A DNA stretch of 64,000 nucleotides, taken from Promethearchaeota archaeon (lineage in GTDB: Archaea > Asgardarchaeota > Lokiarchaeia > Sigyniarchaeales > SOKP01). The position numbers and the translations under genes were made by a program. Shown here in pieces: positions 1 through 64,000 of the stretch (within the stretch, counting starts at the first letter, position 1; the number at the start of each line of letters is the position of its first letter). Location: assembly GCA_016839585.1 (NCBI GenBank), contig JAEOTZ010000018.1, positions 64,948 to 128,947 on the forward strand, written 5' to 3'. A model generated the notes under the pieces. The model saw only the letters and a list, made by a program, of their open reading frames with translations, was not told the DNA's origin and did no database searches.

Positions 1-1
1 T

Positions 2-1093
2 GTAGAAGATAATAATGTGTATCAAATAGCAGTAAATAAAACGACTGACCTTGGACAAGATACTCCAGAGGTAAATAACTATACAGATACACTTCTTAAT
101 GTTGTTCCAGAAGAGCTATTAATATCTTATTTAACTTCTGTATTGGAAAATGATAATTATAATTTCACAATTACTTTGGGAATAGATATTTATTGCGAAG
201 ATAATGAATACAATGCAGATATTGATGTATGGGATTTGTTAATTATAAGATCTTTTAATTTAACTTTCACTTTCGAAAAAAGAATTGATAAATTAACTAC
301 AATTTCATGGAGTCAAACGGGAGATAAAGTCCCAAGTAATGCCCAGATTACAGATGCAGGTCTTAATTTTACTTATTCTATAAATCAAACTTGGCCTGAG
401 ACTTTATCTCCAAATACTGAAATGAGAATTTTAATAAATGATAATGCTTATAGAAGAGCAATTAAGTTAAATAGATTTACAGCAATTTTCCAAGAAGAAA
501 GAATAAATGGTTCTGATTTTACTTCTCTATTTCAGAGGAATGTAAATATCACTCTTTCTCTCCAATTATTTTTAGCGGATACATTTGCATTAAATCGAAA
601 TATATCAATTTCAATAGATGAGGTGTATCTTAAAATTACCTATATTGTGGTTACACTGGAATTTTATCAAGAACCTTGGTTCTTTTCGCTACTTTTAATA
701 ATTGCTAGTATTATAGGCGCATGTATAGGTGGTTATCTTATTGCTTATTATAAAGTCTTAAGGTATCCAAGACCCGTGAGAAAAGTAAGAAAATACCGAA
801 AAACCCTGAGAAAAACGAATGCTCCGAGTACACCCATTGTGGATCGTGAAAGGGCCTTTAAGGGAGCATATAAACGAGAGATAGCTGCAGTTGCTACTAT
901 AGCTAAGGTAAGTCCTGCTGTACAAAAAACTATACCAGATAAATTAAAAACAACAGCACCCAAACAGACACCACCAGCGGAAGTTAAAACTAAAACACTT
1001 GAAGAAAAAATAGAACAGGATAAGCTTATAGAAAAATCATTAGAAAAAAAAGAAGAGCTAGATAAATTAGTTGAGAAAGCTAAAGAAAAATAA
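2..1093 (+). CDS. 5'-truncated membrane-anchored extracellular protein (single TM, Lys-rich cytoplasmic tail)
   Basis: Frame is open from base 2, so the start lies outside the window. Many N-x-S/T sequons, a TM segment (WFFSLLLIIASIIGACIGGYLIAYY) and a basic tail. Confidence 0.7.
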   Translation, partial: VEDNNVYQIAVNKTTDLGQDTPEVNNYTDTLLNVVPEELLISYLTSVLENDNYNFTITLGIDIYCEDNEYNADIDVWDLLIIRSFNLTFTFEKRIDKLTTISWSQTGDKVPSNAQITDAGLNFTYSINQTWPETLSPNTEMRILINDNAYRRAIKLNRFTAIFQEERINGSDFTSLFQRNVNITLSLQLFLADTFALNRNISISIDEVYLKITYIVVTLEFYQEPWFFSLLLIIASIIGACIGGYLIAYYKVLRYPRPVRKVRKYRKTLRKTNAPSTPIVDRERAFKGAYKREIAAVATIAKVSPAVQKTIPDKLKTTAPKQTPPAEVKTKTLEEKIEQDKLIEKSLEKKEELDKLVEKAKEK

Positions 1094-1129
1094 GAATTAG
1101 ATAGTACCAATTAAAATAAGATATTTATT

Positions 1130-1708
1130 TTATTTACTTTTAACTTTTTTAGTATTCAAACAAGCCAAAATTAGGGCATCATGATAAATTCCGTTGAAAT
1201 TCAAATATTGTTTGAGTGTTCCTTCTTTTATGAACTCACATTTTTTAAAAAGAGTTATTGATCTAATATTATCAACCGCGACATGAGCTTCAATACGATT
1301 TAATTTAAGATGATTAAAGGTGATTATTTTAATTAAGTTTATTGCTTTTTCCCCAATTCCTTGTTTCCAATAATCAGGAACAAGCCAGATACCTATTTCT
1401 GCTCTCATGTGGAGCCAGCTTATATTCCAAAGACTGATTGAGCCAGCATTATTAATTGTATTCCCTTCTTTTATTTCTATGATATAATTATATTGGCTAA
1501 AATTGCTCCAATATTTAAGATAATTACCAATTAATCTTTTAGAACTATCAAGCGTCTTTAAAGGACCTAATGACATGTAATTAGTAATTTCTCTCTGTTT
1601 TAAGCTATGATAGAGAAATTTAGCATCATTTTTGGAAATTTTTCTAAGAAATATATTATTATCGTTAATTTCCTCAATAACTTCGATATCATGAACCATA
1701 ATTTTCAA
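1130..1708 (-). CDS. GNAT acetyltransferase, RimJ/RimL family
   Basis: AEIGIWL, YWKQGIG acetyl-CoA motif, LNRIEA, N.RS..L..KC.F..EG.LK. Confidence 0.9.
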   Translation of the reverse strand: MKIMVHDIEVIEEINDNNIFLRKISKNDAKFLYHSLKQREITNYMSLGPLKTLDSSKRLIGNYLKYWSNFSQYNYIIEIKEGNTINNAGSISLWNISWLHMRAEIGIWLVPDYWKQGIGEKAINLIKIITFNHLKLNRIEAHVAVDNIRSITLFKKCEFIKEGTLKQYLNFNGIYHDALILACLNTKKVKSK

Positions 1709-1808
1709 AAACTAAAAATTTTTGCACTTATTAATTGTCAATAGTATAAATTCTATAAGAATAATATAAGTAAAAAAATACTTAAAAAAAAAAAGAAAGA
1801 AAAATAAA

Positions 1809-2765
1809 TTATATCCCCTTGAAATGTGGAGTATCTTTTATTCTTCTACTCCCACCACAATTTTTACATGTACTCCCATCTTCCATTTTACCTTTACCAC
1901 TACAAACAGGACATTTGATTCTCCGATTAAAAGCTGCAAGTCCCTCTCTAGCATCAAAACTGGTAAAAACTTCTCCAAAACCCAATTGTTCCATAATAAG
2001 GCCCAATTGAATATTTCGAGTGCCAAATTTAACACACTTTTTAATTATGAATAATGATGTTGTCGGAGCATCCCCTAACCATTTAGCTTTTTCATGTACC
2101 AATTTTTCAAATTCTTCACCAGCAGGAGCTATCCAAGATACTAAACCCCAATCTAACATAGTCTTAGCACTATGATGTTCTCCAAACATTGCCATTCTTA
2201 ATGCTCTATTGACTCCAATTCTAGACGCCATTCTCGTGATACCTCCATTAGCTGGAAATATCCCTCTGTTTATCTCTGGGGTTCCAAATTCAGATCTATC
2301 AGTAGCAATCACAATATCACAGCATAATACCATTTCACAACCTCCTCCTAAAGCAAATCCATCAACCGCTGCAATAATGGGTTTTGGGAATTGTTCTATT
2401 TCATCATAATCCCTGTGCCTTTTTCTCATTGCTTGACTCATATGCCGAGGGATAGACGGGTTTAATCTAGTATCAAACCTTGCTGCTAAATCAGCTCCAA
2501 CTGAAAATGCTGGTTTTTTTGTCACTTCTTTTGTACCTCGAATAACAACTGCTCTTATTGAATCATCAAATTCCATTAATCTTAATGCACGAGGTAATTC
2601 AGCAACTACGTCATCAGTCAAAGCATTTAATCTATCTGGTCGATTAATTGAAATCACAGCATAATTACCATCAATGGTGCCTTCCCTTATAACATTTCCT
2701 TCACTATCTACTAATTCTGGCCATTCAATATTAATATATTCGAAATTTTCCATTTTATCAAACAC
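1809..2765 (-). CDS. Enoyl-CoA hydratase/isomerase (crotonase) with C-terminal DnaJ-type Zn-finger insertion
   Basis: INRPDRLNAL, AFSVGADL, PIIAAVDGFALGGGCE, FGTPEI..GIFP; CPVCSGKG...CKNCGGS near the C-terminus. Confidence 0.9.
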   Translation of the reverse strand: MFDKMENFEYINIEWPELVDSEGNVIREGTIDGNYAVISINRPDRLNALTDDVVAELPRALRLMEFDDSIRAVVIRGTKEVTKKPAFSVGADLAARFDTRLNPSIPRHMSQAMRKRHRDYDEIEQFPKPIIAAVDGFALGGGCEMVLCCDIVIATDRSEFGTPEINRGIFPANGGITRMASRIGVNRALRMAMFGEHHSAKTMLDWGLVSWIAPAGEEFEKLVHEKAKWLGDAPTTSLFIIKKCVKFGTRNIQLGLIMEQLGFGEVFTSFDAREGLAAFNRRIKCPVCSGKGKMEDGSTCKNCGGSRRIKDTPHFKGI

Positions 2766-2921
2766 TTCCTTTTTTAATTCTTTCTTAAGTCTATTAATAA
2801 GTTAAAAAATTTAAATATCTGAATAATTAGTATTATTTTTTTAATAATTAAAAATTTTCAAATTTGGATTTGAATAAGTCTTAAATCAAAATAAAAAGAA
2901 AAAAAATTAAATTTTATCGGG

Positions 2922-4109
2922 TTATTTTCGCATTTTAGCAAATTCTCCCGATTTCATCAACTCAATAGGTCGAAAATAATCTTTTCCTGTTTTGTCAGCT
3001 AAATCGTTTAAAACTTTTGCCCATGCTTCATAATTCTTTTTTCCTGCACCAAAAGGGCCTGGAGCATTCATGCCTGCCATATTTGCATCATCAATAATTT
3101 TAAATCCGCTGGCAATACCCTCATCCAAAATGCGACAGCCTTCATTTAACATTATGGCAAAGATCGTATTTAAATCAAATATACCTGCTGGTTCAGCTTT
3201 TTTAATTTTTTCCATAATTGCATCTCTTCCTTGACTCCAATCGTAAAATCCCTTTCCGGTTTTTGGACCTAAATCTCCTTTTTCATTTAATTCCTTTATA
3301 ACTTTTCCAGGTTCAAAATCAGGAGAAAGAGTTTCTTTATAATAATTCATAATATGAAAGTTTGTGTCAATACCTGTAAAATCTGACAAAACGCAAGGTG
3401 GCATTGGCATTTTACCCCCCGCATCAGCATCTAAACGTTCCCATGGGATACCTCGTTTGTCTGCTTCATCAAAAGCCCAATGTAAATAGATAATAACTGG
3501 AGCATTCATTCGATTCACAATAAATCCTGGCCGATCTTTTAATACTGGAGCAATATATCTTTGACCTCTTAAACATGGTAATTTACCAGCCAAATCCATA
3601 GCAATATTAAATGTTTCATCCGAGGTATCTTTCCCTCTAATTACTTCGATTAATCGCATCAACGGGACAGGATTAAAGAAATGCATTCCACATACTCTAT
3701 TAGGAGCTCCTGAATCTTTTCCTATTTCTGTTATGCTCATTGTGGAAGTGTTGGAGGCAAAAATCACGTGGGATGGGCCGTTATCCATGACAGTTTTACA
3801 TACATTCTTCTTAATATCCATTTTTTCTACAACTGCCTCTATTACAAAATCGATATTTTTAACAGCGGAAGCAAGATCAATTGATTTTCTTAATCTTGAT
3901 AACACAGCAGCAGCAGTAATACCTTCACCTAATGCATTTTTGGATTCTAATTTCTTTAGTCCCTCTTCGATTTTTGCAGCTCCATTATCTACAAATTCAT
4001 CTTTAATATCTACTAAAGTAACATTATAACCTGCCATGAGAGCTACTTGGGCAATCCCATGTCCCATTAAGCCTGCGCCCAGAACTAATAAATTTTTTAC
4101 ATCACCCAT
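2922..4109 (-). CDS. 3-hydroxyacyl-CoA dehydrogenase
   Basis: GAGLMGHGIA Rossmann motif, EAVVE, ASNTST, GMHFFNP, PGFIVNR, GPKTGKGFY; co-oriented with the crotonase. Confidence 0.95.
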   Translation of the reverse strand: MGDVKNLLVLGAGLMGHGIAQVALMAGYNVTLVDIKDEFVDNGAAKIEEGLKKLESKNALGEGITAAAVLSRLRKSIDLASAVKNIDFVIEAVVEKMDIKKNVCKTVMDNGPSHVIFASNTSTMSITEIGKDSGAPNRVCGMHFFNPVPLMRLIEVIRGKDTSDETFNIAMDLAGKLPCLRGQRYIAPVLKDRPGFIVNRMNAPVIIYLHWAFDEADKRGIPWERLDADAGGKMPMPPCVLSDFTGIDTNFHIMNYYKETLSPDFEPGKVIKELNEKGDLGPKTGKGFYDWSQGRDAIMEKIKKAEPAGIFDLNTIFAIMLNEGCRILDEGIASGFKIIDDANMAGMNAPGPFGAGKKNYEAWAKVLNDLADKTGKDYFRPIELMKSGEFAKMRK

Positions 4110-4419
4110 TTTTAAATATCAACCAACTTTAATTTAATTTTTTGATAAAAATTTTAACATTTAATTAAATCTTATTTTTATTATAACTTTTAACATTTTA
4201 TTTATCTGAAAAGTAAAAATCATTGATGAAAATCTTTAATTTATTTAATGGCTTTTGATAATATTCAAAATGTATCTAATTTTCAATTAAAATTACTTTA
4301 GCTATCTAAATTTTATTTTATAATGTAGAATCATTGGTTAATTACTAAATATAAAAAGAATGAATTTATAACTAGATTTTTATATAATTATTAAGTAAGG
4401 TTTAAATGAGGTAAAAACA

Positions 4420-5541
4420 ATGAAATTAGCAAAAATTTATGGGATTGAAATAAAGTTACATCTAAGTACATTGTTGATAATTGGATTAATTGGTTTTTAT
4501 GCTGTTAACTTTTATTTTTCGGCTGTTGTTAATCCTTCACTACTTGAGATAATTATAGTAGGATTGGCAAGTGGTATAATTATTTTATTTTCTATTTTGA
4601 TTCATGAACTAGCTCATTCAATTTTAGCTCAAAAATATGGATTAAAAGTCTCTGAAATTGAATTATATTTATTTGGGGGTGTTTCAAAAATAGAAGAGGA
4701 ACCTAAAACTCCAAAAAGTGAAATTTTAATAAGTGCAGTCGGTCCTTTATCCAGTTTAATTATTGGAGGAATATTTGTATCTATACTTACATTCATACCT
4801 ATTACTTTCCCAACTTTCATTTTCATCATATTATTTTATACAGGTATCACTAATATTGGTTTAGCAATTTTTAATTTAATTCCAGCATTTCCTATTGATG
4901 GTGGGAGAATTCTAAGAGCTATTTTATGGCATCGAAGAGATAATATAATATCTGCTACTAAAACAGCATCAAAAGTAGGGAGTTTTTTTGCATATGGACT
5001 GATTGCTTATGGTGTTTTACAAATCTTCTTATTTGGTTTTTTAAGTGGTCTATGGGTAATTATAATAGGGTTTTTCTTGAACAATCAAACGAAACAATCA
5101 TATTATAACATTCTAAATGATATGACTTTATCAAAAATAAATGCTCGAGATATGATAAGTATGCCTAGATTAGAAGTACCTTTTGATATGTTAATTAGTG
5201 ATGCGCTTAGAGAATATTTTATGCTTTACAAAAAATCTTATTTTCCGGTAATTCAGGGAGACAAAATTGTTGGCATAATTCATATAGATGACATAAAAAA
5301 GATTCCACTTGAACTCAGATCAAATTATATTGTAGGTTATGTAATGAAAAACATTTCAAATTTTCCTATGATTGATGAGCTAGACAATGGGAAAGAAGCT
5401 TTAAAACAAATAAGAAATTTAACAGAGAAACCGCAATTAGTAGTAGTAAAAGATAATAGTGATTATATCTTAGGTCTAATTGGTCAGGATGAATTATCTT
5501 TATCCTTACGATTTTGTCAATTAAATCCTGAAAAATGTTAA
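4420..5541 (+). CDS. Site-2 protease (peptidase M50) with C-terminal CBS pair
   Basis: HELAH and NLIPAFPIDGG motifs, multiple TMs, CBS-like C-terminus. Confidence 0.93.
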   Translation: MKLAKIYGIEIKLHLSTLLIIGLIGFYAVNFYFSAVVNPSLLEIIIVGLASGIIILFSILIHELAHSILAQKYGLKVSEIELYLFGGVSKIEEEPKTPKSEILISAVGPLSSLIIGGIFVSILTFIPITFPTFIFIILFYTGITNIGLAIFNLIPAFPIDGGRILRAILWHRRDNIISATKTASKVGSFFAYGLIAYGVLQIFLFGFLSGLWVIIIGFFLNNQTKQSYYNILNDMTLSKINARDMISMPRLEVPFDMLISDALREYFMLYKKSYFPVIQGDKIVGIIHIDDIKKIPLELRSNYIVGYVMKNISNFPMIDELDNGKEALKQIRNLTEKPQLVVVKDNSDYILGLIGQDELSLSLRFCQLNPEKC

Positions 5542-5611
5542 TAAAAGGTTTTTTTATTCTTTTTAATAAATTCTTTATAGAGAGACCATAATCTTTAATT
5601 CTATAAATGAT

Positions 5612-6139
5612 TTAAAAGTAAAAATTAAGTTCCTCTATGCAAACATCCTTCTGCGGATCATTTTCAAGGAAATTAATTTCAATTTTTTTTATCTTTTCTC
5701 CTAATAATTTTTTAAAAGCAGTTTCAAAATAACCTTTATTAATTCTACAAAAAGCCTTTCCATATTTTAATTTGTCCCGATGCTTTATTGATTCACGTAA
5801 AAAGCAATAATTTTCAATCTCAATCCGAATTAAATCATCAAAATATTCGATTTTTCTTACCTTTATTGAATAGAATTCTTTTAATTCATCCATTAACACT
5901 ATGAGTGCTTCTATTATCTCAAACTCATTTCTGCTATATTTTTCTTTTAATCTTTTTGATATTACTTCCCCAGGACCTACCCCTATTTGGTATAACATAG
6001 AAAGGAGACTATTTCTTCCAAAAAGATCTAAAATCTTATATACCATAGACTCAGATATAATTTCAAATCCTTTTAATGAATCAATGTTTTCTATAGGATT
6101 GTATATTCTTTTGTTTAATTCTTCTTTATAACTATCCAA
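5612..6139 (-). CDS. V4R-like (ligand/metal-binding) domain protein
   Basis: YQIG..PG helix, then NYCFLRE, AFCRINKGYFE and DVCIEE. Three spaced cysteines as in V4R folds. Confidence 0.5.
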   Translation of the reverse strand: MDSYKEELNKRIYNPIENIDSLKGFEIISESMVYKILDLFGRNSLLSMLYQIGVGPGEVISKRLKEKYSRNEFEIIEALIVLMDELKEFYSIKVRKIEYFDDLIRIEIENYCFLRESIKHRDKLKYGKAFCRINKGYFETAFKKLLGEKIKKIEINFLENDPQKDVCIEELNFYF

Positions 6140-6263
6140 TATGTTTACCCCTAATAATTAAGAATTTGAAGTACTATTCTTAACTAATAACAAGAAAAAA
6201 TTATTCATTAAAAATTTATTTATTTGCCAAATTTATAAAAAAAAAAAGTAAAGTAAATTAAAA

Positions 6264-7424
6264 TTAAAGTATTGCTGTTCGTCGCTGGAATAAAATAATT
6301 CCAAGGATGGTTAATACGAGGCCAAAACCCAACAGAACTAGTATATCTGTACCAAGGGCTTCCCATGTGGAGACACCAGACACCATTATAAGCCGCATGG
6401 CATGATTAGCATATGTTGTGGGTATGTAATCGGATACTGGATTATCAATAAGAAAAAATACGCCACCTAAAAATTGGAGTGGAAGAATAATAAACCATGC
6501 TAGCCCCCCCGCAGATGATTGAGATCTAGTGAGTGATGCCAAAAGGATTCCAAATCCTAAACAAGTAAAAGCAAATAGCATAGGAATTAAAACCAGAAGA
6601 AAAATATTAACTTCAGGAGAAAAATATGCTCCAAAGAGAAAAAGTAGCAATATTAAAATTACGATTTGGACGGCTATTACAACAAGTTGGGAAAGCATTC
6701 CAGAGAATAAAATATTGCGTCTAGCGACGGGTGTTGTATTTAACCTTTTTAGTGTTCCTGTTTCTTTTTCTTCCGCAAAATGCAATGCTAATTGGCTAAT
6801 ACAAACTGTAATACCAGCAATAATGAAAGCAGGAGCAGTATAATCGAATGATGTTAATTGAACTGTATTTGAATAACGATTGGTATCAATTTCAGAGGGA
6901 GTACCATTATTGTGAATTATAATAATATTGTCTACGATTTGTTTAATAATTGAACTAATAACACCTTCAGTAACTGGATCTGGGATAGTTGTTATAGATA
7001 TTTTTGCTGTATAGTTATTTTTAATTGCTTCAGTAAAATTATTTGGAATATAAATAATCCCGTCAATTTCTTCAAATTTTAACTCTTCCTCCGCTTCTTC
7101 ATGAGTATAACTAGTTGTATTAAGGTCGATAAAATCATCCAAATAAGTTTCAATAATTCCAATAAGAAGTAATGAAAATTCATTATCATTTTCCGGAAGT
7201 TGACCATCCTCATCAAAAACTATAACATCATATTCTGGACGAGCTGCCGTAAAACCAAATGCCAATGAAAATACAACAATTAAAATAAATGGGTATCCAA
7301 TTATCCATAGCATTTGTGTTCTATCTCTAAACATAGTCTTTATATTCTTTATGGATAAAGATAGAATATGTCCTTTATACTTTTTCTTCTTTTTAGTTTT
7401 TCGCTTTCTATTTACCATATTCAT
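6264..7424 (-). CDS. ABC-2 type exporter permease
   Basis: EEKETGTLKRL.TTP motif; TM1, extracellular loop, then further TMs; overlaps the ATPase stop codon. Confidence 0.9.
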   Translation of the reverse strand: MNMVNRKRKTKKKKKYKGHILSLSIKNIKTMFRDRTQMLWIIGYPFILIVVFSLAFGFTAARPEYDVIVFDEDGQLPENDNEFSLLLIGIIETYLDDFIDLNTTSYTHEEAEEELKFEEIDGIIYIPNNFTEAIKNNYTAKISITTIPDPVTEGVISSIIKQIVDNIIIIHNNGTPSEIDTNRYSNTVQLTSFDYTAPAFIIAGITVCISQLALHFAEEKETGTLKRLNTTPVARRNILFSGMLSQLVVIAVQIVILILLLFLFGAYFSPEVNIFLLVLIPMLFAFTCLGFGILLASLTRSQSSAGGLAWFIILPLQFLGGVFFLIDNPVSDYIPTTYANHAMRLIMVSGVSTWEALGTDILVLLGFGLVLTILGIILFQRRTAIL

Positions 7425-8371
7425 ACATCTCTCAACCTCCTACCTGTTAAATCAATAAAAACATCCTCCAAAGTATTGTTTCTAATTGAAATATCGAGCA
7501 TTTTTACTTCTACGGTATCTAAAATCTCGTTAATTCGACGCAGCCCATCTAAAGCATTCAAAATAATTCGATGCTTTCCTACTGCTTTAGTCCACTTAAT
7601 AAAATCGAGTTTCTCAACACGTTCAATAATCTCTTCTCTGTTAACCTTATCTTTTACTTTAAATTCTATTACATCACCCTTTCCAATCCGTCCTTTTAAT
7701 TCTTTTGGGGTTCCTTGGGCAATTATTTTTCCATGATCAATAATTACTAATTCATCTGAGAGATCATCAGCTTCCTCCATATTATGTGTTGTTAAGATTA
7801 TAGTTGACTCTCTTTTTTGAAAATCTCTTATAAAGTCCCACACTACACGTCTACTCTGCGGATCAAGCCCTGCGGTGGGTTCATCAAAAATAACGATTTC
7901 TGGATCATGAATCACTGCCATTAATACATTAACCCGACGTTTCATCCCGCCTGAATATGTTTTTACAAGAGAATCAGCTCTTTCTAGTAATCCCATACGG
8001 TCTAATAGTTCATCTGTTTTTTTATTATATTCTGTTTTATTCATACCATGCATTTTAGCAATTAAGTTAATATTTTCTCTTGCCGTTAATCGTTCATAAA
8101 GAACTATCTCTTGAGGACATACTCCTATGATTTGTCTTATTTTTTTAGCATCTTTATGAATATCATATCCTAATATCTTAGCGGTACCACTAGTAGGTGG
8201 AAGAATAGTACTTAGCATTGATATTGTGGTTGTTTTACCAGCCCCATTTGGACCTAAAAGTCCATACAATGAACCTTTTGGAATTTGCAAATCAATACCA
8301 TCAACAGCATGTATATCACCAAAATATTTTTTTAAATTTATAGTTTCGATAGCTATTTCCATAATCATCAC
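7421..8371 (-). CDS. ABC exporter ATP-binding protein (DrrA/NodI-like)
   Basis: GPNGAGKT, YSGGMKRR, FDEPTAGLDP, TTHNMEEA. Confidence 0.95.
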   Translation of the reverse strand: MMIMEIAIETINLKKYFGDIHAVDGIDLQIPKGSLYGLLGPNGAGKTTTISMLSTILPPTSGTAKILGYDIHKDAKKIRQIIGVCPQEIVLYERLTARENINLIAKMHGMNKTEYNKKTDELLDRMGLLERADSLVKTYSGGMKRRVNVLMAVIHDPEIVIFDEPTAGLDPQSRRVVWDFIRDFQKRESTIILTTHNMEEADDLSDELVIIDHGKIIAQGTPKELKGRIGKGDVIEFKVKDKVNREEIIERVEKLDFIKWTKAVGKHRIILNALDGLRRINEILDTVEVKMLDISIRNNTLEDVFIDLTGRRLRDV

Positions 8372-8524
8372 ATTTTTGTTGTTAAATTTTCGATATGCTT
8401 ATTTTAATTTTCTTATATTAAAAATTATCCTATATTGATAAACTAAAAAAAATGATTTTAATTTAAGAAAACTATTAGCATATGAAATTGGAAAAGAAAT
8501 TGAAGATATTAAAAGATAACGAGA

Positions 8525-9067
8525 TTAAATTGCGATGGTATCAAGTACATTTTCAAATTCTTTATAATCAGGTAAAGTTTCAAGGCAAATTGAAACATTC
8601 TTTAAATTTTGATTTTTTTCTAACACGTATTTTTTAATGGTCGGAAGCATCACTTCAGCGCATAATTTAGCAGTGAAGCCTAACATATTTTTAGAAATAG
8701 GAGGTAATACTAGAGAAGTTAAACCAGTTTCATCTGCGATTTTTAATGAGTTCCATGTAGCCAACATTAATTTTTTTCCTTCGTTCCCTTGACCCAATTT
8801 GGGTCCATTTGTATGAATAATATAGCTTGTTAAATTACCTCCTGAAGTTATTACTGCACTACCTACAGCAACTTTAATAATCTTATTAATAATTCTGTTA
8901 CATTCAACTTGTACGGTTGAACCTGCTTTTCTTAATACATTACAACGTAATTCTCCACTTGGTAAAAGTCGACTGTTTGTAGGGATTACTAATCCATCAT
9001 ATTCTGTATTAGTTAATTCTCCTACAAAAATCTCTAGAATAGAATTCTTAATGGTTAATTGATTCAT
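8525..9067 (-). CDS. Macro domain protein (divergent)
   Basis: GELT..EYDGLVIPTN, GSAVITSGGNL..YIIH..GP, SLVLPPIS. The canonical Gly-rich loops are altered. Confidence 0.8.
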   Translation of the reverse strand: MNQLTIKNSILEIFVGELTNTEYDGLVIPTNSRLLPSGELRCNVLRKAGSTVQVECNRIINKIIKVAVGSAVITSGGNLTSYIIHTNGPKLGQGNEGKKLMLATWNSLKIADETGLTSLVLPPISKNMLGFTAKLCAEVMLPTIKKYVLEKNQNLKNVSICLETLPDYKEFENVLDTIAI

Positions 9068-9127
9068 TACAAAAATAGCCTAAAAAATTATATTTATATT
9101 TTTTTTATTACAAAGGTGTTATGAAAT

Positions 9128-9628
9128 TTAGGAACTATCTTCAGATTCATTTAGTTTAACTATTTTTTTTACAAGTTTTTCTACGTTCTCATCCACAATT
9201 GCCAGAATTCGGTTGTAATTTTTAACACCAGTTTTATATGGATCAGGAATGTTTAAATCGTGTTTATCCGCTCCATTGAATTGTTTTAAAGTAAATAATT
9301 TACCCTTGAGATGTTCTTTTAAATCCCTAAATCTTTTTCTGAGTTTAATCAAATTGTATCTTTCCATTCCAATGATTAGATCTTGATTTTCAATTAGCTT
9401 TCTTGTAATAAGCTTTGGATGAAATTCTTGTATATATATTCCCTTTTTTCTAATATAATTTAATGTTTCAGGTTGTGCGTGATCAAAAGCATCATGCCAT
9501 CCGGCGGAGTTAAAGTTGACATCCTTCAGTTGATGTTTATTAGCATAATATTGAGCAAGATATTCTGCCGCAGGACTTCTACAAGTATTAGCATAACAGA
9601 TAAATAAGATGTTTTTTACTTTTGGCAT
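9128..9628 (-). CDS. Low-molecular-weight protein phosphatase (YwlE/PtpA family)
   Basis: P-loop CYANTCRS, SAG, IPDPY acid loop. Confidence 0.9.
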   Translation of the reverse strand: MPKVKNILFICYANTCRSPAAEYLAQYYANKHQLKDVNFNSAGWHDAFDHAQPETLNYIRKKGIYIQEFHPKLITRKLIENQDLIIGMERYNLIKLRKRFRDLKEHLKGKLFTLKQFNGADKHDLNIPDPYKTGVKNYNRILAIVDENVEKLVKKIVKLNESEDSS

Positions 9629-9769
9629 TTTATATTTTTGTACATTAAATCTTTCTAAGATAGCAATAATTAAATAAAGAACTAAAGAGTTTCAAGTTAA
9701 ACTTTATATTAAACATAATAATTATATTATAATTATATAATAATATTATAGTTATGTGGAGAATTTAAT

Positions 9770-10480
9770 ATGGATGATATAAGAAAAGATAAAGTAATAA
9801 GAACTCGACTTAGGATAATTTATTTGCTATCTTTTATTTTTAGCTTAGTAGGGGCGATACTTCTATTTGCTGAGGATTTTCTAGAATGGTATACTGATAA
9901 CCCTTTTCCTGAACTTGATGAGTATGGCTATATACATCTTGATGATGAAGTTTATGGTGGACTTATACTCATGTTAGCACTCTTTTTAATAGTTTGTATG
10001 ATTATTAGTATTCTTGGAATTTATAATCCCAAGTTCATGAACATAGGGATTTTAGCTCTTGGGGAGATTTTTGCCATTATTGTATTTCTTATGGCAATAA
10101 TTGGAATCGCAATTGCGGCTGGTGATTTGGAGGATAAATCCTCTTGGAATCCAGATGCAGGTTTTTATGGGGCATTATTAGGAGGTTTACTTACTTGTAT
10201 ATTCTTTTCTATTAGTATTTGGGGCTCAATAAAGATCAAAAAACACAAACCCATACAAAAAGTAGCTCCAGAAAGAATTGCCCCAAAAGGAGTAGTTTCA
10301 GAGATGAGCTATTGTACTTATTGTGGTAAACCAGTATCTGGACTATTTTGTACCTATTGTGGTTCAGATTTGAGAAAAATTCAAGAAGATATAGCAGTTC
10401 CAGAGATAAAGCATTGTCCTAAATGTGATAAACCAGCATCTGGACAATTTTGTACCTATTGTGGAACAAAAATGTTCTAA
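9770..10480 (+). CDS. 4-TM membrane protein with two C-terminal double zinc-ribbon units
   Basis: Hydrophobic helices, then CTYCG..FCTYCG and CPKCD..FCTYCG. Confidence 0.8.
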   Translation: MDDIRKDKVIRTRLRIIYLLSFIFSLVGAILLFAEDFLEWYTDNPFPELDEYGYIHLDDEVYGGLILMLALFLIVCMIISILGIYNPKFMNIGILALGEIFAIIVFLMAIIGIAIAAGDLEDKSSWNPDAGFYGALLGGLLTCIFFSISIWGSIKIKKHKPIQKVAPERIAPKGVVSEMSYCTYCGKPVSGLFCTYCGSDLRKIQEDIAVPEIKHCPKCDKPASGQFCTYCGTKMF

Positions 10481-10569
10481 AATGATTTTAAATAAAACTG
10501 GTATGAAAAGCTTGTTCATCTAAGTTAAAAAAAAAAGTAAATTTATTTAATTTTCTTTATTTTTATAGC

Positions 10570-11262
10570 TTAACGTTTAAATGCAGTTCCACAACTTGGA
10601 CAAAACTCTCCAGGTACTTCTGCACCACAACTAGGGCAATACTTTACCTGGGTAGGGGGCACAGCTTGAGGTTGGGCAGTTTCTTTAGGTTGAGTGGGAG
10701 CTACTGGTGCTTTTCGTTCCCTCGGCGGCGCTTCAGGCATGAAAAATGATGCAATGGCAATAACTCCACCAATAATAGGAGCAATTACACCAAAACCCGG
10801 AGAAAATTTATAATAGATTGTAGTTCCCAGGTAATCATAAGTATCACCAGAATAGAGCTTCCATTCAACCTCTACCCAAATTATAAAGATAATACTGAAA
10901 GCAACCATTAAAACTCCGCCAAGTAAAGCAATAGGTTTTTTAAAATCCTTACGAAAACCTAACACACCTGAGCCAATCGCTGCAATTGCACCAATTAATA
11001 CCCCGATAAAACTTATAATAAAAGGCGTCGAGTTCAATCTAAAACCCATACCCCCAGTCAAATCATAGAGCTCCTCCATCCCCCATCCAGATTCAGAACC
11101 CAATTCGAAGAATCCAATCATCCAAATATCCAAGCCATAAGGTGCTGGAATCCCATCTGCAGTTAACTTTGATGAGACAATAGCAGGAAGGGCCATCGAT
11201 ATGAGTGTGAGGACTCCACCAACAATGGGGATTACCCAAATATAATTTTTCCAATCAGCCAT
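10570..11262 (-). CDS. 4-TM membrane protein with Pro-rich linker and C-terminal zinc ribbon
   Basis: TM helices, PVAPTQP linker, CPSCG...FCPSCG. Confidence 0.8.
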   Translation of the reverse strand: MADWKNYIWVIPIVGGVLTLISMALPAIVSSKLTADGIPAPYGLDIWMIGFFELGSESGWGMEELYDLTGGMGFRLNSTPFIISFIGVLIGAIAAIGSGVLGFRKDFKKPIALLGGVLMVAFSIIFIIWVEVEWKLYSGDTYDYLGTTIYYKFSPGFGVIAPIIGGVIAIASFFMPEAPPRERKAPVAPTQPKETAQPQAVPPTQVKYCPSCGAEVPGEFCPSCGTAFKR

Positions 11263-11590
11263 TGGATATCAACTCTTTTAAGTCTTAATTTTTTTTTTTT
11301 AATAAAATTTTGTAGATAAAGATTTAATTCTAAAATATTTAAAGATTTGCAAAAAAAGATCATATTCGATAGTCCTTCATGTATTATGTGTAGAAAAAGG
11401 ATCATTTAAGAGTTGTTTGATTGATTAAGATAAAAGTTTTTTATCCTATATTTCATTTTGAATTTAAGTAAAGTATTAATAATAATAGTAAAAAGTTGGA
11501 AAAACCGTAATTCGAGATAATCTTCTATTCGGCTTTTTCAAGAGTAAGGGAAAAAAAAAGTAAATCTTTTCAATTTATAGATATATTGTC

Positions 11591-12298
11591 TTACTCTATA
11601 ATATGTGGAGTCTGAGCAGCTCCACAATGCGTACAAAACTTAGTATCAATTGGAATTTGCTTACCACAGTTAATACAAGCTTTTATATTTGCAGTAATTG
11701 GCGTCTCAGCTTGAATCTGAGTAGCTCCACAATGCGTACAAAACTTAGTATCAATTGGAATTTGCTTACCACAGTTAATACAAGCTTTTGTATTTGTGGT
11801 TATTGGTATCTCGGCTCGATGTGGTTTTGATTCACCTTTCCTGGAAACTAATAACTTTAAGGCTTTTTCGATATCCATTTTAAATGCAGTATAGGCTTTC
11901 TTCTTAGAAACATAGATCCAAATCCATACTGGTGCGCAAATACCAGTAAATACAACAGGCATAATCATGACAAAAGCACCCCCAGTCCCAATTGCAATAG
12001 GTATAAAAATACCAAAGAAAATAATAACCAGAATACCGAAATTTCTAATCTCTGTAATCGGTTTTTTATGTATTGGAGCATTTCCACTATATATTTGTAC
12101 AAGATAACAAAATGGACAGAAAAATCCGATATCCCTCTGTGTTACCATATCAACACTAGAAAATGAAACAACACGACTTCCCACTACTAATTCCATCGCA
12201 CATTCATAACAAAGTTCTTCACCACATCCATAACAACGTTTTACCTTAGGTCTTTCAGAATGTGCGCATCCTTTTTCTTTTCCTTTAATCATTTCCAT
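11591..12298 (-). CDS. B-box-like Zn finger, 2 TM, tandem double zinc-ribbon protein
   Basis: N-terminal CAH...CYGC...CYEC, CPFC, TM hairpin, two copies of CINCGKQIPIDTKFCTHCG. Confidence 0.75.
   Translation of the reverse strand: MEMIKGKEKGCAHSERPKVKRCYGCGEELCYECAMELVVGSRVVSFSSVDMVTQRDIGFFCPFCYLVQIYSGNAPIHKKPITEIRNFGILVIIFFGIFIPIAIGTGGAFVMIMPVVFTGICAPVWIWIYVSKKKAYTAFKMDIEKALKLLVSRKGESKPHRAEIPITTNTKACINCGKQIPIDTKFCTHCGATQIQAETPITANIKACINCGKQIPIDTKFCTHCGAAQTPHIIE
11611..11815. repeat. Intragenic tandem duplication, 105-bp period
   Basis: 11618-11684 is identical to 11723-11789 (67 bp) and encodes the duplicated zinc ribbon. Confidence 0.95.
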
Positions 12299-12512
12299 TT
12301 CATTTCACCTTTATTTTTAGATTAAAAATCAGAAAAATTACATATTTTTTAAATAGATATAGTAATGAATAGATCTCAATTTTAGTTAATATGCAAAAAT
12401 ATGACAATTTTCTTTAAAAACTTTTTTCACTTTTAAGCAAAAAATTTTTGGAAAATGCTTTAAAATTTAAGATTTCATTTAATATAGTTTAATCAAATTT
12501 TAGATTATAGCA

Positions 12513-13010
12513 TTAATTAGAATTAGACTTATTAATTTCAATAATTTTTTTAATTGCTTTATTAACATAATCATCAATAGTTTTAAGGACTTTATCAAAA
12601 ACGATTCTTGATGTATAATATGGGTCAATTATATCTATATCTCTTGTTTCTCCAGCGAATTCTTTTAATGTAAATGTTTTTTCATCTATGTCTTTTACAT
12701 TTGGATAATTGTTTTTAATATCTCTTGAATGACTATACTCCATTGTTAAAATTAAATCTTGATTTTCTAGTAAATTCTTATTGATGATTTTTGGTATAAA
12801 ATCAGAGGATTCTATTCCTTTACTTATCAAATAATTTATTGTTTCAGGCTGGGCATATCCAAAAGCATTAAAAAAGCCAGCACTATCAAAAGTTATATCC
12901 TCAAGCTCATTTTTAAATCGTTTTTTAAGTCCTTTTGCTAAATATTCTGCTGCAGGACTCCTTGCTGTATTCCCCATACAGACAAATAAAACATTCTTGA
13001 TTCTATTCAT
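12513..13010 (-). CDS. Low-molecular-weight protein phosphatase (YwlE-like)
   Basis: CMGNTARS, DSAG, KTFTLKEF, IIDPYY. Confidence 0.9.
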   Translation of the reverse strand: MNRIKNVLFVCMGNTARSPAAEYLAKGLKKRFKNELEDITFDSAGFFNAFGYAQPETINYLISKGIESSDFIPKIINKNLLENQDLILTMEYSHSRDIKNNYPNVKDIDEKTFTLKEFAGETRDIDIIDPYYTSRIVFDKVLKTIDDYVNKAIKKIIEINKSNSN

Positions 13011-13518
13011 GGTTCTTATATTCTGATTTTTTATTTATCTCAATAATTTTTTCAAGCACTTTAATTAATCCATCTTCAATTCTTTTAAGAGCTTTATTAT
13101 ATTCTGCTTCTTCATAATAAAATGGATCTTCAATTTCAAGATTTTCCTTTTCGCCAGCAAAATCTAGCAATAAAAAGAGTTTATTATCTAAATCTTTTAA
13201 ATTTCTAAATCGTCTTTTTAACTTTCTAATATGCCATTTTTCTTCAAATCCAAGAATTAAATCGTGTTTTTTTATTAATTCTTCGTCAATTCTCTTTGCG
13301 ACAAAATCATTAACCTCAATTCCCTTCGATTCTAAATATTTTAAAGTACCTTTCTGAGGTGTTTCATAATAATGAAATAGCCCAGCAGAATCAAAATTAA
13401 TATCTTTCAATTCCTCATTATATTTATTATCCTTATACCATTTTGCCAAATATTCCGCAGCTACACTTCTACAAGTATTGCCACTACAGAGAAACAAAAC
13501 TCGTTTGATTGTACTCAT
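13003..13518 (-). CDS. Low-molecular-weight protein phosphatase (YwlE-like)
   Basis: CSGNTCRS, DSAG, IEDPF; overlaps the downstream paralog by 8 nt. Confidence 0.9.
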   Translation of the reverse strand: MSTIKRVLFLCSGNTCRSVAAEYLAKWYKDNKYNEELKDINFDSAGLFHYYETPQKGTLKYLESKGIEVNDFVAKRIDEELIKKHDLILGFEEKWHIRKLKRRFRNLKDLDNKLFLLLDFAGEKENLEIEDPFYYEEAEYNKALKRIEDGLIKVLEKIIEINKKSEYKNHE

Positions 13519-13702
13519 TTTATTTTAAATTTTTATCCATTTTATTTTGCGTTTCATAGAGTAGGAAAACAAGATATCTTTAATTTATCCTATACCTTAA
13601 TTTACTAAAAATTAATTAATTCAAAAAAAAATTATTATTTACTTTATAAAGTGTAAAATAAAACAATATTAAAAAGCGTTTTAATTTGTAAGGAATAGGA
13701 AA

Positions 13703-16114
13703 ATGGGTAATGAGATAGACTTTGTAGAATATGAAGAGAGTATTGAATCCTTATTTTCTCCCAAATCTAGTTATACTTTTTTAGTAGGAGCCGGGATTTC
13801 CATGGATCCTCCAACAAATATGCCTTCTGCACGGGAAATTGTAAAAAGCCTATTGGAATTATGTGCACCATCCGAGGAAATAAACAATCTGCTCTCACTT
13901 AAAATGTTAAGGTTTGAATTAGTTGTAGAAAAGATAAAAAACGAATTTGATGAAGATTTAAGGTTTCTAGACTACTTAGAGTATGTTAACGAACCTAATC
14001 TTATTCATTTATTCTTAGCTAATACAATAACTCGCGGAAATTATGTTGTAACAACAAATCTCGATTATATGATTGAGCGAGCACTACTGCTAGTTCTTGA
14101 TAAGCAATGGCACAAGGAAATTATTCCAATTATAACGAAAGAGGATTTTATTTTTTATCAGGAGCCTGATAATCTTATAAAATCAGGAAAGTATCCTTTG
14201 TATAAAATCCATGGATCGAAGTACAATATAATTACAGGAACTAATACACAAGAATCATTGATTACAACTATAAGTGCATTAGGGAAAGGTCGTGAAGAAG
14301 GGGAAGTTTTTGCGATTGAACCTTTTAAGAAATCTACAGTATACAATTTAATGAATGATCGCACTCTTGTAGTTTTGGGTTATTCAGGAAGTGACGATTT
14401 TGATATTGGCCCAACGTTAAGAGAATTGCCATTTCTTAATAGAATTATTTGGATTGAACATTATCAAGGAAATGAAATAAAAATTTCAAAAATTAAACCA
14501 GATGAGATCTTAAAATCTCGATTAGATTCTTCTCAATTACATAATTTATTAAGAGAAATAAGTTTAACTGGCAATTTTGATGTAATATTAATTAGAGCAA
14601 ACACACACAATTTTATTAAAGAAAATTTGTGGGAAATTTTTCTTCCTTATATCCCTATAAACAGAGTTAATTTAGATGAACCAGGAACAACTGTTCCAAA
14701 ATTTTCAAAATGGATCAAATCTCTGTTTCAGGATATTCCTTTGGTTAAGAAATACCGGTTAGCAACCCAATTATTTTATTCTTTAAAAGATGTTGAAGCA
14801 ACAAAACGATGCTCGGAAAAGGGGCTCTCACTTTCTGATGAAGCCAATGATCTAACCTCAAAATCATACTTTCTTAATTTTTTAGGTATGATCAATCAAA
14901 TAACTGGAAATTATGAGAATGCAATAAAGTATTATGAGGAAGCTTTACAAATTGATGAAACTCTAAAAGAGGATGCTAGTAAATCTACAGATTTGAATAA
15001 TATTGGCTCGATCTATTTGACTCTTGGTAGATATAATGAAGCTTACGAAAATTATTCAAGAGCATTAGGAATAGCTAATAAATTAGGTGATCTGCCAGGA
15101 AATGCATCTTGCAAGAATAATATAGGGAGAGTACTTGAAATTCAGGGTGAGTTGGATATAGCATTAGAGAATTATAAAGAAGCCCTGAAAATTTATGAAG
15201 ACATAGGATATCTTAATAATAAGGCGGCTATGCTCAATAATATTGGTATGATTTATGCCGTTCGAAAGGAATATGGATTAGCGGTAAAAAATTATGAAGA
15301 AGCATTAAAGATTTCAGATCTCTTAGGTGATCTCTATGGAAAAATTATCCTTTTGAACAACATTGGAAGAGTGAATGATGAAAATCAAAATTATACGAAT
15401 GCTTTAGAAAAATATAATGAAGCAGTATATATCAGTGAACAATTAGGTGACATTTCAAAAAAAGCTGGATGTTTTAATAATATAGGATCTGTTTATCTGG
15501 CTCAAGGCCAACCTAGAAAAGCTTTGGAAAAGTACAAAGAAGCATTGAACATTGAGGAAATATTGGGAGATCCGTTAATGAAGGCAATTTATCTTAATAA
15601 TATTGCCATGATTTATGAAAATCTTAAAGAGTATAATCTAGCATTGGAATACTATTTGGAAGCTTTAAATATATTTAAAGAATTAGGTGATCTTTCAAAG
15701 AGAGCTCTAATGCTCACTAAAATTGCGTCAATTGATATGATTAAAAACGATTATTGGTCAGCCCTTGATAAATATCAGGAAGCAGCTTTGATTTATGGAG
15801 AATTAAAAGACTTATCTAATAAAGCAGCTTGTCTAAATAATATTGGAAAAATATATGAAAAATTTGAAAGTTATAATAAAGCTTTAGAGATTTATGAAGA
15901 GACTGTTCAAATTGATGAGCAATTAGGAGACTTATCTGGCAAGGCTAATGACTTTTTTAATTTAGGTAATATTTATGAACTTTGTGGGGAATATCGTAAA
16001 GGTTTAAACAAATTTGAGGAAAGTTTAGAAATTTTTAATCAATTAAAACAAGATCAATATTCTAATGTTGTTCAACAAAAAATTAATGAAATAAAAAGAA
16101 AAATAGGAAAATAA
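13703..16114 (+). CDS. SIR2-like (SIR2_2) domain plus TPR array protein
   Basis: FLVGAGIS...P, TTNLD, YKIHGS, LGYSGSD, then about ten 40-aa repeats (LNNIG.IY...G....A...Y.EAL.I). Confidence 0.9.
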   Translation: MGNEIDFVEYEESIESLFSPKSSYTFLVGAGISMDPPTNMPSAREIVKSLLELCAPSEEINNLLSLKMLRFELVVEKIKNEFDEDLRFLDYLEYVNEPNLIHLFLANTITRGNYVVTTNLDYMIERALLLVLDKQWHKEIIPIITKEDFIFYQEPDNLIKSGKYPLYKIHGSKYNIITGTNTQESLITTISALGKGREEGEVFAIEPFKKSTVYNLMNDRTLVVLGYSGSDDFDIGPTLRELPFLNRIIWIEHYQGNEIKISKIKPDEILKSRLDSSQLHNLLREISLTGNFDVILIRANTHNFIKENLWEIFLPYIPINRVNLDEPGTTVPKFSKWIKSLFQDIPLVKKYRLATQLFYSLKDVEATKRCSEKGLSLSDEANDLTSKSYFLNFLGMINQITGNYENAIKYYEEALQIDETLKEDASKSTDLNNIGSIYLTLGRYNEAYENYSRALGIANKLGDLPGNASCKNNIGRVLEIQGELDIALENYKEALKIYEDIGYLNNKAAMLNNIGMIYAVRKEYGLAVKNYEEALKISDLLGDLYGKIILLNNIGRVNDENQNYTNALEKYNEAVYISEQLGDISKKAGCFNNIGSVYLAQGQPRKALEKYKEALNIEEILGDPLMKAIYLNNIAMIYENLKEYNLALEYYLEALNIFKELGDLSKRALMLTKIASIDMIKNDYWSALDKYQEAALIYGELKDLSNKAACLNNIGKIYEKFESYNKALEIYEETVQIDEQLGDLSGKANDFFNLGNIYELCGEYRKGLNKFEESLEIFNQLKQDQYSNVVQQKINEIKRKIGK

Positions 16115-16205
16115 TATTATAGTTTTAATTTTTTAGAGAATTTTATTAATTTAATAAACAATTATTAATTCCTAAATGTAATTTAGAGTAAATTAAGAGA
16201 TTTTT

Positions 16206-17777
16206 TTGAAGCTCAAGACCGACATTTTAATCATAGGTGGAGGGATTGCTGGATTAACACTTGCAATTAAACTAGCAGAGTTATCAAAAGATCAAAAGAT
16301 ATTAATCATAACTAAAGAGACTTTAATCGATTGTAATACTTATAATGCCCAAGGTGGTATTGCATGTGCTTGGGATAAGATGGATTCTGTTGAAAAACAT
16401 ATTCAAGATACATTGCTAGCTGGAGATGGATTATGCGATGAAACGGTAGTAAGAGAAATAATAGCTCAAGCCCCTGCCAGAATAAATGAATTAATTGAAA
16501 TGGGTGTGAAGTTTAATAGAAATGAAAATGGAGACTATGATCTTGGAATAGAAGGAGGTCATTCAAAAAGGAGAATACTTCATGTGAATGATCTTACTGG
16601 TCAAGCTATTCAAAGAGCATTGATAGAGAATATAAAGAAATTGGAAAATGTTGAAGTTAGAGAATATTGGTGCGCTGTAAATCTTTATGTTAAAAATGTT
16701 AAATGCTATGGAGCACACGTATTAGAACAAGAAACAGAAGAAATTCACAATATTTCAGCGAAAGCTACTATACTAGCAACGGGAGGGGCTGGAAAGATAT
16801 ATTTATATACAACAAATCCAGATATAGCTTCAGGTGATGGAATTGCAATGGCATATAGAGCAGGAGCTATGATATCAAACATGGAATTTTATCAATTTCA
16901 TCCTACTTGTTTATATCATCCTTATGCTAAGTCGCTTCTAATTACAGAAGCGTTACGTGGAGAAGGGGCTATATTAAAAGATATTAAAGGAAATGAATTT
17001 ATGGCAAAATACCATCCTTCAAAGGAACTTGCTCCTCGAGATATTGTATCTAGAGCTATTGATGCTGAATTGAAAAGAACAGGGGATGATTATGTTTATT
17101 TAGACATAGCATCTTATAGAAATACAAAATTTATAATAAAACACTTTCCAGGGATATATGAAAATTGCTTAAAATTTAATATTGATATCACCAAGGAACC
17201 TATTCCTGTTGTACCAGCAGCTCATTATTGTTGTGGAGGAGTAATAGCAAATATTGATGGAACAACAGAAGTAAAAAATTTGTTTGTCATTGGTGAAACC
17301 GCATGTACAGGTCTTCATGGAAGTAATAGATTAGCAAGTAATTCCCTGCTTGAAGGCTTAGTTTGTGCTCATGAATGTGCAAATTATATAATAAAAAACA
17401 TATCTGAGTTAAAGATTAAAGATTTTTCTGAGTGGGAACCTGGGAATGCTATTCCCTCAAGTGAAGCAGTAGTAATAACACAAAATTGGGATGAAGTAAG
17501 AATGATGATGCAAAATTTCGTAGGAGTTGTTAGATCAGACATGCGATTAAAAAGAGCTCTTAAACGAATGAATATATTTTCAGAAGAAATAGATTACTAC
17601 TATTGGAACTATAAAGTTGAGAAAAATTTAGTAGAGCTAAGGAATTTATCAATGGTTGCCGAACTTTTAATTAGGTGTGCGTTATCTCGGAAGGAAAGTA
17701 GAGGAACTCATTTTAATGAAAATCATCCCACTAAAAATTCATTAGCTAGAAATTCATATATAAAAAGACCTTGGTAA
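16206..17777 (+). CDS. nadB: L-aspartate oxidase
   Basis: IGGGIAG, AQGGIA, EGGHSKRRILH, TTNP...GDG, QFHPT, EALRGEG, ELAPRD, PAAHY, GLHGSNRLASNSLLEG. Confidence 0.93.
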   Translation: MKLKTDILIIGGGIAGLTLAIKLAELSKDQKILIITKETLIDCNTYNAQGGIACAWDKMDSVEKHIQDTLLAGDGLCDETVVREIIAQAPARINELIEMGVKFNRNENGDYDLGIEGGHSKRRILHVNDLTGQAIQRALIENIKKLENVEVREYWCAVNLYVKNVKCYGAHVLEQETEEIHNISAKATILATGGAGKIYLYTTNPDIASGDGIAMAYRAGAMISNMEFYQFHPTCLYHPYAKSLLITEALRGEGAILKDIKGNEFMAKYHPSKELAPRDIVSRAIDAELKRTGDDYVYLDIASYRNTKFIIKHFPGIYENCLKFNIDITKEPIPVVPAAHYCCGGVIANIDGTTEVKNLFVIGETACTGLHGSNRLASNSLLEGLVCAHECANYIIKNISELKIKDFSEWEPGNAIPSSEAVVITQNWDEVRMMMQNFVGVVRSDMRLKRALKRMNIFSEEIDYYYWNYKVEKNLVELRNLSMVAELLIRCALSRKESRGTHFNENHPTKNSLARNSYIKRPW

Positions 17778-17866
17778 AAACAATTAGCTTTTTGATATCT
17801 ATAATTTTAAATTATTACTTAAATTAATATTGATAAATTAAATAATTAAGTAGAAGGAGTCTAATC

Positions 17867-18670
17867 TTGGACATCGGTAAAAATATTAGAATTGAAAGGA
17901 TAATTAATCGGAAAAGTAAAAGAACAATTATTATTCCTATGGATCATGGATTAACTATGGGAACAATTAAAGGGTTGGAAATTTTGGCTGATATGGTTGA
18001 TAAAGTTGCTTTAGGTGGCGCAAATGCTGTTTTGATGCATTCAGGAATGGTTGGTGCTGGTCATCGAAAACATGGAAAAGATATTGGTTTGATAATTCAT
18101 TTATCGGGGGCAACAAATTTAGCACCTGATCCAAATAGAAAAGTATTAGTATGTTCCGTTGAACGTGCTCTGAAAATGGGAGCTGATGGAGTTTCAATTC
18201 ACATTAACATTGGCGCAGATGATGAGCCAGAAATGCTTCAAGATGCTTATAAAGCTGTAGAAGCTTCACGAGAATGGGGAGTTCCTTTACTAGCAATGAT
18301 GTACCCCAGAGGAAAAAAAATTAAAGATGAAAATGATCCCGAGGTTGTGAATATAGCCGTAAGAGCAGGCACAGAGTTAGGAGCTGATATTGTTAAGACA
18401 AATTATACTGGTGATATAGATTCATTTAAGCAAATTGTAGATGGAGTTCGTCACATACCCGTAATAATTGCTGGTGGACCTAAAATGGATACTATCCCTG
18501 AATTATTACTGATGGTGTATGATTCTATTCAGGCAGGAGGTGCTGGTGTAGCCTTTGGGAGAAATGTATTCCAATCTAAAGATCCTGCGAAATTAGTTAG
18601 AGCAATTAGTAACATAGTGCATGATAATTATACCGTTGAGGAAGTTTTAAGAGAGTATAAATTCGATTAA
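17867..18670 (+). CDS. DhnA-type class I aldolase (2-amino-3,7-dideoxy-D-threo-hept-6-ulosonate synthase / FBP aldolase family)
   Basis: [22 protein letters not shown] (Schiff-base Lys), AGGPK, FGRNVFQ. Confidence 0.88.
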
Positions 18671-18691
18671 AAAATATAAATTTCTATAATT

Positions 18692-19969
18692 ATGAAATAC
18701 GAAAAGATTTATCCTCATTTTCTTAAAAAGATTGAAAATAAAGAAGGTAATATTCTTGATAAGGAAAAAGAATTAAGGATAATAATCTCATTTGAGGATA
18801 TTTTAAAGCGAGATACTTTTCTTTCAAAACACACAAATCTTAGAATTTTGAAAACTTTCGATATTATTCCTTCAATAAATTTGCATCTAACATTTGAACA
18901 AATAAAAAGCTTAGAAAAAGAGGAGCTAATAAAAATTATTGAAGAGGATCAAAGAATCTATCTTTCTATTCTGGAGGTTAATGATATCTTAGATTTAAGT
19001 GAATATAGAACATCTCAAATATCTTATACAGGAAAAAATGTTAAAATAGGAATAATCGATAATGGAATTAATAAGACATATGATTCGATATATGATATTG
19101 ATTTAGATGAGTTCGATTTTATAGAGGAAAAGGTAAGTGTAGTCTCAAAAAAGACAGATGTATCACATGGAACAATAATAGCAAGTATAATTGGCAATCA
19201 TTTTAAAGATAGTTATTATAGCTTTTTAGGAATTGCTCCTAATGCAAAATTTATTGATTTCAATATATCAGTCTCTAATAATAAATATTATTTTTCTAAT
19301 ATCTTGGAAATTTTCGATTTAATAAATTCACAGTCCATTAAAATTGATATTCTTTTAATCTCTTTTACTACTTTACATCCATCTGATGGAAATGATATAG
19401 TATCTCTAGCCTGTGATTTGTTAGTTGATAAAGGAATTATAATTGTGTGCCCTGCTGGAAATTTTGGACCAGAATCTTATAGTATTGGAAGCCCTAGTGC
19501 TGCTAAAAAGGTAATAACTGTTGGGAGTCTTACAAAAAATTTAGAGATCTCTAATTTTAGTAGTAGAGGACCAACTTTAGATGAACGATTAAAACCTGAT
19601 TTTTGTTTACCAGGCTCAAATATAGAAGTTCCGTTATCAAAGGAATTAGGGATAAGAGTATCTGGTACAAGTGTTTCTGCGGCATTTTGTGTTGGAATTA
19701 TTGCTTTATTGAAAGAATTTAACCCAAATGCATCATATAATGAAATTTTAAATCTTATGCAAAAAGCGAGCTCAGATTTAAGTTATGAACAGAACTCTCA
19801 AGGACATGGAATTATTAATATTATTAATATTTTTAAAAATTTAGACTTATATCAAGAAAAAGTTCTTCCTTATAAATATCTAATAAAAAGATCTTTCAAA
19901 TTTACAATTGAATTTATTTTAATTCTGATCCTCTTTTATTATATATTTTATTTCTTCAATTCATTATAA
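18692..19969 (+). CDS. Subtilisin-like S8 serine peptidase with N-terminal propeptide and C-terminal TM
   Basis: IIDNG (Asp), HGT (His), AGNFG (oxyanion Asn), FSSRGP..D.R.KPD, SGTS (Ser); hydrophobic C-terminus. Confidence 0.88.
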   Translation: MKYEKIYPHFLKKIENKEGNILDKEKELRIIISFEDILKRDTFLSKHTNLRILKTFDIIPSINLHLTFEQIKSLEKEELIKIIEEDQRIYLSILEVNDILDLSEYRTSQISYTGKNVKIGIIDNGINKTYDSIYDIDLDEFDFIEEKVSVVSKKTDVSHGTIIASIIGNHFKDSYYSFLGIAPNAKFIDFNISVSNNKYYFSNILEIFDLINSQSIKIDILLISFTTLHPSDGNDIVSLACDLLVDKGIIIVCPAGNFGPESYSIGSPSAAKKVITVGSLTKNLEISNFSSRGPTLDERLKPDFCLPGSNIEVPLSKELGIRVSGTSVSAAFCVGIIALLKEFNPNASYNEILNLMQKASSDLSYEQNSQGHGIINIINIFKNLDLYQEKVLPYKYLIKRSFKFTIEFILILILFYYIFYFFNSL

Positions 19970-19999
19970 AGGTCATATATTATAAAAGAGGGAACAAAA

Positions 20000-20530
20000 A
20001 TATTTCCAATCTTTCACGTAGCACTTCCATTGATTATCTTTGAAATCCCTCAAATAAAGAAATTTAATCTTAATAGATATTCATTAATAATTGGTTCATT
20101 ATTACCAGATTTAATTGATAAACCTTTATTATTTTTAGGTTTGGGAGCAGGTAGATTTCTATCACATTCCTTAATATTTATTTTTATTATCTTTTTAATT
20201 ATTTTTGGAATTACTAAAGGAAATGAAAAAGTTTCTTTACCACTTTTAATTGGAATGATTTTTCATGTTATATTAGATCTTCCCGATGTTCCATTACTTT
20301 TTCCTTTTATCTCCTTTGAATATATAGTTCTAGAAGACCCCTTTTCAGTTTGGATTACTGCTTTGTTAACAAATACTATAGTGATAATAACTGAAATTAC
20401 TGGAATTCTATTTATTGTATTTATTTTAATAAGAAATAAATTATACCATATAAAAGATATTACAAATTATTTAAAAGGCATTAATCAACCATTAATTAAG
20501 AGGACCAAAGAAAAAGATATAAATATCTAA
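20000..20530 (+). CDS. Membrane-bound metal-dependent hydrolase (YdjM/DUF457-like); probable ATA start at 20000 (ORF track uses TTG at 20030)
   Basis: GSLLPDLIDKP, RFLSHSL, FHVILD, LLFPF. The in-frame upstream extension IFPIFHVALP supplies the expected N-terminal His. Confidence 0.8.
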   Translation: MFPIFHVALPLIIFEIPQIKKFNLNRYSLIIGSLLPDLIDKPLLFLGLGAGRFLSHSLIFIFIIFLIIFGITKGNEKVSLPLLIGMIFHVILDLPDVPLLFPFISFEYIVLEDPFSVWITALLTNTIVIITEITGILFIVFILIRNKLYHIKDITNYLKGINQPLIKRTKEKDINI

Positions 20531-20627
20531 CTTTAAAAAATTTTCATTTTTAAATCTCAAAATTAATAGTTTAATAACTTGCATATGAAATATTTAATAC
20601 GTAACTCATTAATCTTTAAATAGTAGA

Positions 20628-21365
20628 ATGAATCAAAACAAACCACTTCATGTAATTGTTGATAATAGAGAGCAAAAATTAATGGCTCTATTAGATAAAA
20701 AAAAAGATATAATAACTTATGAATCAAAACAATTGGATATTGCTGATATAGTTATTTCGGAAGATATTGCTATTGAAAGAAAAGAAGGTTTCGATTTTAT
20801 TGCTTCTATAATGGATAATCGATTATTTGAACAGGTATTACGTTTAAAAGACACATATGCAGATCCCATCTTAATCCTTGAAGGATTGAATGATAAAGTG
20901 TTTGAAAACACAGGTATGAATATTAAATCTATTTATGGGGCACTTTCATTTATTTCATATAAATTGGGGATTTCTGTTATTCCTACAAGAAATATTGAAG
21001 ATACTGCGATTGTTATTGAAAGAATTGCACATAGAGAACAAGTAAAAGATAGTACGCCAATATTTTCAAGAAAAGCTCCTAAAGAGATGTCAAAAAACGA
21101 GAGAAGAACTTTTATTATAGAAGGATTGGTAGATATAGGTCCAAAAAAAGCGAGAGCATTAATTGAAAAATTCAAAACTCCATACCAAGTTTTTAAAGCA
21201 ATTAAACGTACAGAGATAACTTACACGAGAACAGGACGAATTAAAGGGATAAAAGGTCCGCTGGAGGATTTAACCGGATTTGGACCTATGTTTATCGAAA
21301 AAAATCAAAAACTTCTATTTAGTAAAAAGAAAAAAGATCCTCAAAAAAAGATCAATCAATTTTAA
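20628..21365 (+). CDS. ERCC4/XPF-family structure-specific endonuclease with HhH
   Basis: VDNRE, IADIVI, ERKEGFDF (ERKxxxD), RLFEQ, IGPKKA HhH; no helicase module. Confidence 0.9.
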   Translation: MNQNKPLHVIVDNREQKLMALLDKKKDIITYESKQLDIADIVISEDIAIERKEGFDFIASIMDNRLFEQVLRLKDTYADPILILEGLNDKVFENTGMNIKSIYGALSFISYKLGISVIPTRNIEDTAIVIERIAHREQVKDSTPIFSRKAPKEMSKNERRTFIIEGLVDIGPKKARALIEKFKTPYQVFKAIKRTEITYTRTGRIKGIKGPLEDLTGFGPMFIEKNQKLLFSKKKKDPQKKINQF

Positions 21366-21568
21366 TTAGTGTTAGGCAGAATTTCTTCTTCTATTTTGAC
21401 TAATATTTACATTCCATTTCCAATTCTAAAAAGAAAGATAAAAAAATAAATTCAAAATGTTTTGTAAGTTCTTAAAAATTTGATTCAACATTTAAATAAC
21501 TTGATTCAATACTATCTTAAACCTTAATTCAATTAACATTTATTACTAATCAATTTCAGGTAGTTCTT

Positions 21569-23068
21569 TTGAAAAATTATGATGTAATCTTCATTCATCC
21601 ACCTAGATTATTACAACCTGATTATGGTAAAAATATTAAATTTAGACGAGGTTCATTTATTTTCATCCCAATGGGTGTTTTTGCTATTGCTGATTTCCTT
21701 GAGAGAGAGGGTTTTGGAGTTAGAATAATAAATTATCCTTTAGAGCAATATTTAAATTATGATTGGAAATTAGAGGATTTCCTTAAGAATATTAATTTTG
21801 ATGTATGTGCAATAGATTTACATTGGATACATAATGCACATGGAGCTATTGAAGTTGCTAAAATCGTAAAAGATGTAAATCCAAATGCAAAAGTGGTGCT
21901 TGGAGGTTTTAGTGCTTCATATTACCATGATCAAATTTTAAAATATTATGAAGAAATTGATGGAGTAATTAGAGGAGAAGGAGAAATTCCACTTTTAAAA
22001 TATGTTCAAAATATTTATAAAAATCGATCTTTAGATTCCAATCCCAATTTATCTTATCGAGATCACTCTAAACAGATAAAAGTAAACTCTCTTTCCTACA
22101 CAGCAAAAACTTTGGACAATTTGAATTTTACAAATGTATCTCTCCTGAAAAATGCAAAACAATATTTTCAGTATAGTAGAAAGCTTATGGGGATCTCTTT
22201 CAATCTTCCCATTGGAAGAGGTTGTCCATTTAATTGTCCTTTTTGTGCGGGAGGACAGAGAGCTCAAAAAAGTTTGGTTGGCCGAGATAACGTCGTTCTT
22301 AGAAGTCCAGAAAAAGTTATAGAAGATATCAACGAAATTTTCTATAAATATAAAGTTCCAAGTATCTTTTTTGGACATGGTACCTACCCTGCAAATATAA
22401 AATATTGGAAAAAACTATTTAGGTTGATTCAAAAAGAAAAACTCGATATTAGTGGAGATTTAGAGATATGGAGGCTACCATTTCCTAAAGAGATGTGGGA
22501 AATATTTTATAAGACTTTCAATAGCAGTTATTCATCAATTAGTATTTCACCTCGAACAATGTCAACTAAAGTTCATAAAAAAATCGCTAAAATTTGTGAT
22601 CCGACATTTAAATTTCCTGAAAGCCAAATTAATGATTTAATAAAAAATGCGAATTTATACCAAATAATATTACGAATTTGGTTAACAATTGGTTTTCCAT
22701 TCCAAACTCGGTTTGATATTCTTAAGGATTTTACCTTTGCGATGAAATGTCTTTTAAAATATGGAAAATCCAATCTTAAGCCAATTACAATTATGAGCGA
22801 ACCATATCACATCTTCCCCGGTTCTCCTGCCCATGAATCTCCTGAGAGCTTCGGAATAAAATTAAAATATCATTCTTTTCCAGAGGTTGCTGAAGCTTTT
22901 AAACGAGCTAAAATATCTTTTTTTTATAATGTAATAAATTATGATACGGAATATTTATCTCAAGTTTCTATTCGTAATTTTAATTTGTTATTATCTTTAA
23001 GCACTGCGCTCATGTTTTTAACAACGGGTTCGAAATATCCTAACGTGAGCGAAAAATCCAAAATTTAA
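21569..23068 (+). CDS. Cobalamin-binding radical SAM protein
   Basis: B12-binding N-domain (P.G...IA, VVLGG..AS, RGEGE); GRGCPFNCPFC CxxxCxxC. Confidence 0.88.
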   Translation: MKNYDVIFIHPPRLLQPDYGKNIKFRRGSFIFIPMGVFAIADFLEREGFGVRIINYPLEQYLNYDWKLEDFLKNINFDVCAIDLHWIHNAHGAIEVAKIVKDVNPNAKVVLGGFSASYYHDQILKYYEEIDGVIRGEGEIPLLKYVQNIYKNRSLDSNPNLSYRDHSKQIKVNSLSYTAKTLDNLNFTNVSLLKNAKQYFQYSRKLMGISFNLPIGRGCPFNCPFCAGGQRAQKSLVGRDNVVLRSPEKVIEDINEIFYKYKVPSIFFGHGTYPANIKYWKKLFRLIQKEKLDISGDLEIWRLPFPKEMWEIFYKTFNSSYSSISISPRTMSTKVHKKIAKICDPTFKFPESQINDLIKNANLYQIILRIWLTIGFPFQTRFDILKDFTFAMKCLLKYGKSNLKPITIMSEPYHIFPGSPAHESPESFGIKLKYHSFPEVAEAFKRAKISFFYNVINYDTEYLSQVSIRNFNLLLSLSTALMFLTTGSKYPNVSEKSKI

Positions 23069-23146
23069 ATATAGCACTCCCAGCTAAAGAAATTTTGGGT
23101 AAAAAATAATATAAAGAAAAAATATAGATTTTCATTAGTCTAATTT

Positions 23147-24406
23147 TTATATTAATCTCATAAATCTTCGAATTTGTGATTGAATGAGAAGTAATTGAAT
23201 GTTTCTTGCACCCCCAATAACCTCCTCAATTTTACTTACATCCGTCAATTCATCTATTGGAGTATTATCTGTTACTGAAACTCCACCACAGTGTTGTTGA
23301 ACTTCATAACAGATATCATGTGTTAGTTTAGATACATAATACTTACCTTGAGAAGATATTGAAGCAACCCATTTTTCAGCTTCTTTTGAAGGCTTTTCTG
23401 CAAATAGGATTTGATCATCATAAATTGTGGCTGCTTGTAAGGCTAATGATGTTGCTGCTGTAGCTTTAGTTAATAAATCTGCTAATCCATATCCTACTCC
23501 CTGGTATCTAATTACAGGCTTACCAAACTGTTGTCTTAAGTTAGTATAAATTATACCATTAATTAATCCACTCCAACAGATACCTATCCCTGAACCCATA
23601 ATACTTAAACGCTCTGGAACTAAGCCTTCAAACAATCTTACATATCCAAGTCCGTTATCCGCTAATACATATTCCATTGGAACTTTAACATTATCTAATA
23701 TTGTATGTGCAATATGAACTCGAGGAACAGAATTAATCTTCAAACGTTCAGTTTTTACACCGAACTTGCTGGCGATCATTCCTTGAACCATAGTATCTCT
23801 AGGATTTGCTTCATCATAAACTCCATAGCAACAAAAATAATCTGCGCTAGGGCCATTTGTTGTAAATACTTTTTCTCCATTAAAAATGACGCCATCATCT
23901 GTTTTTGTACAAATTGTAGTCAAGTTTACAGCATCAGAACCTCTTTCAGGTTCGGTTATCCCAATACAACCAACTTTTTGTCCAGATAGTAATTCATCTT
24001 GTACTTTATATATTGTATCTCCCGTACCTCCATAATGATAATAGTGAAAGGTGGGGTTCGCACATAGAATCCCACTTGCAACTCGCCCTAATTCTAATTG
24101 AGGGTCTAAAAAAGAAATATGAGTACCTAATAGAATTTCTTTTTTCATTCCATACGGTTTAAAATCCTTCCACTCATTAATTCTTTGCATATATCCTTTT
24201 TTCCCTAATTCAGGAAATAGAACATACACATCTTTGGACTTATCTATTTTTGGTTGTAAATCTATACAAAATTGTTGTAACTCTATACAATATTCCCGTT
24301 CTTCTTCATTTAACATAGGAAAAACATTGTCATTAAAGATTTTGAAGATATTTTCTAACGACATTTTTGCAAGAATTTCATCATTGATTATTTTCTCTTG
24401 AAACAT
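23147..24406 (-). CDS. Acyl-CoA dehydrogenase
   Basis: ITEPERGSDA, NGEKVFTTNG, RQQFGKPV..YQ, QQHCGG, IGGARNIQ. Confidence 0.92.
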   Translation of the reverse strand: MFQEKIINDEILAKMSLENIFKIFNDNVFPMLNEEEREYCIELQQFCIDLQPKIDKSKDVYVLFPELGKKGYMQRINEWKDFKPYGMKKEILLGTHISFLDPQLELGRVASGILCANPTFHYYHYGGTGDTIYKVQDELLSGQKVGCIGITEPERGSDAVNLTTICTKTDDGVIFNGEKVFTTNGPSADYFCCYGVYDEANPRDTMVQGMIASKFGVKTERLKINSVPRVHIAHTILDNVKVPMEYVLADNGLGYVRLFEGLVPERLSIMGSGIGICWSGLINGIIYTNLRQQFGKPVIRYQGVGYGLADLLTKATAATSLALQAATIYDDQILFAEKPSKEAEKWVASISSQGKYYVSKLTHDICYEVQQHCGGVSVTDNTPIDELTDVSKIEEVIGGARNIQLLLIQSQIRRFMRLI

Positions 24407-24527
24407 TTTTTCGTCAATTCTAATAGTGTTTTTTATAATTTGAAAGAAAATATATTAATTAGTTTAAATTTTTTATTGCAATTAAATTTTAGATATTGAT
24501 AAAAATTAGTTAAATCAAAAAAAGGAT

Positions 24528-25292
24528 TTAATTTTTAGTATCTACAGTTTCGATTATTTTACCATCTCGCATTTTTAGTATTCTTTCAGCAAGAGCACCA
24601 ACCATAGGGTCGTGGCTTACCATTAAAATCGTTTGATTAAGCTCCAAATTAAGTTCTCGTAGTAATTTAACAATCTCCATCCCCATTTTTGTATCAAGTT
24701 CTCCTGTTGGCTCATCAGCAATTAATATAGAAGGCTCATTACATAATGCTCGTGCAATTGCAACTCTTTGTTGTTCTCCCCCTGAAAGCTCTGATGGTAG
24801 GTGATCTTTCTTGTCACTTAGACCTACAAGATCGAGGAATTTATTAACATTTTTTTCTATTTCCTGTTTAGTCCTAGCAGCAAATAACATTGGTAGTTCA
24901 ACATTCTCATAAGCTGAAAGAACAGGTACTAGATTATAAAACTGAAAAATGAATCCTATTTCCTTAAGTCTTAAATTTGTCCGTTGTTTATCATCCATAT
25001 GAGCTATATTTGTTCTATTGATGTATACCGCACCACTTGTAGGATTATCCAGTGCTCCAATCATATTTAAAAGGGTAGTTTTTCCAGAACCTGAAGGTCC
25101 CATAACTGATACAAATTCACCCTTCTTAATATCTATACTAACACCATTTAAGGCCCTAATTTCAATCCCTTCGGTGATATTATAAATTTTAGTTAAATCA
25201 AAAGTTTGAATCATCGCATTAGGGTCTAATTCATAATCTTTTGGCTCCTGAAATACTAAACCTTGTTGTTTACTCTTTTTGGCTTTTCTCAT
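24528..25292 (-). CDS. LolD/MacB-type ABC ATPase
   Basis: GPSGSGKT, GFIFQFYNL, LSGGEQQR, ADEPTGELD, VSHD. Confidence 0.95.
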   Translation of the reverse strand: MRKAKKSKQQGLVFQEPKDYELDPNAMIQTFDLTKIYNITEGIEIRALNGVSIDIKKGEFVSVMGPSGSGKTTLLNMIGALDNPTSGAVYINRTNIAHMDDKQRTNLRLKEIGFIFQFYNLVPVLSAYENVELPMLFAARTKQEIEKNVNKFLDLVGLSDKKDHLPSELSGGEQQRVAIARALCNEPSILIADEPTGELDTKMGMEIVKLLRELNLELNQTILMVSHDPMVGALAERILKMRDGKIIETVDTKN

Positions 25293-25310
25293 TTTTTATA
25301 TACCTCTGAA

Positions 25311-26123
25311 TTAGAATTTATAGATTTCTTCAATTGATTTTCCACCAGTCTTTTCACCAGTAAATTCACCATCAGTAAGAGTAATAACCCTATCTGCCAC
25401 TTCTGCTATTCTTACATTATGGGTAACCATTAAAATTGATTCTCCAGCTTTCTTTAAGTTGAGAAAAATTTTCATAATATTTGTTGTTGTCTCCGTATCT
25501 AGTTCACCTGTAGGCTCATCAGCAAGAATGATAAGAGGTTCGTTAACTAAAGCTCTAGCTATAGTTACTCTTTGTTGCTCTCCACCGGACATCTGTGTGG
25601 GTAAATGTTCCATACGCTCCGTAAGTCCAATTCTTTTTAAAAGGCTTTTAACTTTTTCTTCTCTTACTTTAGAATCCTTTTTATCAATCACCATTGGAAG
25701 CTCTACATTCTCGTAAGCTGTAAGAATTGGAAAAAGATTATAGAACTGAAAAATTAATCCTATCTTTCTCAATCGCATTTTTTTATGTTGTTTATTGGTC
25801 ATTTGTGTAACATCAAGTCCCATCCCCTTAGCATCAACATTATATATAATCTTACCTGAATCTGGAAAGTCAAGAGCACCTAAGCAATTTATTAGAGTTG
25901 TTTTTCCTGCACCAGATGGACCAACTACTGCAATAAATTCACCTTTCTTAATTGTAAGATTTACGTTATTGAGGGCTGTGATTGTTGAATTACCTACCGT
26001 ATAAGTTTTAATAAGATCATGCACTTCTAGAACGATATTAGGATCTATCCTCACTGCTCTTGCTGTAGATCTTTGTTGTTTATTCATCCTCACTTTTTTC
26101 TTTTTAGTCGATATTTTTAACAC
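25311..26123 (-). CDS. LolD/MacB-type ABC ATPase (second paralog)
   Basis: GPSGAGKT, MSGGEQQR, ADEPTGELD, VTHN. Confidence 0.95.
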   Translation of the reverse strand: MLKISTKKKKVRMNKQQRSTARAVRIDPNIVLEVHDLIKTYTVGNSTITALNNVNLTIKKGEFIAVVGPSGAGKTTLINCLGALDFPDSGKIIYNVDAKGMGLDVTQMTNKQHKKMRLRKIGLIFQFYNLFPILTAYENVELPMVIDKKDSKVREEKVKSLLKRIGLTERMEHLPTQMSGGEQQRVTIARALVNEPLIILADEPTGELDTETTTNIMKIFLNLKKAGESILMVTHNVRIAEVADRVITLTDGEFTGEKTGGKSIEEIYKF

Positions 26124-26148
26124 CTTCTTTTATATTATATTATTATAA

Positions 26149-29100
26149 TTACCTCGTTCTCACAGCATCTATAATGTTTAAGTTAGCCGCCCATTTTGCA
26201 GGATATCGTGAACTCAGAATTGTTGTAATTAAAACTGTTAATACCAAAATGCCAATAGTTAACCATGGAATCGTCCAAGTGACTGTAAGAAATCCACCTG
26301 CAGGCATCGTATCAACCATTAAATAACCTTGTACTAATCCTGCGAATATGCCTGTAAATACACCTAGAAGTGCCAAGATTAAAGTTTCTCCCGATATTGA
26401 ACGTATTACACCCTTTTTACTTAATCCTATTGATCTGAGCATTCCTATTTCCCTCCTACGTGCCATGGTTGTTAGTAGACTATGAAGTGTTAATCCAATC
26501 ATAGCAATTATTATTGAAAAAATAAGTAAGCCGTTAGTTATGAAAGTAACTAAGTTAAGCATAGTTCTGAAAATAGAACTCGCAAACGATTTGGTGAAAC
26601 CAAAAATCACAAGATATCCTTTGTCTTCTATATATCCTAATATTTCTTCTAATACATCCTCATCACTTACTCCCTTCTCCACCCATGCAAACCAATCATA
26701 TACATTAGTTCTAATTATAAGAGTGAAAGTTTTAAGATCAATAAGCGACCAGGATCCTCCTGCCATAAAAAATAGATTTGGCAGTAGTAGGTCCTTAATA
26801 GTTGTAATATTTTCTGGTTGATCACAATGAACAAGTATTGAAGTTACCTTATCATTGGAGTAATTGGATCCCCTATAATCAGGATATATAATGTTTCGTG
26901 CTTGTTCGTAATTTATATATATAGTATAATTTCTACTTACATCGTAACCTGTTTCAAAACCAGCATACCAATCATATCTTTCTGCATTATACAAAGTTGG
27001 TGCTTCTATAATACCAATAATTTCAAATTTTGGCCATTCTGGGAATAAAGGGTTGACTGGGGAATAAACTGAGGTAGCTACTCCAAATTTTAGACTATCA
27101 ATAGTTAAATTATAGTTGTTATTAAATGTAGAGTTATACCCTCTTATTCTTAACTTGAGATCTCCAATCGGATCAATAAATTGATGATTTAAATCGAAAA
27201 TAAAAGTGTTATTATCTTCTATAATATTATTAATAGGACCTAGTTCTTCAAATGTGTTAGTGTAAATATTAAATACTTCTAAATTGAGAGAATCCACAGT
27301 CGAATTCACAGAGCTCTCTATTGTAACATTGATAGCTTTATAAAAATTAGTAGGTAAGAAATTTACCGTAATATTTACAGCAAGCCATTCCTGATTACTC
27401 ACAAATGATAAGTAAACATCATCAGAGTCAGTTAAATTTGAAACACTACCTGATACCGAAGTATAATTATAAGGAGGAATAAAGGTTGGAATACTCCCTG
27501 CAGAAATAGTATCCAAAATGAATTCTTGTGGAAAAATAGAAATATTATCACCAATTCCTATCGAAGGATTATATTTTATGAATGTTTCATCAACCACACA
27601 CACTTGTTCTGTTGTATTTAGGAGTTCTTCCATCGAAGATCCAGCATATCCACTATTATTTCCAAAATATGAATCAGATCTTAATTTTCCACTTGAATTT
27701 GTATGAATACCTACGACTGAAGATGCATAGTCTATTACTGAACCATTAAAAGATGTAGGTGTAAAATAGTCCATTCTTGTCGTATAATATTCAATTCCGA
27801 CAATGCTATTTAAAATTGATTCCACGGTTGAAAAATTAAACCAATTTGGCTGAACTATATCCAACATAGGATTTCCAGTTTGAGTTAATTGTCGAAAAAC
27901 CATATCTGTTCCTCCACCGGGTAGGTTTTCAGATGCAACTTCTTCATAAGTATTCCAAGAAATAAACATGTTATAGGTTTCTCCTTCGCTTTGTAATCCT
28001 AAGAGATTAAGTGTTGAGAAGCCTTGTATACTCCTAACAATTGCAATTACACTCATATTTATTACAATAGTATCTTCATGCGCATTATAATAATCTCCAT
28101 AGATTAATGCTGTAAGGTTCGCATAAGTTATACCGAGAGAAAATTTAACAGATAAATTTTCACCAACTTTCACATCATAGTTATCAGCAAATTTTTTATC
28201 AATTATGATTTTATTTCCAGTATCAAGTTCATCCATCATTTCACTAAGAGACATTGATGAAGGGGATATAATTTCAGTTTTAGTCATATGTCTTTTAACT
28301 TTAGCTGGATCTATTATATTCATCATAATAGATTGATTAAATTCAATATCAAGTAAGCTATGCCCTATCCATTCACTATTTATTTGAATAAGGGCATTTT
28401 GATGGCTTACACCCATTACATCTTCTACTCCTGATTGATTAAGAAGTCCATCTTCAAAAGACCTGGGAGTATTATATGTATATACTCGAATATCAGCACC
28501 CATAAAGTTATTAACTGTAGTATTAATACCTGCTCTCATTGAATCCATCATAACACTTATTCCAATAAGAAAACTCGTTGTCAAAGCAATCATCGTGAAT
28601 GTAAGAGTTGTTCTTCTCCGGTGTCTTAAGATGTTCTTTTCTGTTAACAATTTTGTTTTCCGGAGATATGGAGAGAAAACCATTACAAAAGCTTTATTAA
28701 TCGGTCTTAAACTAAGTGCTAATAACCATATAATCCCAAATAATATTAGTATAGGAGCAAACATTGTAAGTACCACACCTTGGGGTGGACCTGGGCTTGT
28801 CTGAACCTCAGTAGTGGTTTCAGGTGCAGAATACATAAGCCAAAAACCAGAGTAAATAAGTAAACCTCCTAAAATAAAGAAGATAAGTTTTTTCCAAATA
28901 TGTTTTCTCTCTCTTTTAGACTTTTCTTCAAGAGGATTTAAATTTTCAATAATAGGCTTACGACTTGCTTTCCAACTAGGATATAGTGAGGCAACAATAC
29001 AAGAAACTAAACCTACTATAAATGTTAATGCTAAAGTTGTTGGATATAAAACGACAGTAAAATCTGAAATTACCATTCCTCCCACTTGAGCTGCAATATC

Positions 29101-30291
29101 CTTAATAGTCTGTAATGTGACTGAAAAAATTACGTATGATATGAAGTAAGAACATATTGTTCCAAAAAACGCTCCGATTACTCCCATTACTACTCCTTGA
29201 GTTAAAAACATCTTAAAGGTTTCTGTTTTAGATGCTCCTATTGCTTGAAACATCCCAGTCTCATATTCCTGCTCTTTCTTAATAATATTAAAAATATTCC
29301 ACATTAGTATTATTGAAAGGATTAATGCAATTATACCGAACATCAAAAACATGGTACGCATCGTACTCATTGTAGTCTCTATCATCTCTATACTGTCAGA
29401 TTTTAAATCATTAACTTTCCAATCCCTTCCATCATTAAGGTCTGCTAAGCGGGTTTCTATTTTCTTAACAACAGAAGCAGTCTTATATATATCATCAACA
29501 CCTACAACGCCCAGATTATATTCACCAGTATGATTTTCTATACCATCTACGAGTTGATGCGTATTATTAATATTTACAAATATACCTGGGCCTTGGGAAA
29601 ACATAGCCCCTGATGGATCTTCTGGATCAAAATCACGTGCTTCACCAATATCTCTTATTACAGCAACAACAGTATATTCGAGCCATGTCCCTGTATCTAA
29701 AGGATTATATCCTAATAGTTCTCCATCTTTTGGAAAAATCCAAATACTATCACTTGCATTAAAATCTTTTCCTAATTGAATTTTTAATGATTCTGAAATT
29801 ACTACTACTTTATCTCCATTAATTGGATCACTGTATTCAAGTAGTTCTTCAATCGTGTCTTCATTACTAACTGAATCTAATATATATGGTTTCCCACCCA
29901 ATTTTCGCTCATCTGCTTCTTGATGATCAAGACCATTTATCCCTGTCCTAGTACTATTATCTACTTGATTCCCACTATCAGTTGCACTAGCAAAAACATT
30001 AAAACCAGATATCCTGTAGGCTATTAATTCAACATGTTTTATATCCTCGAGTTCACTATTAATCTCATCGGGATCAAACCAACCATCAGTACTATTTGCA
30101 GATCTAATTAATATATCTGCAGTACCTAGTTGTTCATCAATTGTTTCAATCATCATTACTTCGAAAGAATCAGAGACAATCATAACACCTCCAAACAAGG
30201 CAACACTAATGACTAATGTGATAGTTGTTAAAATATAGCGTAACTTTCGCCTTCTCATATTACGTAAAGCAATTTTAAGTATTACACCCAT
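26149..30291 (-). CDS. Very large FtsX/MacB-like (type VII ABC) permease with two FtsX modules
   Basis: ALRNMRRRKLR..LT, E.G...AIGA, RRRTTLT, RRREIGMLRSIG, YPA.WA..LN..DA.R; very large second extracellular domain. Confidence 0.9.
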   Translation of the reverse strand: MGVILKIALRNMRRRKLRYILTTITLVISVALFGGVMIVSDSFEVMMIETIDEQLGTADILIRSANSTDGWFDPDEINSELEDIKHVELIAYRISGFNVFASATDSGNQVDNSTRTGINGLDHQEADERKLGGKPYILDSVSNEDTIEELLEYSDPINGDKVVVISESLKIQLGKDFNASDSIWIFPKDGELLGYNPLDTGTWLEYTVVAVIRDIGEARDFDPEDPSGAMFSQGPGIFVNINNTHQLVDGIENHTGEYNLGVVGVDDIYKTASVVKKIETRLADLNDGRDWKVNDLKSDSIEMIETTMSTMRTMFLMFGIIALILSIILMWNIFNIIKKEQEYETGMFQAIGASKTETFKMFLTQGVVMGVIGAFFGTICSYFISYVIFSVTLQTIKDIAAQVGGMVISDFTVVLYPTTLALTFIVGLVSCIVASLYPSWKASRKPIIENLNPLEEKSKRERKHIWKKLIFFILGGLLIYSGFWLMYSAPETTTEVQTSPGPPQGVVLTMFAPILILFGIIWLLALSLRPINKAFVMVFSPYLRKTKLLTEKNILRHRRRTTLTFTMIALTTSFLIGISVMMDSMRAGINTTVNNFMGADIRVYTYNTPRSFEDGLLNQSGVEDVMGVSHQNALIQINSEWIGHSLLDIEFNQSIMMNIIDPAKVKRHMTKTEIISPSSMSLSEMMDELDTGNKIIIDKKFADNYDVKVGENLSVKFSLGITYANLTALIYGDYYNAHEDTIVINMSVIAIVRSIQGFSTLNLLGLQSEGETYNMFISWNTYEEVASENLPGGGTDMVFRQLTQTGNPMLDIVQPNWFNFSTVESILNSIVGIEYYTTRMDYFTPTSFNGSVIDYASSVVGIHTNSSGKLRSDSYFGNNSGYAGSSMEELLNTTEQVCVVDETFIKYNPSIGIGDNISIFPQEFILDTISAGSIPTFIPPYNYTSVSGSVSNLTDSDDVYLSFVSNQEWLAVNITVNFLPTNFYKAINVTIESSVNSTVDSLNLEVFNIYTNTFEELGPINNIIEDNNTFIFDLNHQFIDPIGDLKLRIRGYNSTFNNNYNLTIDSLKFGVATSVYSPVNPLFPEWPKFEIIGIIEAPTLYNAERYDWYAGFETGYDVSRNYTIYINYEQARNIIYPDYRGSNYSNDKVTSILVHCDQPENITTIKDLLLPNLFFMAGGSWSLIDLKTFTLIIRTNVYDWFAWVEKGVSDEDVLEEILGYIEDKGYLVIFGFTKSFASSIFRTMLNLVTFITNGLLIFSIIIAMIGLTLHSLLTTMARRREIGMLRSIGLSKKGVIRSISGETLILALLGVFTGIFAGLVQGYLMVDTMPAGGFLTVTWTIPWLTIGILVLTVLITTILSSRYPAKWAANLNIIDAVRTR

Positions 30292-30420
30292 TTTTTCCTT
30301 AACTCTTTTTTTTTATAGATTTAATATTAAATATTTTTTATTTGAAGATTAGTTAAAACAAGTTTCAATCGATTAAATATTGATTGATTATAACTTATCA
30401 TTTAATAAAACATATAAATA

Positions 30421-30439
30421 TATCGATCAGTGCTCGATA
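30421..30439. promoter_or_regulatory. Candidate TetR operator TATCGA-N7-TCGATA
   Basis: Perfect 6-bp inverted repeat between the divergent permease and TetR genes. Confidence 0.55.
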
Positions 30440-30497
30440 ACTTTAAATTATTTTTAAACAATATTAATATTAATATTCAATTTATATAATCAAAATC

Positions 30498-31088
30498 TTG
30501 AAAAATATGGTCCAGATTGAAGGTAAAGAAAAGATATTAAAAGTTGCTGAAGAATTAATAGTAAAAAACGGGTATAATACAATTAGTGCAAGGAAAATTG
30601 CAAGAGATGCGAAAATGAGTATTGGAACGTTATATCACCATTTCCCAAACGGCAAATTATCTATCTTATATGAAATCATACTTTCTTATAGAAATGAATT
30701 CTTAGAGGATTTTGATTTTTCCAAGATTGAACAATTTGACAATCCAGAAATAGCTAAGGATTATTTAATAACAATAATAGAACAACATCGTAAATTTGCA
30801 CCATTAATAAAAGGGTTTGAAGTAGAACTGTTGACTAATAAAAAACTCTTAGTAGATTTAGATAATCTTATTAAATCGCAAGAAATTCGTTTTGAAAAGT
30901 TTTTTACCGATATAATTTTAAGATTTTACCCAGATATAAAAGAACCAGAGAAAACTTTTTCAATTATAACAAGAATTTTTACCACTATTATACATACACA
31001 TGTTATTTTTGAAAATTTTTATGGAACAGATGATGATTTAGTAGAAATATTATATAAAATGCTTACTGGCTTAATAAAAAGTGTTTAG
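30498..31088 (+). CDS. TetR/AcrR family transcriptional regulator
   Basis: ILKVAEELI...GY...SARKIA..A.MSIGTLYHHFPN.K HTH; divergent from the ABC operon. Confidence 0.92.
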   Translation: MKNMVQIEGKEKILKVAEELIVKNGYNTISARKIARDAKMSIGTLYHHFPNGKLSILYEIILSYRNEFLEDFDFSKIEQFDNPEIAKDYLITIIEQHRKFAPLIKGFEVELLTNKKLLVDLDNLIKSQEIRFEKFFTDIILRFYPDIKEPEKTFSIITRIFTTIIHTHVIFENFYGTDDDLVEILYKMLTGLIKSV

Positions 31089-31120
31089 GTATAATATTTA
31101 TTTTAATTGAGCAAAAAGAA

Positions 31121-32884
31121 TTATTTAAAGTTATTATTTACATATTCCATTACTTTATGTATTTCTTCTAAATGGGTTTCTTTTTTACCAAAAATGTAGA
31201 ATCTAACATCTGGTCCTGTTCCACTTGGTCTGAAATAGAGAGTAGAATCTTTGCTTTTTAATTGAAATATATCAATTGCATTAGAATTATCTGATAATGC
31301 ATGTATTTCATAATCTTTTCCTTCAATACTTATAATTTTATTATCATTTTTTTCGAAATTTTTCATAATTCGTACCTTTTCTTCATCAATAGCTGGAATA
31401 GTACGATTAATCCCCTTAATAGTCCAATCTATTGATTCTGAAATAACATGTCCACGGCAAATTAGCTCTGCAATTAATACTAATGCAGAAACAGGATATT
31501 TATCTGCAATTAGAGGAAATTCTGTTGAAAATTCAAATGCTCTTGTATCTGGATTCTTGGATACATTTAATATATTTAAAGTATGTCCACCAGATTCTTC
31601 CCACATAACAACTAAGAATTGTTCTGTATCTAAACCATTTATATCCATCAAATTTATAATTCTTTCTTTTAGAGGAGTGGGGTTGTTAATTTTTTTCAAA
31701 CTTTTATCTTCTTCTTCGACGTAAAGTATTGCTGTATCCACTTTTGATTGATCAACTTCAATACCAAAAAGGAAATAAAGAATAATTCCTAAATGTTTAT
31801 ATCCGACACCAGTTAAAATGTTTAAGAAGCTACTATCATCTCCCCTTAAATCACTTGGGATAGTTCGAACATTTATAATTTTCTTATTATATTCCTTAGC
31901 TAATAAATTATGCATTGCTGAGTAGATCTCATTAGGAATATAGGTAAAATATTTTCCATTTTGTTTTACATATAACGCAATTCTGTCTCTGTCAGCATCT
32001 AATAACAATGCTAAATTAGAATTGGCCCTACTCATTACATCTTGCAATTTTTCTTCGCGAATTTCTTTTATGGGGTTTGGAGGGTTAATTTCTTCTTCAA
32101 TTAAAATTACGTTTGCTCCAAGTTGTTTAAATAAGTTTACAATTCCTCTCGCCTTTCCAAGATAAGGCCAAATCACAATATTCTTTCCTTTAAGACTCTC
32201 TATCTCTAAAATTTTTGATAAGAGTTTTATTGTATAATCATTATTTATTTGTTCAGCATCAATTTTTATAGGGGTTATATCAGGTTTAAGATGAACTTCT
32301 TTAAGTTTTAATGCTCTCCTTGATACATCCTTGAATAGGTCTCCTGAAATTGGAATTGGATAATCGATATAAAATTTAATTCCATTCCAGGACAATTCAT
32401 TATGAGATGCCGTTAATACTATTATTAAATTAATATCCTTTAATAAAGCTACTGAGGCCGCACCGTAAGGTGAAGAAAGTTGAGATTCTCCAGGAAAGTC
32501 TTTTTGATAATAGATTTTATAACCATCATATCCAAATATCTGAGAGCTATAATTTAATAGAATATTTCTAGTTGGACGATTATCAGTAACAATTAAAACT
32601 TTCAAATTTTGACCATTTTTCATCTCTTTAAACTTTTGACTAACTGTTTTAAAGATTCTAAGAAATAAATATAATTTACGGTTAGTTAATACATACTTTC
32701 TGCTTCCATTTTCTTCTATAATATCCAAAATTTGAATTCTCAATCCAGATGTAGGAGCAACAATAGGATCAATGATACTTTTTTCTTCTTCAGTTAACTC
32801 TGGTAATTTTAAGATTTTTATGCCCTCTTCCACTTCTTCTAATTCAATTTCCTCTACTTCAAAATTAATCAGAATGCTCACCAC
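31121..32884 (-). CDS. Alpha-D-phosphohexomutase (PGM/PMM) family protein
   Basis: LTASHN phosphoserine loop, NGIKF, DADRDR metal loop, WEESGG, FRPSGT. Confidence 0.85.
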   Translation of the reverse strand: MVSILINFEVEEIELEEVEEGIKILKLPELTEEEKSIIDPIVAPTSGLRIQILDIIEENGSRKYVLTNRKLYLFLRIFKTVSQKFKEMKNGQNLKVLIVTDNRPTRNILLNYSSQIFGYDGYKIYYQKDFPGESQLSSPYGAASVALLKDINLIIVLTASHNELSWNGIKFYIDYPIPISGDLFKDVSRRALKLKEVHLKPDITPIKIDAEQINNDYTIKLLSKILEIESLKGKNIVIWPYLGKARGIVNLFKQLGANVILIEEEINPPNPIKEIREEKLQDVMSRANSNLALLLDADRDRIALYVKQNGKYFTYIPNEIYSAMHNLLAKEYNKKIINVRTIPSDLRGDDSSFLNILTGVGYKHLGIILYFLFGIEVDQSKVDTAILYVEEEDKSLKKINNPTPLKERIINLMDINGLDTEQFLVVMWEESGGHTLNILNVSKNPDTRAFEFSTEFPLIADKYPVSALVLIAELICRGHVISESIDWTIKGINRTIPAIDEEKVRIMKNFEKNDNKIISIEGKDYEIHALSDNSNAIDIFQLKSKDSTLYFRPSGTGPDVRFYIFGKKETHLEEIHKVMEYVNNNFK

Positions 32885-32996
32885 TTAAATGATAAGATAA
32901 TTAGGTATAAAATTGAAATTCTTATATTTTTTTTTATATTGATTAAAGAAGTTAATTTTTTCAATAAATAAATTCCTTTTTTATCAGTTATAACAA

Positions 32997-33896
32997 TTAC
33001 GTAGCTTCAGATATTTTACTTATAGCATCTCTCAAAATTGCATGTATTTTCTCTCGATAATTAAGATTTATGGCTATCATACCATGCGTTTTTATTTCTC
33101 TCCCCCTATCAGAGAGAATTTTCTGGCAAAATTCAGGAGTAAGCTTATTTGGTAAATCTTGTTTATTTGCAATACCAATTACAAACGTATCTCTATAGAA
33201 TTTATCAAGGATATCATGAATAATCTCTTTTGAAGAATTAACATTCTCAAAGCTTGAATCTAATACCAATAACGCTATGTCTGTTCCATCAAGTAAACTT
33301 TTCCAGAGAGATCGAAAGTTCGACTGACCTGCAAAATCCCAGAATACAATCTCACGGTGAATATCTTGAGATATTTCCTCACCATCATAATTTGTAATAT
33401 CAGCTGTAATTGTTGGAACATATTCTAAATCGATATCTTGCCCACATATCAATTTTAATAATGTGGTCTTTCCGACTCCCCCAAATCCAATAATAGATAC
33501 TTTAATTGCTCCTAATATTGTATTATCCAATTCTTTTTCAAAATCAGTAAAATAAGCCCGATTTCCCGCCCAACTTCCATCTTCTAAGATTTCTCCATAT
33601 TTCTCAATAAATTTTGCTCTTAAGGTTAAAATTTTAGAATTAATTGTTGCATCATCATCTTGTAAATCTGAACAAACAACTATGATGATTTTGTCAATAA
33701 TAGTATAAAAATATTTAAAATCTTCAGTTGCTGTAGATTTAATGTCACTTTGACTGATTTCTTTCATAAAACCTGAAAAAGCACTTAAAAATCCAGCCAG
33801 TAGATCACGATCAACTTCAGAACTTCCATAATTCCTAAACAACAATGATTTTCCGTCCTTAGTTAGAATATTGATATACTGTATCAACTTTTCCAC
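32997..33896 (-). CDS. Longin-like domain fused to an Arf/Rab-like small GTPase
   Basis: N-terminal longin pattern (ILTKDGKSLLFRNY...LLAGFLSAF..F.KE); GFGGVGKT, VPT, WDFAGQ, NKQD. Confidence 0.85.
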   Translation of the reverse strand: MEKLIQYINILTKDGKSLLFRNYGSSEVDRDLLAGFLSAFSGFMKEISQSDIKSTATEDFKYFYTIIDKIIIVVCSDLQDDDATINSKILTLRAKFIEKYGEILEDGSWAGNRAYFTDFEKELDNTILGAIKVSIIGFGGVGKTTLLKLICGQDIDLEYVPTITADITNYDGEEISQDIHREIVFWDFAGQSNFRSLWKSLLDGTDIALLVLDSSFENVNSSKEIIHDILDKFYRDTFVIGIANKQDLPNKLTPEFCQKILSDRGREIKTHGMIAINLNYREKIHAILRDAISKISEAT

Positions 33897-33983
33897 TTGA
33901 GAAGTTTTTTATAATTGTACAATATTAATTAAATAATAACTTTGGATAAAAAATAATTTTTTGTATAATACTTCACCTTTTAT

Positions 33984-34003
33984 TTTAAGGATTAATCCTT
34001 AAA
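33984..34003. promoter_or_regulatory. Perfect 20-bp palindrome TTTAAGGATTAATCCTTAAA
   Basis: Lies between the divergent longin-GTPase and coiled-coil genes. Confidence 0.5.
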
Positions 34004-34027
34004 TAAAAAATAACTAGAGGAATCTGA

Positions 34028-34627
34028 ATGTCAGACACAGATGATTCGAATAAAGAAGAACTTAAAAAATTTATAGAAGAAACTAACAAAAAACTCTTAA
34101 GTTTCTCATCCATACTCGAAAAATTTGGATTAGATTTGATTACGAAAATGGGTCAAACAAATTTGAAATTAAATATGTTGACAGATAAAATTGATGAATT
34201 AAGTAAAGCGACAATTGATGTTAAGGCATTAATACCTCAACTAAATAATGTAATTGAAAATCAAAAAATTCTAGAAGCAGAACTTGATTTAATAAGATCC
34301 CTAATACAGAAGTCAAGTATCTCAGTGCAACCTAAAGAAATGAAAAATGAGGTTGTTGAAAGAGATATTGCTGCTACAAATAAAAAAGAATTAATAATAA
34401 ATCAACTTATAAGCTTAAAAGACGAAGTTGACAATATAGATGACCCAAAAAAAGTTATTAAAACACTAGAAAATATAAAGGAAGATATATTCGTATTTAC
34501 TGGTGGTCATAGAATTCTCTATGATATTTCACAAATAGTTAATAATTTAAATGAGAATGAAACAATTCCAGAAGATTTAAAGGAAATTATTAAAGAAAAG
34601 ACTGTTTTTTGGAAAAACAAGTTTTAA
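34028..34627 (+). CDS. Hypothetical coiled-coil protein with helical C-terminal domain
   Basis: 199-aa ORF with heptad-like N-terminal half. Confidence 0.7.
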   Translation: MSDTDDSNKEELKKFIEETNKKLLSFSSILEKFGLDLITKMGQTNLKLNMLTDKIDELSKATIDVKALIPQLNNVIENQKILEAELDLIRSLIQKSSISVQPKEMKNEVVERDIAATNKKELIINQLISLKDEVDNIDDPKKVIKTLENIKEDIFVFTGGHRILYDISQIVNNLNENETIPEDLKEIIKEKTVFWKNKF

Positions 34628-34744
34628 CTTAAACATTCAACCATAAGTTGTATAATTTATTAATATTCTATAGGAAGTTAAGCAATTTAGATAGCTTTAT
34701 TAATAACTAGTATTCAATATTCAAAACCTATCTATGCAAAGTAG

Positions 34745-35121
34745 TCATAGTTTATAATAAACTGTGGCAGGACAACAAGTACATTTTTTTGAGCTAGGAC
34801 ATATTCTACAATTAGCTCCACAGGGACTTATGTCAAGTAATTTTTTTGGGAGACGTAATTTCATTCTTTCAGGATATTGTAAATTTTCTATAAAATATAG
34901 TTGAGCCTTATTTAATCCAAGAGTCTTTGTGGATTTTTTTCAATATATTCAATCCACCACTTTTGTTTTTCTGGAAGAAAATATATAGAATAGATTTCTC
35001 TCCCTTTTGTTGCCATAAAATAAACATATGGACAATTTTTATAACTTTTTGCTATTTGATTAGTTTCTGTCTCAGTTTTTCCTTCACCAAATAATAACAC
35101 ACAAATTAATTTCTCTTCTAT
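34745..35121 (-). pseudogene. Frameshifted small Cys-cluster protein
   Basis: The 5' frame (..NCPYVYFMA..KWWIEYIEKNPQ) continues after a -1 shift near 34925-34941 as TLGLNKAQLY...SPCGANCRICPSSKKCTCCPATVYYKL*. Confidence 0.7.
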
Positions 35122-35296
35122 GATGATCCCTTAAAAACTTAAATTTTGGAATATTTTTGGTTTCAAATAAAATTTCTAGAGAAACCTTTATTAATAATTG
35201 TATTAAATTTATATTTAGTAAAAATCGATATCCAGAATTATAAAAATATTTAGTAAATTTATAGAAAAATTAAAAAAATTAAAAAATAAAAAGGTT

Positions 35297-35860
35297 ATGA
35301 ATATGGAAAAAGGAAGGATTGTTGCCATTGTTGGTGCTATTGTTGGAATAGTGTTCGTTCTCCTTAGTTTAGCTATCCCCGAATTTTTATCTTGGTACCG
35401 CTGGGAGATAGAGGGCTCAGGTTATGGTTATTCAGAATCATGGGGATTTTATCTTACGGCATTTGGGACTATTAGTGAAGATTTGCCTCCAGGATACTAC
35501 ATAGATGTTGAGACGGCTATCTTAGTAATGATTGGAGGTATCATGGTTCTAGCAGGAGCTGGTTTATGTATTGTAAGTGCTGCTATAGAAATGAAACCTC
35601 TCGCAATAGTTGGTGGAATTTTGATGATTGTAGGGCCATTGATGCTAATTTTTGACCTTGTGGGTGAAGTGAGTGAATTTGCTGAAGCTATGAACGATTT
35701 AGCTGATATGGGGGACAGTAACGTCTTTTTTGGTTCATATAGCTATACTCCTTATTATTATCCTGGTATTACTATAGATAACGGCTGGGGGCTATGGGTT
35801 GGTTTTTTCATTCCTTTTGCTGCTGGCGTTATAGGTATAATAGGCGGAGCATCAATGTAA
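35297..35860 (+). CDS. Hypothetical 4-TM membrane protein
   Basis: Gly-rich hydrophobic helices; architecture similar to 10570-11262 without the zinc ribbon. Confidence 0.75.
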   Translation: MNMEKGRIVAIVGAIVGIVFVLLSLAIPEFLSWYRWEIEGSGYGYSESWGFYLTAFGTISEDLPPGYYIDVETAILVMIGGIMVLAGAGLCIVSAAIEMKPLAIVGGILMIVGPLMLIFDLVGEVSEFAEAMNDLADMGDSNVFFGSYSYTPYYYPGITIDNGWGLWVGFFIPFAAGVIGIIGGASM

Positions 35861-35970
35861 TTTAAATATTAATCTTTTTTTTTTTTTACTAAATTGACTT
35901 AACTGAATTTAAGTTAAGAAAAATCTAAAATTAGAGTTAAGGACTTTAAAATTTGATAAAATCAAGATAT

Positions 35971-36543
35971 TTAATCAGCCAATTTTGACTGATACGTTAG
36001 ATCTGCAATTTTTTGAAAAATAGTTGTGACGCCCTGTCCTGTTAACGCAGAAGTTTCAAAAAAAGGAGCACTTAATTTTTCACTTAAATGATCAGCCATA
36101 GGATGGATAATTTTTCTCTCATCTTTTAGATCTATTTTGTTACCAACTAAAATACGAGGAATCCCACTAAGACCGTATCGAACTGCTGAATTATACCAGT
36201 TGTTTACATTAGAAAATGAACTTGAACGTGTAATATCATAAACAAGTATCATACCATCTGCTCCATTAAAATATGGGCGATGTAACATGTAGAACTGTGG
36301 TTGTCCGGCGATATCCCAGAACATGAGAAATACATCAACATCAGTTCCTTTTTCATCAACTACATTAAGTTTTGCTTTCAAAATGTTTACGCCAACGGTG
36401 GGTATATATTCTCCTTTAATTTGTTTACCTAGAAATTTGTCAAGGAGGGACGTTTTACCTACTGCAGGGTCTCCAATGACAATTATTTTATAGACTAATT
36501 CATCTCGAGTTGTGAAAATGAGTCCTTCTCTTTCTTCAGTCAT
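35971..36543 (-). CDS. Rab-like small GTPase
   Basis: GDPAVGKT, PTVG, WDIAGQ, GNKID, ETSA; no C-terminal prenylation Cys. Confidence 0.93.
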   Translation of the reverse strand: MTEEREGLIFTTRDELVYKIIVIGDPAVGKTSLLDKFLGKQIKGEYIPTVGVNILKAKLNVVDEKGTDVDVFLMFWDIAGQPQFYMLHRPYFNGADGMILVYDITRSSSFSNVNNWYNSAVRYGLSGIPRILVGNKIDLKDERKIIHPMADHLSEKLSAPFFETSALTGQGVTTIFQKIADLTYQSKLAD

Positions 36544-36627
36544 ACTAAATTCAAATTTTTATAGATAATTTTAGAATTAATTATATAAAATATGAAATTG
36601 CTATATAAAAACTTTAATTATTCGTAA

Positions 36628-37170
36628 TTATTTAGATAAAGGAAATTGTTTTTCAATTTCAAATTTCGAATTTGTACTTTTTCCACGAGCGATAAAAAAA
36701 ATTTCATTAACAAGAAACTCTAATTGAATCCAAGAGCTCTGTAATTCATTTATAACTTTAAACAACTTTTCTTTTCCTTTTATTTGTCCTACACTTAAAT
36801 GAGGAGTAAATCCTTTTTTATATTTATTCACATCATTACAATCAGGAACTATTTGTAGAATTTCAGCTTGAAGGGTAATAATTGATTCACATGGTTTAGG
36901 ATCTAACCAGATTGTATAATTCTGATGTCCATGATTAAAGAATTTAAAGCTTCTTAATGAAAGCTTAAAAGAGTTGATTTCTGAACATTTTTCTAAGAAT
37001 TTATCTTTAATTATAGAATAATAACGTTTTGGCCTAAAAGGATATAATAATGTTATGTGAGGCATCCATCTGTTAATGTTTCGATCGTAAAGTTTTCGAA
37101 TCTCTTGGATTGGTTTCCAATTTTCTTTTGGGGGGATAATTACTACAGCAGAAGTATACTCTTTTCTCAT
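36628..37170 (-). CDS. 2H phosphoesterase (2'-5' RNA ligase superfamily)
   Basis: Two HxT/S motifs: PHITL and PHLSV. Confidence 0.88.
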   Translation of the reverse strand: MRKEYTSAVVIIPPKENWKPIQEIRKLYDRNINRWMPHITLLYPFRPKRYYSIIKDKFLEKCSEINSFKLSLRSFKFFNHGHQNYTIWLDPKPCESIITLQAEILQIVPDCNDVNKYKKGFTPHLSVGQIKGKEKLFKVINELQSSWIQLEFLVNEIFFIARGKSTNSKFEIEKQFPLSK

Positions 37171-37266
37171 TAACTTAAGAGTTGTATTTATTAATTTTTA
37201 AATTAGGAAAAATTTTCAATTTTTTAGAAATATAAGATATTTTTAAATAATAAAGATATTCTTCAG

Positions 37267-38508
37267 TTATCCTTTAAATAGGAATAACCATACGTAACAT
37301 ACAATTGTATTAAAAAAATATAAAGCCAAAACGCTAGTTAAAAGGTAAATTAAAATTTTGTATACTTGAAAATCAAATATTTTTTTGTAGCTTTGTTTTT
37401 TACTATTTTTTACAGCTCTAATAAATTGTACACTCTGATATATTATGCCAAAACAAATTAGTAAAAATGGGAATACCCAATAGGAGGGAAATCCTATTAC
37501 ATGAATAACTGCTTCTGAATCATAATCGATAATCAAAATATTGCCCCCCATCATATTTCCTACTAATATTTGTCCATTATCTAATAGATCTGCCTCATAT
37601 GGGGTTGATAACCAGGGATTTCTTATCTCTTTTACAATTCTTTTAGATTTGGTATCATAAATTAATAAACGATTGTTACCTGAATCTGTAATTAATCTTA
37701 AACCATTTCCGATATCATCACAATCTCTTACCCATCTAAATTTACCATAAGGAAATTCTAATTTTAATTCCCATACAATTTTTTTAGTTGTACTATTAAT
37801 TTCAAAAACTCTTCTATTTTCCGAATCACATATAACTGTATTTCCGTTATCAATTCGATCTGGTTCATGTTGCTTATTGAGTAACGTTGAATTATTTGGC
37901 TGTCCATACCACCACACTATTTCTTTTGAGTCACTATAATTTACTTCGATAACCATATCAAAATTTCTTAATGAAAGTAAAAGTGAATCATAATTTAGCC
38001 CGAATTTAGACCCATTAATAAAATCTACATCGTTAATATAGGCCAATGGTCCCATTGAAAGAGTACGATTTATATTTTCTAAGAAAGAATATTCAGACCA
38101 TCCTCTATCAAGTGCAAATTTAGTCCAATTTATATCCGATGAATTTCTAGCATCCCAACTCCAAATAATATTTTTCGGATTATCAATATCCACCTCATAT
38201 ACAAGATCATTCCAAGTATCAGCAATAATGAGGTTACCATTTGGGAGCATATCACTGTCATGAATAAAGAATCCAGGAGAGCCCTGCCATTTTAAGTTTC
38301 CATATTTATCTACAATAACTACCGGACCTGTTACAGAAGTGACTAAATAACATCCAGAATATTTGCCTTCTTGAATATAATCAACGCTTAGCGGGTTATG
38401 GAATGGCATGAATCTTGGGATTACCATATAGAAAGATATAAAACTAAAACTTAAAATTACTAATGAACAAAATATTTTTATTTTTTTCTTTTTTTCCAAA
38501 GTTCTCAT
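37267..38508 (-). CDS. Membrane-anchored beta-propeller, aryl-sulfotransferase-like; probable ATG at 38508
   Basis: HDSDMLPNGN, INDVD, LSLRNFD, QHEPD, RDCD, YEADLL repeats; N- and C-terminal TMs. Confidence 0.7.
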   Translation of the reverse strand: MRTLEKKKKIKIFCSLVILSFSFISFYMVIPRFMPFHNPLSVDYIQEGKYSGCYLVTSVTGPVVIVDKYGNLKWQGSPGFFIHDSDMLPNGNLIIADTWNDLVYEVDIDNPKNIIWSWDARNSSDINWTKFALDRGWSEYSFLENINRTLSMGPLAYINDVDFINGSKFGLNYDSLLLSLRNFDMVIEVNYSDSKEIVWWYGQPNNSTLLNKQHEPDRIDNGNTVICDSENRRVFEINSTTKKIVWELKLEFPYGKFRWVRDCDDIGNGLRLITDSGNNRLLIYDTKSKRIVKEIRNPWLSTPYEADLLDNGQILVGNMMGGNILIIDYDSEAVIHVIGFPSYWVFPFLLICFGIIYQSVQFIRAVKNSKKQSYKKIFDFQVYKILIYLLTSVLALYFFNTIVCYVWLFLFKG

Positions 38509-38521
38509 CCTCGCTATAAAC

Positions 38522-38917
38522 TCAAAATCCAAGATAAAATGTGATACAAGCACTTATTAGGAATAAGCTAAAATATATGAAAGAATATCTCAATGTGAAA
38601 ATCCAAATATTTTCTTTTTGAAGACTAAATCTGTTAGAATATGATTTAATGATATAGATTATGAATACGATAAATAAATGAATAAGAAAAAAATATCCAA
38701 TAATCACAAGTGCTATTAAAAAATCTCGTAACTGTGCATCTATGTTAAAAAACTCTCCTGAATATAAAGCAACTTGAATAAAATAATGTGTACTTCCACC
38801 CACTATTCCTAATATAATTTTTAGCCAAAATAGAAGGATTAATAATGAATAGTTTTCATAAGAATCATCCTTAATACTAAATTTTTTCCCTTTGAGATCC
38901 ACTTTTTTCCCTTCCAT
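38522..38917 (-). CDS. Hypothetical 3-TM membrane protein
   Basis: Hydrophobic 131-aa ORF just upstream of the propeller gene. Confidence 0.6.
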   Translation of the reverse strand: MEGKKVDLKGKKFSIKDDSYENYSLLILLFWLKIILGIVGGSTHYFIQVALYSGEFFNIDAQLRDFLIALVIIGYFFLIHLFIVFIIYIIKSYSNRFSLQKENIWIFTLRYSFIYFSLFLISACITFYLGF

Positions 38918-39111
38918 CTAATGGCAATATTTAATTAAGTTAGTTATTAATAAAATCTCTATGTCTTTTTATTAAAACAAAATAATTTAGATAAATTAAA
39001 AGATTTTTATTTTAAAAAACTTTATTTCTTTTCTATTAGGAGATTTTTATTATTGAATTAAAATTAATTAAAAGATTTTTATTTCAGAAAATTTTAATTG
39101 TAATTTGAAGA

Positions 39112-39618
39112 ATGAAAATTAAAAATCGCCATTTTATTAGAAAATCCGAATTAAAGCCATTAATGGACAAAATCTTAAATCAGTATAACCAAAAATTCAT
39201 TGATCAAGTATTTCCTAAAAACTCTAAAGTAGAAGTCATCCAAACGGAAGCAGGAGATACACTATACGCAATAAATAATGAGTTAAAGCTTTGGAAATCA
39301 AATGAAGGATATATTCCCGTTTTAACGCTTCTTTTAAAAAAAAGGGTCGATTTAAAAAAGATTATAGTTGATAAGGGTGCAATTAAATATGTAGCTAATG
39401 GAGCAAATGTTATGCGTCCAGGAATTACAGAAATTGATCCAACTATAAAAAAAGGAGATATTTTAGTAATTGTAGATGAAACTCATGATAGAGCTTTAGC
39501 AATAGGAAAAGCGCTATTTGATGCTAAAGTAATTGAAGGAAAAGATTCAGGTAAAGTGGTTAAAAATTTACACACAATTAATGATTCCGTTTGGGAATTC
39601 GAGAAACTATTTAAATAA
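39112..39618 (+). CDS. PUA-domain RNA-binding protein (MCT-1/Tma20-like)
   Basis: VDKGAIKYVANGANVMRPGI, ALAIG, GKVVKNLH..ND. Confidence 0.9.
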   Translation: MKIKNRHFIRKSELKPLMDKILNQYNQKFIDQVFPKNSKVEVIQTEAGDTLYAINNELKLWKSNEGYIPVLTLLLKKRVDLKKIIVDKGAIKYVANGANVMRPGITEIDPTIKKGDILVIVDETHDRALAIGKALFDAKVIEGKDSGKVVKNLHTINDSVWEFEKLFK

Positions 39619-39898
39619 TTTCTACTTTTAGTGTTGATAATAATATTTGTCTTTCTGATTCTACTAAATCATCAATCACTTTACTCTCACATTCATAAGA
39701 ATCTATAAAATTATCATTAAATAGAGACATTATAAATATGAGTGAATTCTGAATGAATTTATGATAATGTATTTTTTCTGAAATTTTCATTAATTCAATG
39801 ATTTTCTCGTCTCTCCATAACTCTCTTTGATAAACGTCATTACGGATATATGAGAATTCTTTCATTAAATCTGAATAGTACTCTGTTTCATTTATCAT
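39611..39898 (-). CDS. Hypothetical protein
   Basis: 95-aa ATG ORF with GAGGT RBS-like motif upstream. Confidence 0.6.
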   Translation of the reverse strand: MINETEYYSDLMKEFSYIRNDVYQRELWRDEKIIELMKISEKIHYHKFIQNSLIFIMSLFNDNFIDSYECESKVIDDLVESERQILLSTLKVEII

Positions 39899-40353
39899 AT
39901 TCAGAGATACCTCAATTCATAAATAAAAGTACTTATTATTCTACAATCTTTTTTAGACATTTTTGAGTTTTAAATGATTTTTTTTTTAAGATTTTACGTT
40001 GCTGTATTACAAACTTTATAATTTGTGTGTAAAAAATTGATTTCAACATCTATGGCTTCTTATTAATGTTTTATGCTTTTTATTCCAAATGAAATTGACC
40101 CCAAGTAAAGTTTTTTTAGTTAGTAATTCATAATCCTTTACTTCATGATTTAAAAAGGAATTTGAGGTGACCATATCTTATGTGATATAAAGTTAAGAAT
40201 TTGTAATATCTCCATAATATGTTATACAAATATTACACGATATTATTATAAAACTTGATTTTATATTATTTTGGACTATATCATGATGATATTAACACGT
40301 ATATTGTTGAATATATCGTGATAACTCATCATAATTAGAGAAGATAAGAGGTT

Positions 40354-40665
40354 GTGTGTGAAAGTATGAGCATGTATCGATCATATTTGCTGAAAAATAA
40401 TTTTTGGGCAAAAAAAGGTAATGAAAAGAATCCAGAAGCCGACAAGGTATTTATCAAACATGATTCAGAAGTAGGAGGTATTTACGCAATTATTCATAAT
40501 GATAAAAGGGGAGTAAAAATCATTGCTGATAATAAGGAGTACTTTTTTAACAATTTTGATAAATTAGACACCTTTTTAAATCGACTTCAACAAAGAAGAG
40601 ACGATTTTATGAAAATTCTCAAAAGGAAAAATATTTCCAAAAAATTGAGAATGTTAGATATTTAA
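40354..40665 (+). CDS. Hypothetical protein
   Basis: 103-aa ORF; start uncertain (downstream ATGs possible). Confidence 0.55.
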   Translation: MCESMSMYRSYLLKNNFWAKKGNEKNPEADKVFIKHDSEVGGIYAIIHNDKRGVKIIADNKEYFFNNFDKLDTFLNRLQQRRDDFMKILKRKNISKKLRMLDI

Positions 40666-40799
40666 AAAGTAATTTTCCACAAAAAATTTCTACTCTATTT
40701 TAAACAGGATTAATTTTAAGTAAGATTAAAGTTAAGACTTATATTAGATAATATTATAAAACGAAGTTATTTAAACATATAATATTTGGAGTTTCATTT

Positions 40800-41240
40800 T
40801 TGAAAGTCTTATTAAATAAAGTTCATCAAAATTATAAAAATGAGATTTGTCATGATGCATGGATACAAGCCCAGTTAACAAGTAATCGTGAAATTAAAAT
40901 TTTCGACCCTGATTGTTTAATTCCTAAAGAATATGAAAATAAAATGATTGAATGCTTAATCTCATTGATGATATGGGATGAAGCTCCATATTTTACTGAG
41001 TTAAGCGGAAAATATTTAGGAAGATATAGAATCTCATCAATAGATAGAGAGAAATATATAGTTCCCTCCTATTTAAAAGATCTTAACATTGATAAGAAAA
41101 ATTATCTCGAAGGACTTTATGCTTTTGAAACTGAAGAGGGTTTATTTTTTGTAGAAAAAGATAGATTACAAGGAAAAGAAGGTGAAGAAACCAAGATTAA
41201 AGTGTTTAGATTTGATGTCTTTGCGTGGTTTCCGAGTTAA
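40800..41240 (+). CDS. Hypothetical protein
   Basis: 146-aa ORF with GGAG upstream of a TTG. Confidence 0.6.
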   Translation: MKVLLNKVHQNYKNEICHDAWIQAQLTSNREIKIFDPDCLIPKEYENKMIECLISLMIWDEAPYFTELSGKYLGRYRISSIDREKYIVPSYLKDLNIDKKNYLEGLYAFETEEGLFFVEKDRLQGKEGEETKIKVFRFDVFAWFPS

Positions 41241-41244
41241 TAAT

Positions 41245-42858
41245 CTATTTAATATAAATTGGTTGAAGTCCTGTTTGAAAATGACGTAATCGAAGTTTAG
41301 CACCTCGAGATATCTTCACTTTAGGGATCTTATCTCGATTCTTATATAATTCCGTTATTGCTGCTATAGCATAATCTATATGATTTGCACCATAAACATT
41401 CCTTGGGATAGCAAATCGTACCAAATTTAAAATACCTTTATGCTGTTCAGGATTTTTTTTATCCCATTCAAAAGCAAAAGGACCTAACTCACAAGCTCTA
41501 ATCCCATAATGTCTTAGGAGTTCAATCGTAAAACCAACACCCCCAAAATCATCTAGTTTTATATCAATTCCTTCAAAAAATTTATTCATATTAAGATAGA
41601 TAGCATGACCACCAGCAGGTAATATAACGGGAACCCCATTCTGGGCTAACTTTTTAGCGAATACTCTTACTTGTCTTTTTCTCTCATCTAAGTAAGTTTC
41701 TTGAATTACCTCATATAATCCTACAGCAAGAGCCATAATATCTCTCCCTGACATCCCTCCGTAAGAGTCATTTCCAAAAGTTAAAATTTGTTTTTCCTTT
41801 AACAATATACCGATATCTTCGCTAATGGAAAATTTTTCATGAAAGAGTCCCTTATCTCTAAAGAAAAGTCCTCCACCAATATTGGCTAATCCATCTTTTT
41901 TAAAGCTGATTGTGAAGCCATCTACATAAGAAAACATTTCTTTCACGATATTTGGAATTGTTTTATTCTTATACCCATTTTCAAACTCCCTTATAAAATT
42001 CGCATTTTCAGCAAATCTGCAGGCATCAAAAAAGAGAGGTATATTATATTTTTTGGCAATTTTATTAACTTCTTTTATATTTTGCATCGAAACGGGTTGA
42101 CCAGCAGCAGTATTATTAGTAATCGTTATATAGATTATCGGTATTGATTCTATTGATTTTTCCTGAATAAGCGTTTCTAACGCCTTTACATCCATATTCC
42201 CTTTAAATGGATTTCTTTTATCCATTTCATCATAAGGAAAATCGTCTAAAAGATTAGCCGAGAATAAATTCACTGGAATGATACCATTAGCATTAATATT
42301 TGCTTCAGTAGTATCAAAATGACCATTATTAGGTATATAATATTCTCTTTGTGGATCTCTTTCCTTTAATATTGGGGCTATAGTTGAGAAAAGTAAATGT
42401 TCAGCACAGCGACCCTGGGGAACGATAAAAGCGTTGGGACGTGAAAGTTGGGTTATTCCACCATTGACAAATCCTCCTTGATAATCCATAAGATAAAGTT
42501 CATCCATCAATCGTTTAATATTAGTCTCACCGGAAAGAATTAAATCTATAGCGCGTTTTGGTTTATTACCTCTTTCAAAAGTGTCTCTAATAGCATCAAG
42601 GAGAACATAATACCCCTTATTACGAGCATATGATTCATCTCCGTGAAATAGTGCCGACCATTGTAAATCTGTCATTGTCCCAGATCCAGAATCTGATAAA
42701 AAATCAACAAATATTAAATCTGCTGGAAATGAGAACATATTATATTCAGTTTTTTTAAGAGCGTATTCACGTTGTTCTTTTGTAACCTCTTTTATTGTTC
42801 TAACAACTAAAGGCTTATTAGCAGGAATTGGAACTCCTAATTCATATTGAGATTTCAA
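41245..42858 (-). CDS. Tryptophanase / tyrosine phenol-lyase family beta-eliminating lyase (long form)
   Basis: DFLSDSG, GDESYA, QGRCAE, HFDTT, FKGNMD, TNNTAAGQPVS, DACRFAEN, SFKKD (PLP Lys), YGGMSGRD, LRHF. Confidence 0.9.
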   Translation of the reverse strand: MKSQYELGVPIPANKPLVVRTIKEVTKEQREYALKKTEYNMFSFPADLIFVDFLSDSGSGTMTDLQWSALFHGDESYARNKGYYVLLDAIRDTFERGNKPKRAIDLILSGETNIKRLMDELYLMDYQGGFVNGGITQLSRPNAFIVPQGRCAEHLLFSTIAPILKERDPQREYYIPNNGHFDTTEANINANGIIPVNLFSANLLDDFPYDEMDKRNPFKGNMDVKALETLIQEKSIESIPIIYITITNNTAAGQPVSMQNIKEVNKIAKKYNIPLFFDACRFAENANFIREFENGYKNKTIPNIVKEMFSYVDGFTISFKKDGLANIGGGLFFRDKGLFHEKFSISEDIGILLKEKQILTFGNDSYGGMSGRDIMALAVGLYEVIQETYLDERKRQVRVFAKKLAQNGVPVILPAGGHAIYLNMNKFFEGIDIKLDDFGGVGFTIELLRHYGIRACELGPFAFEWDKKNPEQHKGILNLVRFAIPRNVYGANHIDYAIAAITELYKNRDKIPKVKISRGAKLRLRHFQTGLQPIYIK

Positions 42859-43023
42859 AATTCAAACCAATCTAGTAATTATTTTAGTATTATCTAAATG
42901 GCGATAAATAATTAAGAAATATTATAAGAAATATTCTAAAACATTTAGATTAATTTTTCAATGTTTAAAAATTTAAATACCTAATAGTCACATCTGAAAA
43001 AAGTAGGGTGTAATCTATTTTTC

Positions 43024-43692
43024 TTAAAAGGCAAGACTTGATCCTCTTTCATGGCGTTTTTTTAAATCATTAAATATATGACTGATAACATCATCAGTAG
43101 TTATTGCTTTTACCCATTTTTTATCCCATTCTGAACTTTTAAAAGCATTCTTCCATTGTGCCGAATAACGTAATAATCCTAGCAAAGATCTGGTTGAAGC
43201 ATCCATCATCTCTGATCTCGTTGTGATAACAGTACGCAAAGTATTAATTAATCCCTCCCGCACTTCTGGTTTAATTAAAATATGCTGGCTTCCTTGATTT
43301 TGTATAATACCTTTATTTTCAAGCTCCTTCCACAGACCATCCTCTAAATTCCATCTCTTATTCGCTAAAAATTTGATTAATTTAGATAGATTATTCGATC
43401 GAAATTTTTGTAAACGACCAAAGATAGTTTGTAAAAATGGGTTATCGACTGGTTTTTCTCTCTGCATTGTAAATGTACATAATTTACGAAAGTCAGCAAT
43501 TCTCTCTAGGAATTTACTACCGAAGCCAAGAGATCTCTGTAAATATGGCTCGAGATTACCCGAGATTTCTAAATCGTGTACAATTGAGGTTGCAAGAGTG
43601 TATCTTTTGAACCAACTCTTTGCCTGCCATTTTAATACATTATCTTTATATCTTGAACAGATAAGTAAACATCTTTCTCCTATAAGTAACAA
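43024..43692 (-). CDS. GPP34/GOLPH3/Vps74-like protein
   Basis: Pattern L.I.E..LL, YTLA.SI..DL...G.L, P.D.P.L......L, L...L..KG.I, E.....LR..I, D..T..LLGLL follows the GPP34 family layout. Confidence 0.62.
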   Translation of the reverse strand: MLLIGERCLLICSRYKDNVLKWQAKSWFKRYTLATSIVHDLEISGNLEPYLQRSLGFGSKFLERIADFRKLCTFTMQREKPVDNPFLQTIFGRLQKFRSNNLSKLIKFLANKRWNLEDGLWKELENKGIIQNQGSQHILIKPEVREGLINTLRTVITTRSEMMDASTRSLLGLLRYSAQWKNAFKSSEWDKKWVKAITTDDVISHIFNDLKKRHERGSSLAF

Positions 43693-43797
43693 AATAATTA
43701 TCCTCCTAGGAACTATGTATTGATTTCACTTATTAAATAAAATAATTCAGTTATGAATATAAATCTATTTTATAAAAACAGATAAATCAAGGATCTA

Positions 43798-44328
43798 TTA
43801 TATGCCTGATTTTTCAATCATTACACGGCTTATCGTTTCGAAAACAACTTCTACATTTTCTCCAGTTTTAGATGAACACTCAATAAAATCTAAAAAATTA
43901 TTCTCCTTGGTAAAATTTTTTCCTTCTTCTGTAGAGACTGTTCTATTTTCTTCAAGATCGAATTTAGATCCAACTAAAATTGTAGAAACCTCTTGACTAT
44001 TTTCTTTATTAGCTTTATTAAATACTCTCAACCACTCAATTAATGATTCAAATGTAGAATATCGGGTAATATCATACATAAATATAGTTCCTTGTGCCCC
44101 AAGAACAGCACTAGGTAAAAGAAATCTGAATTTTTCTTCTCCAGCAAAATCCCATATTTGCAAAGATATTTTATTTCCATCAATTTCAAGTTTTTTCAAA
44201 TAGAAATCCATACCAATGGTTAATTGATATTTTTCTTCGAAAATTCCTGTTAAATATCGATTAGTTAGAGTTGTTTTACCAACACCTCCATCTCCGAAAA
44301 TTACAACTTTATATTTTGTATAAGCCAT
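43798..44328 (-). CDS. Rab-like small GTPase
   Basis: GDGGVGKT, TIGMDF, WDFAGE, GSKFD, ECSSK. Confidence 0.93.
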   Translation of the reverse strand: MAYTKYKVVIFGDGGVGKTTLTNRYLTGIFEEKYQLTIGMDFYLKKLEIDGNKISLQIWDFAGEEKFRFLLPSAVLGAQGTIFMYDITRYSTFESLIEWLRVFNKANKENSQEVSTILVGSKFDLEENRTVSTEEGKNFTKENNFLDFIECSSKTGENVEVVFETISRVMIEKSGI

Positions 44329-44567
44329 TTTCTAGAGTTTTTTCTAAAATAATTGGTTCTAATTTTTACCAATTTATAATGATAAAATCTAGCTTAAATA
44401 AATTGAATTTTTAATTTAAAGATTAATTAATACATAGATTTATAAGTTCATAAACGTAGGTGTGTTATTTAATTAAAATATAAAAATTTTAAAGATTATT
44501 ATTCTTAAAAGTGAATATTATATAAATAAAAATTAGAATTTAATTTTAGATAGGTACAGAAACGATC

Positions 44568-46256
44568 ATGGAATTGCCAGATTATATCAAAAATCGATAT
44601 TGGAAGGAGTACTTGCCCCCTGGAATCACATTAGAAATAAATATACCTGAGGATATTTCTTTAGTTGATATTTTTGAAAAGGGTGCTAAAGAGTATGGTG
44701 ATAATATAGCTCTGGATTATTATGGAAGAGAATTTACGTTTAAAGAAATGGACAGTTTAACAAGACGATTTGCCAGTGCCTTATTGAAGTTAGGTCTAAA
44801 GAAAGGAGATATTGTCGCTCTATGGTTGCCAAATTGCCCACACTTTAGCATTTGTTATTTTGCTACATTAAGTCTCGGTGCAACCTTAACAGCTATTAGT
44901 CCCTTGTTCGTTGCGAGAGAAATGGCTTATCAAATAAAGGATTCATGTGCTAAATTTCTAATAATGATTGATAGATTTTTTCCTCAATATAATCGAACTA
45001 AAGATGAGTTACCATTAGAAAAAGTAATTCTTGTTAATGTTGAAGGTAAAACTCCCGATATTCCTGAAGATGACAAAATTATCCATTTTAATACCATAAT
45101 GGATCAAAATCCTGAACCAATCACAGATTTTAAAATTGATATTAATCCTAAAGAATATATAGCTGTTATTCAATATACAGGGGGAACAACAGGGCTACCT
45201 AAAGGAGCAATGCTTACGCATTATAATATTATTGCAAATATTTATCAAATGAAACAAATTTCCGATTATATGAGAGATGTTTATCTTAAAGAAAATTTCA
45301 TAACTCTTTCTGTGCTTCCATGGTATCATATTTATGGGCAAACATGTGAACTTGCCCAAGGTCCTTTACTTGGTTCAAAAGGAATAATAATGGCTACATT
45401 CGATATCCCCAAAATCCTTGAAGTAATACAGAAGCACAAACCAAATTTAATGCTTGGAGTACCAACCATGTTTATAAATCTTCTAAATTATCCCCAGAGT
45501 AAAGATATAGATTTTTCTTGTTTAAAATATGCAAATGTTGGAGCCGGAGCTTTACCTACAGAATTATTTAAAGCGTGGGAAAAAAAGACAGGTTTTGCTT
45601 TGGGAGAAGGCTATGGGCTATCAGAAACAAGTCCAACAGTCACAAATTCTCCACCGTGGGCAAGAAAAAAAATTGGAAGTTGCGGTCATCCAGTAGCAAA
45701 TACTTTGGTTGGAATTATAAATGAAAACTTGGAGTTTTTGCCTGTTGGAGAAGCAGGAGAATTAGTAGTTAGTGGTCCACAGGTAATGCTAGGATATCAT
45801 AATCGCCCAGAAGAGAATAAGAAAGTCTTTTTTGAAGCGGGGGGATATAGTTGGCTTCGAACAGGAGATTTTGCAAAATTAGATGAAGAAGGATATATCT
45901 TTTTACTCGATCGTATTAAGGATATGATAAAATACAAGGGTCACAGCGTATATCCAAGAGAAATTGAGGAGATTCTATATGAACATCCAGCTATTTTGGA
46001 ATGTGGCATAGTTGGAGTGCCAGATCCAGTAAAAGGAGAAGAGATATTAGCTCATATTATACTTAAGCCTGAATATAGAAGTAAAGTCAGTGAACAAGAA
46101 ATTATTGATTGGGCAAAAGAAAATATGGCAACATATAAATATCCTAGAATTGTGAAATTTGTGAACAGTTTGCCTAAAAGTGCTGTTGGAAAAGTATTAA
46201 GACGAGTTATTAGAGAGAAAGAGGCTAAAAAAACGGAAAAAAAGAGAAAAAAGTAG
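44568..46256 (+). CDS. Long-chain-fatty-acid--CoA ligase (FadD-like)
   Basis: YTGGTTGLPKG, EGYGLSE, GEL...GPQVMLGY, RTGD, DRIKDMI, PKSAVGK. Confidence 0.93.
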   Translation: MELPDYIKNRYWKEYLPPGITLEINIPEDISLVDIFEKGAKEYGDNIALDYYGREFTFKEMDSLTRRFASALLKLGLKKGDIVALWLPNCPHFSICYFATLSLGATLTAISPLFVAREMAYQIKDSCAKFLIMIDRFFPQYNRTKDELPLEKVILVNVEGKTPDIPEDDKIIHFNTIMDQNPEPITDFKIDINPKEYIAVIQYTGGTTGLPKGAMLTHYNIIANIYQMKQISDYMRDVYLKENFITLSVLPWYHIYGQTCELAQGPLLGSKGIIMATFDIPKILEVIQKHKPNLMLGVPTMFINLLNYPQSKDIDFSCLKYANVGAGALPTELFKAWEKKTGFALGEGYGLSETSPTVTNSPPWARKKIGSCGHPVANTLVGIINENLEFLPVGEAGELVVSGPQVMLGYHNRPEENKKVFFEAGGYSWLRTGDFAKLDEEGYIFLLDRIKDMIKYKGHSVYPREIEEILYEHPAILECGIVGVPDPVKGEEILAHIILKPEYRSKVSEQEIIDWAKENMATYKYPRIVKFVNSLPKSAVGKVLRRVIREKEAKKTEKKRKK

Positions 46257-46436
46257 AGTCATAATTGAATATTTTTTTATTATAAATAAGTGAAAATTTT
46301 TATACACTATAAAAAATTATTATTTAAGCAAGGACATCAATAATATATTTATATTTCAGTTGAGATTAATAAGATAAGAGATTTTCAAATAAGGAATAAG
46401 AACTTTTTATAAGAAGCATTTAAATTATTGTTATAA

Positions 46437-48815
46437 TTGAAGGCTAGAACTTTGAATGAGAGAATAACAAAATTGCGCAGTGAAAGTCGTAAAGCAATTC
46501 CCTATGTCTCATTAGAAAGAGCTTTATTAATAACAGAATTTTATAAAACTGGTGCCGCTCATAAATTTTCCCTACCAGTAGCTAGAGCTAAAGCATTTAA
46601 ATACATTATAGAAAATAAGAAAATTTGCATTAATGAAGGAGAATTAATTGTTGGTGAACGCGGGCCTGAACCTAAAGCAACATCCACTTATCCTGAAGTT
46701 TGCTGTCATAGTTTAGAAGATTTGGAAATATTACATAATCGAGAAAAAATTTCTTTTAAAATATCTGAAGATGTAATACAAAATCAAAAAGAAATAATAA
46801 TTACATTTTGGAAAGGAAGATCAATTCGCGATAAAATTTTTTCCCAAGTTGATAAAGAATGGAAAGATGCGTATGAATCCGGTATATTTACAGAATTTAT
46901 GGAACAAAGAGCTCCCGGACATACGGTTGCAGGAAAGAACATATGGAAAAAAGGATTTTTAAATTTTAAAAAAGAGATAGAATTTAGTATCAAAAACTTA
47001 GACTTTTACAATGATCCTGATGCTTTGAATAAGAGAGAACAATTGAGAGCGATGGATATTGCAGCAGATGCAATTATAATTCTGGCAAAACGTTATGCTC
47101 AAGAAGCTTTAAATTTAGCAAAAAAGCAAAGTGATCCGATTAGAAAAAAGGAATTAGAAAAGATCGCTGAAATTTGTTCTTATGTGCCCGCACATGCACC
47201 CAGAACGTTTTGGGAAGCGCTCCAGCATTATTGGTTTATTCATCTTGGAGTTATAATTGAATTTAACACTTGGGATTCTTTCAATCCTGGACGTTTAGAC
47301 CAAAATTTATATCCTTTCTTTAAAAAAGATAAAGCTGAAGGAATTTTAACTCAAGAAAAAGTTATTGAACTTCTTCAAGCTTTTTGGGTAAAATTTAATA
47401 ACCAACCAGCACCCCCTAAGGTTGGTGTAACAGCTGAAGAAAGCAACACCTATACTGATTTCTGCAATATAAATATAGGAGGATTAAAAGAAGATGGAAC
47501 TAATGGTGTTAATGAACTCTCCTATATACTTCTGGATGTAATTGAAGAAATGAGAATACTTCAACCAAGTAGTAATGTTCAAGTTAGTAAAAAGACACCA
47601 GATGAGTTTTTAAAACGAACAATCAAGATTGTTAAAACTGGCTTTGGTCAACCCTCAATTTTTAATACAGATGCGATTATACAAGAATTAACTAAACAAG
47701 GAAAAGCATTAATTGATGCTCGTAATGGGGGAGCTAGTGGTTGCGTAGAAGTAGGGGCTTTTGGGAAAGAAGCATATATTTTAACAGGATATTTTAATCT
47801 TGTAAAAATTCTAGAAATCACTCTAAATAATGGAAAAGATCCAATAAGAGGCAAAGAAATTGGATTAAAGACGGGAGATCCTACTACATTTAAAACTTTT
47901 GATGATTTAATGGAAGCATATACAAAACAGATTAACTATTTTGTTGATATTAAAATTAAAGGAAACCAAATTATAGAACGACTTTGGGCTAAACTTCCAG
48001 CTGTTTTTATGTCAATCATCATTGAAGATTGTATTCAGAATGGAGAAGATTATAATGATGGAGGAGCAAAATACAATACTTCTTATATCCAAATCGTCGG
48101 GACGGGTAGCATAACCGATTGCTTAACTTCTATTAAATATAATGTTTATAATAAAAAACTTATTACAATGGAAGAAATGCTAAAAGCGCTTGAGAAGAAC
48201 TTCAATGAATTTGAGGTTATAAGGCAAAAATTGATATATAGGACTCCAAAATATGGTAATGATGAAGATTATGCTGATAATATCACTAAACAGGTATTCG
48301 AAATTGTTTATAATGCAATTGATGGGCGCCCAAATACTCGAGGTGGAGTACATAGGATAAATTTATTACCTACAACAGTACATATTTATTTTGGAAAAGT
48401 AACAGGGGCGACCCCTGACGGCAGAAAAGCATATTATCCATTATCTGAAGGAATTTCACCAGTACAAGGAATGGATGTTAAAGGGCCTACAGCAGTAATA
48501 AAATCTGCTGGAAAAATTGATCATCTCCGAACAGGAGGAACTTTATTGAATCAGAAATTTGCCCCAAAATTTTTCTCAAGTGATTCTGGTATAAATAATA
48601 TAGTTCATTTAATACGTACATATTTTGAAATGAATGGGCATCATATACAATTCAATGTTGTTTCGGCTGATACTCTACAAGCTGCCCAAAAAAATCCAGA
48701 ACAATATCATAATTTAATTGTGCGTGTAGCAGGTTATAGTGACTACTTTGTTAATTTAGGTGAAGACTTACAAGATGAGATAATTAGAAGAACGGAACAT
48801 ATATCATACTATTAA
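46437..48815 (+). CDS. hypD: Glycyl radical enzyme, trans-4-hydroxy-L-proline dehydratase type
   Basis: TYPEVCCH, FTEFMEQRAPGHTV, FNNQPAPPKVG..AEESNTYTDF, SGCVE Cys loop and RVAGYS Gly loop match my recollection of clostridial HypD. Confidence 0.82.
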   Translation: MKARTLNERITKLRSESRKAIPYVSLERALLITEFYKTGAAHKFSLPVARAKAFKYIIENKKICINEGELIVGERGPEPKATSTYPEVCCHSLEDLEILHNREKISFKISEDVIQNQKEIIITFWKGRSIRDKIFSQVDKEWKDAYESGIFTEFMEQRAPGHTVAGKNIWKKGFLNFKKEIEFSIKNLDFYNDPDALNKREQLRAMDIAADAIIILAKRYAQEALNLAKKQSDPIRKKELEKIAEICSYVPAHAPRTFWEALQHYWFIHLGVIIEFNTWDSFNPGRLDQNLYPFFKKDKAEGILTQEKVIELLQAFWVKFNNQPAPPKVGVTAEESNTYTDFCNINIGGLKEDGTNGVNELSYILLDVIEEMRILQPSSNVQVSKKTPDEFLKRTIKIVKTGFGQPSIFNTDAIIQELTKQGKALIDARNGGASGCVEVGAFGKEAYILTGYFNLVKILEITLNNGKDPIRGKEIGLKTGDPTTFKTFDDLMEAYTKQINYFVDIKIKGNQIIERLWAKLPAVFMSIIIEDCIQNGEDYNDGGAKYNTSYIQIVGTGSITDCLTSIKYNVYNKKLITMEEMLKALEKNFNEFEVIRQKLIYRTPKYGNDEDYADNITKQVFEIVYNAIDGRPNTRGGVHRINLLPTTVHIYFGKVTGATPDGRKAYYPLSEGISPVQGMDVKGPTAVIKSAGKIDHLRTGGTLLNQKFAPKFFSSDSGINNIVHLIRTYFEMNGHHIQFNVVSADTLQAAQKNPEQYHNLIVRVAGYSDYFVNLGEDLQDEIIRRTEHISYY

Positions 48816-48853
48816 TTAAATTAAAAAACTTAAGAGAAAATACTGTATTATCA

Positions 48854-50287
48854 TTATTTCTTTAGCGAATTAAACTTATTTTCTTCTAAAATTTTTACTC
48901 GTTCAGTTAAAATATTTTTTATGTTTTTTCGATCATTTGGGAACCACTTTACGGCAAGTATCCATAGTATAACTCCCGGAACAATACATAAAACAACAAT
49001 TAAGACAGTAATTTGGTAATTTGTACTTGTATAAGCTAAAAGAATTCCGCATAGTAGAGGGCCTATTCCACGTCCAAATTGTTCTAAAAATTGATTCCAA
49101 GAAACTATTTGCCCTTGAGCCTCAGGTAAATTGATCTGTTGAATTACTGGACTTTGGTTTACTAAATATAAAGAAAAAATAGATCTAGAAGTAAAAAATA
49201 AAGCTCCCATTATCCACATTGTAGGCAATGACAACATGTAAGCTATATCCTTGCCTTGTTCAGGAGTCATGCGAACCCAAGGAAGATAAAAGAAAAGAGC
49301 AAAAGTAAATAAACCTCCTATTATAGCAATAACAATTATTGGTAACCTTCTCACTGGATCTTTCAAAGCAATCTTGTCACTAATTCTTGATAAAAATATT
49401 TGTCCTACTAATCCACCAGTTAAACCAAAAAAAACCATAAAAACTCCCACTGAAAATGGTGCTATGTTATATGGTGGATTTTGAACATAATTTAAAATTA
49501 AAAAGTTAAGACTACTCATAAGAATACAAGTAAATATACCCTCAATAAGAGCTACAACATTCGTTCTGCTGAGCATTGTTTTACGCATCATTTCTCTATC
49601 AATCTGAAAATCATATTCAATATTAGAATCTTGCAGGATATGTAATAATTCTTCTTGTTGGGCACCTCTTTTAGGTTCTTTATTATGAATTGCAAAGATG
49701 ACACCTCCTAGAAGAATGAATACTCCTATACCCCAAAAAAATTCTCTCCATTGACCATTTTGAACTAAATAGGTTGCTATTAACCAACCGATTATATTTG
49801 TTGTAGAACGTACAATTTCATATACCCCAAAAAATCGAGAACGACGATCTCTAGCAACAACATCGTTTGATAATGAAATTACAGCAGGCCAAGTACCCCC
49901 TGAAAAAAAGCCAAAAAGAGCAATGAAAGTAAAAAAGTACCACCAAGTATTAACTTCACCTCCTTTAATAGCAAAACCCAACATAAACATTGAGATCCCC
50001 CTAAAGAGAGATATTATGATTATAATTTTCTTTCGAGAGTATTTATCAATAAGTCGACCAAAATATAGCCCAGCAAAAGAAGAACTCCATGATAAAGTTG
50101 TATATAAAATACCCATTTCTAAAGCATGAATATCTGATGGATCATTTGGCCAAATAATTAAAGCAAGGGGAACTACAAGTACAATTATTGCACCATAAGC
50201 TATACTTTGGAACCCATTTAATAAGTATAATGGCCAAAAGATTTTATTGAAAGATTTTTCTGAATTTAGATTATTATCATTAGCCAT
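48854..50287 (-). CDS. MFS transporter
   Basis: About 12 TMs, motif A GRLIDKYSRK, EPKRG loop. Confidence 0.9.
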   Translation of the reverse strand: MANDNNLNSEKSFNKIFWPLYLLNGFQSIAYGAIIVLVVPLALIIWPNDPSDIHALEMGILYTTLSWSSSFAGLYFGRLIDKYSRKKIIIIISLFRGISMFMLGFAIKGGEVNTWWYFFTFIALFGFFSGGTWPAVISLSNDVVARDRRSRFFGVYEIVRSTTNIIGWLIATYLVQNGQWREFFWGIGVFILLGGVIFAIHNKEPKRGAQQEELLHILQDSNIEYDFQIDREMMRKTMLSRTNVVALIEGIFTCILMSSLNFLILNYVQNPPYNIAPFSVGVFMVFFGLTGGLVGQIFLSRISDKIALKDPVRRLPIIVIAIIGGLFTFALFFYLPWVRMTPEQGKDIAYMLSLPTMWIMGALFFTSRSIFSLYLVNQSPVIQQINLPEAQGQIVSWNQFLEQFGRGIGPLLCGILLAYTSTNYQITVLIVVLCIVPGVILWILAVKWFPNDRKNIKNILTERVKILEENKFNSLKK

Positions 50288-50303
50288 ATTTGTAAGCTTA
50301 CTG

Positions 50304-50361
50304 TACTATATTCTTAAGTTGTTTTGTAAAATGAGTTTTAAAATTTTAAGATATTGAAATT
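50304..50361. repeat. 58-bp direct repeat, copy 1
   Basis: TACTATATTCTTAAGTTGTTTTGTAAAATGAGTTTTAAAATTTTAAGATATTGAAATT; 56/58 identical to 52106-52163. Confidence 0.95.
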
Positions 50362-50598
50362 ATAATTAGAATTTCAAGTAGTTTATTTTAAATAATAAAA
50401 AAAAAGTTTGGAATAGAATAATTATTCACATTATTAGAATTAATGAAAATCTAACAAATGCGTATCCAAAAACATTTCTGAAAATAATTTCCTGTTTCAT
50501 TTTTATAAGTGTAAATTCTAGTGGAATGGAAAGAGTTAAATAGTCGATTAAAAAAAAGTAACTTAGTAAAATTATTCATCTTTAAGGATGTAAATAAT

Positions 50599-52050
50599 AT
50601 GAAATCTGAAAAAAAGAATATGACATTCTTAATTACATTACTCTTTGGACTAATTTTATTTAATCTCTATATTTGCATTTGCGGTAAACCAGGAACTTCA
50701 AATGAAATCTTGAATAAAATATATGATTTAAATATAAAAAATTCAGCATGGAATTGGACTAATACTGTAGTTGTTTCTACAACCGGTCTTCCTTCAGAAC
50801 ATCCCGATATCGCTGTTGATATAGAAGGGAATGTTCACATAACATGGCAAGAAAATAATGACATATATTATAGATATTATGATATCACCACATCTAATTG
50901 GAGTATAACTGAATTGGTTTCTACAGAAACAACGGCTACTGCACAATTACCAAGTATAGGAGTTGATAAAGAATTACGTGTCCACATTATATGGTATGAT
51001 AATACAAATTATATGGGGGCGGGGACTGATATGGACGTCTTCTACAAATGTAAAGAGATAAATAAAACATGGACAACAACTGAGGTGGTTTCTACAGAAA
51101 GTACAATGAATTTATATAGCATGCCAAAACTCGCGGTAGGTCCAGATAGTACCATTCACGTAGTATGGAACGAAGATAGGGGTGGGTCAGATTGGGATAT
51201 TTTATATAAGAAGAAACCTCCTGGTGGTACTTGGATAGGATTTGAAGAAGTATGCAATGCTACAGTAGGATTATCATACCGACCAGACATATTCGTAGAT
51301 GCAGAGGGGTCTGTTCACGTGGTCTGGTTAGATGATAGGAATTTCTATAATGCAGGTGGGGACTGGGATATTTTTTATAGGTATTGGGATGTTGAAACCA
51401 ATAATTGGATGATGATTGAGGTGGTTTCTACAGAAAGTACTAGTGATTCGTTTGTTCCAAGTGTTGCGGTAGATGGAGAAGGCTCAGCGCATGTGGTATG
51501 GTTTGATTTAACAGATCTCGGCTGTGGTACTGATCAGGATATTTTTTACAAATATCGGAATGCTATTACGAGTAATTGGACAGTCACCGAGGTATTAACT
51601 CAAGGATTCGATGGTGGAGCATTCCATCCTGTAATTACTACAGATGTTTTGGATAATCTTCATGTGGCTTGGCACGACACGACTAATTACAATGGATCTG
51701 GTAGTGATTTTGATATTATTTATAGACGTTGGAATAATACATTAGGTATTTGGATGGCTCCAGAGGTAGTATCTACTGGAAGTTCAGTAATTTCAAGGCG
51801 TCCTAATATTGCTGTAGATAATATAATAAATGTTCACATCGTATGGCAGGATACAATGGATTATGACGGGGCAGGTACAGATTGGGATATTTTCTATCAA
51901 AGTAATTTCGTTGAGTCGGGCCCCTCTCCATCAAAAAAAGGTTTTGTTATCCCAGGTCCTGATTTATTTTTACTTGGATTTGTAATATTATTCACTGCAA
52001 TATATATAATTAAAACTCTTATTTCAAATAAAAAATTATATCCAAAATAA
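50599..52050 (+). CDS. Secreted 7-bladed beta-propeller surface protein with IPG-TM-basic sorting tail; probable ATG at 50599
   Basis: Signal-like N-terminus, seven repeats P.IAVD..G.VHVVW.D...GAG.D.DIFY...W...EVVST, and C-terminal IPG + TM + KK. Confidence 0.85.
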   Translation: MKSEKKNMTFLITLLFGLILFNLYICICGKPGTSNEILNKIYDLNIKNSAWNWTNTVVVSTTGLPSEHPDIAVDIEGNVHITWQENNDIYYRYYDITTSNWSITELVSTETTATAQLPSIGVDKELRVHIIWYDNTNYMGAGTDMDVFYKCKEINKTWTTTEVVSTESTMNLYSMPKLAVGPDSTIHVVWNEDRGGSDWDILYKKKPPGGTWIGFEEVCNATVGLSYRPDIFVDAEGSVHVVWLDDRNFYNAGGDWDIFYRYWDVETNNWMMIEVVSTESTSDSFVPSVAVDGEGSAHVVWFDLTDLGCGTDQDIFYKYRNAITSNWTVTEVLTQGFDGGAFHPVITTDVLDNLHVAWHDTTNYNGSGSDFDIIYRRWNNTLGIWMAPEVVSTGSSVISRRPNIAVDNIINVHIVWQDTMDYDGAGTDWDIFYQSNFVESGPSPSKKGFVIPGPDLFLLGFVILFTAIYIIKTLISNKKLYPK

Positions 52051-52105
52051 GTTTTAACTCAATTTAAACACTTTTTTTTATTTATTTAGAATTAAGATAT
52101 TGTTA

Positions 52106-52163
52106 TACTATATTCTTAAGTTGTTTTGTAAAATGAGCTTTAAAATTTTAAGATAATGAAATT
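52106..52163. repeat. 58-bp direct repeat, copy 2
   Basis: Two mismatches relative to 50304-50361; spacing 1802 bp. Confidence 0.95.
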
Positions 52164-52225
52164 GAAGAATTAAGAATTCTTAATTAAAAAAAAAAATAAA
52201 GCTATATATTAGATTTTATGAAAAT

Positions 52226-52738
52226 CTAACAACAGCCACCATGGTCATGGTTGTGACTATGATCATGTCCACAACTACACACAGTAGGTGGATCAGGTTC
52301 ACAATTGGTTTCAATAATTTTAATTTTAAAGTTTAAAACCTTACCCGCCATTGGATGATTTAGATCGATAATAACATCATCTTCCTCAATTGACTTAATT
52401 GAAGCAATCATTTGACCTTGTGGTCCCATAACCATCAATATCATACCTGGTTTGGGGTTAGGTCCCTTAGGAAATTGATCTTTTGGAACTTTTTGAGTGA
52501 GACCTTCCTTGTATTCTCCATATGCTTCGGAAGGTTTAATTTTAACTGTATATTCTTCACCAGGTTCTTTTCCGATAACAGAGTTATCGAATCCCTTAAT
52601 TAATTGCCCTTCTCCTACTTGAAATTTCAAGGGAAGCCCTTCGTTTTGTTCTGTACTATCAAAAACTTTCCCATCGTCAAAAGTCCCTATGTATTCAACT
52701 TTTATCCATTCTCCTTTTTTTACTGCCATTCTAATCAT
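52226..52738 (-). CDS. slyD: FKBP-type peptidyl-prolyl isomerase with His/Cys-rich tail
   Basis: DGKVFDST, G.GQLIKGF, EAYGE, DLNHPMAGK.L.F; tail CSCGHDHSHNHDHGGCC. Confidence 0.9.
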   Translation of the reverse strand: MIRMAVKKGEWIKVEYIGTFDDGKVFDSTEQNEGLPLKFQVGEGQLIKGFDNSVIGKEPGEEYTVKIKPSEAYGEYKEGLTQKVPKDQFPKGPNPKPGMILMVMGPQGQMIASIKSIEEDDVIIDLNHPMAGKVLNFKIKIIETNCEPDPPTVCSCGHDHSHNHDHGGCC

Positions 52739-52825
52739 ATTTAAAAATTATTAAGAAGATAATTGAATCATAATTTATTAGTAAATTGATTATATTTTAA
52801 AATTAACTTTACATAAAGTGAAGTA

Positions 52826-53782
52826 ATGGTAAATATAATTTCAGTATGTGGATTTAACTGCAGTAAATGTCCCGCATTCAAAGATAATATCAGTGGTGAA
52901 CAAGATAGAAAAAAAGTTGATGAAGGATGGAAAAAATATCATAGAACAAAGGGTTGGGTTTATGATGATCCATACTGCCTAGGATGTTTTGCAAATAAAA
53001 TTATAGAACCATTATGGCGTAAATGTTATATTCGAGGATGTGCAATCCAAAATGAAGTAAAGAATTGTGGATATTGTGCAGATTACCTTTGTAATCGTTT
53101 ATCTTATTTAATCAATCATATGGAAAAACTTGCGAAAAGTGCGAGAGAGATAGCTAATAAGGAGGATTATAGTAAATTTGCCGAACCTTATTTAGGCAAA
53201 GAAAGATTGGATAAGATTCATAAAGATGCCATTTCCCAAAATTCAATAAAAGAAACTCCACCGGTAGTAGAGGCTGCAGATTTCCCAGCAGATTTAAACT
53301 TTCTATCAGAAATTTATTTAGAGAAGATAAATCGGGAAAGTCATGAAAGGGGATTAAAAGCACTATATGGAATTCTTAAAAATCTATTAACCTTAAAAAG
53401 TAACACTCCTGGCGAAAGAGATTACGAGAGAAAAAGAATTAAGGAACTGACAAAAATCTTATACTTTATTGGAAAAGATGGAAAAATTATTGAAGAAAAA
53501 GATAATACATATATTGAAATTTCTCTAGATTCAATAAAGAATAGTATAAAGAAGGGTAAATTCGCTATTAGAAGTCGTCTTGATAAACTTGAATCTCATG
53601 GGATAGTATTTGAGTTTACTGAAGATGATTCCAAGATAAAAATGTCTTTTTCAGAGGAGCATAAGGGATTACCTATATCTTATGTTCTAAAAGCATATAT
53701 CCAGTTTCTACTTGAAAATAATGGTGAAAGAAAAGCATATACTTTATTTTCAAATGCAGACATGAGCCAATACATGAAATAA
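52826..53782 (+). CDS. DUF3795-like Cys-rich domain protein
   Basis: CGFNCSKCP, CLGC, CYIRGC, NCGYCADYLC at the N-terminus. Confidence 0.8.
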   Translation: MVNIISVCGFNCSKCPAFKDNISGEQDRKKVDEGWKKYHRTKGWVYDDPYCLGCFANKIIEPLWRKCYIRGCAIQNEVKNCGYCADYLCNRLSYLINHMEKLAKSAREIANKEDYSKFAEPYLGKERLDKIHKDAISQNSIKETPPVVEAADFPADLNFLSEIYLEKINRESHERGLKALYGILKNLLTLKSNTPGERDYERKRIKELTKILYFIGKDGKIIEEKDNTYIEISLDSIKNSIKKGKFAIRSRLDKLESHGIVFEFTEDDSKIKMSFSEEHKGLPISYVLKAYIQFLLENNGERKAYTLFSNADMSQYMK

Positions 53783-53902
53783 TCAATACTAAAGGGATTT
53801 AATGTCATAATTCACTTTTTATTCTTACTTCTACTAAAGTTCAATTGAATATTCTATTTATTTTTTGAATAATTAGATTCTATAAATGAAATTATTTTTA
53901 AA

Positions 53903-54226
53903 GTGAAAAAAGAAATGTCAAAAATAAAAATTACTGTAGTAAAACAATTTGGTCCTGAAGATGTGCTTGGGCATGAATTTATACGAGCTAATGGGGACCC
54001 AATTACTAAATGTGGTATTAAAGAAGGGATGGAATTTATAGTAGATGAAAAAGGAGACATGTCAGAAGGTTTTTGTCATCATGCATGGTATGGATTATAT
54101 AAGAATGTGTCGATTTTGCAGTGCGGGGGTGGATTTCCTACTTGGACTGGAGAGAATATGATTTATACTGCGTGTCCAGATGGTATCCGACCTGTATGTT
54201 TCAAATTGGAACGAATTTCTGATTAA
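53903..54226 (+). CDS. TIGR04076-like small Cys protein
   Basis: KIKITVVK, C...EG.EF, GFCHHAW, CPDGIRPV.FKLER. Confidence 0.8.
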   Translation: MKKEMSKIKITVVKQFGPEDVLGHEFIRANGDPITKCGIKEGMEFIVDEKGDMSEGFCHHAWYGLYKNVSILQCGGGFPTWTGENMIYTACPDGIRPVCFKLERISD

Positions 54227-54319
54227 TTCTTTTTTATTTTTATTTTAAAAATTTGCTAATGAATTAATACAGGCAAAAATTTAATTTTTTAACTACTTTT
54301 GTTTTGAGGTATTACTTTC

Positions 54320-54997
54320 ATGGGTTTAAAGGATTGGAAATCATGGTCATTTATTTTAATAATGGTTGGTAGTCTTCAATTTATCATTTTAACACTCATC
54401 GCAATGGTCTATTATAAAGGGGGGACATACATTGACCAATCAACATCAGGATATTTGTTCTGGAATAATTTGTTTAGTGATTTAGGTAGAACTATCGCAC
54501 ACTCTGGATTGACTAATAGAATTTCATTCATCATTTTTACAATAACACTTTTAATCTGGGGTTTTTCTCATATTCCTTTTTATGTTGCGTTTTCATTTAT
54601 TTTAAGAGAAAATAAAAAACAAAAACAGCTTAGTAAGACAGGATCTATTTTAGGTGTTCTTACAGGAATTTCATATATGGGGATTGCACTTACACCATCA
54701 GATATTTTAAATGATGCCCATAATTTTTTCGTTCTTATGGCATTTTCATCTATATTTGTTAGTATTATTATATATTCTATTGTGATTTACCATAACAAAT
54801 CCTATTCTAATTTTTACTCTTATGTTCTGGTAATCTCAGCAATAATTTTAGCATTATTTTATATTTCACTGCTTCTAATGCCAGATAAGTCGATACAAAT
54901 AGAATTATTTATTCAAGTATTAGGACAGAAAATAGCGATGTATACTTTATTGATATCTGGTTTTATTCAAGGCTATGGAGCCTTGAAAAAACTGTAG
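54320..54997 (+). CDS. DUF998-like membrane protein
   Basis: Y.GG, N.FSDLG, H..F, QK; about six TMs. Confidence 0.65.
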   Translation: MGLKDWKSWSFILIMVGSLQFIILTLIAMVYYKGGTYIDQSTSGYLFWNNLFSDLGRTIAHSGLTNRISFIIFTITLLIWGFSHIPFYVAFSFILRENKKQKQLSKTGSILGVLTGISYMGIALTPSDILNDAHNFFVLMAFSSIFVSIIIYSIVIYHNKSYSNFYSYVLVISAIILALFYISLLLMPDKSIQIELFIQVLGQKIAMYTLLISGFIQGYGALKKL

Positions 54998-55136
54998 ATA
55001 GATAATACTCCTAATACTTCTATTATTATAATAAATTTTTTATACTATAGATGAATATTTGAATAAATAACTGGATATCAAAACATTATTTTATTAAATT
55101 TTTCAACCAATTTTAATAAATCAATCATTTAGTATC

Positions 55137-55925
55137 ATGAATAATGGGAATCAATTGTTAAATAAACTTAGAGCAGGATCTCTTCGTGGAATCATTTTTG
55201 ATTTCGATGGAACTATACTCGATGTTAGAGAACCTCTTGAAAAGTCAATAAATGAAGTCTTTACTTATTATAAGGTTGATGTTGATATGGATACTACGTT
55301 TCAAGAGATAGGCGCATTGTTAGAAACCATTCAAGGTTATCCACTCCCTAAAGTCTTATTAGAGTCTTTTGAGATATTTAAACATATTACTGCACTTGAA
55401 GGATTAACCTATTTCAAGCAATTGAGAATTGCAATCAAAACTTTCTCTAAATATTTAGAATACTCTAAAGATGCTACCTTATATCCAGGAGTAAAACCTA
55501 TATTGAAAAAATTTAAAAAATTTAGTGATCTTTATATTGTATCCCATAATAAAACAGAGACTATTATGAATCACTTAGAGAATGAAGGAATAGACAAATT
55601 CTTTAAAGGCGTGTATGGGAGTGATAAAATTCCCGTTCAGAAACCAGATCCAATGGCACTTCAACCACCTATTGAAAATTATGAAACACGAAAGAGAAAT
55701 GAATTTTTAATGATTGGCGATATGCCATCAGATATAATTGCTGGTCGAGAAGCTGGTTTTTGGACTATTGGAATTTCAAGTGGGGTAAGCAAAAAAGAGA
55801 TTCTGGCTGAACAAAGACCAGATTTATTAATTAATTCATTAGATGATTTATTAAAATTAGTTGAGAAAAAAACAATATCAGAATCGAATATTCAAAAATC
55901 TATAAAGATAAAATCAGAGGAGTAA
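55137..55925 (+). CDS. HAD-superfamily phosphatase (Gph-like)
   Basis: FDFDGT, VSH, KPDP, IGDMPSDI.AG; stop is 6 nt before the acyltransferase. Confidence 0.9.
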   Translation: MNNGNQLLNKLRAGSLRGIIFDFDGTILDVREPLEKSINEVFTYYKVDVDMDTTFQEIGALLETIQGYPLPKVLLESFEIFKHITALEGLTYFKQLRIAIKTFSKYLEYSKDATLYPGVKPILKKFKKFSDLYIVSHNKTETIMNHLENEGIDKFFKGVYGSDKIPVQKPDPMALQPPIENYETRKRNEFLMIGDMPSDIIAGREAGFWTIGISSGVSKKEILAEQRPDLLINSLDDLLKLVEKKTISESNIQKSIKIKSEE

Positions 55926-55931
55926 AAATTT

Positions 55932-57596
55932 ATGCAACTTGAAAAGAAAGGATATCAACTAGCAGAAGAGCTTGAACGAAAGAAATCCACTGAACAGAAG
56001 ATGCAAGAAGAGCTCAAGTACCAAAAACGTCATCAAGATTGGACATATAAAATTCTTAAATTTAACCCAATCGACCCTTTGAATGACCTTTATCGGTACA
56101 TCATCAAAAGGCTAGATTTGAAGAAAATTGAAGGACGACTCCAATGGTGGGCTGCGTATATTTATATAAAACAAGCTGCCCGTATGTTCTGGAACTTCAA
56201 AACGGAATATCCGAAGGGGAACATGTTTCCAGAATATGGTCCGGGCATTCTCGTCGCCAATCACGAGTCACACATCGATCCCTTCTTCTATGGGGCCGCT
56301 TGTCATCGCAGGATTCGCTACATGAGTAAGTTGGACAATTTTAAGACCCCTATAGTAAGAACACTCTTCAATAATCTTGGAGCTTTCAAAGTAGACCGTG
56401 ATAATCCCGATCGGGCATGGGAAAAAGCAAAGGAGATTATCCGAGGAGGAGAATGGGTTGGTATATTTCCTGAAGGTACTCGTAGTACTGAAGAAAATGG
56501 ATTTGCGTTAGGAGAATTCAAAACTGGTGCTGTTAGGCTGGCGATTGAAATGGATGTACCAATCGTTCCGATGGCTGTAGTTGGTTCAAGGAATGCCTTA
56601 TCTAAAGGTAAACTAGTTATGAAACCAACTCAAGTAATTGTAAGAGTAGGAGATCCAATTAATTATCATGATTATGATATTAATATGGTATCATATGAAG
56701 ATATAAGAAGGTTAACTGATGAGTTAAGAACCGTAGTCTTTGAGCTACGTGAAGGTATTTATGGGAAAAAAGAGGAAGAACTTTCAATAGGTTCACTTGA
56801 AGATGTTGAGAAAGAGCCAAAATTCAATTTTAAGACTTACTTAAAAGATGTGGGAAAGGGAGTATTACAACTCATAGATGATTCATGGTATGCTCTTTTA
56901 AAGAGTTTAGAAGCATTTGGAGTTCGCGACCAGTTTCAAAAGACGGTACAATGTTTCTCAGGAGATTTAGTTTGTAGTTGGTCTGACCTTATGATGCCGT
57001 ATAAAGTAATCGACTTTGAAAAATACATCCCACAAGAAGGTGCTGCGCTTATATGTCCAAGTCATAATTCAGAATGGGATGTACTTATACTGGCTGCAAG
57101 TATGATACATCATCCACCAAGGCGAGTTATGTACCAGATGGCAAAACAATCGCTTTTTAAAATACCACTCGTTAACGCCTGGGTAAGAAATCATCATGCA
57201 TTTCCCTTAAAACGGGGAGAACATGATGTAGATTCTTACAACTATGCAAGGAATCTTCTTGAGCAGGGGGAGGTAGTTTGTACTTATCCCGAAGGAACAA
57301 CTAATCTTGGAGGTGGTGAACTTTTAGAAGGTCACACTGGTCCCATACGGTTAGCAATAGAAACACAAGTCCCAATTATCCCAATTGGTATAACTGGGAC
57401 AGAAACTACATATCCTAAGCATGCGAAAATGCTGAAATTTTATAAGGGTCAAATATTAAAAGCAGGACCACCATTTATGGAGCATCAACAATATTGGGGT
57501 AAGCCAATGCCGGATTATGATGAGCTTAAACGATTAACTGACAACATGATGGATCAGATCCGTGATTTACTTGTATACGATGCCCCTGATACGTGA
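55932..57596 (+). CDS. Tandem two-domain PlsC/LPLAT glycerolipid acyltransferase
   Basis: Domain 1: NHESHID, FKVDR, FPEGTRS, FKTGA..VPIVP. Domain 2: SHNSEWD, FPLKR, YPEGTT, HTGP..VPIIP. Confidence 0.9.
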   Translation: MQLEKKGYQLAEELERKKSTEQKMQEELKYQKRHQDWTYKILKFNPIDPLNDLYRYIIKRLDLKKIEGRLQWWAAYIYIKQAARMFWNFKTEYPKGNMFPEYGPGILVANHESHIDPFFYGAACHRRIRYMSKLDNFKTPIVRTLFNNLGAFKVDRDNPDRAWEKAKEIIRGGEWVGIFPEGTRSTEENGFALGEFKTGAVRLAIEMDVPIVPMAVVGSRNALSKGKLVMKPTQVIVRVGDPINYHDYDINMVSYEDIRRLTDELRTVVFELREGIYGKKEEELSIGSLEDVEKEPKFNFKTYLKDVGKGVLQLIDDSWYALLKSLEAFGVRDQFQKTVQCFSGDLVCSWSDLMMPYKVIDFEKYIPQEGAALICPSHNSEWDVLILAASMIHHPPRRVMYQMAKQSLFKIPLVNAWVRNHHAFPLKRGEHDVDSYNYARNLLEQGEVVCTYPEGTTNLGGGELLEGHTGPIRLAIETQVPIIPIGITGTETTYPKHAKMLKFYKGQILKAGPPFMEHQQYWGKPMPDYDELKRLTDNMMDQIRDLLVYDAPDT

Positions 57597-57617
57597 AATT
57601 TTTGAGGATTTCTTGAA

Positions 57618-58685
57618 ATGGACCCACAGGTAGCAGAAAGTAAGAAAAAAATAAAAGTTGGAATACCAAGAGCGCTTCACTTTTATAGGTATTATCCTTT
57701 TTGGAAAAAGCTACTTGAAGAATTAGATGTAGAAATCGTATTGAGCCCTCCTACTAATAAAAAAATTGTTGAAGAAGGGGTTACTCATGGATTTGGAGAG
57801 CTATGCATCCCAGTAAAAATTTATTATGGACAAGTATTAAAATTAATCAGAGATCATCCAGATTTAGACTATCTTTTTGTTCCTCGATATGTAGCAGAAG
57901 TAAAAGAGGCTTATTTCTGTCCTAAATTTATATCACTTCCGGATATTATTAAAATCTTGCCTGGAGTGCCTAAAATTTTAAATTTTGAGGTTAATGTGAA
58001 AGAATTTCCTATTGCAACTTCAGTTATTGAACTTGGAAAAGAATTAGGTAAAACACAGGATCAATCATTAAAAGCTTATAGAGAGGCTCAAAAGTATTTT
58101 GATGAATATCACAAATTCCTAAGGCAAGGTGGTTCAGTTAATCATGCATTGCGATTAGTTCAGAGAAACATTCCTTTTAAATTACCTAAGAAGAAAAGCA
58201 AGGGAGATATAAAGTTCTTACTCTTGGGTCATGCATATAATATTTTTGATACTTTTATTAATTTAGATTTTCAAAAGAAATTAGTAGATCAAGGAGTTGA
58301 AGTTTTAACTATTGAAAATCTACCAGAATTTATTTTTAAAGAGCCAGTAATAGTGAATCCTAAAGGGGGTGGCCTACGAAATTACTGGAAACATGAAGAA
58401 GAAATTATGCAAGCAATTAGATACTTTCTTACCAAAGGGCGAGATGAAATTGATGGTGTTATTTTCCTTGTAAGTTTTGCTTGCGGACCTGATAGCCTAA
58501 TTTCAGAACTAATCATGCGGGATATGAAAGTCGTTGGACTTCCTTTTTTGGAGATTACAATGGATGAGCATAGTGGTGAAGCAGGTTTACTTACGAGAGT
58601 AGAAAGTTTTGTTGAAATGGTACGACGTAAAAAGAAGAAATTGGAGATTGATTCAAAAAAGACTACAGTTATAAAAACATTATAA
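57618..58685 (+). CDS. Stand-alone DUF2229 (acyl-CoA dehydratase activase-related, Fe-S reductase module)
   Basis: VGIPRAL, LCIPVK..YG, YFCPK, LGHAYN..D..IN, FACGPD, DEHSGEAG..TRVESF. Confidence 0.85.
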   Translation: MDPQVAESKKKIKVGIPRALHFYRYYPFWKKLLEELDVEIVLSPPTNKKIVEEGVTHGFGELCIPVKIYYGQVLKLIRDHPDLDYLFVPRYVAEVKEAYFCPKFISLPDIIKILPGVPKILNFEVNVKEFPIATSVIELGKELGKTQDQSLKAYREAQKYFDEYHKFLRQGGSVNHALRLVQRNIPFKLPKKKSKGDIKFLLLGHAYNIFDTFINLDFQKKLVDQGVEVLTIENLPEFIFKEPVIVNPKGGGLRNYWKHEEEIMQAIRYFLTKGRDEIDGVIFLVSFACGPDSLISELIMRDMKVVGLPFLEITMDEHSGEAGLLTRVESFVEMVRRKKKKLEIDSKKTTVIKTL

Positions 58686-58974
58686 ATGGATAAGATTTAT
58701 CTTTTCTCTCATTTTTTTAAATGAGTGAAATAACACTGACTTTTTTTATTAAAGTTTAACAATTTTTTTAATAATCAATATTATTTAAAAACTATATGCT
58801 GGTTTAAGTAGTTGATAATTATTAATATTTTAATGAGCTTAATGGAATAATATTTGTAATCTTATTTTTTGTTGTATAATATTTAAATAGTCATTTATAA
58901 TTCTTTTTTCTTATTTAATAAAATAAAGATTTGAATAAATAAATAGATATTTGAACATAAATGGTGAGCATTAA

Positions 58975-58993
58975 TGAGCAGATTTTCTGCTCA
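58975..58993. promoter_or_regulatory. Operator-like palindrome TGAGCAGA-TTT-TCTGCTCA
   Basis: Perfect 8-bp inverted repeat about 80 bp upstream of the PlsA-like gene; extra half-sites TGAACA (58952) and TGAGCA (58965). Confidence 0.6.
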
Positions 58994-59070
58994 AATTTGG
59001 TGAAGTGGATTTAAACAATTATTTAAGTAAATATATATCCAATTAAACTAATCATTTTAGCTGATAGGTA

Positions 59071-62028
59071 ATGTTAAACAAGAGTCTTCATAGATTGAAT
59101 ATACAAAAACCTCAATATTTTGAGGGTTTAGAAATTGGAGCTGTTTCTGTAAAATGGGTTTGTAGAACAGAAAATGGAGAAATATTAAGTGAAGTTGTAC
59201 GCCACGAAGGCTCTCCAAGAGAGAAGATAAAAAAGATTTTTGCTCGGTATAATGTAGATAATCATTCAAAAATTGTAATAACTGGTCAAGCCACCAAGAG
59301 TTTTCTTAATTTACCATACATTTCAGAAATAGAATGTCTTGAAAAGGCTTTAGCGTTCTATAATTTAAAACCGGATATTCTACTTTCACTTGGTGGAGAA
59401 ACTTTTAGCATATACCCTATGAAAAGTGGTATAATAAAAAATATTATTTCAACTTCAAAATGTGCTGCTGGTACAGGTGAATTCATTGTCCAACAACTTC
59501 AAAGAATGGGATTAACTGTTGAACAAGGAATTGAAGCCAGTATAACAGGTAATTTCACTCAATTAGCAACAAGATGTTCTGTTCATTGCAAATCTGATGC
59601 TACTCATAAACTCAATAAAGGAGAGTGTAAAAGGGAAGATATAGTAAAAACTTTAATTTATGACTTAGCAAGAAAAGTTAGTGAAATGATTGAGTCTGCA
59701 CAATGGCCTACACGATTAATTGTAATATCGGGAGGAGTTGCTTTAAATAAAATTTTTATTCAGAATTTATCTGAATTTCTAGGTGATACAGAAATAAAAT
59801 TATTACCAGAAAGTCCTTATCTCGAAGTATTTGGAGCATCATTATTCGCATCTGAGTTGCAAGAATCCCCCTTCCTCCACGATGACTGGTTTAAATCATC
59901 GAAAGTTGAGTTTCCAATCCTCAGACCACTTAAAGAAGCAGAACCTCTTCTGGATTACCGAGTTAACACAGAATCTAAAACAAAAATAAAACTTGGAGAA
60001 AAATATATACTTAGTATAGATGCGGGTTCTACTACTACTAAAGCTGTACTATTTAATGTTTCTGATGATTCAATAGGTGCAAGTGTTTATTTAAGAACTT
60101 TGGGCAATCCTGTTTTAGCTACTAAACAATGTATCAATGAACTCATGAAACAGGTAGGTAATAATACTATAAAAGTAATTCAATGTGGGGTAACAGGTTC
60201 TGCTAGAGAAATGGTATCCGTTTATTTAGATAATTGTCGAAGTTTTAATGAGATACTAACACATGCAAGAGCGGCTACCAACGAGCTTCCAAATGTAGAT
60301 ACTGTATTTGAAATTGGTGGGCAGGATTCAAAATTTATCTCATTTTTAAAAGGCGTACCAATTGATTATGCGATGAATGAAGGATGCTCTGCTGGGACTG
60401 GCAGTTTTCTGGAGGAATCTGCATCAGTAGACATGGGTATAGCTGTAGAGGAAATTAGTGATATAGCGACAAAAAGTACTCACCCAATAGCATTTGGTGA
60501 ACGGTGTGCTGCTTTTATCAATACTGATTTAAGAAATGCTCTTCAACAAGGAGCAAATCCTGATAATGTGGTAGCTGGCTTGGTTTATTCAATTGCAGAT
60601 AATTATATTTCACGTATTGTTGGATCACGTCAAATAGGAGAGAATCTTCTATTCCTTGGAGGAGTTGCTCTAAATAAATCAGTTGCTTTAGCTATAGCTG
60701 CTCGTTCACATCAAAAAGTTGTAGTACCGGCGCATCCTGAACTTATGGGAGCCGTGGGTACAGCTCTTATGACACGTGATCTTTTACAAAATGATATTAT
60801 ATCTGAAACAAATTACATGCTCAAGAAACTTACGAGAGGAGAAATACAAATTAAAAATACTTTTAGATGTAAGGCATGTGAAAATAATTGTGAAATTCAA
60901 AGAATTTCAATAAGAGGGAAAATTTATCCCTTTGGAGGATTATGCTCAAAATATAAATTATTACGCCAAAAAGGTACCAAAGTAAAAGAAGGTCAAGATC
61001 TTGTAGAATTAAGGAATAAAATGATGATTGATGAATATAGAAGTCGATCTTTAAAAAATCCTCGTGGCACAATAGGATTACCTATGGCATTAACTTCTCA
61101 TGTTCTTTTCCCTTTATACACAAAATTTATCAATGAGCTTGGTTATGATGTCGTATTATCAAATCCTTCAAAAATTGGTAATACCAAAACGAAAGCACCT
61201 ATATGTTATCCTTGTGAATTAGTTCATGGAGCGGTAAATGATCTTTTAAATCGCGATGTTGATTACATTTTCTTACCTCATGTCATTGAAATGGAAATTT
61301 CAAGAGGTTTTATTCATGGTTATACGTGTCCTTCTACAACAACTATTCCAGACATCATCCGCGCAGCCTTTGAGAATGTAAGCGATAAAATATTATCACC
61401 TCATATTGGTCTCTCAGAAGACCTTATTGATACAACTTTAACGGAGTTTGGAAGAATTGCTTGTTTGTTAGGATTAGAAAATAAAGAGGGTATTAATGCG
61501 GGATTGATAGCTATATCTCGTTATAAGATGTTCAGAGAAAGATATTACGAATTTGGTAGAAGAAAATTAAAGGATCTCTTGAACAAACCATCAGTAATTA
61601 TCGCTGGAAGACCTTATGTTATTTATCCTGCAGATGTTAACATAGCACTCCCTCGCAAAATAGTTAGCAGAGGATATAATGCTATTCCCTCTGATTTATT
61701 ACCATTTTTAAATAATGAAGCAACACACACAAGAAATGTATGGAGCTTTACTCAAGAGATCAATAATGCCATTCAATATGTAAAAAAGTATCCCAATTTA
61801 TACCTCTGTTTTGTTTCTTGCTTTTCATGTGGTCCTGATGGAACTATGTATCATCACTTTCGTCAACAACTTGAGGGGCACACGTTTTGTTATCTTGAAA
61901 TAGATTCTCATACAGCCCACGCTGGTTTTGAAACGAGAGTAGGCGCTTTTTTAGATATTATTGAAGAACGCCATCGTAATGCAAAGAAAAATGTGAAAAG
62001 TTTATTAAATCAAGGTATAACTATCTAA
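59071..62028 (+). CDS. PlsA/Ger-like protein: two BcrAD/BadFG activase domains plus DUF2229
   Basis: Act1: KCAAGTG, RCSVHC. Act2: IDAGSTTTK, EIGGQDSK, MNEGCSAGTG, RCAAF. Linker: CKACENNC..GGLC. Red1: CYPC, YTCP, GRPY, FSCGPD, EIDSH. Confidence 0.85.
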   Translation: MLNKSLHRLNIQKPQYFEGLEIGAVSVKWVCRTENGEILSEVVRHEGSPREKIKKIFARYNVDNHSKIVITGQATKSFLNLPYISEIECLEKALAFYNLKPDILLSLGGETFSIYPMKSGIIKNIISTSKCAAGTGEFIVQQLQRMGLTVEQGIEASITGNFTQLATRCSVHCKSDATHKLNKGECKREDIVKTLIYDLARKVSEMIESAQWPTRLIVISGGVALNKIFIQNLSEFLGDTEIKLLPESPYLEVFGASLFASELQESPFLHDDWFKSSKVEFPILRPLKEAEPLLDYRVNTESKTKIKLGEKYILSIDAGSTTTKAVLFNVSDDSIGASVYLRTLGNPVLATKQCINELMKQVGNNTIKVIQCGVTGSAREMVSVYLDNCRSFNEILTHARAATNELPNVDTVFEIGGQDSKFISFLKGVPIDYAMNEGCSAGTGSFLEESASVDMGIAVEEISDIATKSTHPIAFGERCAAFINTDLRNALQQGANPDNVVAGLVYSIADNYISRIVGSRQIGENLLFLGGVALNKSVALAIAARSHQKVVVPAHPELMGAVGTALMTRDLLQNDIISETNYMLKKLTRGEIQIKNTFRCKACENNCEIQRISIRGKIYPFGGLCSKYKLLRQKGTKVKEGQDLVELRNKMMIDEYRSRSLKNPRGTIGLPMALTSHVLFPLYTKFINELGYDVVLSNPSKIGNTKTKAPICYPCELVHGAVNDLLNRDVDYIFLPHVIEMEISRGFIHGYTCPSTTTIPDIIRAAFENVSDKILSPHIGLSEDLIDTTLTEFGRIACLLGLENKEGINAGLIAISRYKMFRERYYEFGRRKLKDLLNKPSVIIAGRPYVIYPADVNIALPRKIVSRGYNAIPSDLLPFLNNEATHTRNVWSFTQEINNAIQYVKKYPNLYLCFVSCFSCGPDGTMYHHFRQQLEGHTFCYLEIDSHTAHAGFETRVGAFLDIIEERHRNAKKNVKSLLNQGITI

Positions 62029-62031
62029 AAA

Positions 62032-63456
62032 ATGACCGAAATAGAACAATCAAAAAATAAAGAATTATTTAAGACAAATAAAGTCAAACAGGCTCGATTT
62101 TCTGATGATTATAAATACATCATTGATAGCGAGGGTCAGAAAGTTGAACTTGACGATTCTAGGATTGTATTTGTAGATCCTGAACCCCGAAATTCCTATG
62201 GAAGACGGCTTGTAATAAATTTATTCAAAAAATATAACCGTAACTTTAGGATTAGTAAAGAGACTGATGCATCTATTTTACAATATTCAAAAAAAATATG
62301 CTCTGGAAGAGAATGTCTTGCAAGTGTTGCTATTGCAGGGGCAGTCTTAAAGGATATACATGAATATAGAGATACAAATGAAATCACTATCTATCGGACT
62401 CCAATAGATCAACACGGTCCATGCCAGAATGGGGCATGGCCAGTTCTTTGGGAGACATTTGCGAAAAGACTAAATATGAAAAATGCAATTTTTTGCGCTT
62501 TTCCTAAATATTCTAACAATTATTTAGGGTTGAATCGCGATTTAATAGCATGGGAAAATTTAAATTTTGTCATAGGACAATATCTTATCGAAGCAAGAAA
62601 TGCTTTGCAATGCGTTGCTGAAAAAAAAAATATAGCTTTGGATAAATTTGAAGAATTAACAAGTGATTTTATTGATAATGTAAAAGAAGGAAAGAAAACA
62701 TTGAACACCGGTTTAGTAAAATGGGCAAAAGAAGTTGCGCAAATACCTCTCAAAGCTAAAATTAAAGAAATCCCCAAAGTATTAATTTTTGGAGGATTAA
62801 ATTTAATGTTTGATCATTATCCTATAGAAGATTTTTTTCTTGAAAGGGGAATTATTACGAAAGTTGTAGATATAGTTGAATCAATGAGCCTAATTTTAGC
62901 CGAAAGTACTATAAGATATGTATTCAAAAAAGGATTTATCACTCCAAAAGAGCAATTTAATGAACAACTACTCGATCCTACTGATTTAGATGAAAATGAT
63001 AGAAAAGAAGCTCTAAGAGCAAAAAGAAGTAGAAATGCTTTAAAATTCTTAGATTCACAATGTAAAATTTTCAGAAAAATTATGGGAAAATCAGGATTAT
63101 TGTTTGATTCATATATAGATTTTATTGATCTCCTTAATGAAGGAAATAAATATGTCTCTTCAAATAGTCTTAGTGAAACTCCAGTAATAACTGGGAGATT
63201 TTTACATTCAATTAAAGAAGGTATTTACGATGGCTTAATTAATTTAGGGACATTTAATTGTCAACCTGCAATGAACTCTCAGGCTATTATTCGTCCATTA
63301 GCTAATAAGTGCGATATTCCATACGCAGCAATAGATTGTGAAGGACCGTGGATATCAACAAATCAACGCAGACTTCTTGAAACAATTGCTGTGCAAGCTA
63401 AAAGATTACGCAAAAAGAAGAATGAGAAAACAATACAGGTATATTCACAAGTCTAA
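62032..63456 (+). CDS. PlsR-like Fe-S reductase/dehydratase-type subunit
   Basis: CSGRECL, GPCQNG.W, G.FNCQP; starts 3 nt after the PlsA-like stop. Confidence 0.75.
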   Translation: MTEIEQSKNKELFKTNKVKQARFSDDYKYIIDSEGQKVELDDSRIVFVDPEPRNSYGRRLVINLFKKYNRNFRISKETDASILQYSKKICSGRECLASVAIAGAVLKDIHEYRDTNEITIYRTPIDQHGPCQNGAWPVLWETFAKRLNMKNAIFCAFPKYSNNYLGLNRDLIAWENLNFVIGQYLIEARNALQCVAEKKNIALDKFEELTSDFIDNVKEGKKTLNTGLVKWAKEVAQIPLKAKIKEIPKVLIFGGLNLMFDHYPIEDFFLERGIITKVVDIVESMSLILAESTIRYVFKKGFITPKEQFNEQLLDPTDLDENDRKEALRAKRSRNALKFLDSQCKIFRKIMGKSGLLFDSYIDFIDLLNEGNKYVSSNSLSETPVITGRFLHSIKEGIYDGLINLGTFNCQPAMNSQAIIRPLANKCDIPYAAIDCEGPWISTNQRRLLETIAVQAKRLRKKKNEKTIQVYSQV

Positions 63457-63732
63457 AAGTAACCTCATGTAAATTAAACCTTATCATTTGATTTAATAAA
63501 TTATAACTATTAATTCTACAAGCAGCATTCTAATATTTTTATTTTCTTCAATTTTATTAATTAAAACTGAGATTTTTAATAAAAGGCTTCATACTTTTGA
63601 TAATTTGTTTATAATGGGTAATTTTTTATTGTTTGCTTTGTTATTTAAACAAAAGTGTATTTAAGTAAACGTCGATTATAATCATTTAAGATTCAAGGAG
63701 TTCACATCTCTAATCCCAACCCTGTGTTTGAC

Positions 63733-64000
63733 ATGAGCGAAGAAAAACTAGCAATACATAAAAGAAAAGTAGAAGTGATCTCTGAAATGGTTAGAAATGC
63801 GTACGATAACACGAAACCAGGAGAATATTTCTCTCTAAAAAAGGCGAGCGTTTCCCATATGGCTCCACAGCCAGATAACCCGATGTATAGCGACAAGCCG
63901 ATAGATGTGAAGTCACTTACAGACATTATTGAGATAAACACGGATACAAGGATGTGTATTGCAGAAGCAGGGGTTACATTTGTTAGGCTTGCAAGAGAAA
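63733..64000 (+). CDS. 3'-truncated FAD-binding oxidoreductase (VAO/PCMH family, DHCR24-like N-terminus); not in the ORF track
   Basis: My translation: MSEEKLAIHKRKVEVISEMVR...KKASVSHMAP...PIDVKSLTDIIEINTDTRMCIAEAGVTFVRLARE, open to the window end. Confidence 0.7.
   Translation, partial: MSEEKLAIHKRKVEVISEMVRNAYDNTKPGEYFSLKKASVSHMAPQPDNPMYSDKPIDVKSLTDIIEINTDTRMCIAEAGVTFVRLARE

Follow-up and report, generated by a model that had tools for sequence, protein, structure and literature searches.

The 3' end of the window, the 64,000-nucleotide stretch of DNA analysed here, carries part of a gene unit that is conserved throughout the organism's family and consists of a HAD phosphatase, a tandem PlsC-type acyltransferase (PlsC2) and Red0, a stand-alone DUF2229 protein, followed by D394, a second DUF2229-like subunit, and a BcrAD-type activase. 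The unit is found in 36–37 of 40 family genomes. By analogy with known lipid-ester reductases, the best-supported mechanism for the cluster is the conversion of acyl esters to ethers, with a probability of roughly 45%. The BBD and Red2 proteins, which are encoded between Red0 and D394 in this genome, form a patchy, optional cassette that was acquired once, from bacteria.

Gene Order

An open reading frame check of the 3' end of contig C90 reproduced the six co-oriented genes reported in the initial annotation, with the same positions and spacing (Table 1). The domain assignments are all backed by Pfam and NCBIfam except that of Red2, which has no family match in either collection. The contig stops exactly at the last position of the window, and the cluster runs on past it, with D394, the activase and a PlsC-like gene located on contig C82.

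Table 1. Features at the 3' end of the window.
Feature	Positions	Strand	Remarks
HAD-IA family phosphatase	55137..55925	+	262 aa; opens the conserved core; followed by a 6-nt gap
PlsC2, tandem PlsC-type acyltransferase	55932..57596	+	554 aa with two catalytic domains; 21-nt gap to the next gene
Red0, stand-alone DUF2229 + HGD-D-tail protein	57618..58685	+	355 aa; followed by a 385-nt gap
AT-rich 385-nt spacer	58686..59070		upstream boundary of the BBD-Red2 cassette
BBD, Act1-Act2-Red1 (2xBcrAD_BadFG + DUF2229)	59071..62028	+	985 aa; followed by a 3-nt gap
Red2, BBD partner subunit	62032..63456	+	474 aa; followed by a 276-nt gap
~100-nt upstream element around TTTATAATGGGTAA	63552..63651	+	~80% identity with the D394 upstream region, contig C82
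FADRed, N-terminal 89 residues	63733..64000	+	ATG at 63733; cut off by the contig end

The Conserved Core

The HAD phosphatase matches HAD_2 (Pfam, E 3.7e-25) and contains a DFDGT motif; its NCBIfam matches are generic, phosphoglycolate-phosphatase-like and all under the equivalog cut-offs. PlsC2 features two PF01553 matches (E 3.4e-57) and scores 160.9 bits against TIGR00530, for which the cut-off is 103; Aas-type and lyso-ornithine-lipid acyltransferases are also among its NCBIfam matches. Both of its domains retain HX4D and PEGT(R/T) in 21 orthologues, in the form of the motifs HESHID/FPEGTR and HNSEWD/YPEGTT, and a prediction of transmembrane segments gave none. The 99%-complete genome holds three PF01553 domains, all within the cluster, the PlsC-like gene downstream of D394 and the activase being degenerate. 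In the ESM Atlas, proteins with the PlsC2 architecture make up a cluster of their own that is entirely archaeal; the clusters closest to it consist of single-domain bacterial proteins of ~287 aa.

Red0 matches DUF2229 (E 8.6e-46) and HGD-D (E 1.3e-6) in Pfam, shares 29% identity with the Red1 domain of BBD, and has three cysteines, C63, C101 and C289, that are invariant even in distant homologues. These features mark Red0 as the alpha-like subunit in a radical enzyme of the HgdAB type, and together with D394 and the activase it forms a "disassembled" counterpart of PlsA/Ger.

The distribution of these genes was determined in 40 genomes of the family and in a wider phylum sample. PlsC2 is present in 37 of the 40 and is essentially absent from the rest of the phylum sample, and Red0 orthologues are present in 36 and adjoin PlsC2 wherever the coordinates of both are listed. 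PlsC2 is preceded by the HAD gene in each of the 11 family neighbourhoods that reach far enough upstream, and the full order HAD-PlsC2-Red0-D394-activase is seen in four genera. The linkage of a radical module to an acyltransferase and a phosphatase is thus conserved through Red0, more strongly than the initial annotation had grounds to know, but not through the 985-aa BBD on which that proposal drew. The BBD-Red2 pair occurs in only 6 of the 40 genomes; most of the other 34 keep PlsC2-Red0, so the pair is an addition to the conserved unit rather than a part of it, and none of the bacterial BBD-type loci examined has a PlsC gene nearby.

Accessory Cassettes

Two accessory cassettes lie between Red0 and D394 in this genome, BBD-Red2 and a FAD-DUF2229 fusion. 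The last gene of the window had been described as a flavoprotein; because contig C90 ends with the window, the gene is only an N-terminal fragment of an 813-aa fusion. The fragment is 91% identical to residues 1–89 of a full-length relative (L083:14764-17205), which features FAD_binding_4, DUF2229 and HGD-D domains. The FAD domain is of the generic VAO/PCMH type, with cytokinin dehydrogenases as best PDB matches and AGPS reached only at E 9e-4.

The spacer between Red0 and BBD features an oligo-T run after the Red0 stop codon and an A/T-rich, TATA-like stretch ~35 nt upstream of the BBD ATG, which may serve as terminator and promoter, respectively. It is kept in a 90%-identical relative (L082), has no flanking repeats and gave no Rfam match. 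In G193, from the same genus, the FAD fusion gene directly follows Red0. The 16-mer core of the TTTATAATGGGTAA element occurs only three times in the genome; the element could be a promoter or regulatory site that was duplicated, or a mark left when a cassette was inserted.

BBD, Red2 and Their Relatives

Characterized relatives include Ger from T. maritima (Tmari_0479) and D. alkenivorans (SHJ90043), reported by Sahonero-Canavesi et al. 2022 (PMC13159169), and PlsA/PlsR, the anaerobic plasmalogen synthase of C. perfringens (CPE1194/1195; Jackson et al. 2021, cited in PMC12838417 and PMC9702350). BBD features two BcrAD_BadFG domains (E 1.5e-53) and DUF2229 (E 2.4e-37), and its activase part matches the structures of HadI, HgdC and MbdQ. 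Red2 aligns with 45% identity to residues 989–1430 of a 1444-aa fused bacterial homologue and therefore corresponds to the C-terminal third of such fused proteins. It has three invariant cysteines and is encoded next to, or fused with, BBD in every locus that reaches past the BBD gene. The top 19 PDB matches of its confidently predicted model (pLDDT 88) are all BCR/HAD/double-cubane catalytic subunits, which indicates a BCR/HAD catalytic-subunit fold.

The proposed equivalence of the pair to PlsA/PlsR and Ger holds for the architecture and the intact cysteines, the set in BBD being invariant across clades A and B; however, BBD-Red2 falls outside the clade of the verified enzymes. It groups in clade A, whereas the Ger lineages form clade B and the probable PlsA type forms clade C. 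Clade A shares ~37% identity with clade B and 26–31% with clade C, and BBD itself is 36–39% identical to Thermotogota and Desulfatibacillum-family proteins over the full length (E about 1e-180 to 1e-196). The clade-A type was not found in 121 Thermotogota and 27 Desulfatibacillum-family genomes, where the two verified Ger lineages occur, nor among the matches listed for 300 Clostridia. When stand-alone systems are used to root the tree, clades A and B and a Heimdall type group together (support 97) with clade C outside, so that the ancestor of clade A would be bracketed by lipid-ester reductases; the root and the position of PlsA in clade C are presumed, and the tree program gave a warning of long-branch attraction. 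At least five bacterial genomes encode both clade-A and clade-B paralogues, and as many as five paralogues coexist in one genome, an argument for a difference in function.

Proposed Mechanism and Alternatives

In the proposed mechanism the ATP-driven activase would hand a low-potential electron to a two-subunit, three-cysteine [4Fe-4S] enzyme made up of Red0 and D394. The PlsC domains would attach acyl esters to a glycerol-phosphate-type backbone, presumably from acyl-CoA since no ACP or PlsY was found, and the HAD enzyme would strip the phosphate. Like PlsA/PlsR and Ger, one or more radical modules would then reduce the ester carbonyl by way of a ketyl radical, yielding an alkyl or alkenyl ether; each paralogous module may have a position or substrate of its own. 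Such ethers would be made in small amounts or only conditionally, in addition to the normal archaeal isoprenoid ethers.

Ether formation is favoured by the confinement of the genome's only PF01553 domains to the cluster, by the side-by-side co-occurrence of PlsC2 and Red0, and by the native status of the cluster in Asgard genomes. Additionally, BBD and Red2 carry the complete PlsA/Ger architecture, the probable descent of clade A is bracketed by lipid-ester reductases, and the chemistry is coherent, with ester formers beside relatives of ester-carbonyl reducers (PMC13159169, PMC9702350). Several points argue against it. The characterized members of the superfamily belong to clades other than A, A and B coexist as paralogues within single bacterial genomes, and the bracketing of clade A depends on the presumed root and PlsA placement. 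BBD-Red2 is missing from 34 of the 40 genomes, and the Red0/D394/activase module is common elsewhere without any PlsC. A search of the genome for ACP, PlsY and a clear GpsA, which would supply acyl chains and backbone, found none of them. Ether cleavage in Ca. P. syntrophicum, a cultured relative, yielded phytane and biphytanes only (PMC7015854).

It is unlikely that BBD-Red2 and perhaps other modules are ATP-dependent acyl-CoA or 2-hydroxyacyl-CoA dehydratases or reductases of fermentation or of fatty-acid- or hydrocarbon-derived catabolism, like the HgdABC, HadBC-HadI and benzoyl-CoA reductase systems, and that PlsC is nearby because it draws on the same acyl-CoA pools or transfers acyl groups to an acceptor other than a lipid. 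For two of the nearest bacterial relatives (L035/L322 and L036, 66–67% identity), the gene has a family-III CoA-transferase gene on one side and acyl-CoA dehydrogenase genes on the other, a glycyl-radical enzyme gene also flanks the 67%-identical homologue, and another relative is followed by an enoyl-CoA hydratase gene; this setting is the classical 2-hydroxyacyl-CoA dehydratase context. Among 137 neighbour ORFs, CoA_transf_3 and Acyl-CoA_dh are each present in two and HGD-D in three. The proteins with the nearest solved folds to Red2 all have CoA esters or small molecules as substrates, and Asgard archaea are amino-acid fermenters (PMC7015854). However, only a few of 40 loci, all bacterial and close relatives of one another, show the CoA context, the annotated genes of the Asgard cluster include no CoA-transferase or acyl-CoA dehydrogenase, and the genome's only acyltransferases are in the cluster. 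In full-length architecture and cysteines BBD-Red2 matches the lipid-acting Ger lineages and not the small separate HgdA/B/C proteins.

Doubtful as well is a role in which acyl esters are handled and no ethers are made, the radical modules dehydrating, reducing or deoxygenating the acyl chain or head group and PlsC acylating some acceptor, whether in lyso-lipid remodelling or to form an acylated archaeal lipid or a storage or signalling ester. The PlsC family spans many acceptors, as the NCBIfam matches of PlsC2 illustrate, three paralogous radical modules, one of them FAD-fused, suggest chemistry beyond a single ester-to-ether step, and MK-D1 lipids lack n-alkyl ethers (PMC7015854). No characterized Act-Act-DUF2229 protein has such an activity, however, and in the closest characterized relatives it is the ester bond that is converted (PMC13159169).

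A bacterial contaminant or chimeric assembly join, to which the bacterial relatives of BBD-Red2 at 62–67% identity and the unusual composition of PlsC2 (GC3 0.31 versus a window mean of 0.20 ± 0.03) might point, is effectively refuted, since more than 10 Asgard MAGs, obtained independently in different studies, and a closed 3.34-Mb chromosome have the same gene order, the Asgard sequences form a single clade (support 100), BBD/Red2 have a GC3 of 0.19, at the window mean, and an Arf/Ras GTPase gene adjoins the cluster in L083. The region is native Asgard DNA.

Comparison with Known Systems

Ger homologues and PlsC have already been published from Lokiarchaeota (PMC13159169, PMC6737245), so the claim of the initial annotation is less new than implied; the physical linkage of ester-reductase-like genes and PlsC appears to be unreported. 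PlsC2 resembles bacterial PlsC (1-acyl-sn-glycerol-3-phosphate acyltransferase) in its HX4D and PEGTR motifs and its score above the TIGR00530 cut-off, but differs in having two catalytic domains in one chain and no predicted transmembrane helix.

BBD-Red2 shares with Ger the two BcrAD_BadFG domains, the DUF2229 Red1, the Red2 module, the cluster-binding cysteines and an anaerobic host. It differs in sequence and clade, and in being split into two genes, whereas Ger-type clade B proteins are almost always fused (~1,430–1,480 aa). The two-gene split (~1,000 aa and ~400–470 aa), the domain order and the superfamily are those of PlsA/PlsR; PlsA of C. perfringens probably belongs to clade C, the dominant Clostridia-class type, fused or split, which lies outside A and B.

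The ATP-driven activase with a two-subunit, three-cysteine Fe-S module is also a feature of HgdAB/HgdC, HadBC/HadI, BCR and the double-cubane cluster protein with DCCP-R. The BBD activase domains match 4eht, 1hux, 9gai and 7yyl, and the Red2 model matches 7yyl, 8s02, 9g87 and 3o3m at sequence identities of about 10–13%. The Red0/D394/activase set shares its three-polypeptide layout with 2-hydroxyacyl-CoA dehydratases, benzoyl-CoA reductases and the double-cubane protein with DCCP-R; unlike in these systems, the core subunits have a strong DUF2229 match and only a weak C-terminal HGD-D match. The Asgard cluster also differs from them in that it has acyltransferases and a phosphatase linked to it in place of a CoA-transferase.

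The gene cluster at the end of the window

The six co-oriented genes of the initial annotation were recovered as open reading frames (ORFs) on the plus strand at the same coordinates, separated by gaps of 6, 21, 385, 3 and 276 nt. The last of them, described as a flavoprotein gene, is present as an ORF, but it is merely an 89-residue N-terminal piece that ends where contig C90 and the window end. The DxDxT motif and the HAD_2 fold match place the first product in the HAD superfamily; it reached no NCBIfam equivalog cut-off, and no substrate is assigned thereby. An Rfam scan of the region gave zero matches.

Coordinates and domain features of the six genes at the window end
Gene	Position	Strand	Features
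HAD phosphatase	55137-55925	+	HAD_2 E 3.7e-25; FDFDGT motif (DxDxT nucleophile)
PlsC2 (tandem 554-aa acyltransferase)	55932-57596	+	two PF01553 domains; above the TIGR00530 cut-off
Red0 (355 aa)	57618-58685	+	DUF2229 and HGD-D tail (Pfam)
BBD (985-aa Act1-Act2-Red1 protein)	59071-62028	+	two BcrAD_BadFG domains and DUF2229 (residues 667-876)
Red2 (partner of BBD)	62032-63456	+	474 aa; no Pfam/NCBIfam family
FADRed, N-terminal fragment	63733-64000	+	first 89 residues; gene cut by the end of C90

Upstream of the cluster, at 52826-54997, lie co-oriented genes for a DUF3795 Cys-rich protein, a TIGR04076-family protein and a DUF998 membrane protein. The DUF3795 and DUF998 genes are also annotated in a 90% relative (locus L082), with two small ORFs without a recorded Pfam match between them, and a DUF998 gene is found upstream of the HAD gene in a same-genus genome, G193. 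These upstream genes are outside the family-wide core.

A bacterial contaminant or a chimeric join, named at the outset as what would undo the proposal, is effectively excluded by several observations. BBD has orthologues of 64-90% identity in numerous MAGs that carry the labels Promethearchaeota, Lokiarchaeota, Thor-, Hel- and Hermodarchaeota; some sit on long contigs, and one belongs to a closed chromosome of 3.34 Mb. The gene order, including the upstream DUF3795 and DUF998 genes, is common to close relatives, and in one relative (locus L083) a gene for an Arf/Ras-family GTPase adjoins the cluster. The GC3 values of BBD (0.188) and Red2 (0.194) match the mean of 0.203 ± 0.028 for the long ORFs of the window, and the source genome (3.45 Mb, 29% GC, 99% complete) features a clear GGGPS. 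PlsC2 is a compositional outlier with a GC of 0.39 and a GC3 of 0.31, whereas GC3 averages 0.20 ± 0.03 over the ORFs of the window, and is conserved family-wide despite this; possible explanations are strong constraint or a codon bias that goes with high expression.

The family-conserved core

The linkage to plsC, whose conservation across Asgard genomes had been put forward as a check, holds for one part of the cluster and fails for another. In a phylum sample of 200 genomes, 40 of which belong to the family of the window organism (f1), PlsC2 was found in 37 of the 40 and essentially nowhere else, and Red0 orthologues (67-93% identical) in 36, with Red0 adjoining PlsC2 wherever both coordinates are listed. 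The clade-A form of BBD to which the window protein belongs is found in only 6/40 genomes of the family and was not detected in genomes of the same genus with 99-100% completeness, and no PlsC was found near clade-A BBD at any bacterial locus examined. PlsC2 was likewise not found in other Asgard families of the sample that bear a fused ~1,400-aa homologue. The fetched neighbourhoods reveal the same order, HAD, PlsC2, Red0, D394 (a second DUF2229-like subunit) and Act (a stand-alone BcrAD activase), in four genera, and a weak PlsC-like match adjoins Act in two of these loci (L310 and L311). Within genus g4, locus L316 features FADRed, an activase and the DUF2229-like subunit D441 between Red0 and D394, and BBD-Red2 is additionally placed between Red0 and FADRed in L317, from another g4 genome, and in the window, while in G193 FADRed directly follows Red0. 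The family-conserved part is an operon of an acyltransferase, a phosphatase and a three-component radical enzyme, not the Ger-like protein; BBD-Red2 is an optional bacterial import from clade A.

Both domains of PlsC2 have the HX4D and (F/Y)PEGT(R/T) motifs of PlsC/AGPAT acyltransferases, and these are kept in 21 orthologues. Zero transmembrane helices are predicted. In the ESM Atlas, proteins with this tandem architecture make up a separate, entirely archaeal cluster. The genome has three PF01553 domains, all of them in this gene cluster, the third lacking HX4D. The acyl carrier protein ACP and PlsY were not found in the genome, which points to acyl-CoA as the acyl donor. Searches for GpsA and G1P dehydrogenase returned weak generic Rossmann and Fe-ADH matches only, and a predicted PlsC2-Red0 complex scored 0.20 against a mark of 0.32, a value that speaks neither for nor against such a complex.

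Red0 features three cysteines, C63, C101 and C289, that are invariant even in homologues of 38-45% identity, and it is 29% identical to the Red1 part of BBD. D394 is a distant paralogue of Red0 with a C-terminal cluster region in common with Red2, and the stand-alone activase is 36% identical to residues 295-637 of BBD and features a C-terminal CX2CX3C...C motif like that of the linker after Act2. By these module correspondences, Act, Red0 and D394 are a three-polypeptide counterpart of BBD and Red2. Outside this cluster the three-gene module is widely found in the absence of PlsC, and homology therefore does not settle which substrate it uses.

A full copy of FADRed (L083:14764-17205, 813 aa) consists of FAD_binding_4, DUF2229 and HGD-D domains and is followed by its own activase and the DUF2229-like partner D441. 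To our knowledge, a FAD_binding_4/VAO-PCMH domain fused to a DUF2229/HGD-D subunit has not been described. The FAD domain is of the generic VAO/PCMH type; an AGPS-like identity was rejected, AGPS being a marginal match (E 9e-4) far below cytokinin dehydrogenases. Speculatively, this domain could supply a two-electron step, such as alkenyl to alkyl.

Another contig of the same assembly, C82, begins with D394, which is followed by Act and a PlsC-like ORF. A stretch of roughly 100 nt ahead of FADRed (window 63552-63651), centred on TTTATAATGGGTAA, is ~80% identical to C82 about 45-145, upstream of D394, and the genome holds just three copies of its 16-mer core. Because of the conserved D394-Act order and this shared element with its rare core, C82 is very probably the far end of the cluster. 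The element may have arisen by duplication of a promoter or regulatory site or be the trace of a cassette insertion, and is possibly the cause of the assembly break. The PlsC-like ORF that follows D394-Act (C82:2659-3351, 230 aa, PF01553 E 2e-7) is probably non-catalytic, because the HX4D and PEGT motifs are missing.

The BBD-Red2 pair

The Act1-Act2-Red1 architecture (two PF01869 domains and PF09989) with an accompanying Red2, on which the initial annotation had based its link to the anaerobic plasmalogen synthase PlsA/PlsR and to glycerol ester reductase (Ger), is indeed found in BBD and the gene downstream. The "BBD" domain core has been reported as conserved in all alkyl-ether producers (PMC13159169). 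Red2 directly follows BBD with a 3-nt gap, in the position of the second reductase of the PlsA/PlsR-Ger superfamily, and Red2 or its equivalent adjoins or is fused to BBD in all loci that extend far enough. In a fused bacterial homologue of 1444 aa, residues 989-1430 are 45% identical to Red2, and the Red2 cysteines C95, C131 and C410 are invariant in an alignment of 24 clade A and two clade B sequences. The Red2 model (pLDDT 88) has as its top 19 PDB matches exclusively subunits of double-cubane protein, BzdNO/MbdON benzoyl-CoA reductase or HadBC dehydratase. On this evidence Red2 is an Fe-S subunit, and its model has the BCR/HAD catalytic-subunit fold. The expected Fe-S ligands are present as the cysteine pairs of the activases, the CX2CX3C...C linker and three cysteines each in Red1 and Red2; three alignments spanning clades A and B show no substitution of these cysteines, and the window's own proteins carry them. 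A Pfam search of the Red2 region to distinguish the clades gave zero matches in clade A and clade B alike, and a search for repeats flanking the BBD-Red2 cassette gave chance-level AT-rich matches only.

A tree of 159 BBD regions divides into two clades, A and B, with support of 100, a split also recovered with that support by an IQ-TREE analysis (LG+G4, 32 rows). Clade B comprises Thermotogae, many Bacillota, Desulfobacterota and FCB bacteria with isolated sequences from Methanosarcinales and Nanoarchaeota, and its proteins are almost always fused (about 1,430-1,480 aa). The window's BBD is in clade A, where the Loki-type Asgard sequences, 38 in number, all belong to a single clade (support 100) that is nested several nodes deep in bacteria, mostly Desulfobacterota, with a Eubacteriales MAG as sister. 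The IQ-TREE analysis, rooted on clade B, agrees with this placement, of which a single bacteria-to-Asgard transfer is the simplest reading. Both clades occur together in at least five bacterial genomes, four Desulfobacterota MAGs and a Desulfosudis oleivorans MAG, the last with an A copy of 59%, a B copy of 37% and three further copies of 28-29% identity; clades A and B are paralogous. Single bacterial genomes, such as this MAG and the Sporomusa ovata genome, hold up to five large Act-Act-DUF2229-type paralogues.

The expected grouping of BBD with verified PlsA/Ger members was not recovered: BBD falls in clade A across a fully supported split, and the verified enzymes of T. maritima, D. alkenivorans and C. 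perfringens were placed by lineage, not by their own sequences. Homologues occur in 48 of 121 Thermotogota genomes, all with ≤39% identity to BBD and almost all as single fused proteins, and in all 27 genomes of the Desulfatibacillum family, where the best match is fused (about 1,460 aa, 37-38%) and further paralogues are at 28-33%; a clade-A protein was found in neither set. The Ger lineages thus fall in clade B. In the Clostridia class, 149/300 genomes have a homologue, about nine of these being clade B, and none of the matches listed has clade-A identity. The dominant type, clade C, is 26-31% identical to BBD over its full length. Some of its members are fused (~1,430 aa), while others consist of two proteins of 972-978 aa and 424-435 aa. 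The split form agrees in size with the plsA-plsR fragment of 4.2 kb in the literature, and PlsA probably belongs to clade C. Clade A itself is uncharacterised. In a second tree of the Act2-linker-Red1 region, rooted on concatenated stand-alone activase and Red0-type proteins, A, B and a Heimdall-type sequence group together (support 97) with C outside, the tool having flagged a risk that long-branch attraction draws C towards the outgroup. If this rooting holds, lipid-ester reductases bracket the ancestor of clade A, a position that lends support to a related function but is no proof of it.

Other Asgard families (f5, f2, f14, f24, f25 and f27) feature a different fused ~1,400-aa homologue, 37-41% identical and without a PlsC2 link; a Heimdallarchaeota-labelled MAG (L149) also carries this type, whose long branch emerges close to where clade A begins. 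Fused clade-B (Ger-type) genes are also found in Methanosarcinales, Nanoarchaeota and Woesearchaeota MAGs (L186, L165 and L236). The first two branch among bacterial sequences, which suggests separate clade-B transfers into archaea.

Proposed function and alternatives

The best-supported reading, with a rough probability of 0.45, is that the cluster carries out acyl-ester formation, dephosphorylation and ester-to-ether reduction. PlsC2 would make acyl esters on a glycerol-phosphate-type backbone, the HAD phosphatase would take off a phosphate, and ATP-driven low-potential electron transfer would reduce ester carbonyls to ethers, as in PlsA/PlsR and Ger, with the paralogous radical modules differing in position, substrate or product. 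For BBD-Red2, the candidate function by analogy is the defining activity of the superfamily, the anoxic conversion of the acyl ester at sn-1 into an ether, either alkyl or alk-1-enyl. However, clade A is an unassayed paralogue of the verified clade, and two closely related bacterial homologues with 66-67% identity lie between a family-III CoA-transferase and acyl-CoA dehydrogenases, while another bacterial relative adjoins an enoyl-CoA hydratase. CoA-thioester chemistry instead of lipid-ester reduction is unlikely; none of the genes annotated in the Asgard cluster encodes the companion CoA-transferase or acyl-CoA dehydrogenase of 2-hydroxyacyl-CoA dehydratase pathways (Hgd/Had/Fld). The bacterial neighbourhoods are too heterogeneous to decide between the readings: no family occurs in more than 3/137 ORFs around clade-A genes, and the clade-B control neighbourhoods have few lipid genes, with a CDP-alcohol phosphatidyltransferase in 3/78 loci.

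Ester-to-ether reduction is also weakened by the optional nature of the BBD pair within f1, by the occurrence of the core module elsewhere without PlsC, and by the ether cleavage of lipids from the cultured MK-D1 (Ca. P. syntrophicum), which yielded only phytane and biphytanes (PMC7015854). A pathway that handles esters without forming ethers is about as unlikely as CoA-thioester chemistry.

The ether-forming reading can be extended to a fuller model, which is doubtful as a whole. In this model f1 has a vertically conserved operon for non-isoprenoid glycerolipids, in which the two-headed acyltransferase builds diacyl lipids from acyl-CoA and up to three ATP-driven radical modules (Red0/D394/Act, FADRed/D441/Act and BBD/Red2) convert them to ethers, maybe at different positions or redox states (alkenyl versus alkyl). 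If true, a Lokiarchaeia-type Asgard family would make fatty-acid-derived ether lipids of bacterial/eukaryotic type beside archaeol and GDGTs, and the three-polypeptide Red0/D394/Act would be an unrecognised, widespread form of ester reductase.

Comparison with known systems

Eukaryotes have fatty-acyl membranes, and how they arose from an archaeal host whose membranes were built of isoprenoid ethers is still unsettled. Ger of T. maritima and D. alkenivorans was verified by anaerobic expression in E. coli, and Ger homologues were already reported in Lokiarchaeota, including Ca. P. syntrophicum, and in Heimdallarchaeota (Sahonero-Canavesi et al. 2022, PMC13159169). PlsC homologues in a few Lokiarchaeota were described by Manoharan et al. 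2019 (PMC6737245), after Villanueva et al. 2017. The observation behind the initial proposal is thus confirmed and its interpretation stands in part, but its novelty is lower, as both kinds of homologue were already published. In the literature searched, where DUF2229 is named in only four papers (two of them versions of the Ger paper), no description of the PlsC-DUF2229 linkage was found. What is new is a lineage-specific operon that couples acyltransferases to PlsA/Ger-like radical modules, together with a horizontally acquired clade-A member. The PlsA/Ger superfamily features at least three deep paralogous clades, so "Ger" sequence matches are not readable as ether-lipid capacity without clade assignment; surveys of "Ger homologues" scored by E-value merge functionally distinct clades, and caution is called for in environmental surveys that derive ether-lipid or brGDGT producers from Ger homology. 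The earlier Ger and PlsC matches in Lokiarchaeota were scattered lists, which are here organised as one defined, testable locus.

Follow-up and report, generated by a model that had tools for sequence, protein, structure and literature searches.

A fused pair of divergent PlsC-type acyltransferase domains heads a conserved cluster with reductase-type genes in Lokiarchaeia

The tandem acyltransferase and its locus

The window analysed here, a stretch of 64,000 nucleotides from contig C90 of a 3.45-Mb Lokiarchaeial (Promethearchaeota) genome (91 contigs, 99.2% complete), carries on its forward strand a run of genes arranged around a tandem PlsC/AGPAT-type acyltransferase. The tandem gene (55932..57596, ATG start) encodes a 554-aa protein with two PF01553 domains. 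Its start codon lies 6 nt past the stop codon of a gene for a 262-aa HAD-IA family phosphatase (55137..55925; PF13419, E 3.7e-25; PF00702, E 1.8e-18), a protein that matched no NCBIfam equivalog at the respective cut-off. On the other side, 21 nt past the tandem gene, begins the gene for a PlsR-like subunit of 355 aa (57618..58685), which joins a DUF2229 domain (PF09989, E 8.6e-46) to an HGD-D domain (PF06050, E 1.3e-6). Further downstream are encoded a PlsA-like protein of 985 aa (59071..62028), composed of two BcrAD_BadFG domains and a DUF2229 domain (PF01869 twice, E 1.5e-53; PF09989, E 2.4e-37; TIGR00241, E 2.4e-64), and a 474-aa product (orf474; 62032..63456), a divergent reductase-type candidate for the partner of the PlsA-like protein.

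By family profile, each half of the tandem protein is a member of the PF01553/AGPAT (LPLAT) superfamily. The Pfam search placed PF01553 on two stretches of the 554-aa chain (E 3.4e-57), and in the search of the whole genome the individual domains reached 103.6 bits (E 1.7e-29) and 95.6 bits (E 5.0e-27), where the cut-off is 23 bits. TIGR00530 (AGP_acyltrn) likewise matched in two stretches, scoring 160.9 against a cut-off of 102.95. The equivalog model for E. coli-type PlsC, NF011593, was not reached (59.8 bits; cut-off 501), and none of the GPAT-specific models in the NCBIfam search matched the protein. Domain 1 (D1; residues about 45-299, 56064..56828) is of a canonical, LPAAT-like kind, termed type-1 here, and is preceded by its own N-terminal helix pair; domain 2 (D2; residues about 300-554, 56832..57593), termed type-2, is a divergent paralogue with a helix pair of its own. 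The two share 31% identity (E 4e-22).

In AGPAT-family enzymes, motif I (HxxxxD) forms the catalytic dyad, and motif III reads EGTR, including the Arg. All four motif positions are recognisable in both domains of the tandem protein. Motif I reads NHESHID in D1 (residues 110-116, nt 56259-56279) and SHNSEWD in D2 (residues 377-383, nt 57060-57080), so that the dyad is intact in both; motif II reads GAFKVDR and HAFPLKR, and motif IV reads VPIVPMAV and VPIIPIGI, respectively. Motif III is FPEGTRS in D1 (residues 179-185, nt 56466-56486) and YPEGTTN in D2 (residues 452-458, nt 57285-57305), the latter without the Arg. The sequence-only reading had described a single polypeptide with two differing PlsC domains, each retaining HxxxxD and PEGT blocks; this description holds, with both domains far above the PF01553 cut-off and the motifs where it had placed them.

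We recovered at least 120 homologues of the tandem protein, with 61-95% identity among the matches listed; where a source is named, it is a Promethearchaeota, Lokiarchaeota or other Asgard metagenome-assembled genome (MAG). To gauge conservation, we aligned 116 full-length family members spanning 46-95% identity to the query, the lowest being protein P0121. In D1, H111, D116, R156, P210 and P213 are invariant (116/116), and E181, T183 and R184 are present in 115 of the 116, the sole exception being a gap. The motifs of D2 are kept no less strictly: the entire HNSEWDV block, including H378 and D383, is found in all 116 members, as are R428, E454, T456, T457 and N458, with G455 in 115. The substitution in motif III of D2 is equally constant, Thr standing in place of Arg in every member (116/116). 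Averaged over columns, identity amounts to 0.87 for D1 and 0.83 for D2.

Structure prediction yielded an AF2 model of the whole protein with a pLDDT of 83.6 and a pTM of 0.80, in which a pair of long helices precedes each domain. The modelled D1 (45..299) superposes on Thermotoga maritima PlsC, an LPAAT (5kym_A; VIA Z 19.9, rmsd 3.8, 222 residues aligned), in an alignment that takes in most of the N-terminal helical region, and phmmer also matched D1 to 5KYM (E 1.8e-13). Folded alone, D2 reached a pLDDT of 80.5 and again found its best match in 5kym_A (Z 18.8, rmsd 3.2, 200 aligned). The GPATs 1iuq, 1k30 and 8ia1 came second to PlsC for both domains (Z 14.6-15.7; 15.6-15.7 for D2 against the plant GPATs). 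Both domains are thus predicted to adopt PlsC-like folds, and structure does not separate GPAT from LPAAT. PatA and LpxM, which act in sugar acylation, were also among the structural neighbours, at Z 10-13 and below PlsC and the GPATs for both domains; the possibility that D2 is a sugar acyltransferase of this type is weakened by its score of 12.6 against PatA versus 18.8 against PlsC. Since each domain has its own His/Asp dyad and its own pair of amphipathic helices, the tandem protein most likely has two active sites and associates peripherally (as a monotopic enzyme) with the membrane. Relative to T. maritima PlsC, D1 retains the four AGPAT motifs and both domains share the fold, whereas the Lokiarchaeial protein carries two domains per chain, has EGTTN for EGTR in D2, and belongs to an archaeal host in which ACP, PlsX and PlsY were not detected.

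Fusion history and the fate of the second domain

When 1.84 billion representative proteins were scanned, P0121 (49% identity) was the sole further tandem cluster of full length. The same scan recovered separate single-domain relatives of each half, which, where named, derive from Promethearchaeota, Lokiarchaeota or 'archaeon' MAGs. A tree for each domain had been proposed along with the sequence-only reading. In a domain tree of 113 rows, obtained by quick search under LG+G4 and with SH-aLRT support only, the split forms fell into two groups, gene 1 joining D1 and gene 2 joining D2, with a support of 98 in either case. As the two domains fall into separate old clades together with the split genes, the tandem arose by fusion of differentiated paralogues, and an origin by internal duplication is rejected. 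Four unrelated tandem PF01553 proteins (P0148, P0154, P0219 and P0222) also carry more than one acyltransferase domain per chain, but there the halves are mutually sister, as expected of internal duplication. Two further systems invite comparison. OlsF, as portrayed in a part of the SqdA preprint, likewise devotes two acyltransferase domains to two successive acylations, although its domains come from different families. The mycobacterial PlsM/PlsB2 pair, in the available account, acylates G3P outside the classical PlsB/PlsY set and in a non-classical order, but as separate proteins.

The sequence-only reading had also noted by eye that the gene is richer in GC than its neighbours, and the counts agree: its GC content is 39.2% against a mean of 31.4% (sd 3.9) for the ORFs of the window, ranking third of 52, and its GC3 is 31.0% against 20.5% (sd 3.4), ranking first of 52. 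An excess over neighbouring genes recurred in all 43 orthologous loci (43/43), marking it as a property of the family with no sign of recent transfer; a recent horizontal acquisition as the source of the high GC is thereby ruled out. Two further ORFs of high GC3 in the window belong to no Pfam family.

We surveyed 301 genomes of the phylum. Apart from two stray partial matches, the fused form occurs in no family but that of the window (f1), where 60 of 68 genomes carry it. In the sister family (f2), two adjacent genes take the place of the fusion, and two further families encode proteins of 872-876 aa with three PF01553 domains, these triple fusions being followed by a HAD gene. In f2, the type-2 gene has lost its catalytic His to Phe and shows a degenerate motif III in all three genes (3/3), a state shared by protein P0144; this loss in the orthologue of D2 indicates that two catalytic steps are not required everywhere. 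A third PlsC-like member, encoded as a 230-aa protein on contig C82 of the source genome and present as domain 3 of the triple fusions, is devoid of any catalytic His. Judged from these sequences, the general pattern appears to be one canonical acyltransferase accompanied by divergent and sometimes apparently dead paralogues, with the f1 tandem as the case in which the second domain looks fully preserved. A complex prediction for the split f2 pair (352 aa + 269 aa) scored 0.00, which is evidence neither way.

With inactive paralogues seemingly normal in this system, D1 might be the sole working acyltransferase, and D2 a non-catalytic or otherwise tasked module (a scaffold, an aid to substrate presentation or a regulatory pseudo-enzyme) that has kept its dyad in f1 by chance. 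The Phe-for-His replacement and degenerate motif III of the f2 orthologues and P0144, the His-less third paralogue and the missing motif-III Arg of D2 would all suit such an arrangement. We nevertheless consider it unlikely, since seven residues of D2 (H378, D383, R428, E454, T456, T457 and N458) do not vary in any of the 116 members over a range of 46-95% identity, and its overall conservation about equals that of D1 (0.83 versus 0.87), a pattern difficult to account for unless D2 catalyses a reaction or binds a ligand precisely.

A cluster with phosphatase and reductase-type genes

The strongest functional clue, absent from the sequence-only reading, is that the tandem gene heads a conserved cluster, in the company of genes for a HAD phosphatase and for PlsR/PlsA-type reductases. 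Of 49 related loci, 40 have a HAD homologue upstream of the tandem gene, and HAD genes also occur inside the cluster in two other families. Directly downstream, the PlsR-like gene follows in 41 of the 49; of the remainder, five are too short to judge and three are without it, which leaves 41 of 44 judgeable loci. In those three, with at least 4.8 kb of downstream sequence, the tandem gene is followed only by the gene for the His-less PlsC-like protein. At the level of genomes, 53 of the 68 in f1 (genome G000 excluded) have both the tandem and a PlsR orthologue, seven the tandem alone, none PlsR alone and eight neither, counts to be read with the kinship of these genomes in mind, which makes them non-independent.

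The full order is seen in an f1 locus (L063), where HAD, tandem and PlsR-like genes are succeeded by those for a DUF2229 protein, an activase, the His-less PlsC-like protein, a GNAT and an Ntn-hydrolase. In the source genome, the DUF2229 protein, the activase and the His-less PlsC-like protein are encoded on contig C82, which is colinear with the distal half of the L063 order; in the window, the pair of PlsA-like gene and orf474 stands after the PlsR-like gene instead. The succession of one or more PlsC genes, with or without HAD, and then PlsR-like, DUF2229 and activase genes recurs in three other Lokiarchaeial families in differing fusion states, with PlsR-like orthologues at 42-47% identity. 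The PlsA-like gene is only loosely linked to the cluster: its orthologue is found within 8 kb downstream, at varying distance, in eight related loci.

orf474 follows the PlsA-like gene in six loci. No Pfam family matched it at E <= 0.001, and at E <= 10 the only match was PF24232 (DUF7445; E 0.11), under its cut-off. BLASTP weakly matched it to the C-terminal end of the PlsR-like protein (E 0.005), and its Atlas feature matches, at 0.92-0.93, are to clusters automatically named '2-hydroxyglutaryl-CoA dehydratase activator family' or 'CoA activase'; in one of these clusters, 13% of the members have DUF2229. Taken together, these sequence features suggest that orf474 is probably a divergent reductase-type partner of the PlsA-like protein.

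Bacterial enzymes provide the frame of reference for these genes. PlsA and PlsR are assigned in sections of PMC12838417 to the BCR/HAD family, with two domains for activation and two for reduction; bacterial PlsA/PlsR/Ger reductases are also treated in part of PMC8788747, and the architecture code 'BBDH' is applied to PlsA-type proteins in a portion of a published supplement. For T. maritima, excerpts of PMC13159169 report that Ger converts sn-1 esters to ethers, and that Ger homologues occur in Lokiarchaeota. The Lokiarchaeial 985-aa protein, with two BcrAD_BadFG domains plus DUF2229, and the 355-aa protein, with DUF2229 plus HGD-D, share the domain architecture of this group. They differ from it in that the putative reductase is split over two or three genes and is linked to PlsC-type acyltransferase genes. 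In a control search, PF09989 found matches in T. maritima and Lactococcus lactis, consistent with kinship to PlsA/Ger though no proof of it.

The same gene content can be read in terms of non-membrane lipids: the cluster might serve a neutral storage or alkyl-acyl-glycerol lipid, the re-acylation of scavenged bacterial lysolipids, or a non-glycerol acceptor. With three PlsC-type domains and a phosphatase, the cluster recalls the logic of GPAT, LPAAT, PA phosphatase and DGAT, and the three domains do travel together, both in the 872-876-aa triple fusions ahead of HAD and in loci where the tandem and the 230-aa type-3 gene persist even without the reductase. HAD is itself conserved in the cluster, and the sugar acylators PatA and LpxM appear as structural neighbours (Z 10-13). 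However, the third domain has no catalytic His, PlsC and the GPATs outrank PatA and LpxM for both domains, and no acceptor-forming genes, such as those for glycosyltransferases, were seen in the cluster. We therefore regard a non-membrane product as very unlikely.

Lipid-enzyme inventory and a candidate pathway

No plsB, plsX or plsY had been seen in the window by the sequence-only reading, and the observation extends to the genome: in the entire 99.2%-complete source genome, PF02660 (PlsY) and PF02504 (PlsX) gave 0 matches, and the only three PF01553 domains are D1, D2 and the one on contig C82. ACP/PP-binding domains were also not found in this genome. GGGPS is present (PF01884, E 9e-58), and the search for G1PDH/GpsA in the source genome returned weak generic matches only (Fe-ADH_2 at up to 35.5 bits, the N-terminal domain of NAD_Gly3P_dh at up to 30.4 bits). 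Across f1, 48 of 81 genomes have PlsY-family genes, so that elsewhere PlsY could carry out the first acylation; at least 18 tandem-bearing genomes, including the source genome, are explicitly without PlsY, several of them 98-100% complete.

These observations bear on the earlier suggestion that the protein unites GPAT and LPAAT activities in one chain. Two differing, catalytically intact-looking domains, in a genome where no other known first-step acyltransferase was found, make such a division of labour possible. The suggestion is only partly upheld, as both domains are nearest to PlsC, an LPAAT, while D2 is without the motif-III Arg and the f2 orthologues have lost the catalytic His.

An acceptor other than glycerol phosphate also has to be weighed, namely GGGP or a similar archaeal ether lipid of the lyso type, whose acylation would give hybrid ether/ester lipids that the reductase may turn into mixed isoprenoid/n-alkyl diethers. 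The source genome encodes GGGPS, with PlsY and PlsX not found; D1 is LPAAT-like, and GGGP may be viewed as a structural analogue of lyso-PA; the single active-looking domain of f2 would suit an acceptor that already bears one chain; and the hybrid-lipid idea is already in print in passages of PMC6737245, which cites Villanueva 2017. Such an acceptor leaves unexplained why f1 keeps two catalytic-looking domains, and a passage of PMC13159169 reports Ger to be sn-1 specific on bacterial diacyl lipids. On balance, we judge it quite unlikely.

The reading that we prefer, and to which we give about an even chance, is that a conserved two-domain acyltransferase fusion heads a cluster in which acyl-CoA-dependent acylation feeds an ester-to-ether reductase of the PlsA/PlsR/Ger type. 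The observations behind it are the two-domain build of the protein, the strict retention of its catalytic residues, its origin by fusion, the conserved gene neighbourhood, and searches of the source genome that found no PlsY, PlsX or ACP. Acyl-CoA would be the donor, and the window also encodes an AMP-binding acyl-CoA synthetase and beta-oxidation-type genes. D1 and D2 would esterify a glycerol-phosphate-type backbone, D1 presumably acylating a lyso-PA-type acceptor and D2 performing the remaining acylation, with acceptors and order being our supposition. The HAD enzyme may take off a phosphate, and the adjoining ATP-driven Fe-S reductase, kin to bacterial PlsA/PlsR/Ger by domain architecture, could convert the ester to an alk(en)yl ether. 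Against this reading stand the seven of 60 tandem-bearing f1 genomes without a PlsR orthologue, the three loci in which only the His-less PlsC-like gene follows the tandem, the absence of the motif-III Arg from D2 in 116/116 members, and the His-less state of the type-2 paralogue in f2 (3/3) and P0144.

Parts of this picture are familiar. Passages of PMC6737245, PMC6431249 and PMC13400652 already record that Lokiarchaeota have PlsC homologues and raise the idea of chimeras between ether and ester lipids, and Ger homologues have been reported as well. Other published statements speak against the preferred reading: when the lipids of a cultured Lokiarchaeon were first analysed, as summarised in PMC13400652, archaeal lipids only were detected, by a method that could miss ester lipids, and Coleman 2019, in the portion available, judged a role of archaeal PlsC/PlsY in membrane synthesis unlikely. 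What is new here is the hetero-tandem architecture, its fusion history and the linkage of acyltransferase to reductase, for which we found no description in the literature consulted, including Data S1/Table S21 of PMC13159169, which were checked by names only and may list the genes.

It is a long-standing open question how eukaryotes, descended from a host with archaeal isoprenoid ether membranes, acquired fatty-acyl ester membranes of the bacterial type, and PlsC-like and Ger-like genes in Asgard archaea have so far been scattered homologues of doubtful function. The locus described here offers one concrete experimental target, made so by an intact two-domain fusion, a class-wide cluster that also holds genes for a phosphatase and a reductase of the ester-to-ether type, at least 18 genomes without PlsY, and a source genome in which PlsX and ACP were not found. 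Through it, one can test how close archaeal relatives of eukaryotes might arrive at fatty-acid-based lipids. More speculatively, and rather doubtfully on present evidence, Lokiarchaeia may possess a pathway free of PlsB, PlsY and ACP, in which the fused tandem makes diacyl (or acyl/isoprenyl) glycerol phosphate from acyl-CoA and the linked reductase makes n-alk(en)yl ethers. In that case, close archaeal kin of eukaryotes would make fatty-acid-derived glycerolipids beside their isoprenoid ethers, and would represent a living intermediate across the lipid divide.

Base composition of the tandem gene and related arrangements of the cluster

The G+C content of the tandem acyltransferase gene (window 55932..57596, plus strand) is consistently above that of both its surroundings and the adjacent PlsR-like gene, in the window and across 43 orthologous loci. 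In the same set, its third-codon-position G+C (GC3) is also mostly higher than in the surroundings, and it exceeds that of the PlsR-like gene in 30 of 36 loci.

A second, related locus in the window's own genome, L007 (contig C82, 192..3351), encodes a DUF2229 protein of 396 aa, a BcrAD_BadFG activase of 343 aa, and a PF01553 protein of 230 aa lacking the catalytic His. This locus begins at the end of its contig, and its genes stand in the same order as those in the distal half of the complete cluster in L063, a locus of the same Lokiarchaeial family. In two other Lokiarchaeial families, three PF01553 domains are found in single proteins of 872–876 aa (L070, 4744..7362; L071; representative protein P0132), where domain 1 carries HxxxxE, motif III of domain 2 reads FPQQTT, and His is missing from domain 3; the HAD, PlsR-like, DUF2229, and activase genes follow these triple-domain genes.

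In L065, a relative that has no PlsR-like gene, the tandem gene and the His-less PlsC-like gene flank a 204-aa ORF (9777..10391) matching Toxin-deaminase (PF14424; E 4.3e-8). The Lokiarchaeial cluster also occurs, at 75–83% identity, on a contig that bears the label 'Candidatus Nanopelagicaceae bacterium' (L033; DATKTW010000084.1), likely a product of mis-binning.

PlsR-like paralogues and PlsY-family genes within the family

Several genomes of the window's own family contain a second PlsR-like paralogue, 43–44% identical, within open frames of 807–846 aa (for example, G109:C38:80127-81158, G135:C98, and G183:C3), some of which include one in-frame TGA; in G109, the tandem gene lies about 7 kb from this paralogue. 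PlsY-family genes of the same Lokiarchaeial family sit in open frames roughly 400 aa long, commonly as arrays of two to four adjacent copies (G171:C6:56828-62954, G077:C106, and G246:C69, among others); none was found in the window's own genome.

Neighboring genes and a reductase-like pair

Around the locus, the window encodes an acyl-CoA metabolism set comprising enoyl-CoA hydratase, 3-hydroxyacyl-CoA dehydrogenase, acyl-CoA dehydrogenase, an AMP-binding acyl-CoA synthetase, and a PFL-like glycyl-radical enzyme, together with a B12-binding radical-SAM protein (collectively 1809..4109, 23147..24406, 44568..48815, and 21569..23068). Also present are a Ras-family small GTPase (35971..36543), of a kind typical of Asgard genomes, and a 509-aa repeat protein (50521..52050) that gives weak BNR/beta-propeller matches and whose C-terminus is hydrophobic.

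Downstream, window 59071..63456 encodes a PlsA-like protein of 985 aa and a 474-aa ORF, which move as a pair at a distance from the tandem gene that varies between loci. No Pfam family was found for the 474-aa ORF, and its nearest clusters in the atlas search are named 'CoA activase / HGD activator family'. Together, the two appear to form a second, paralogous reductase pair.
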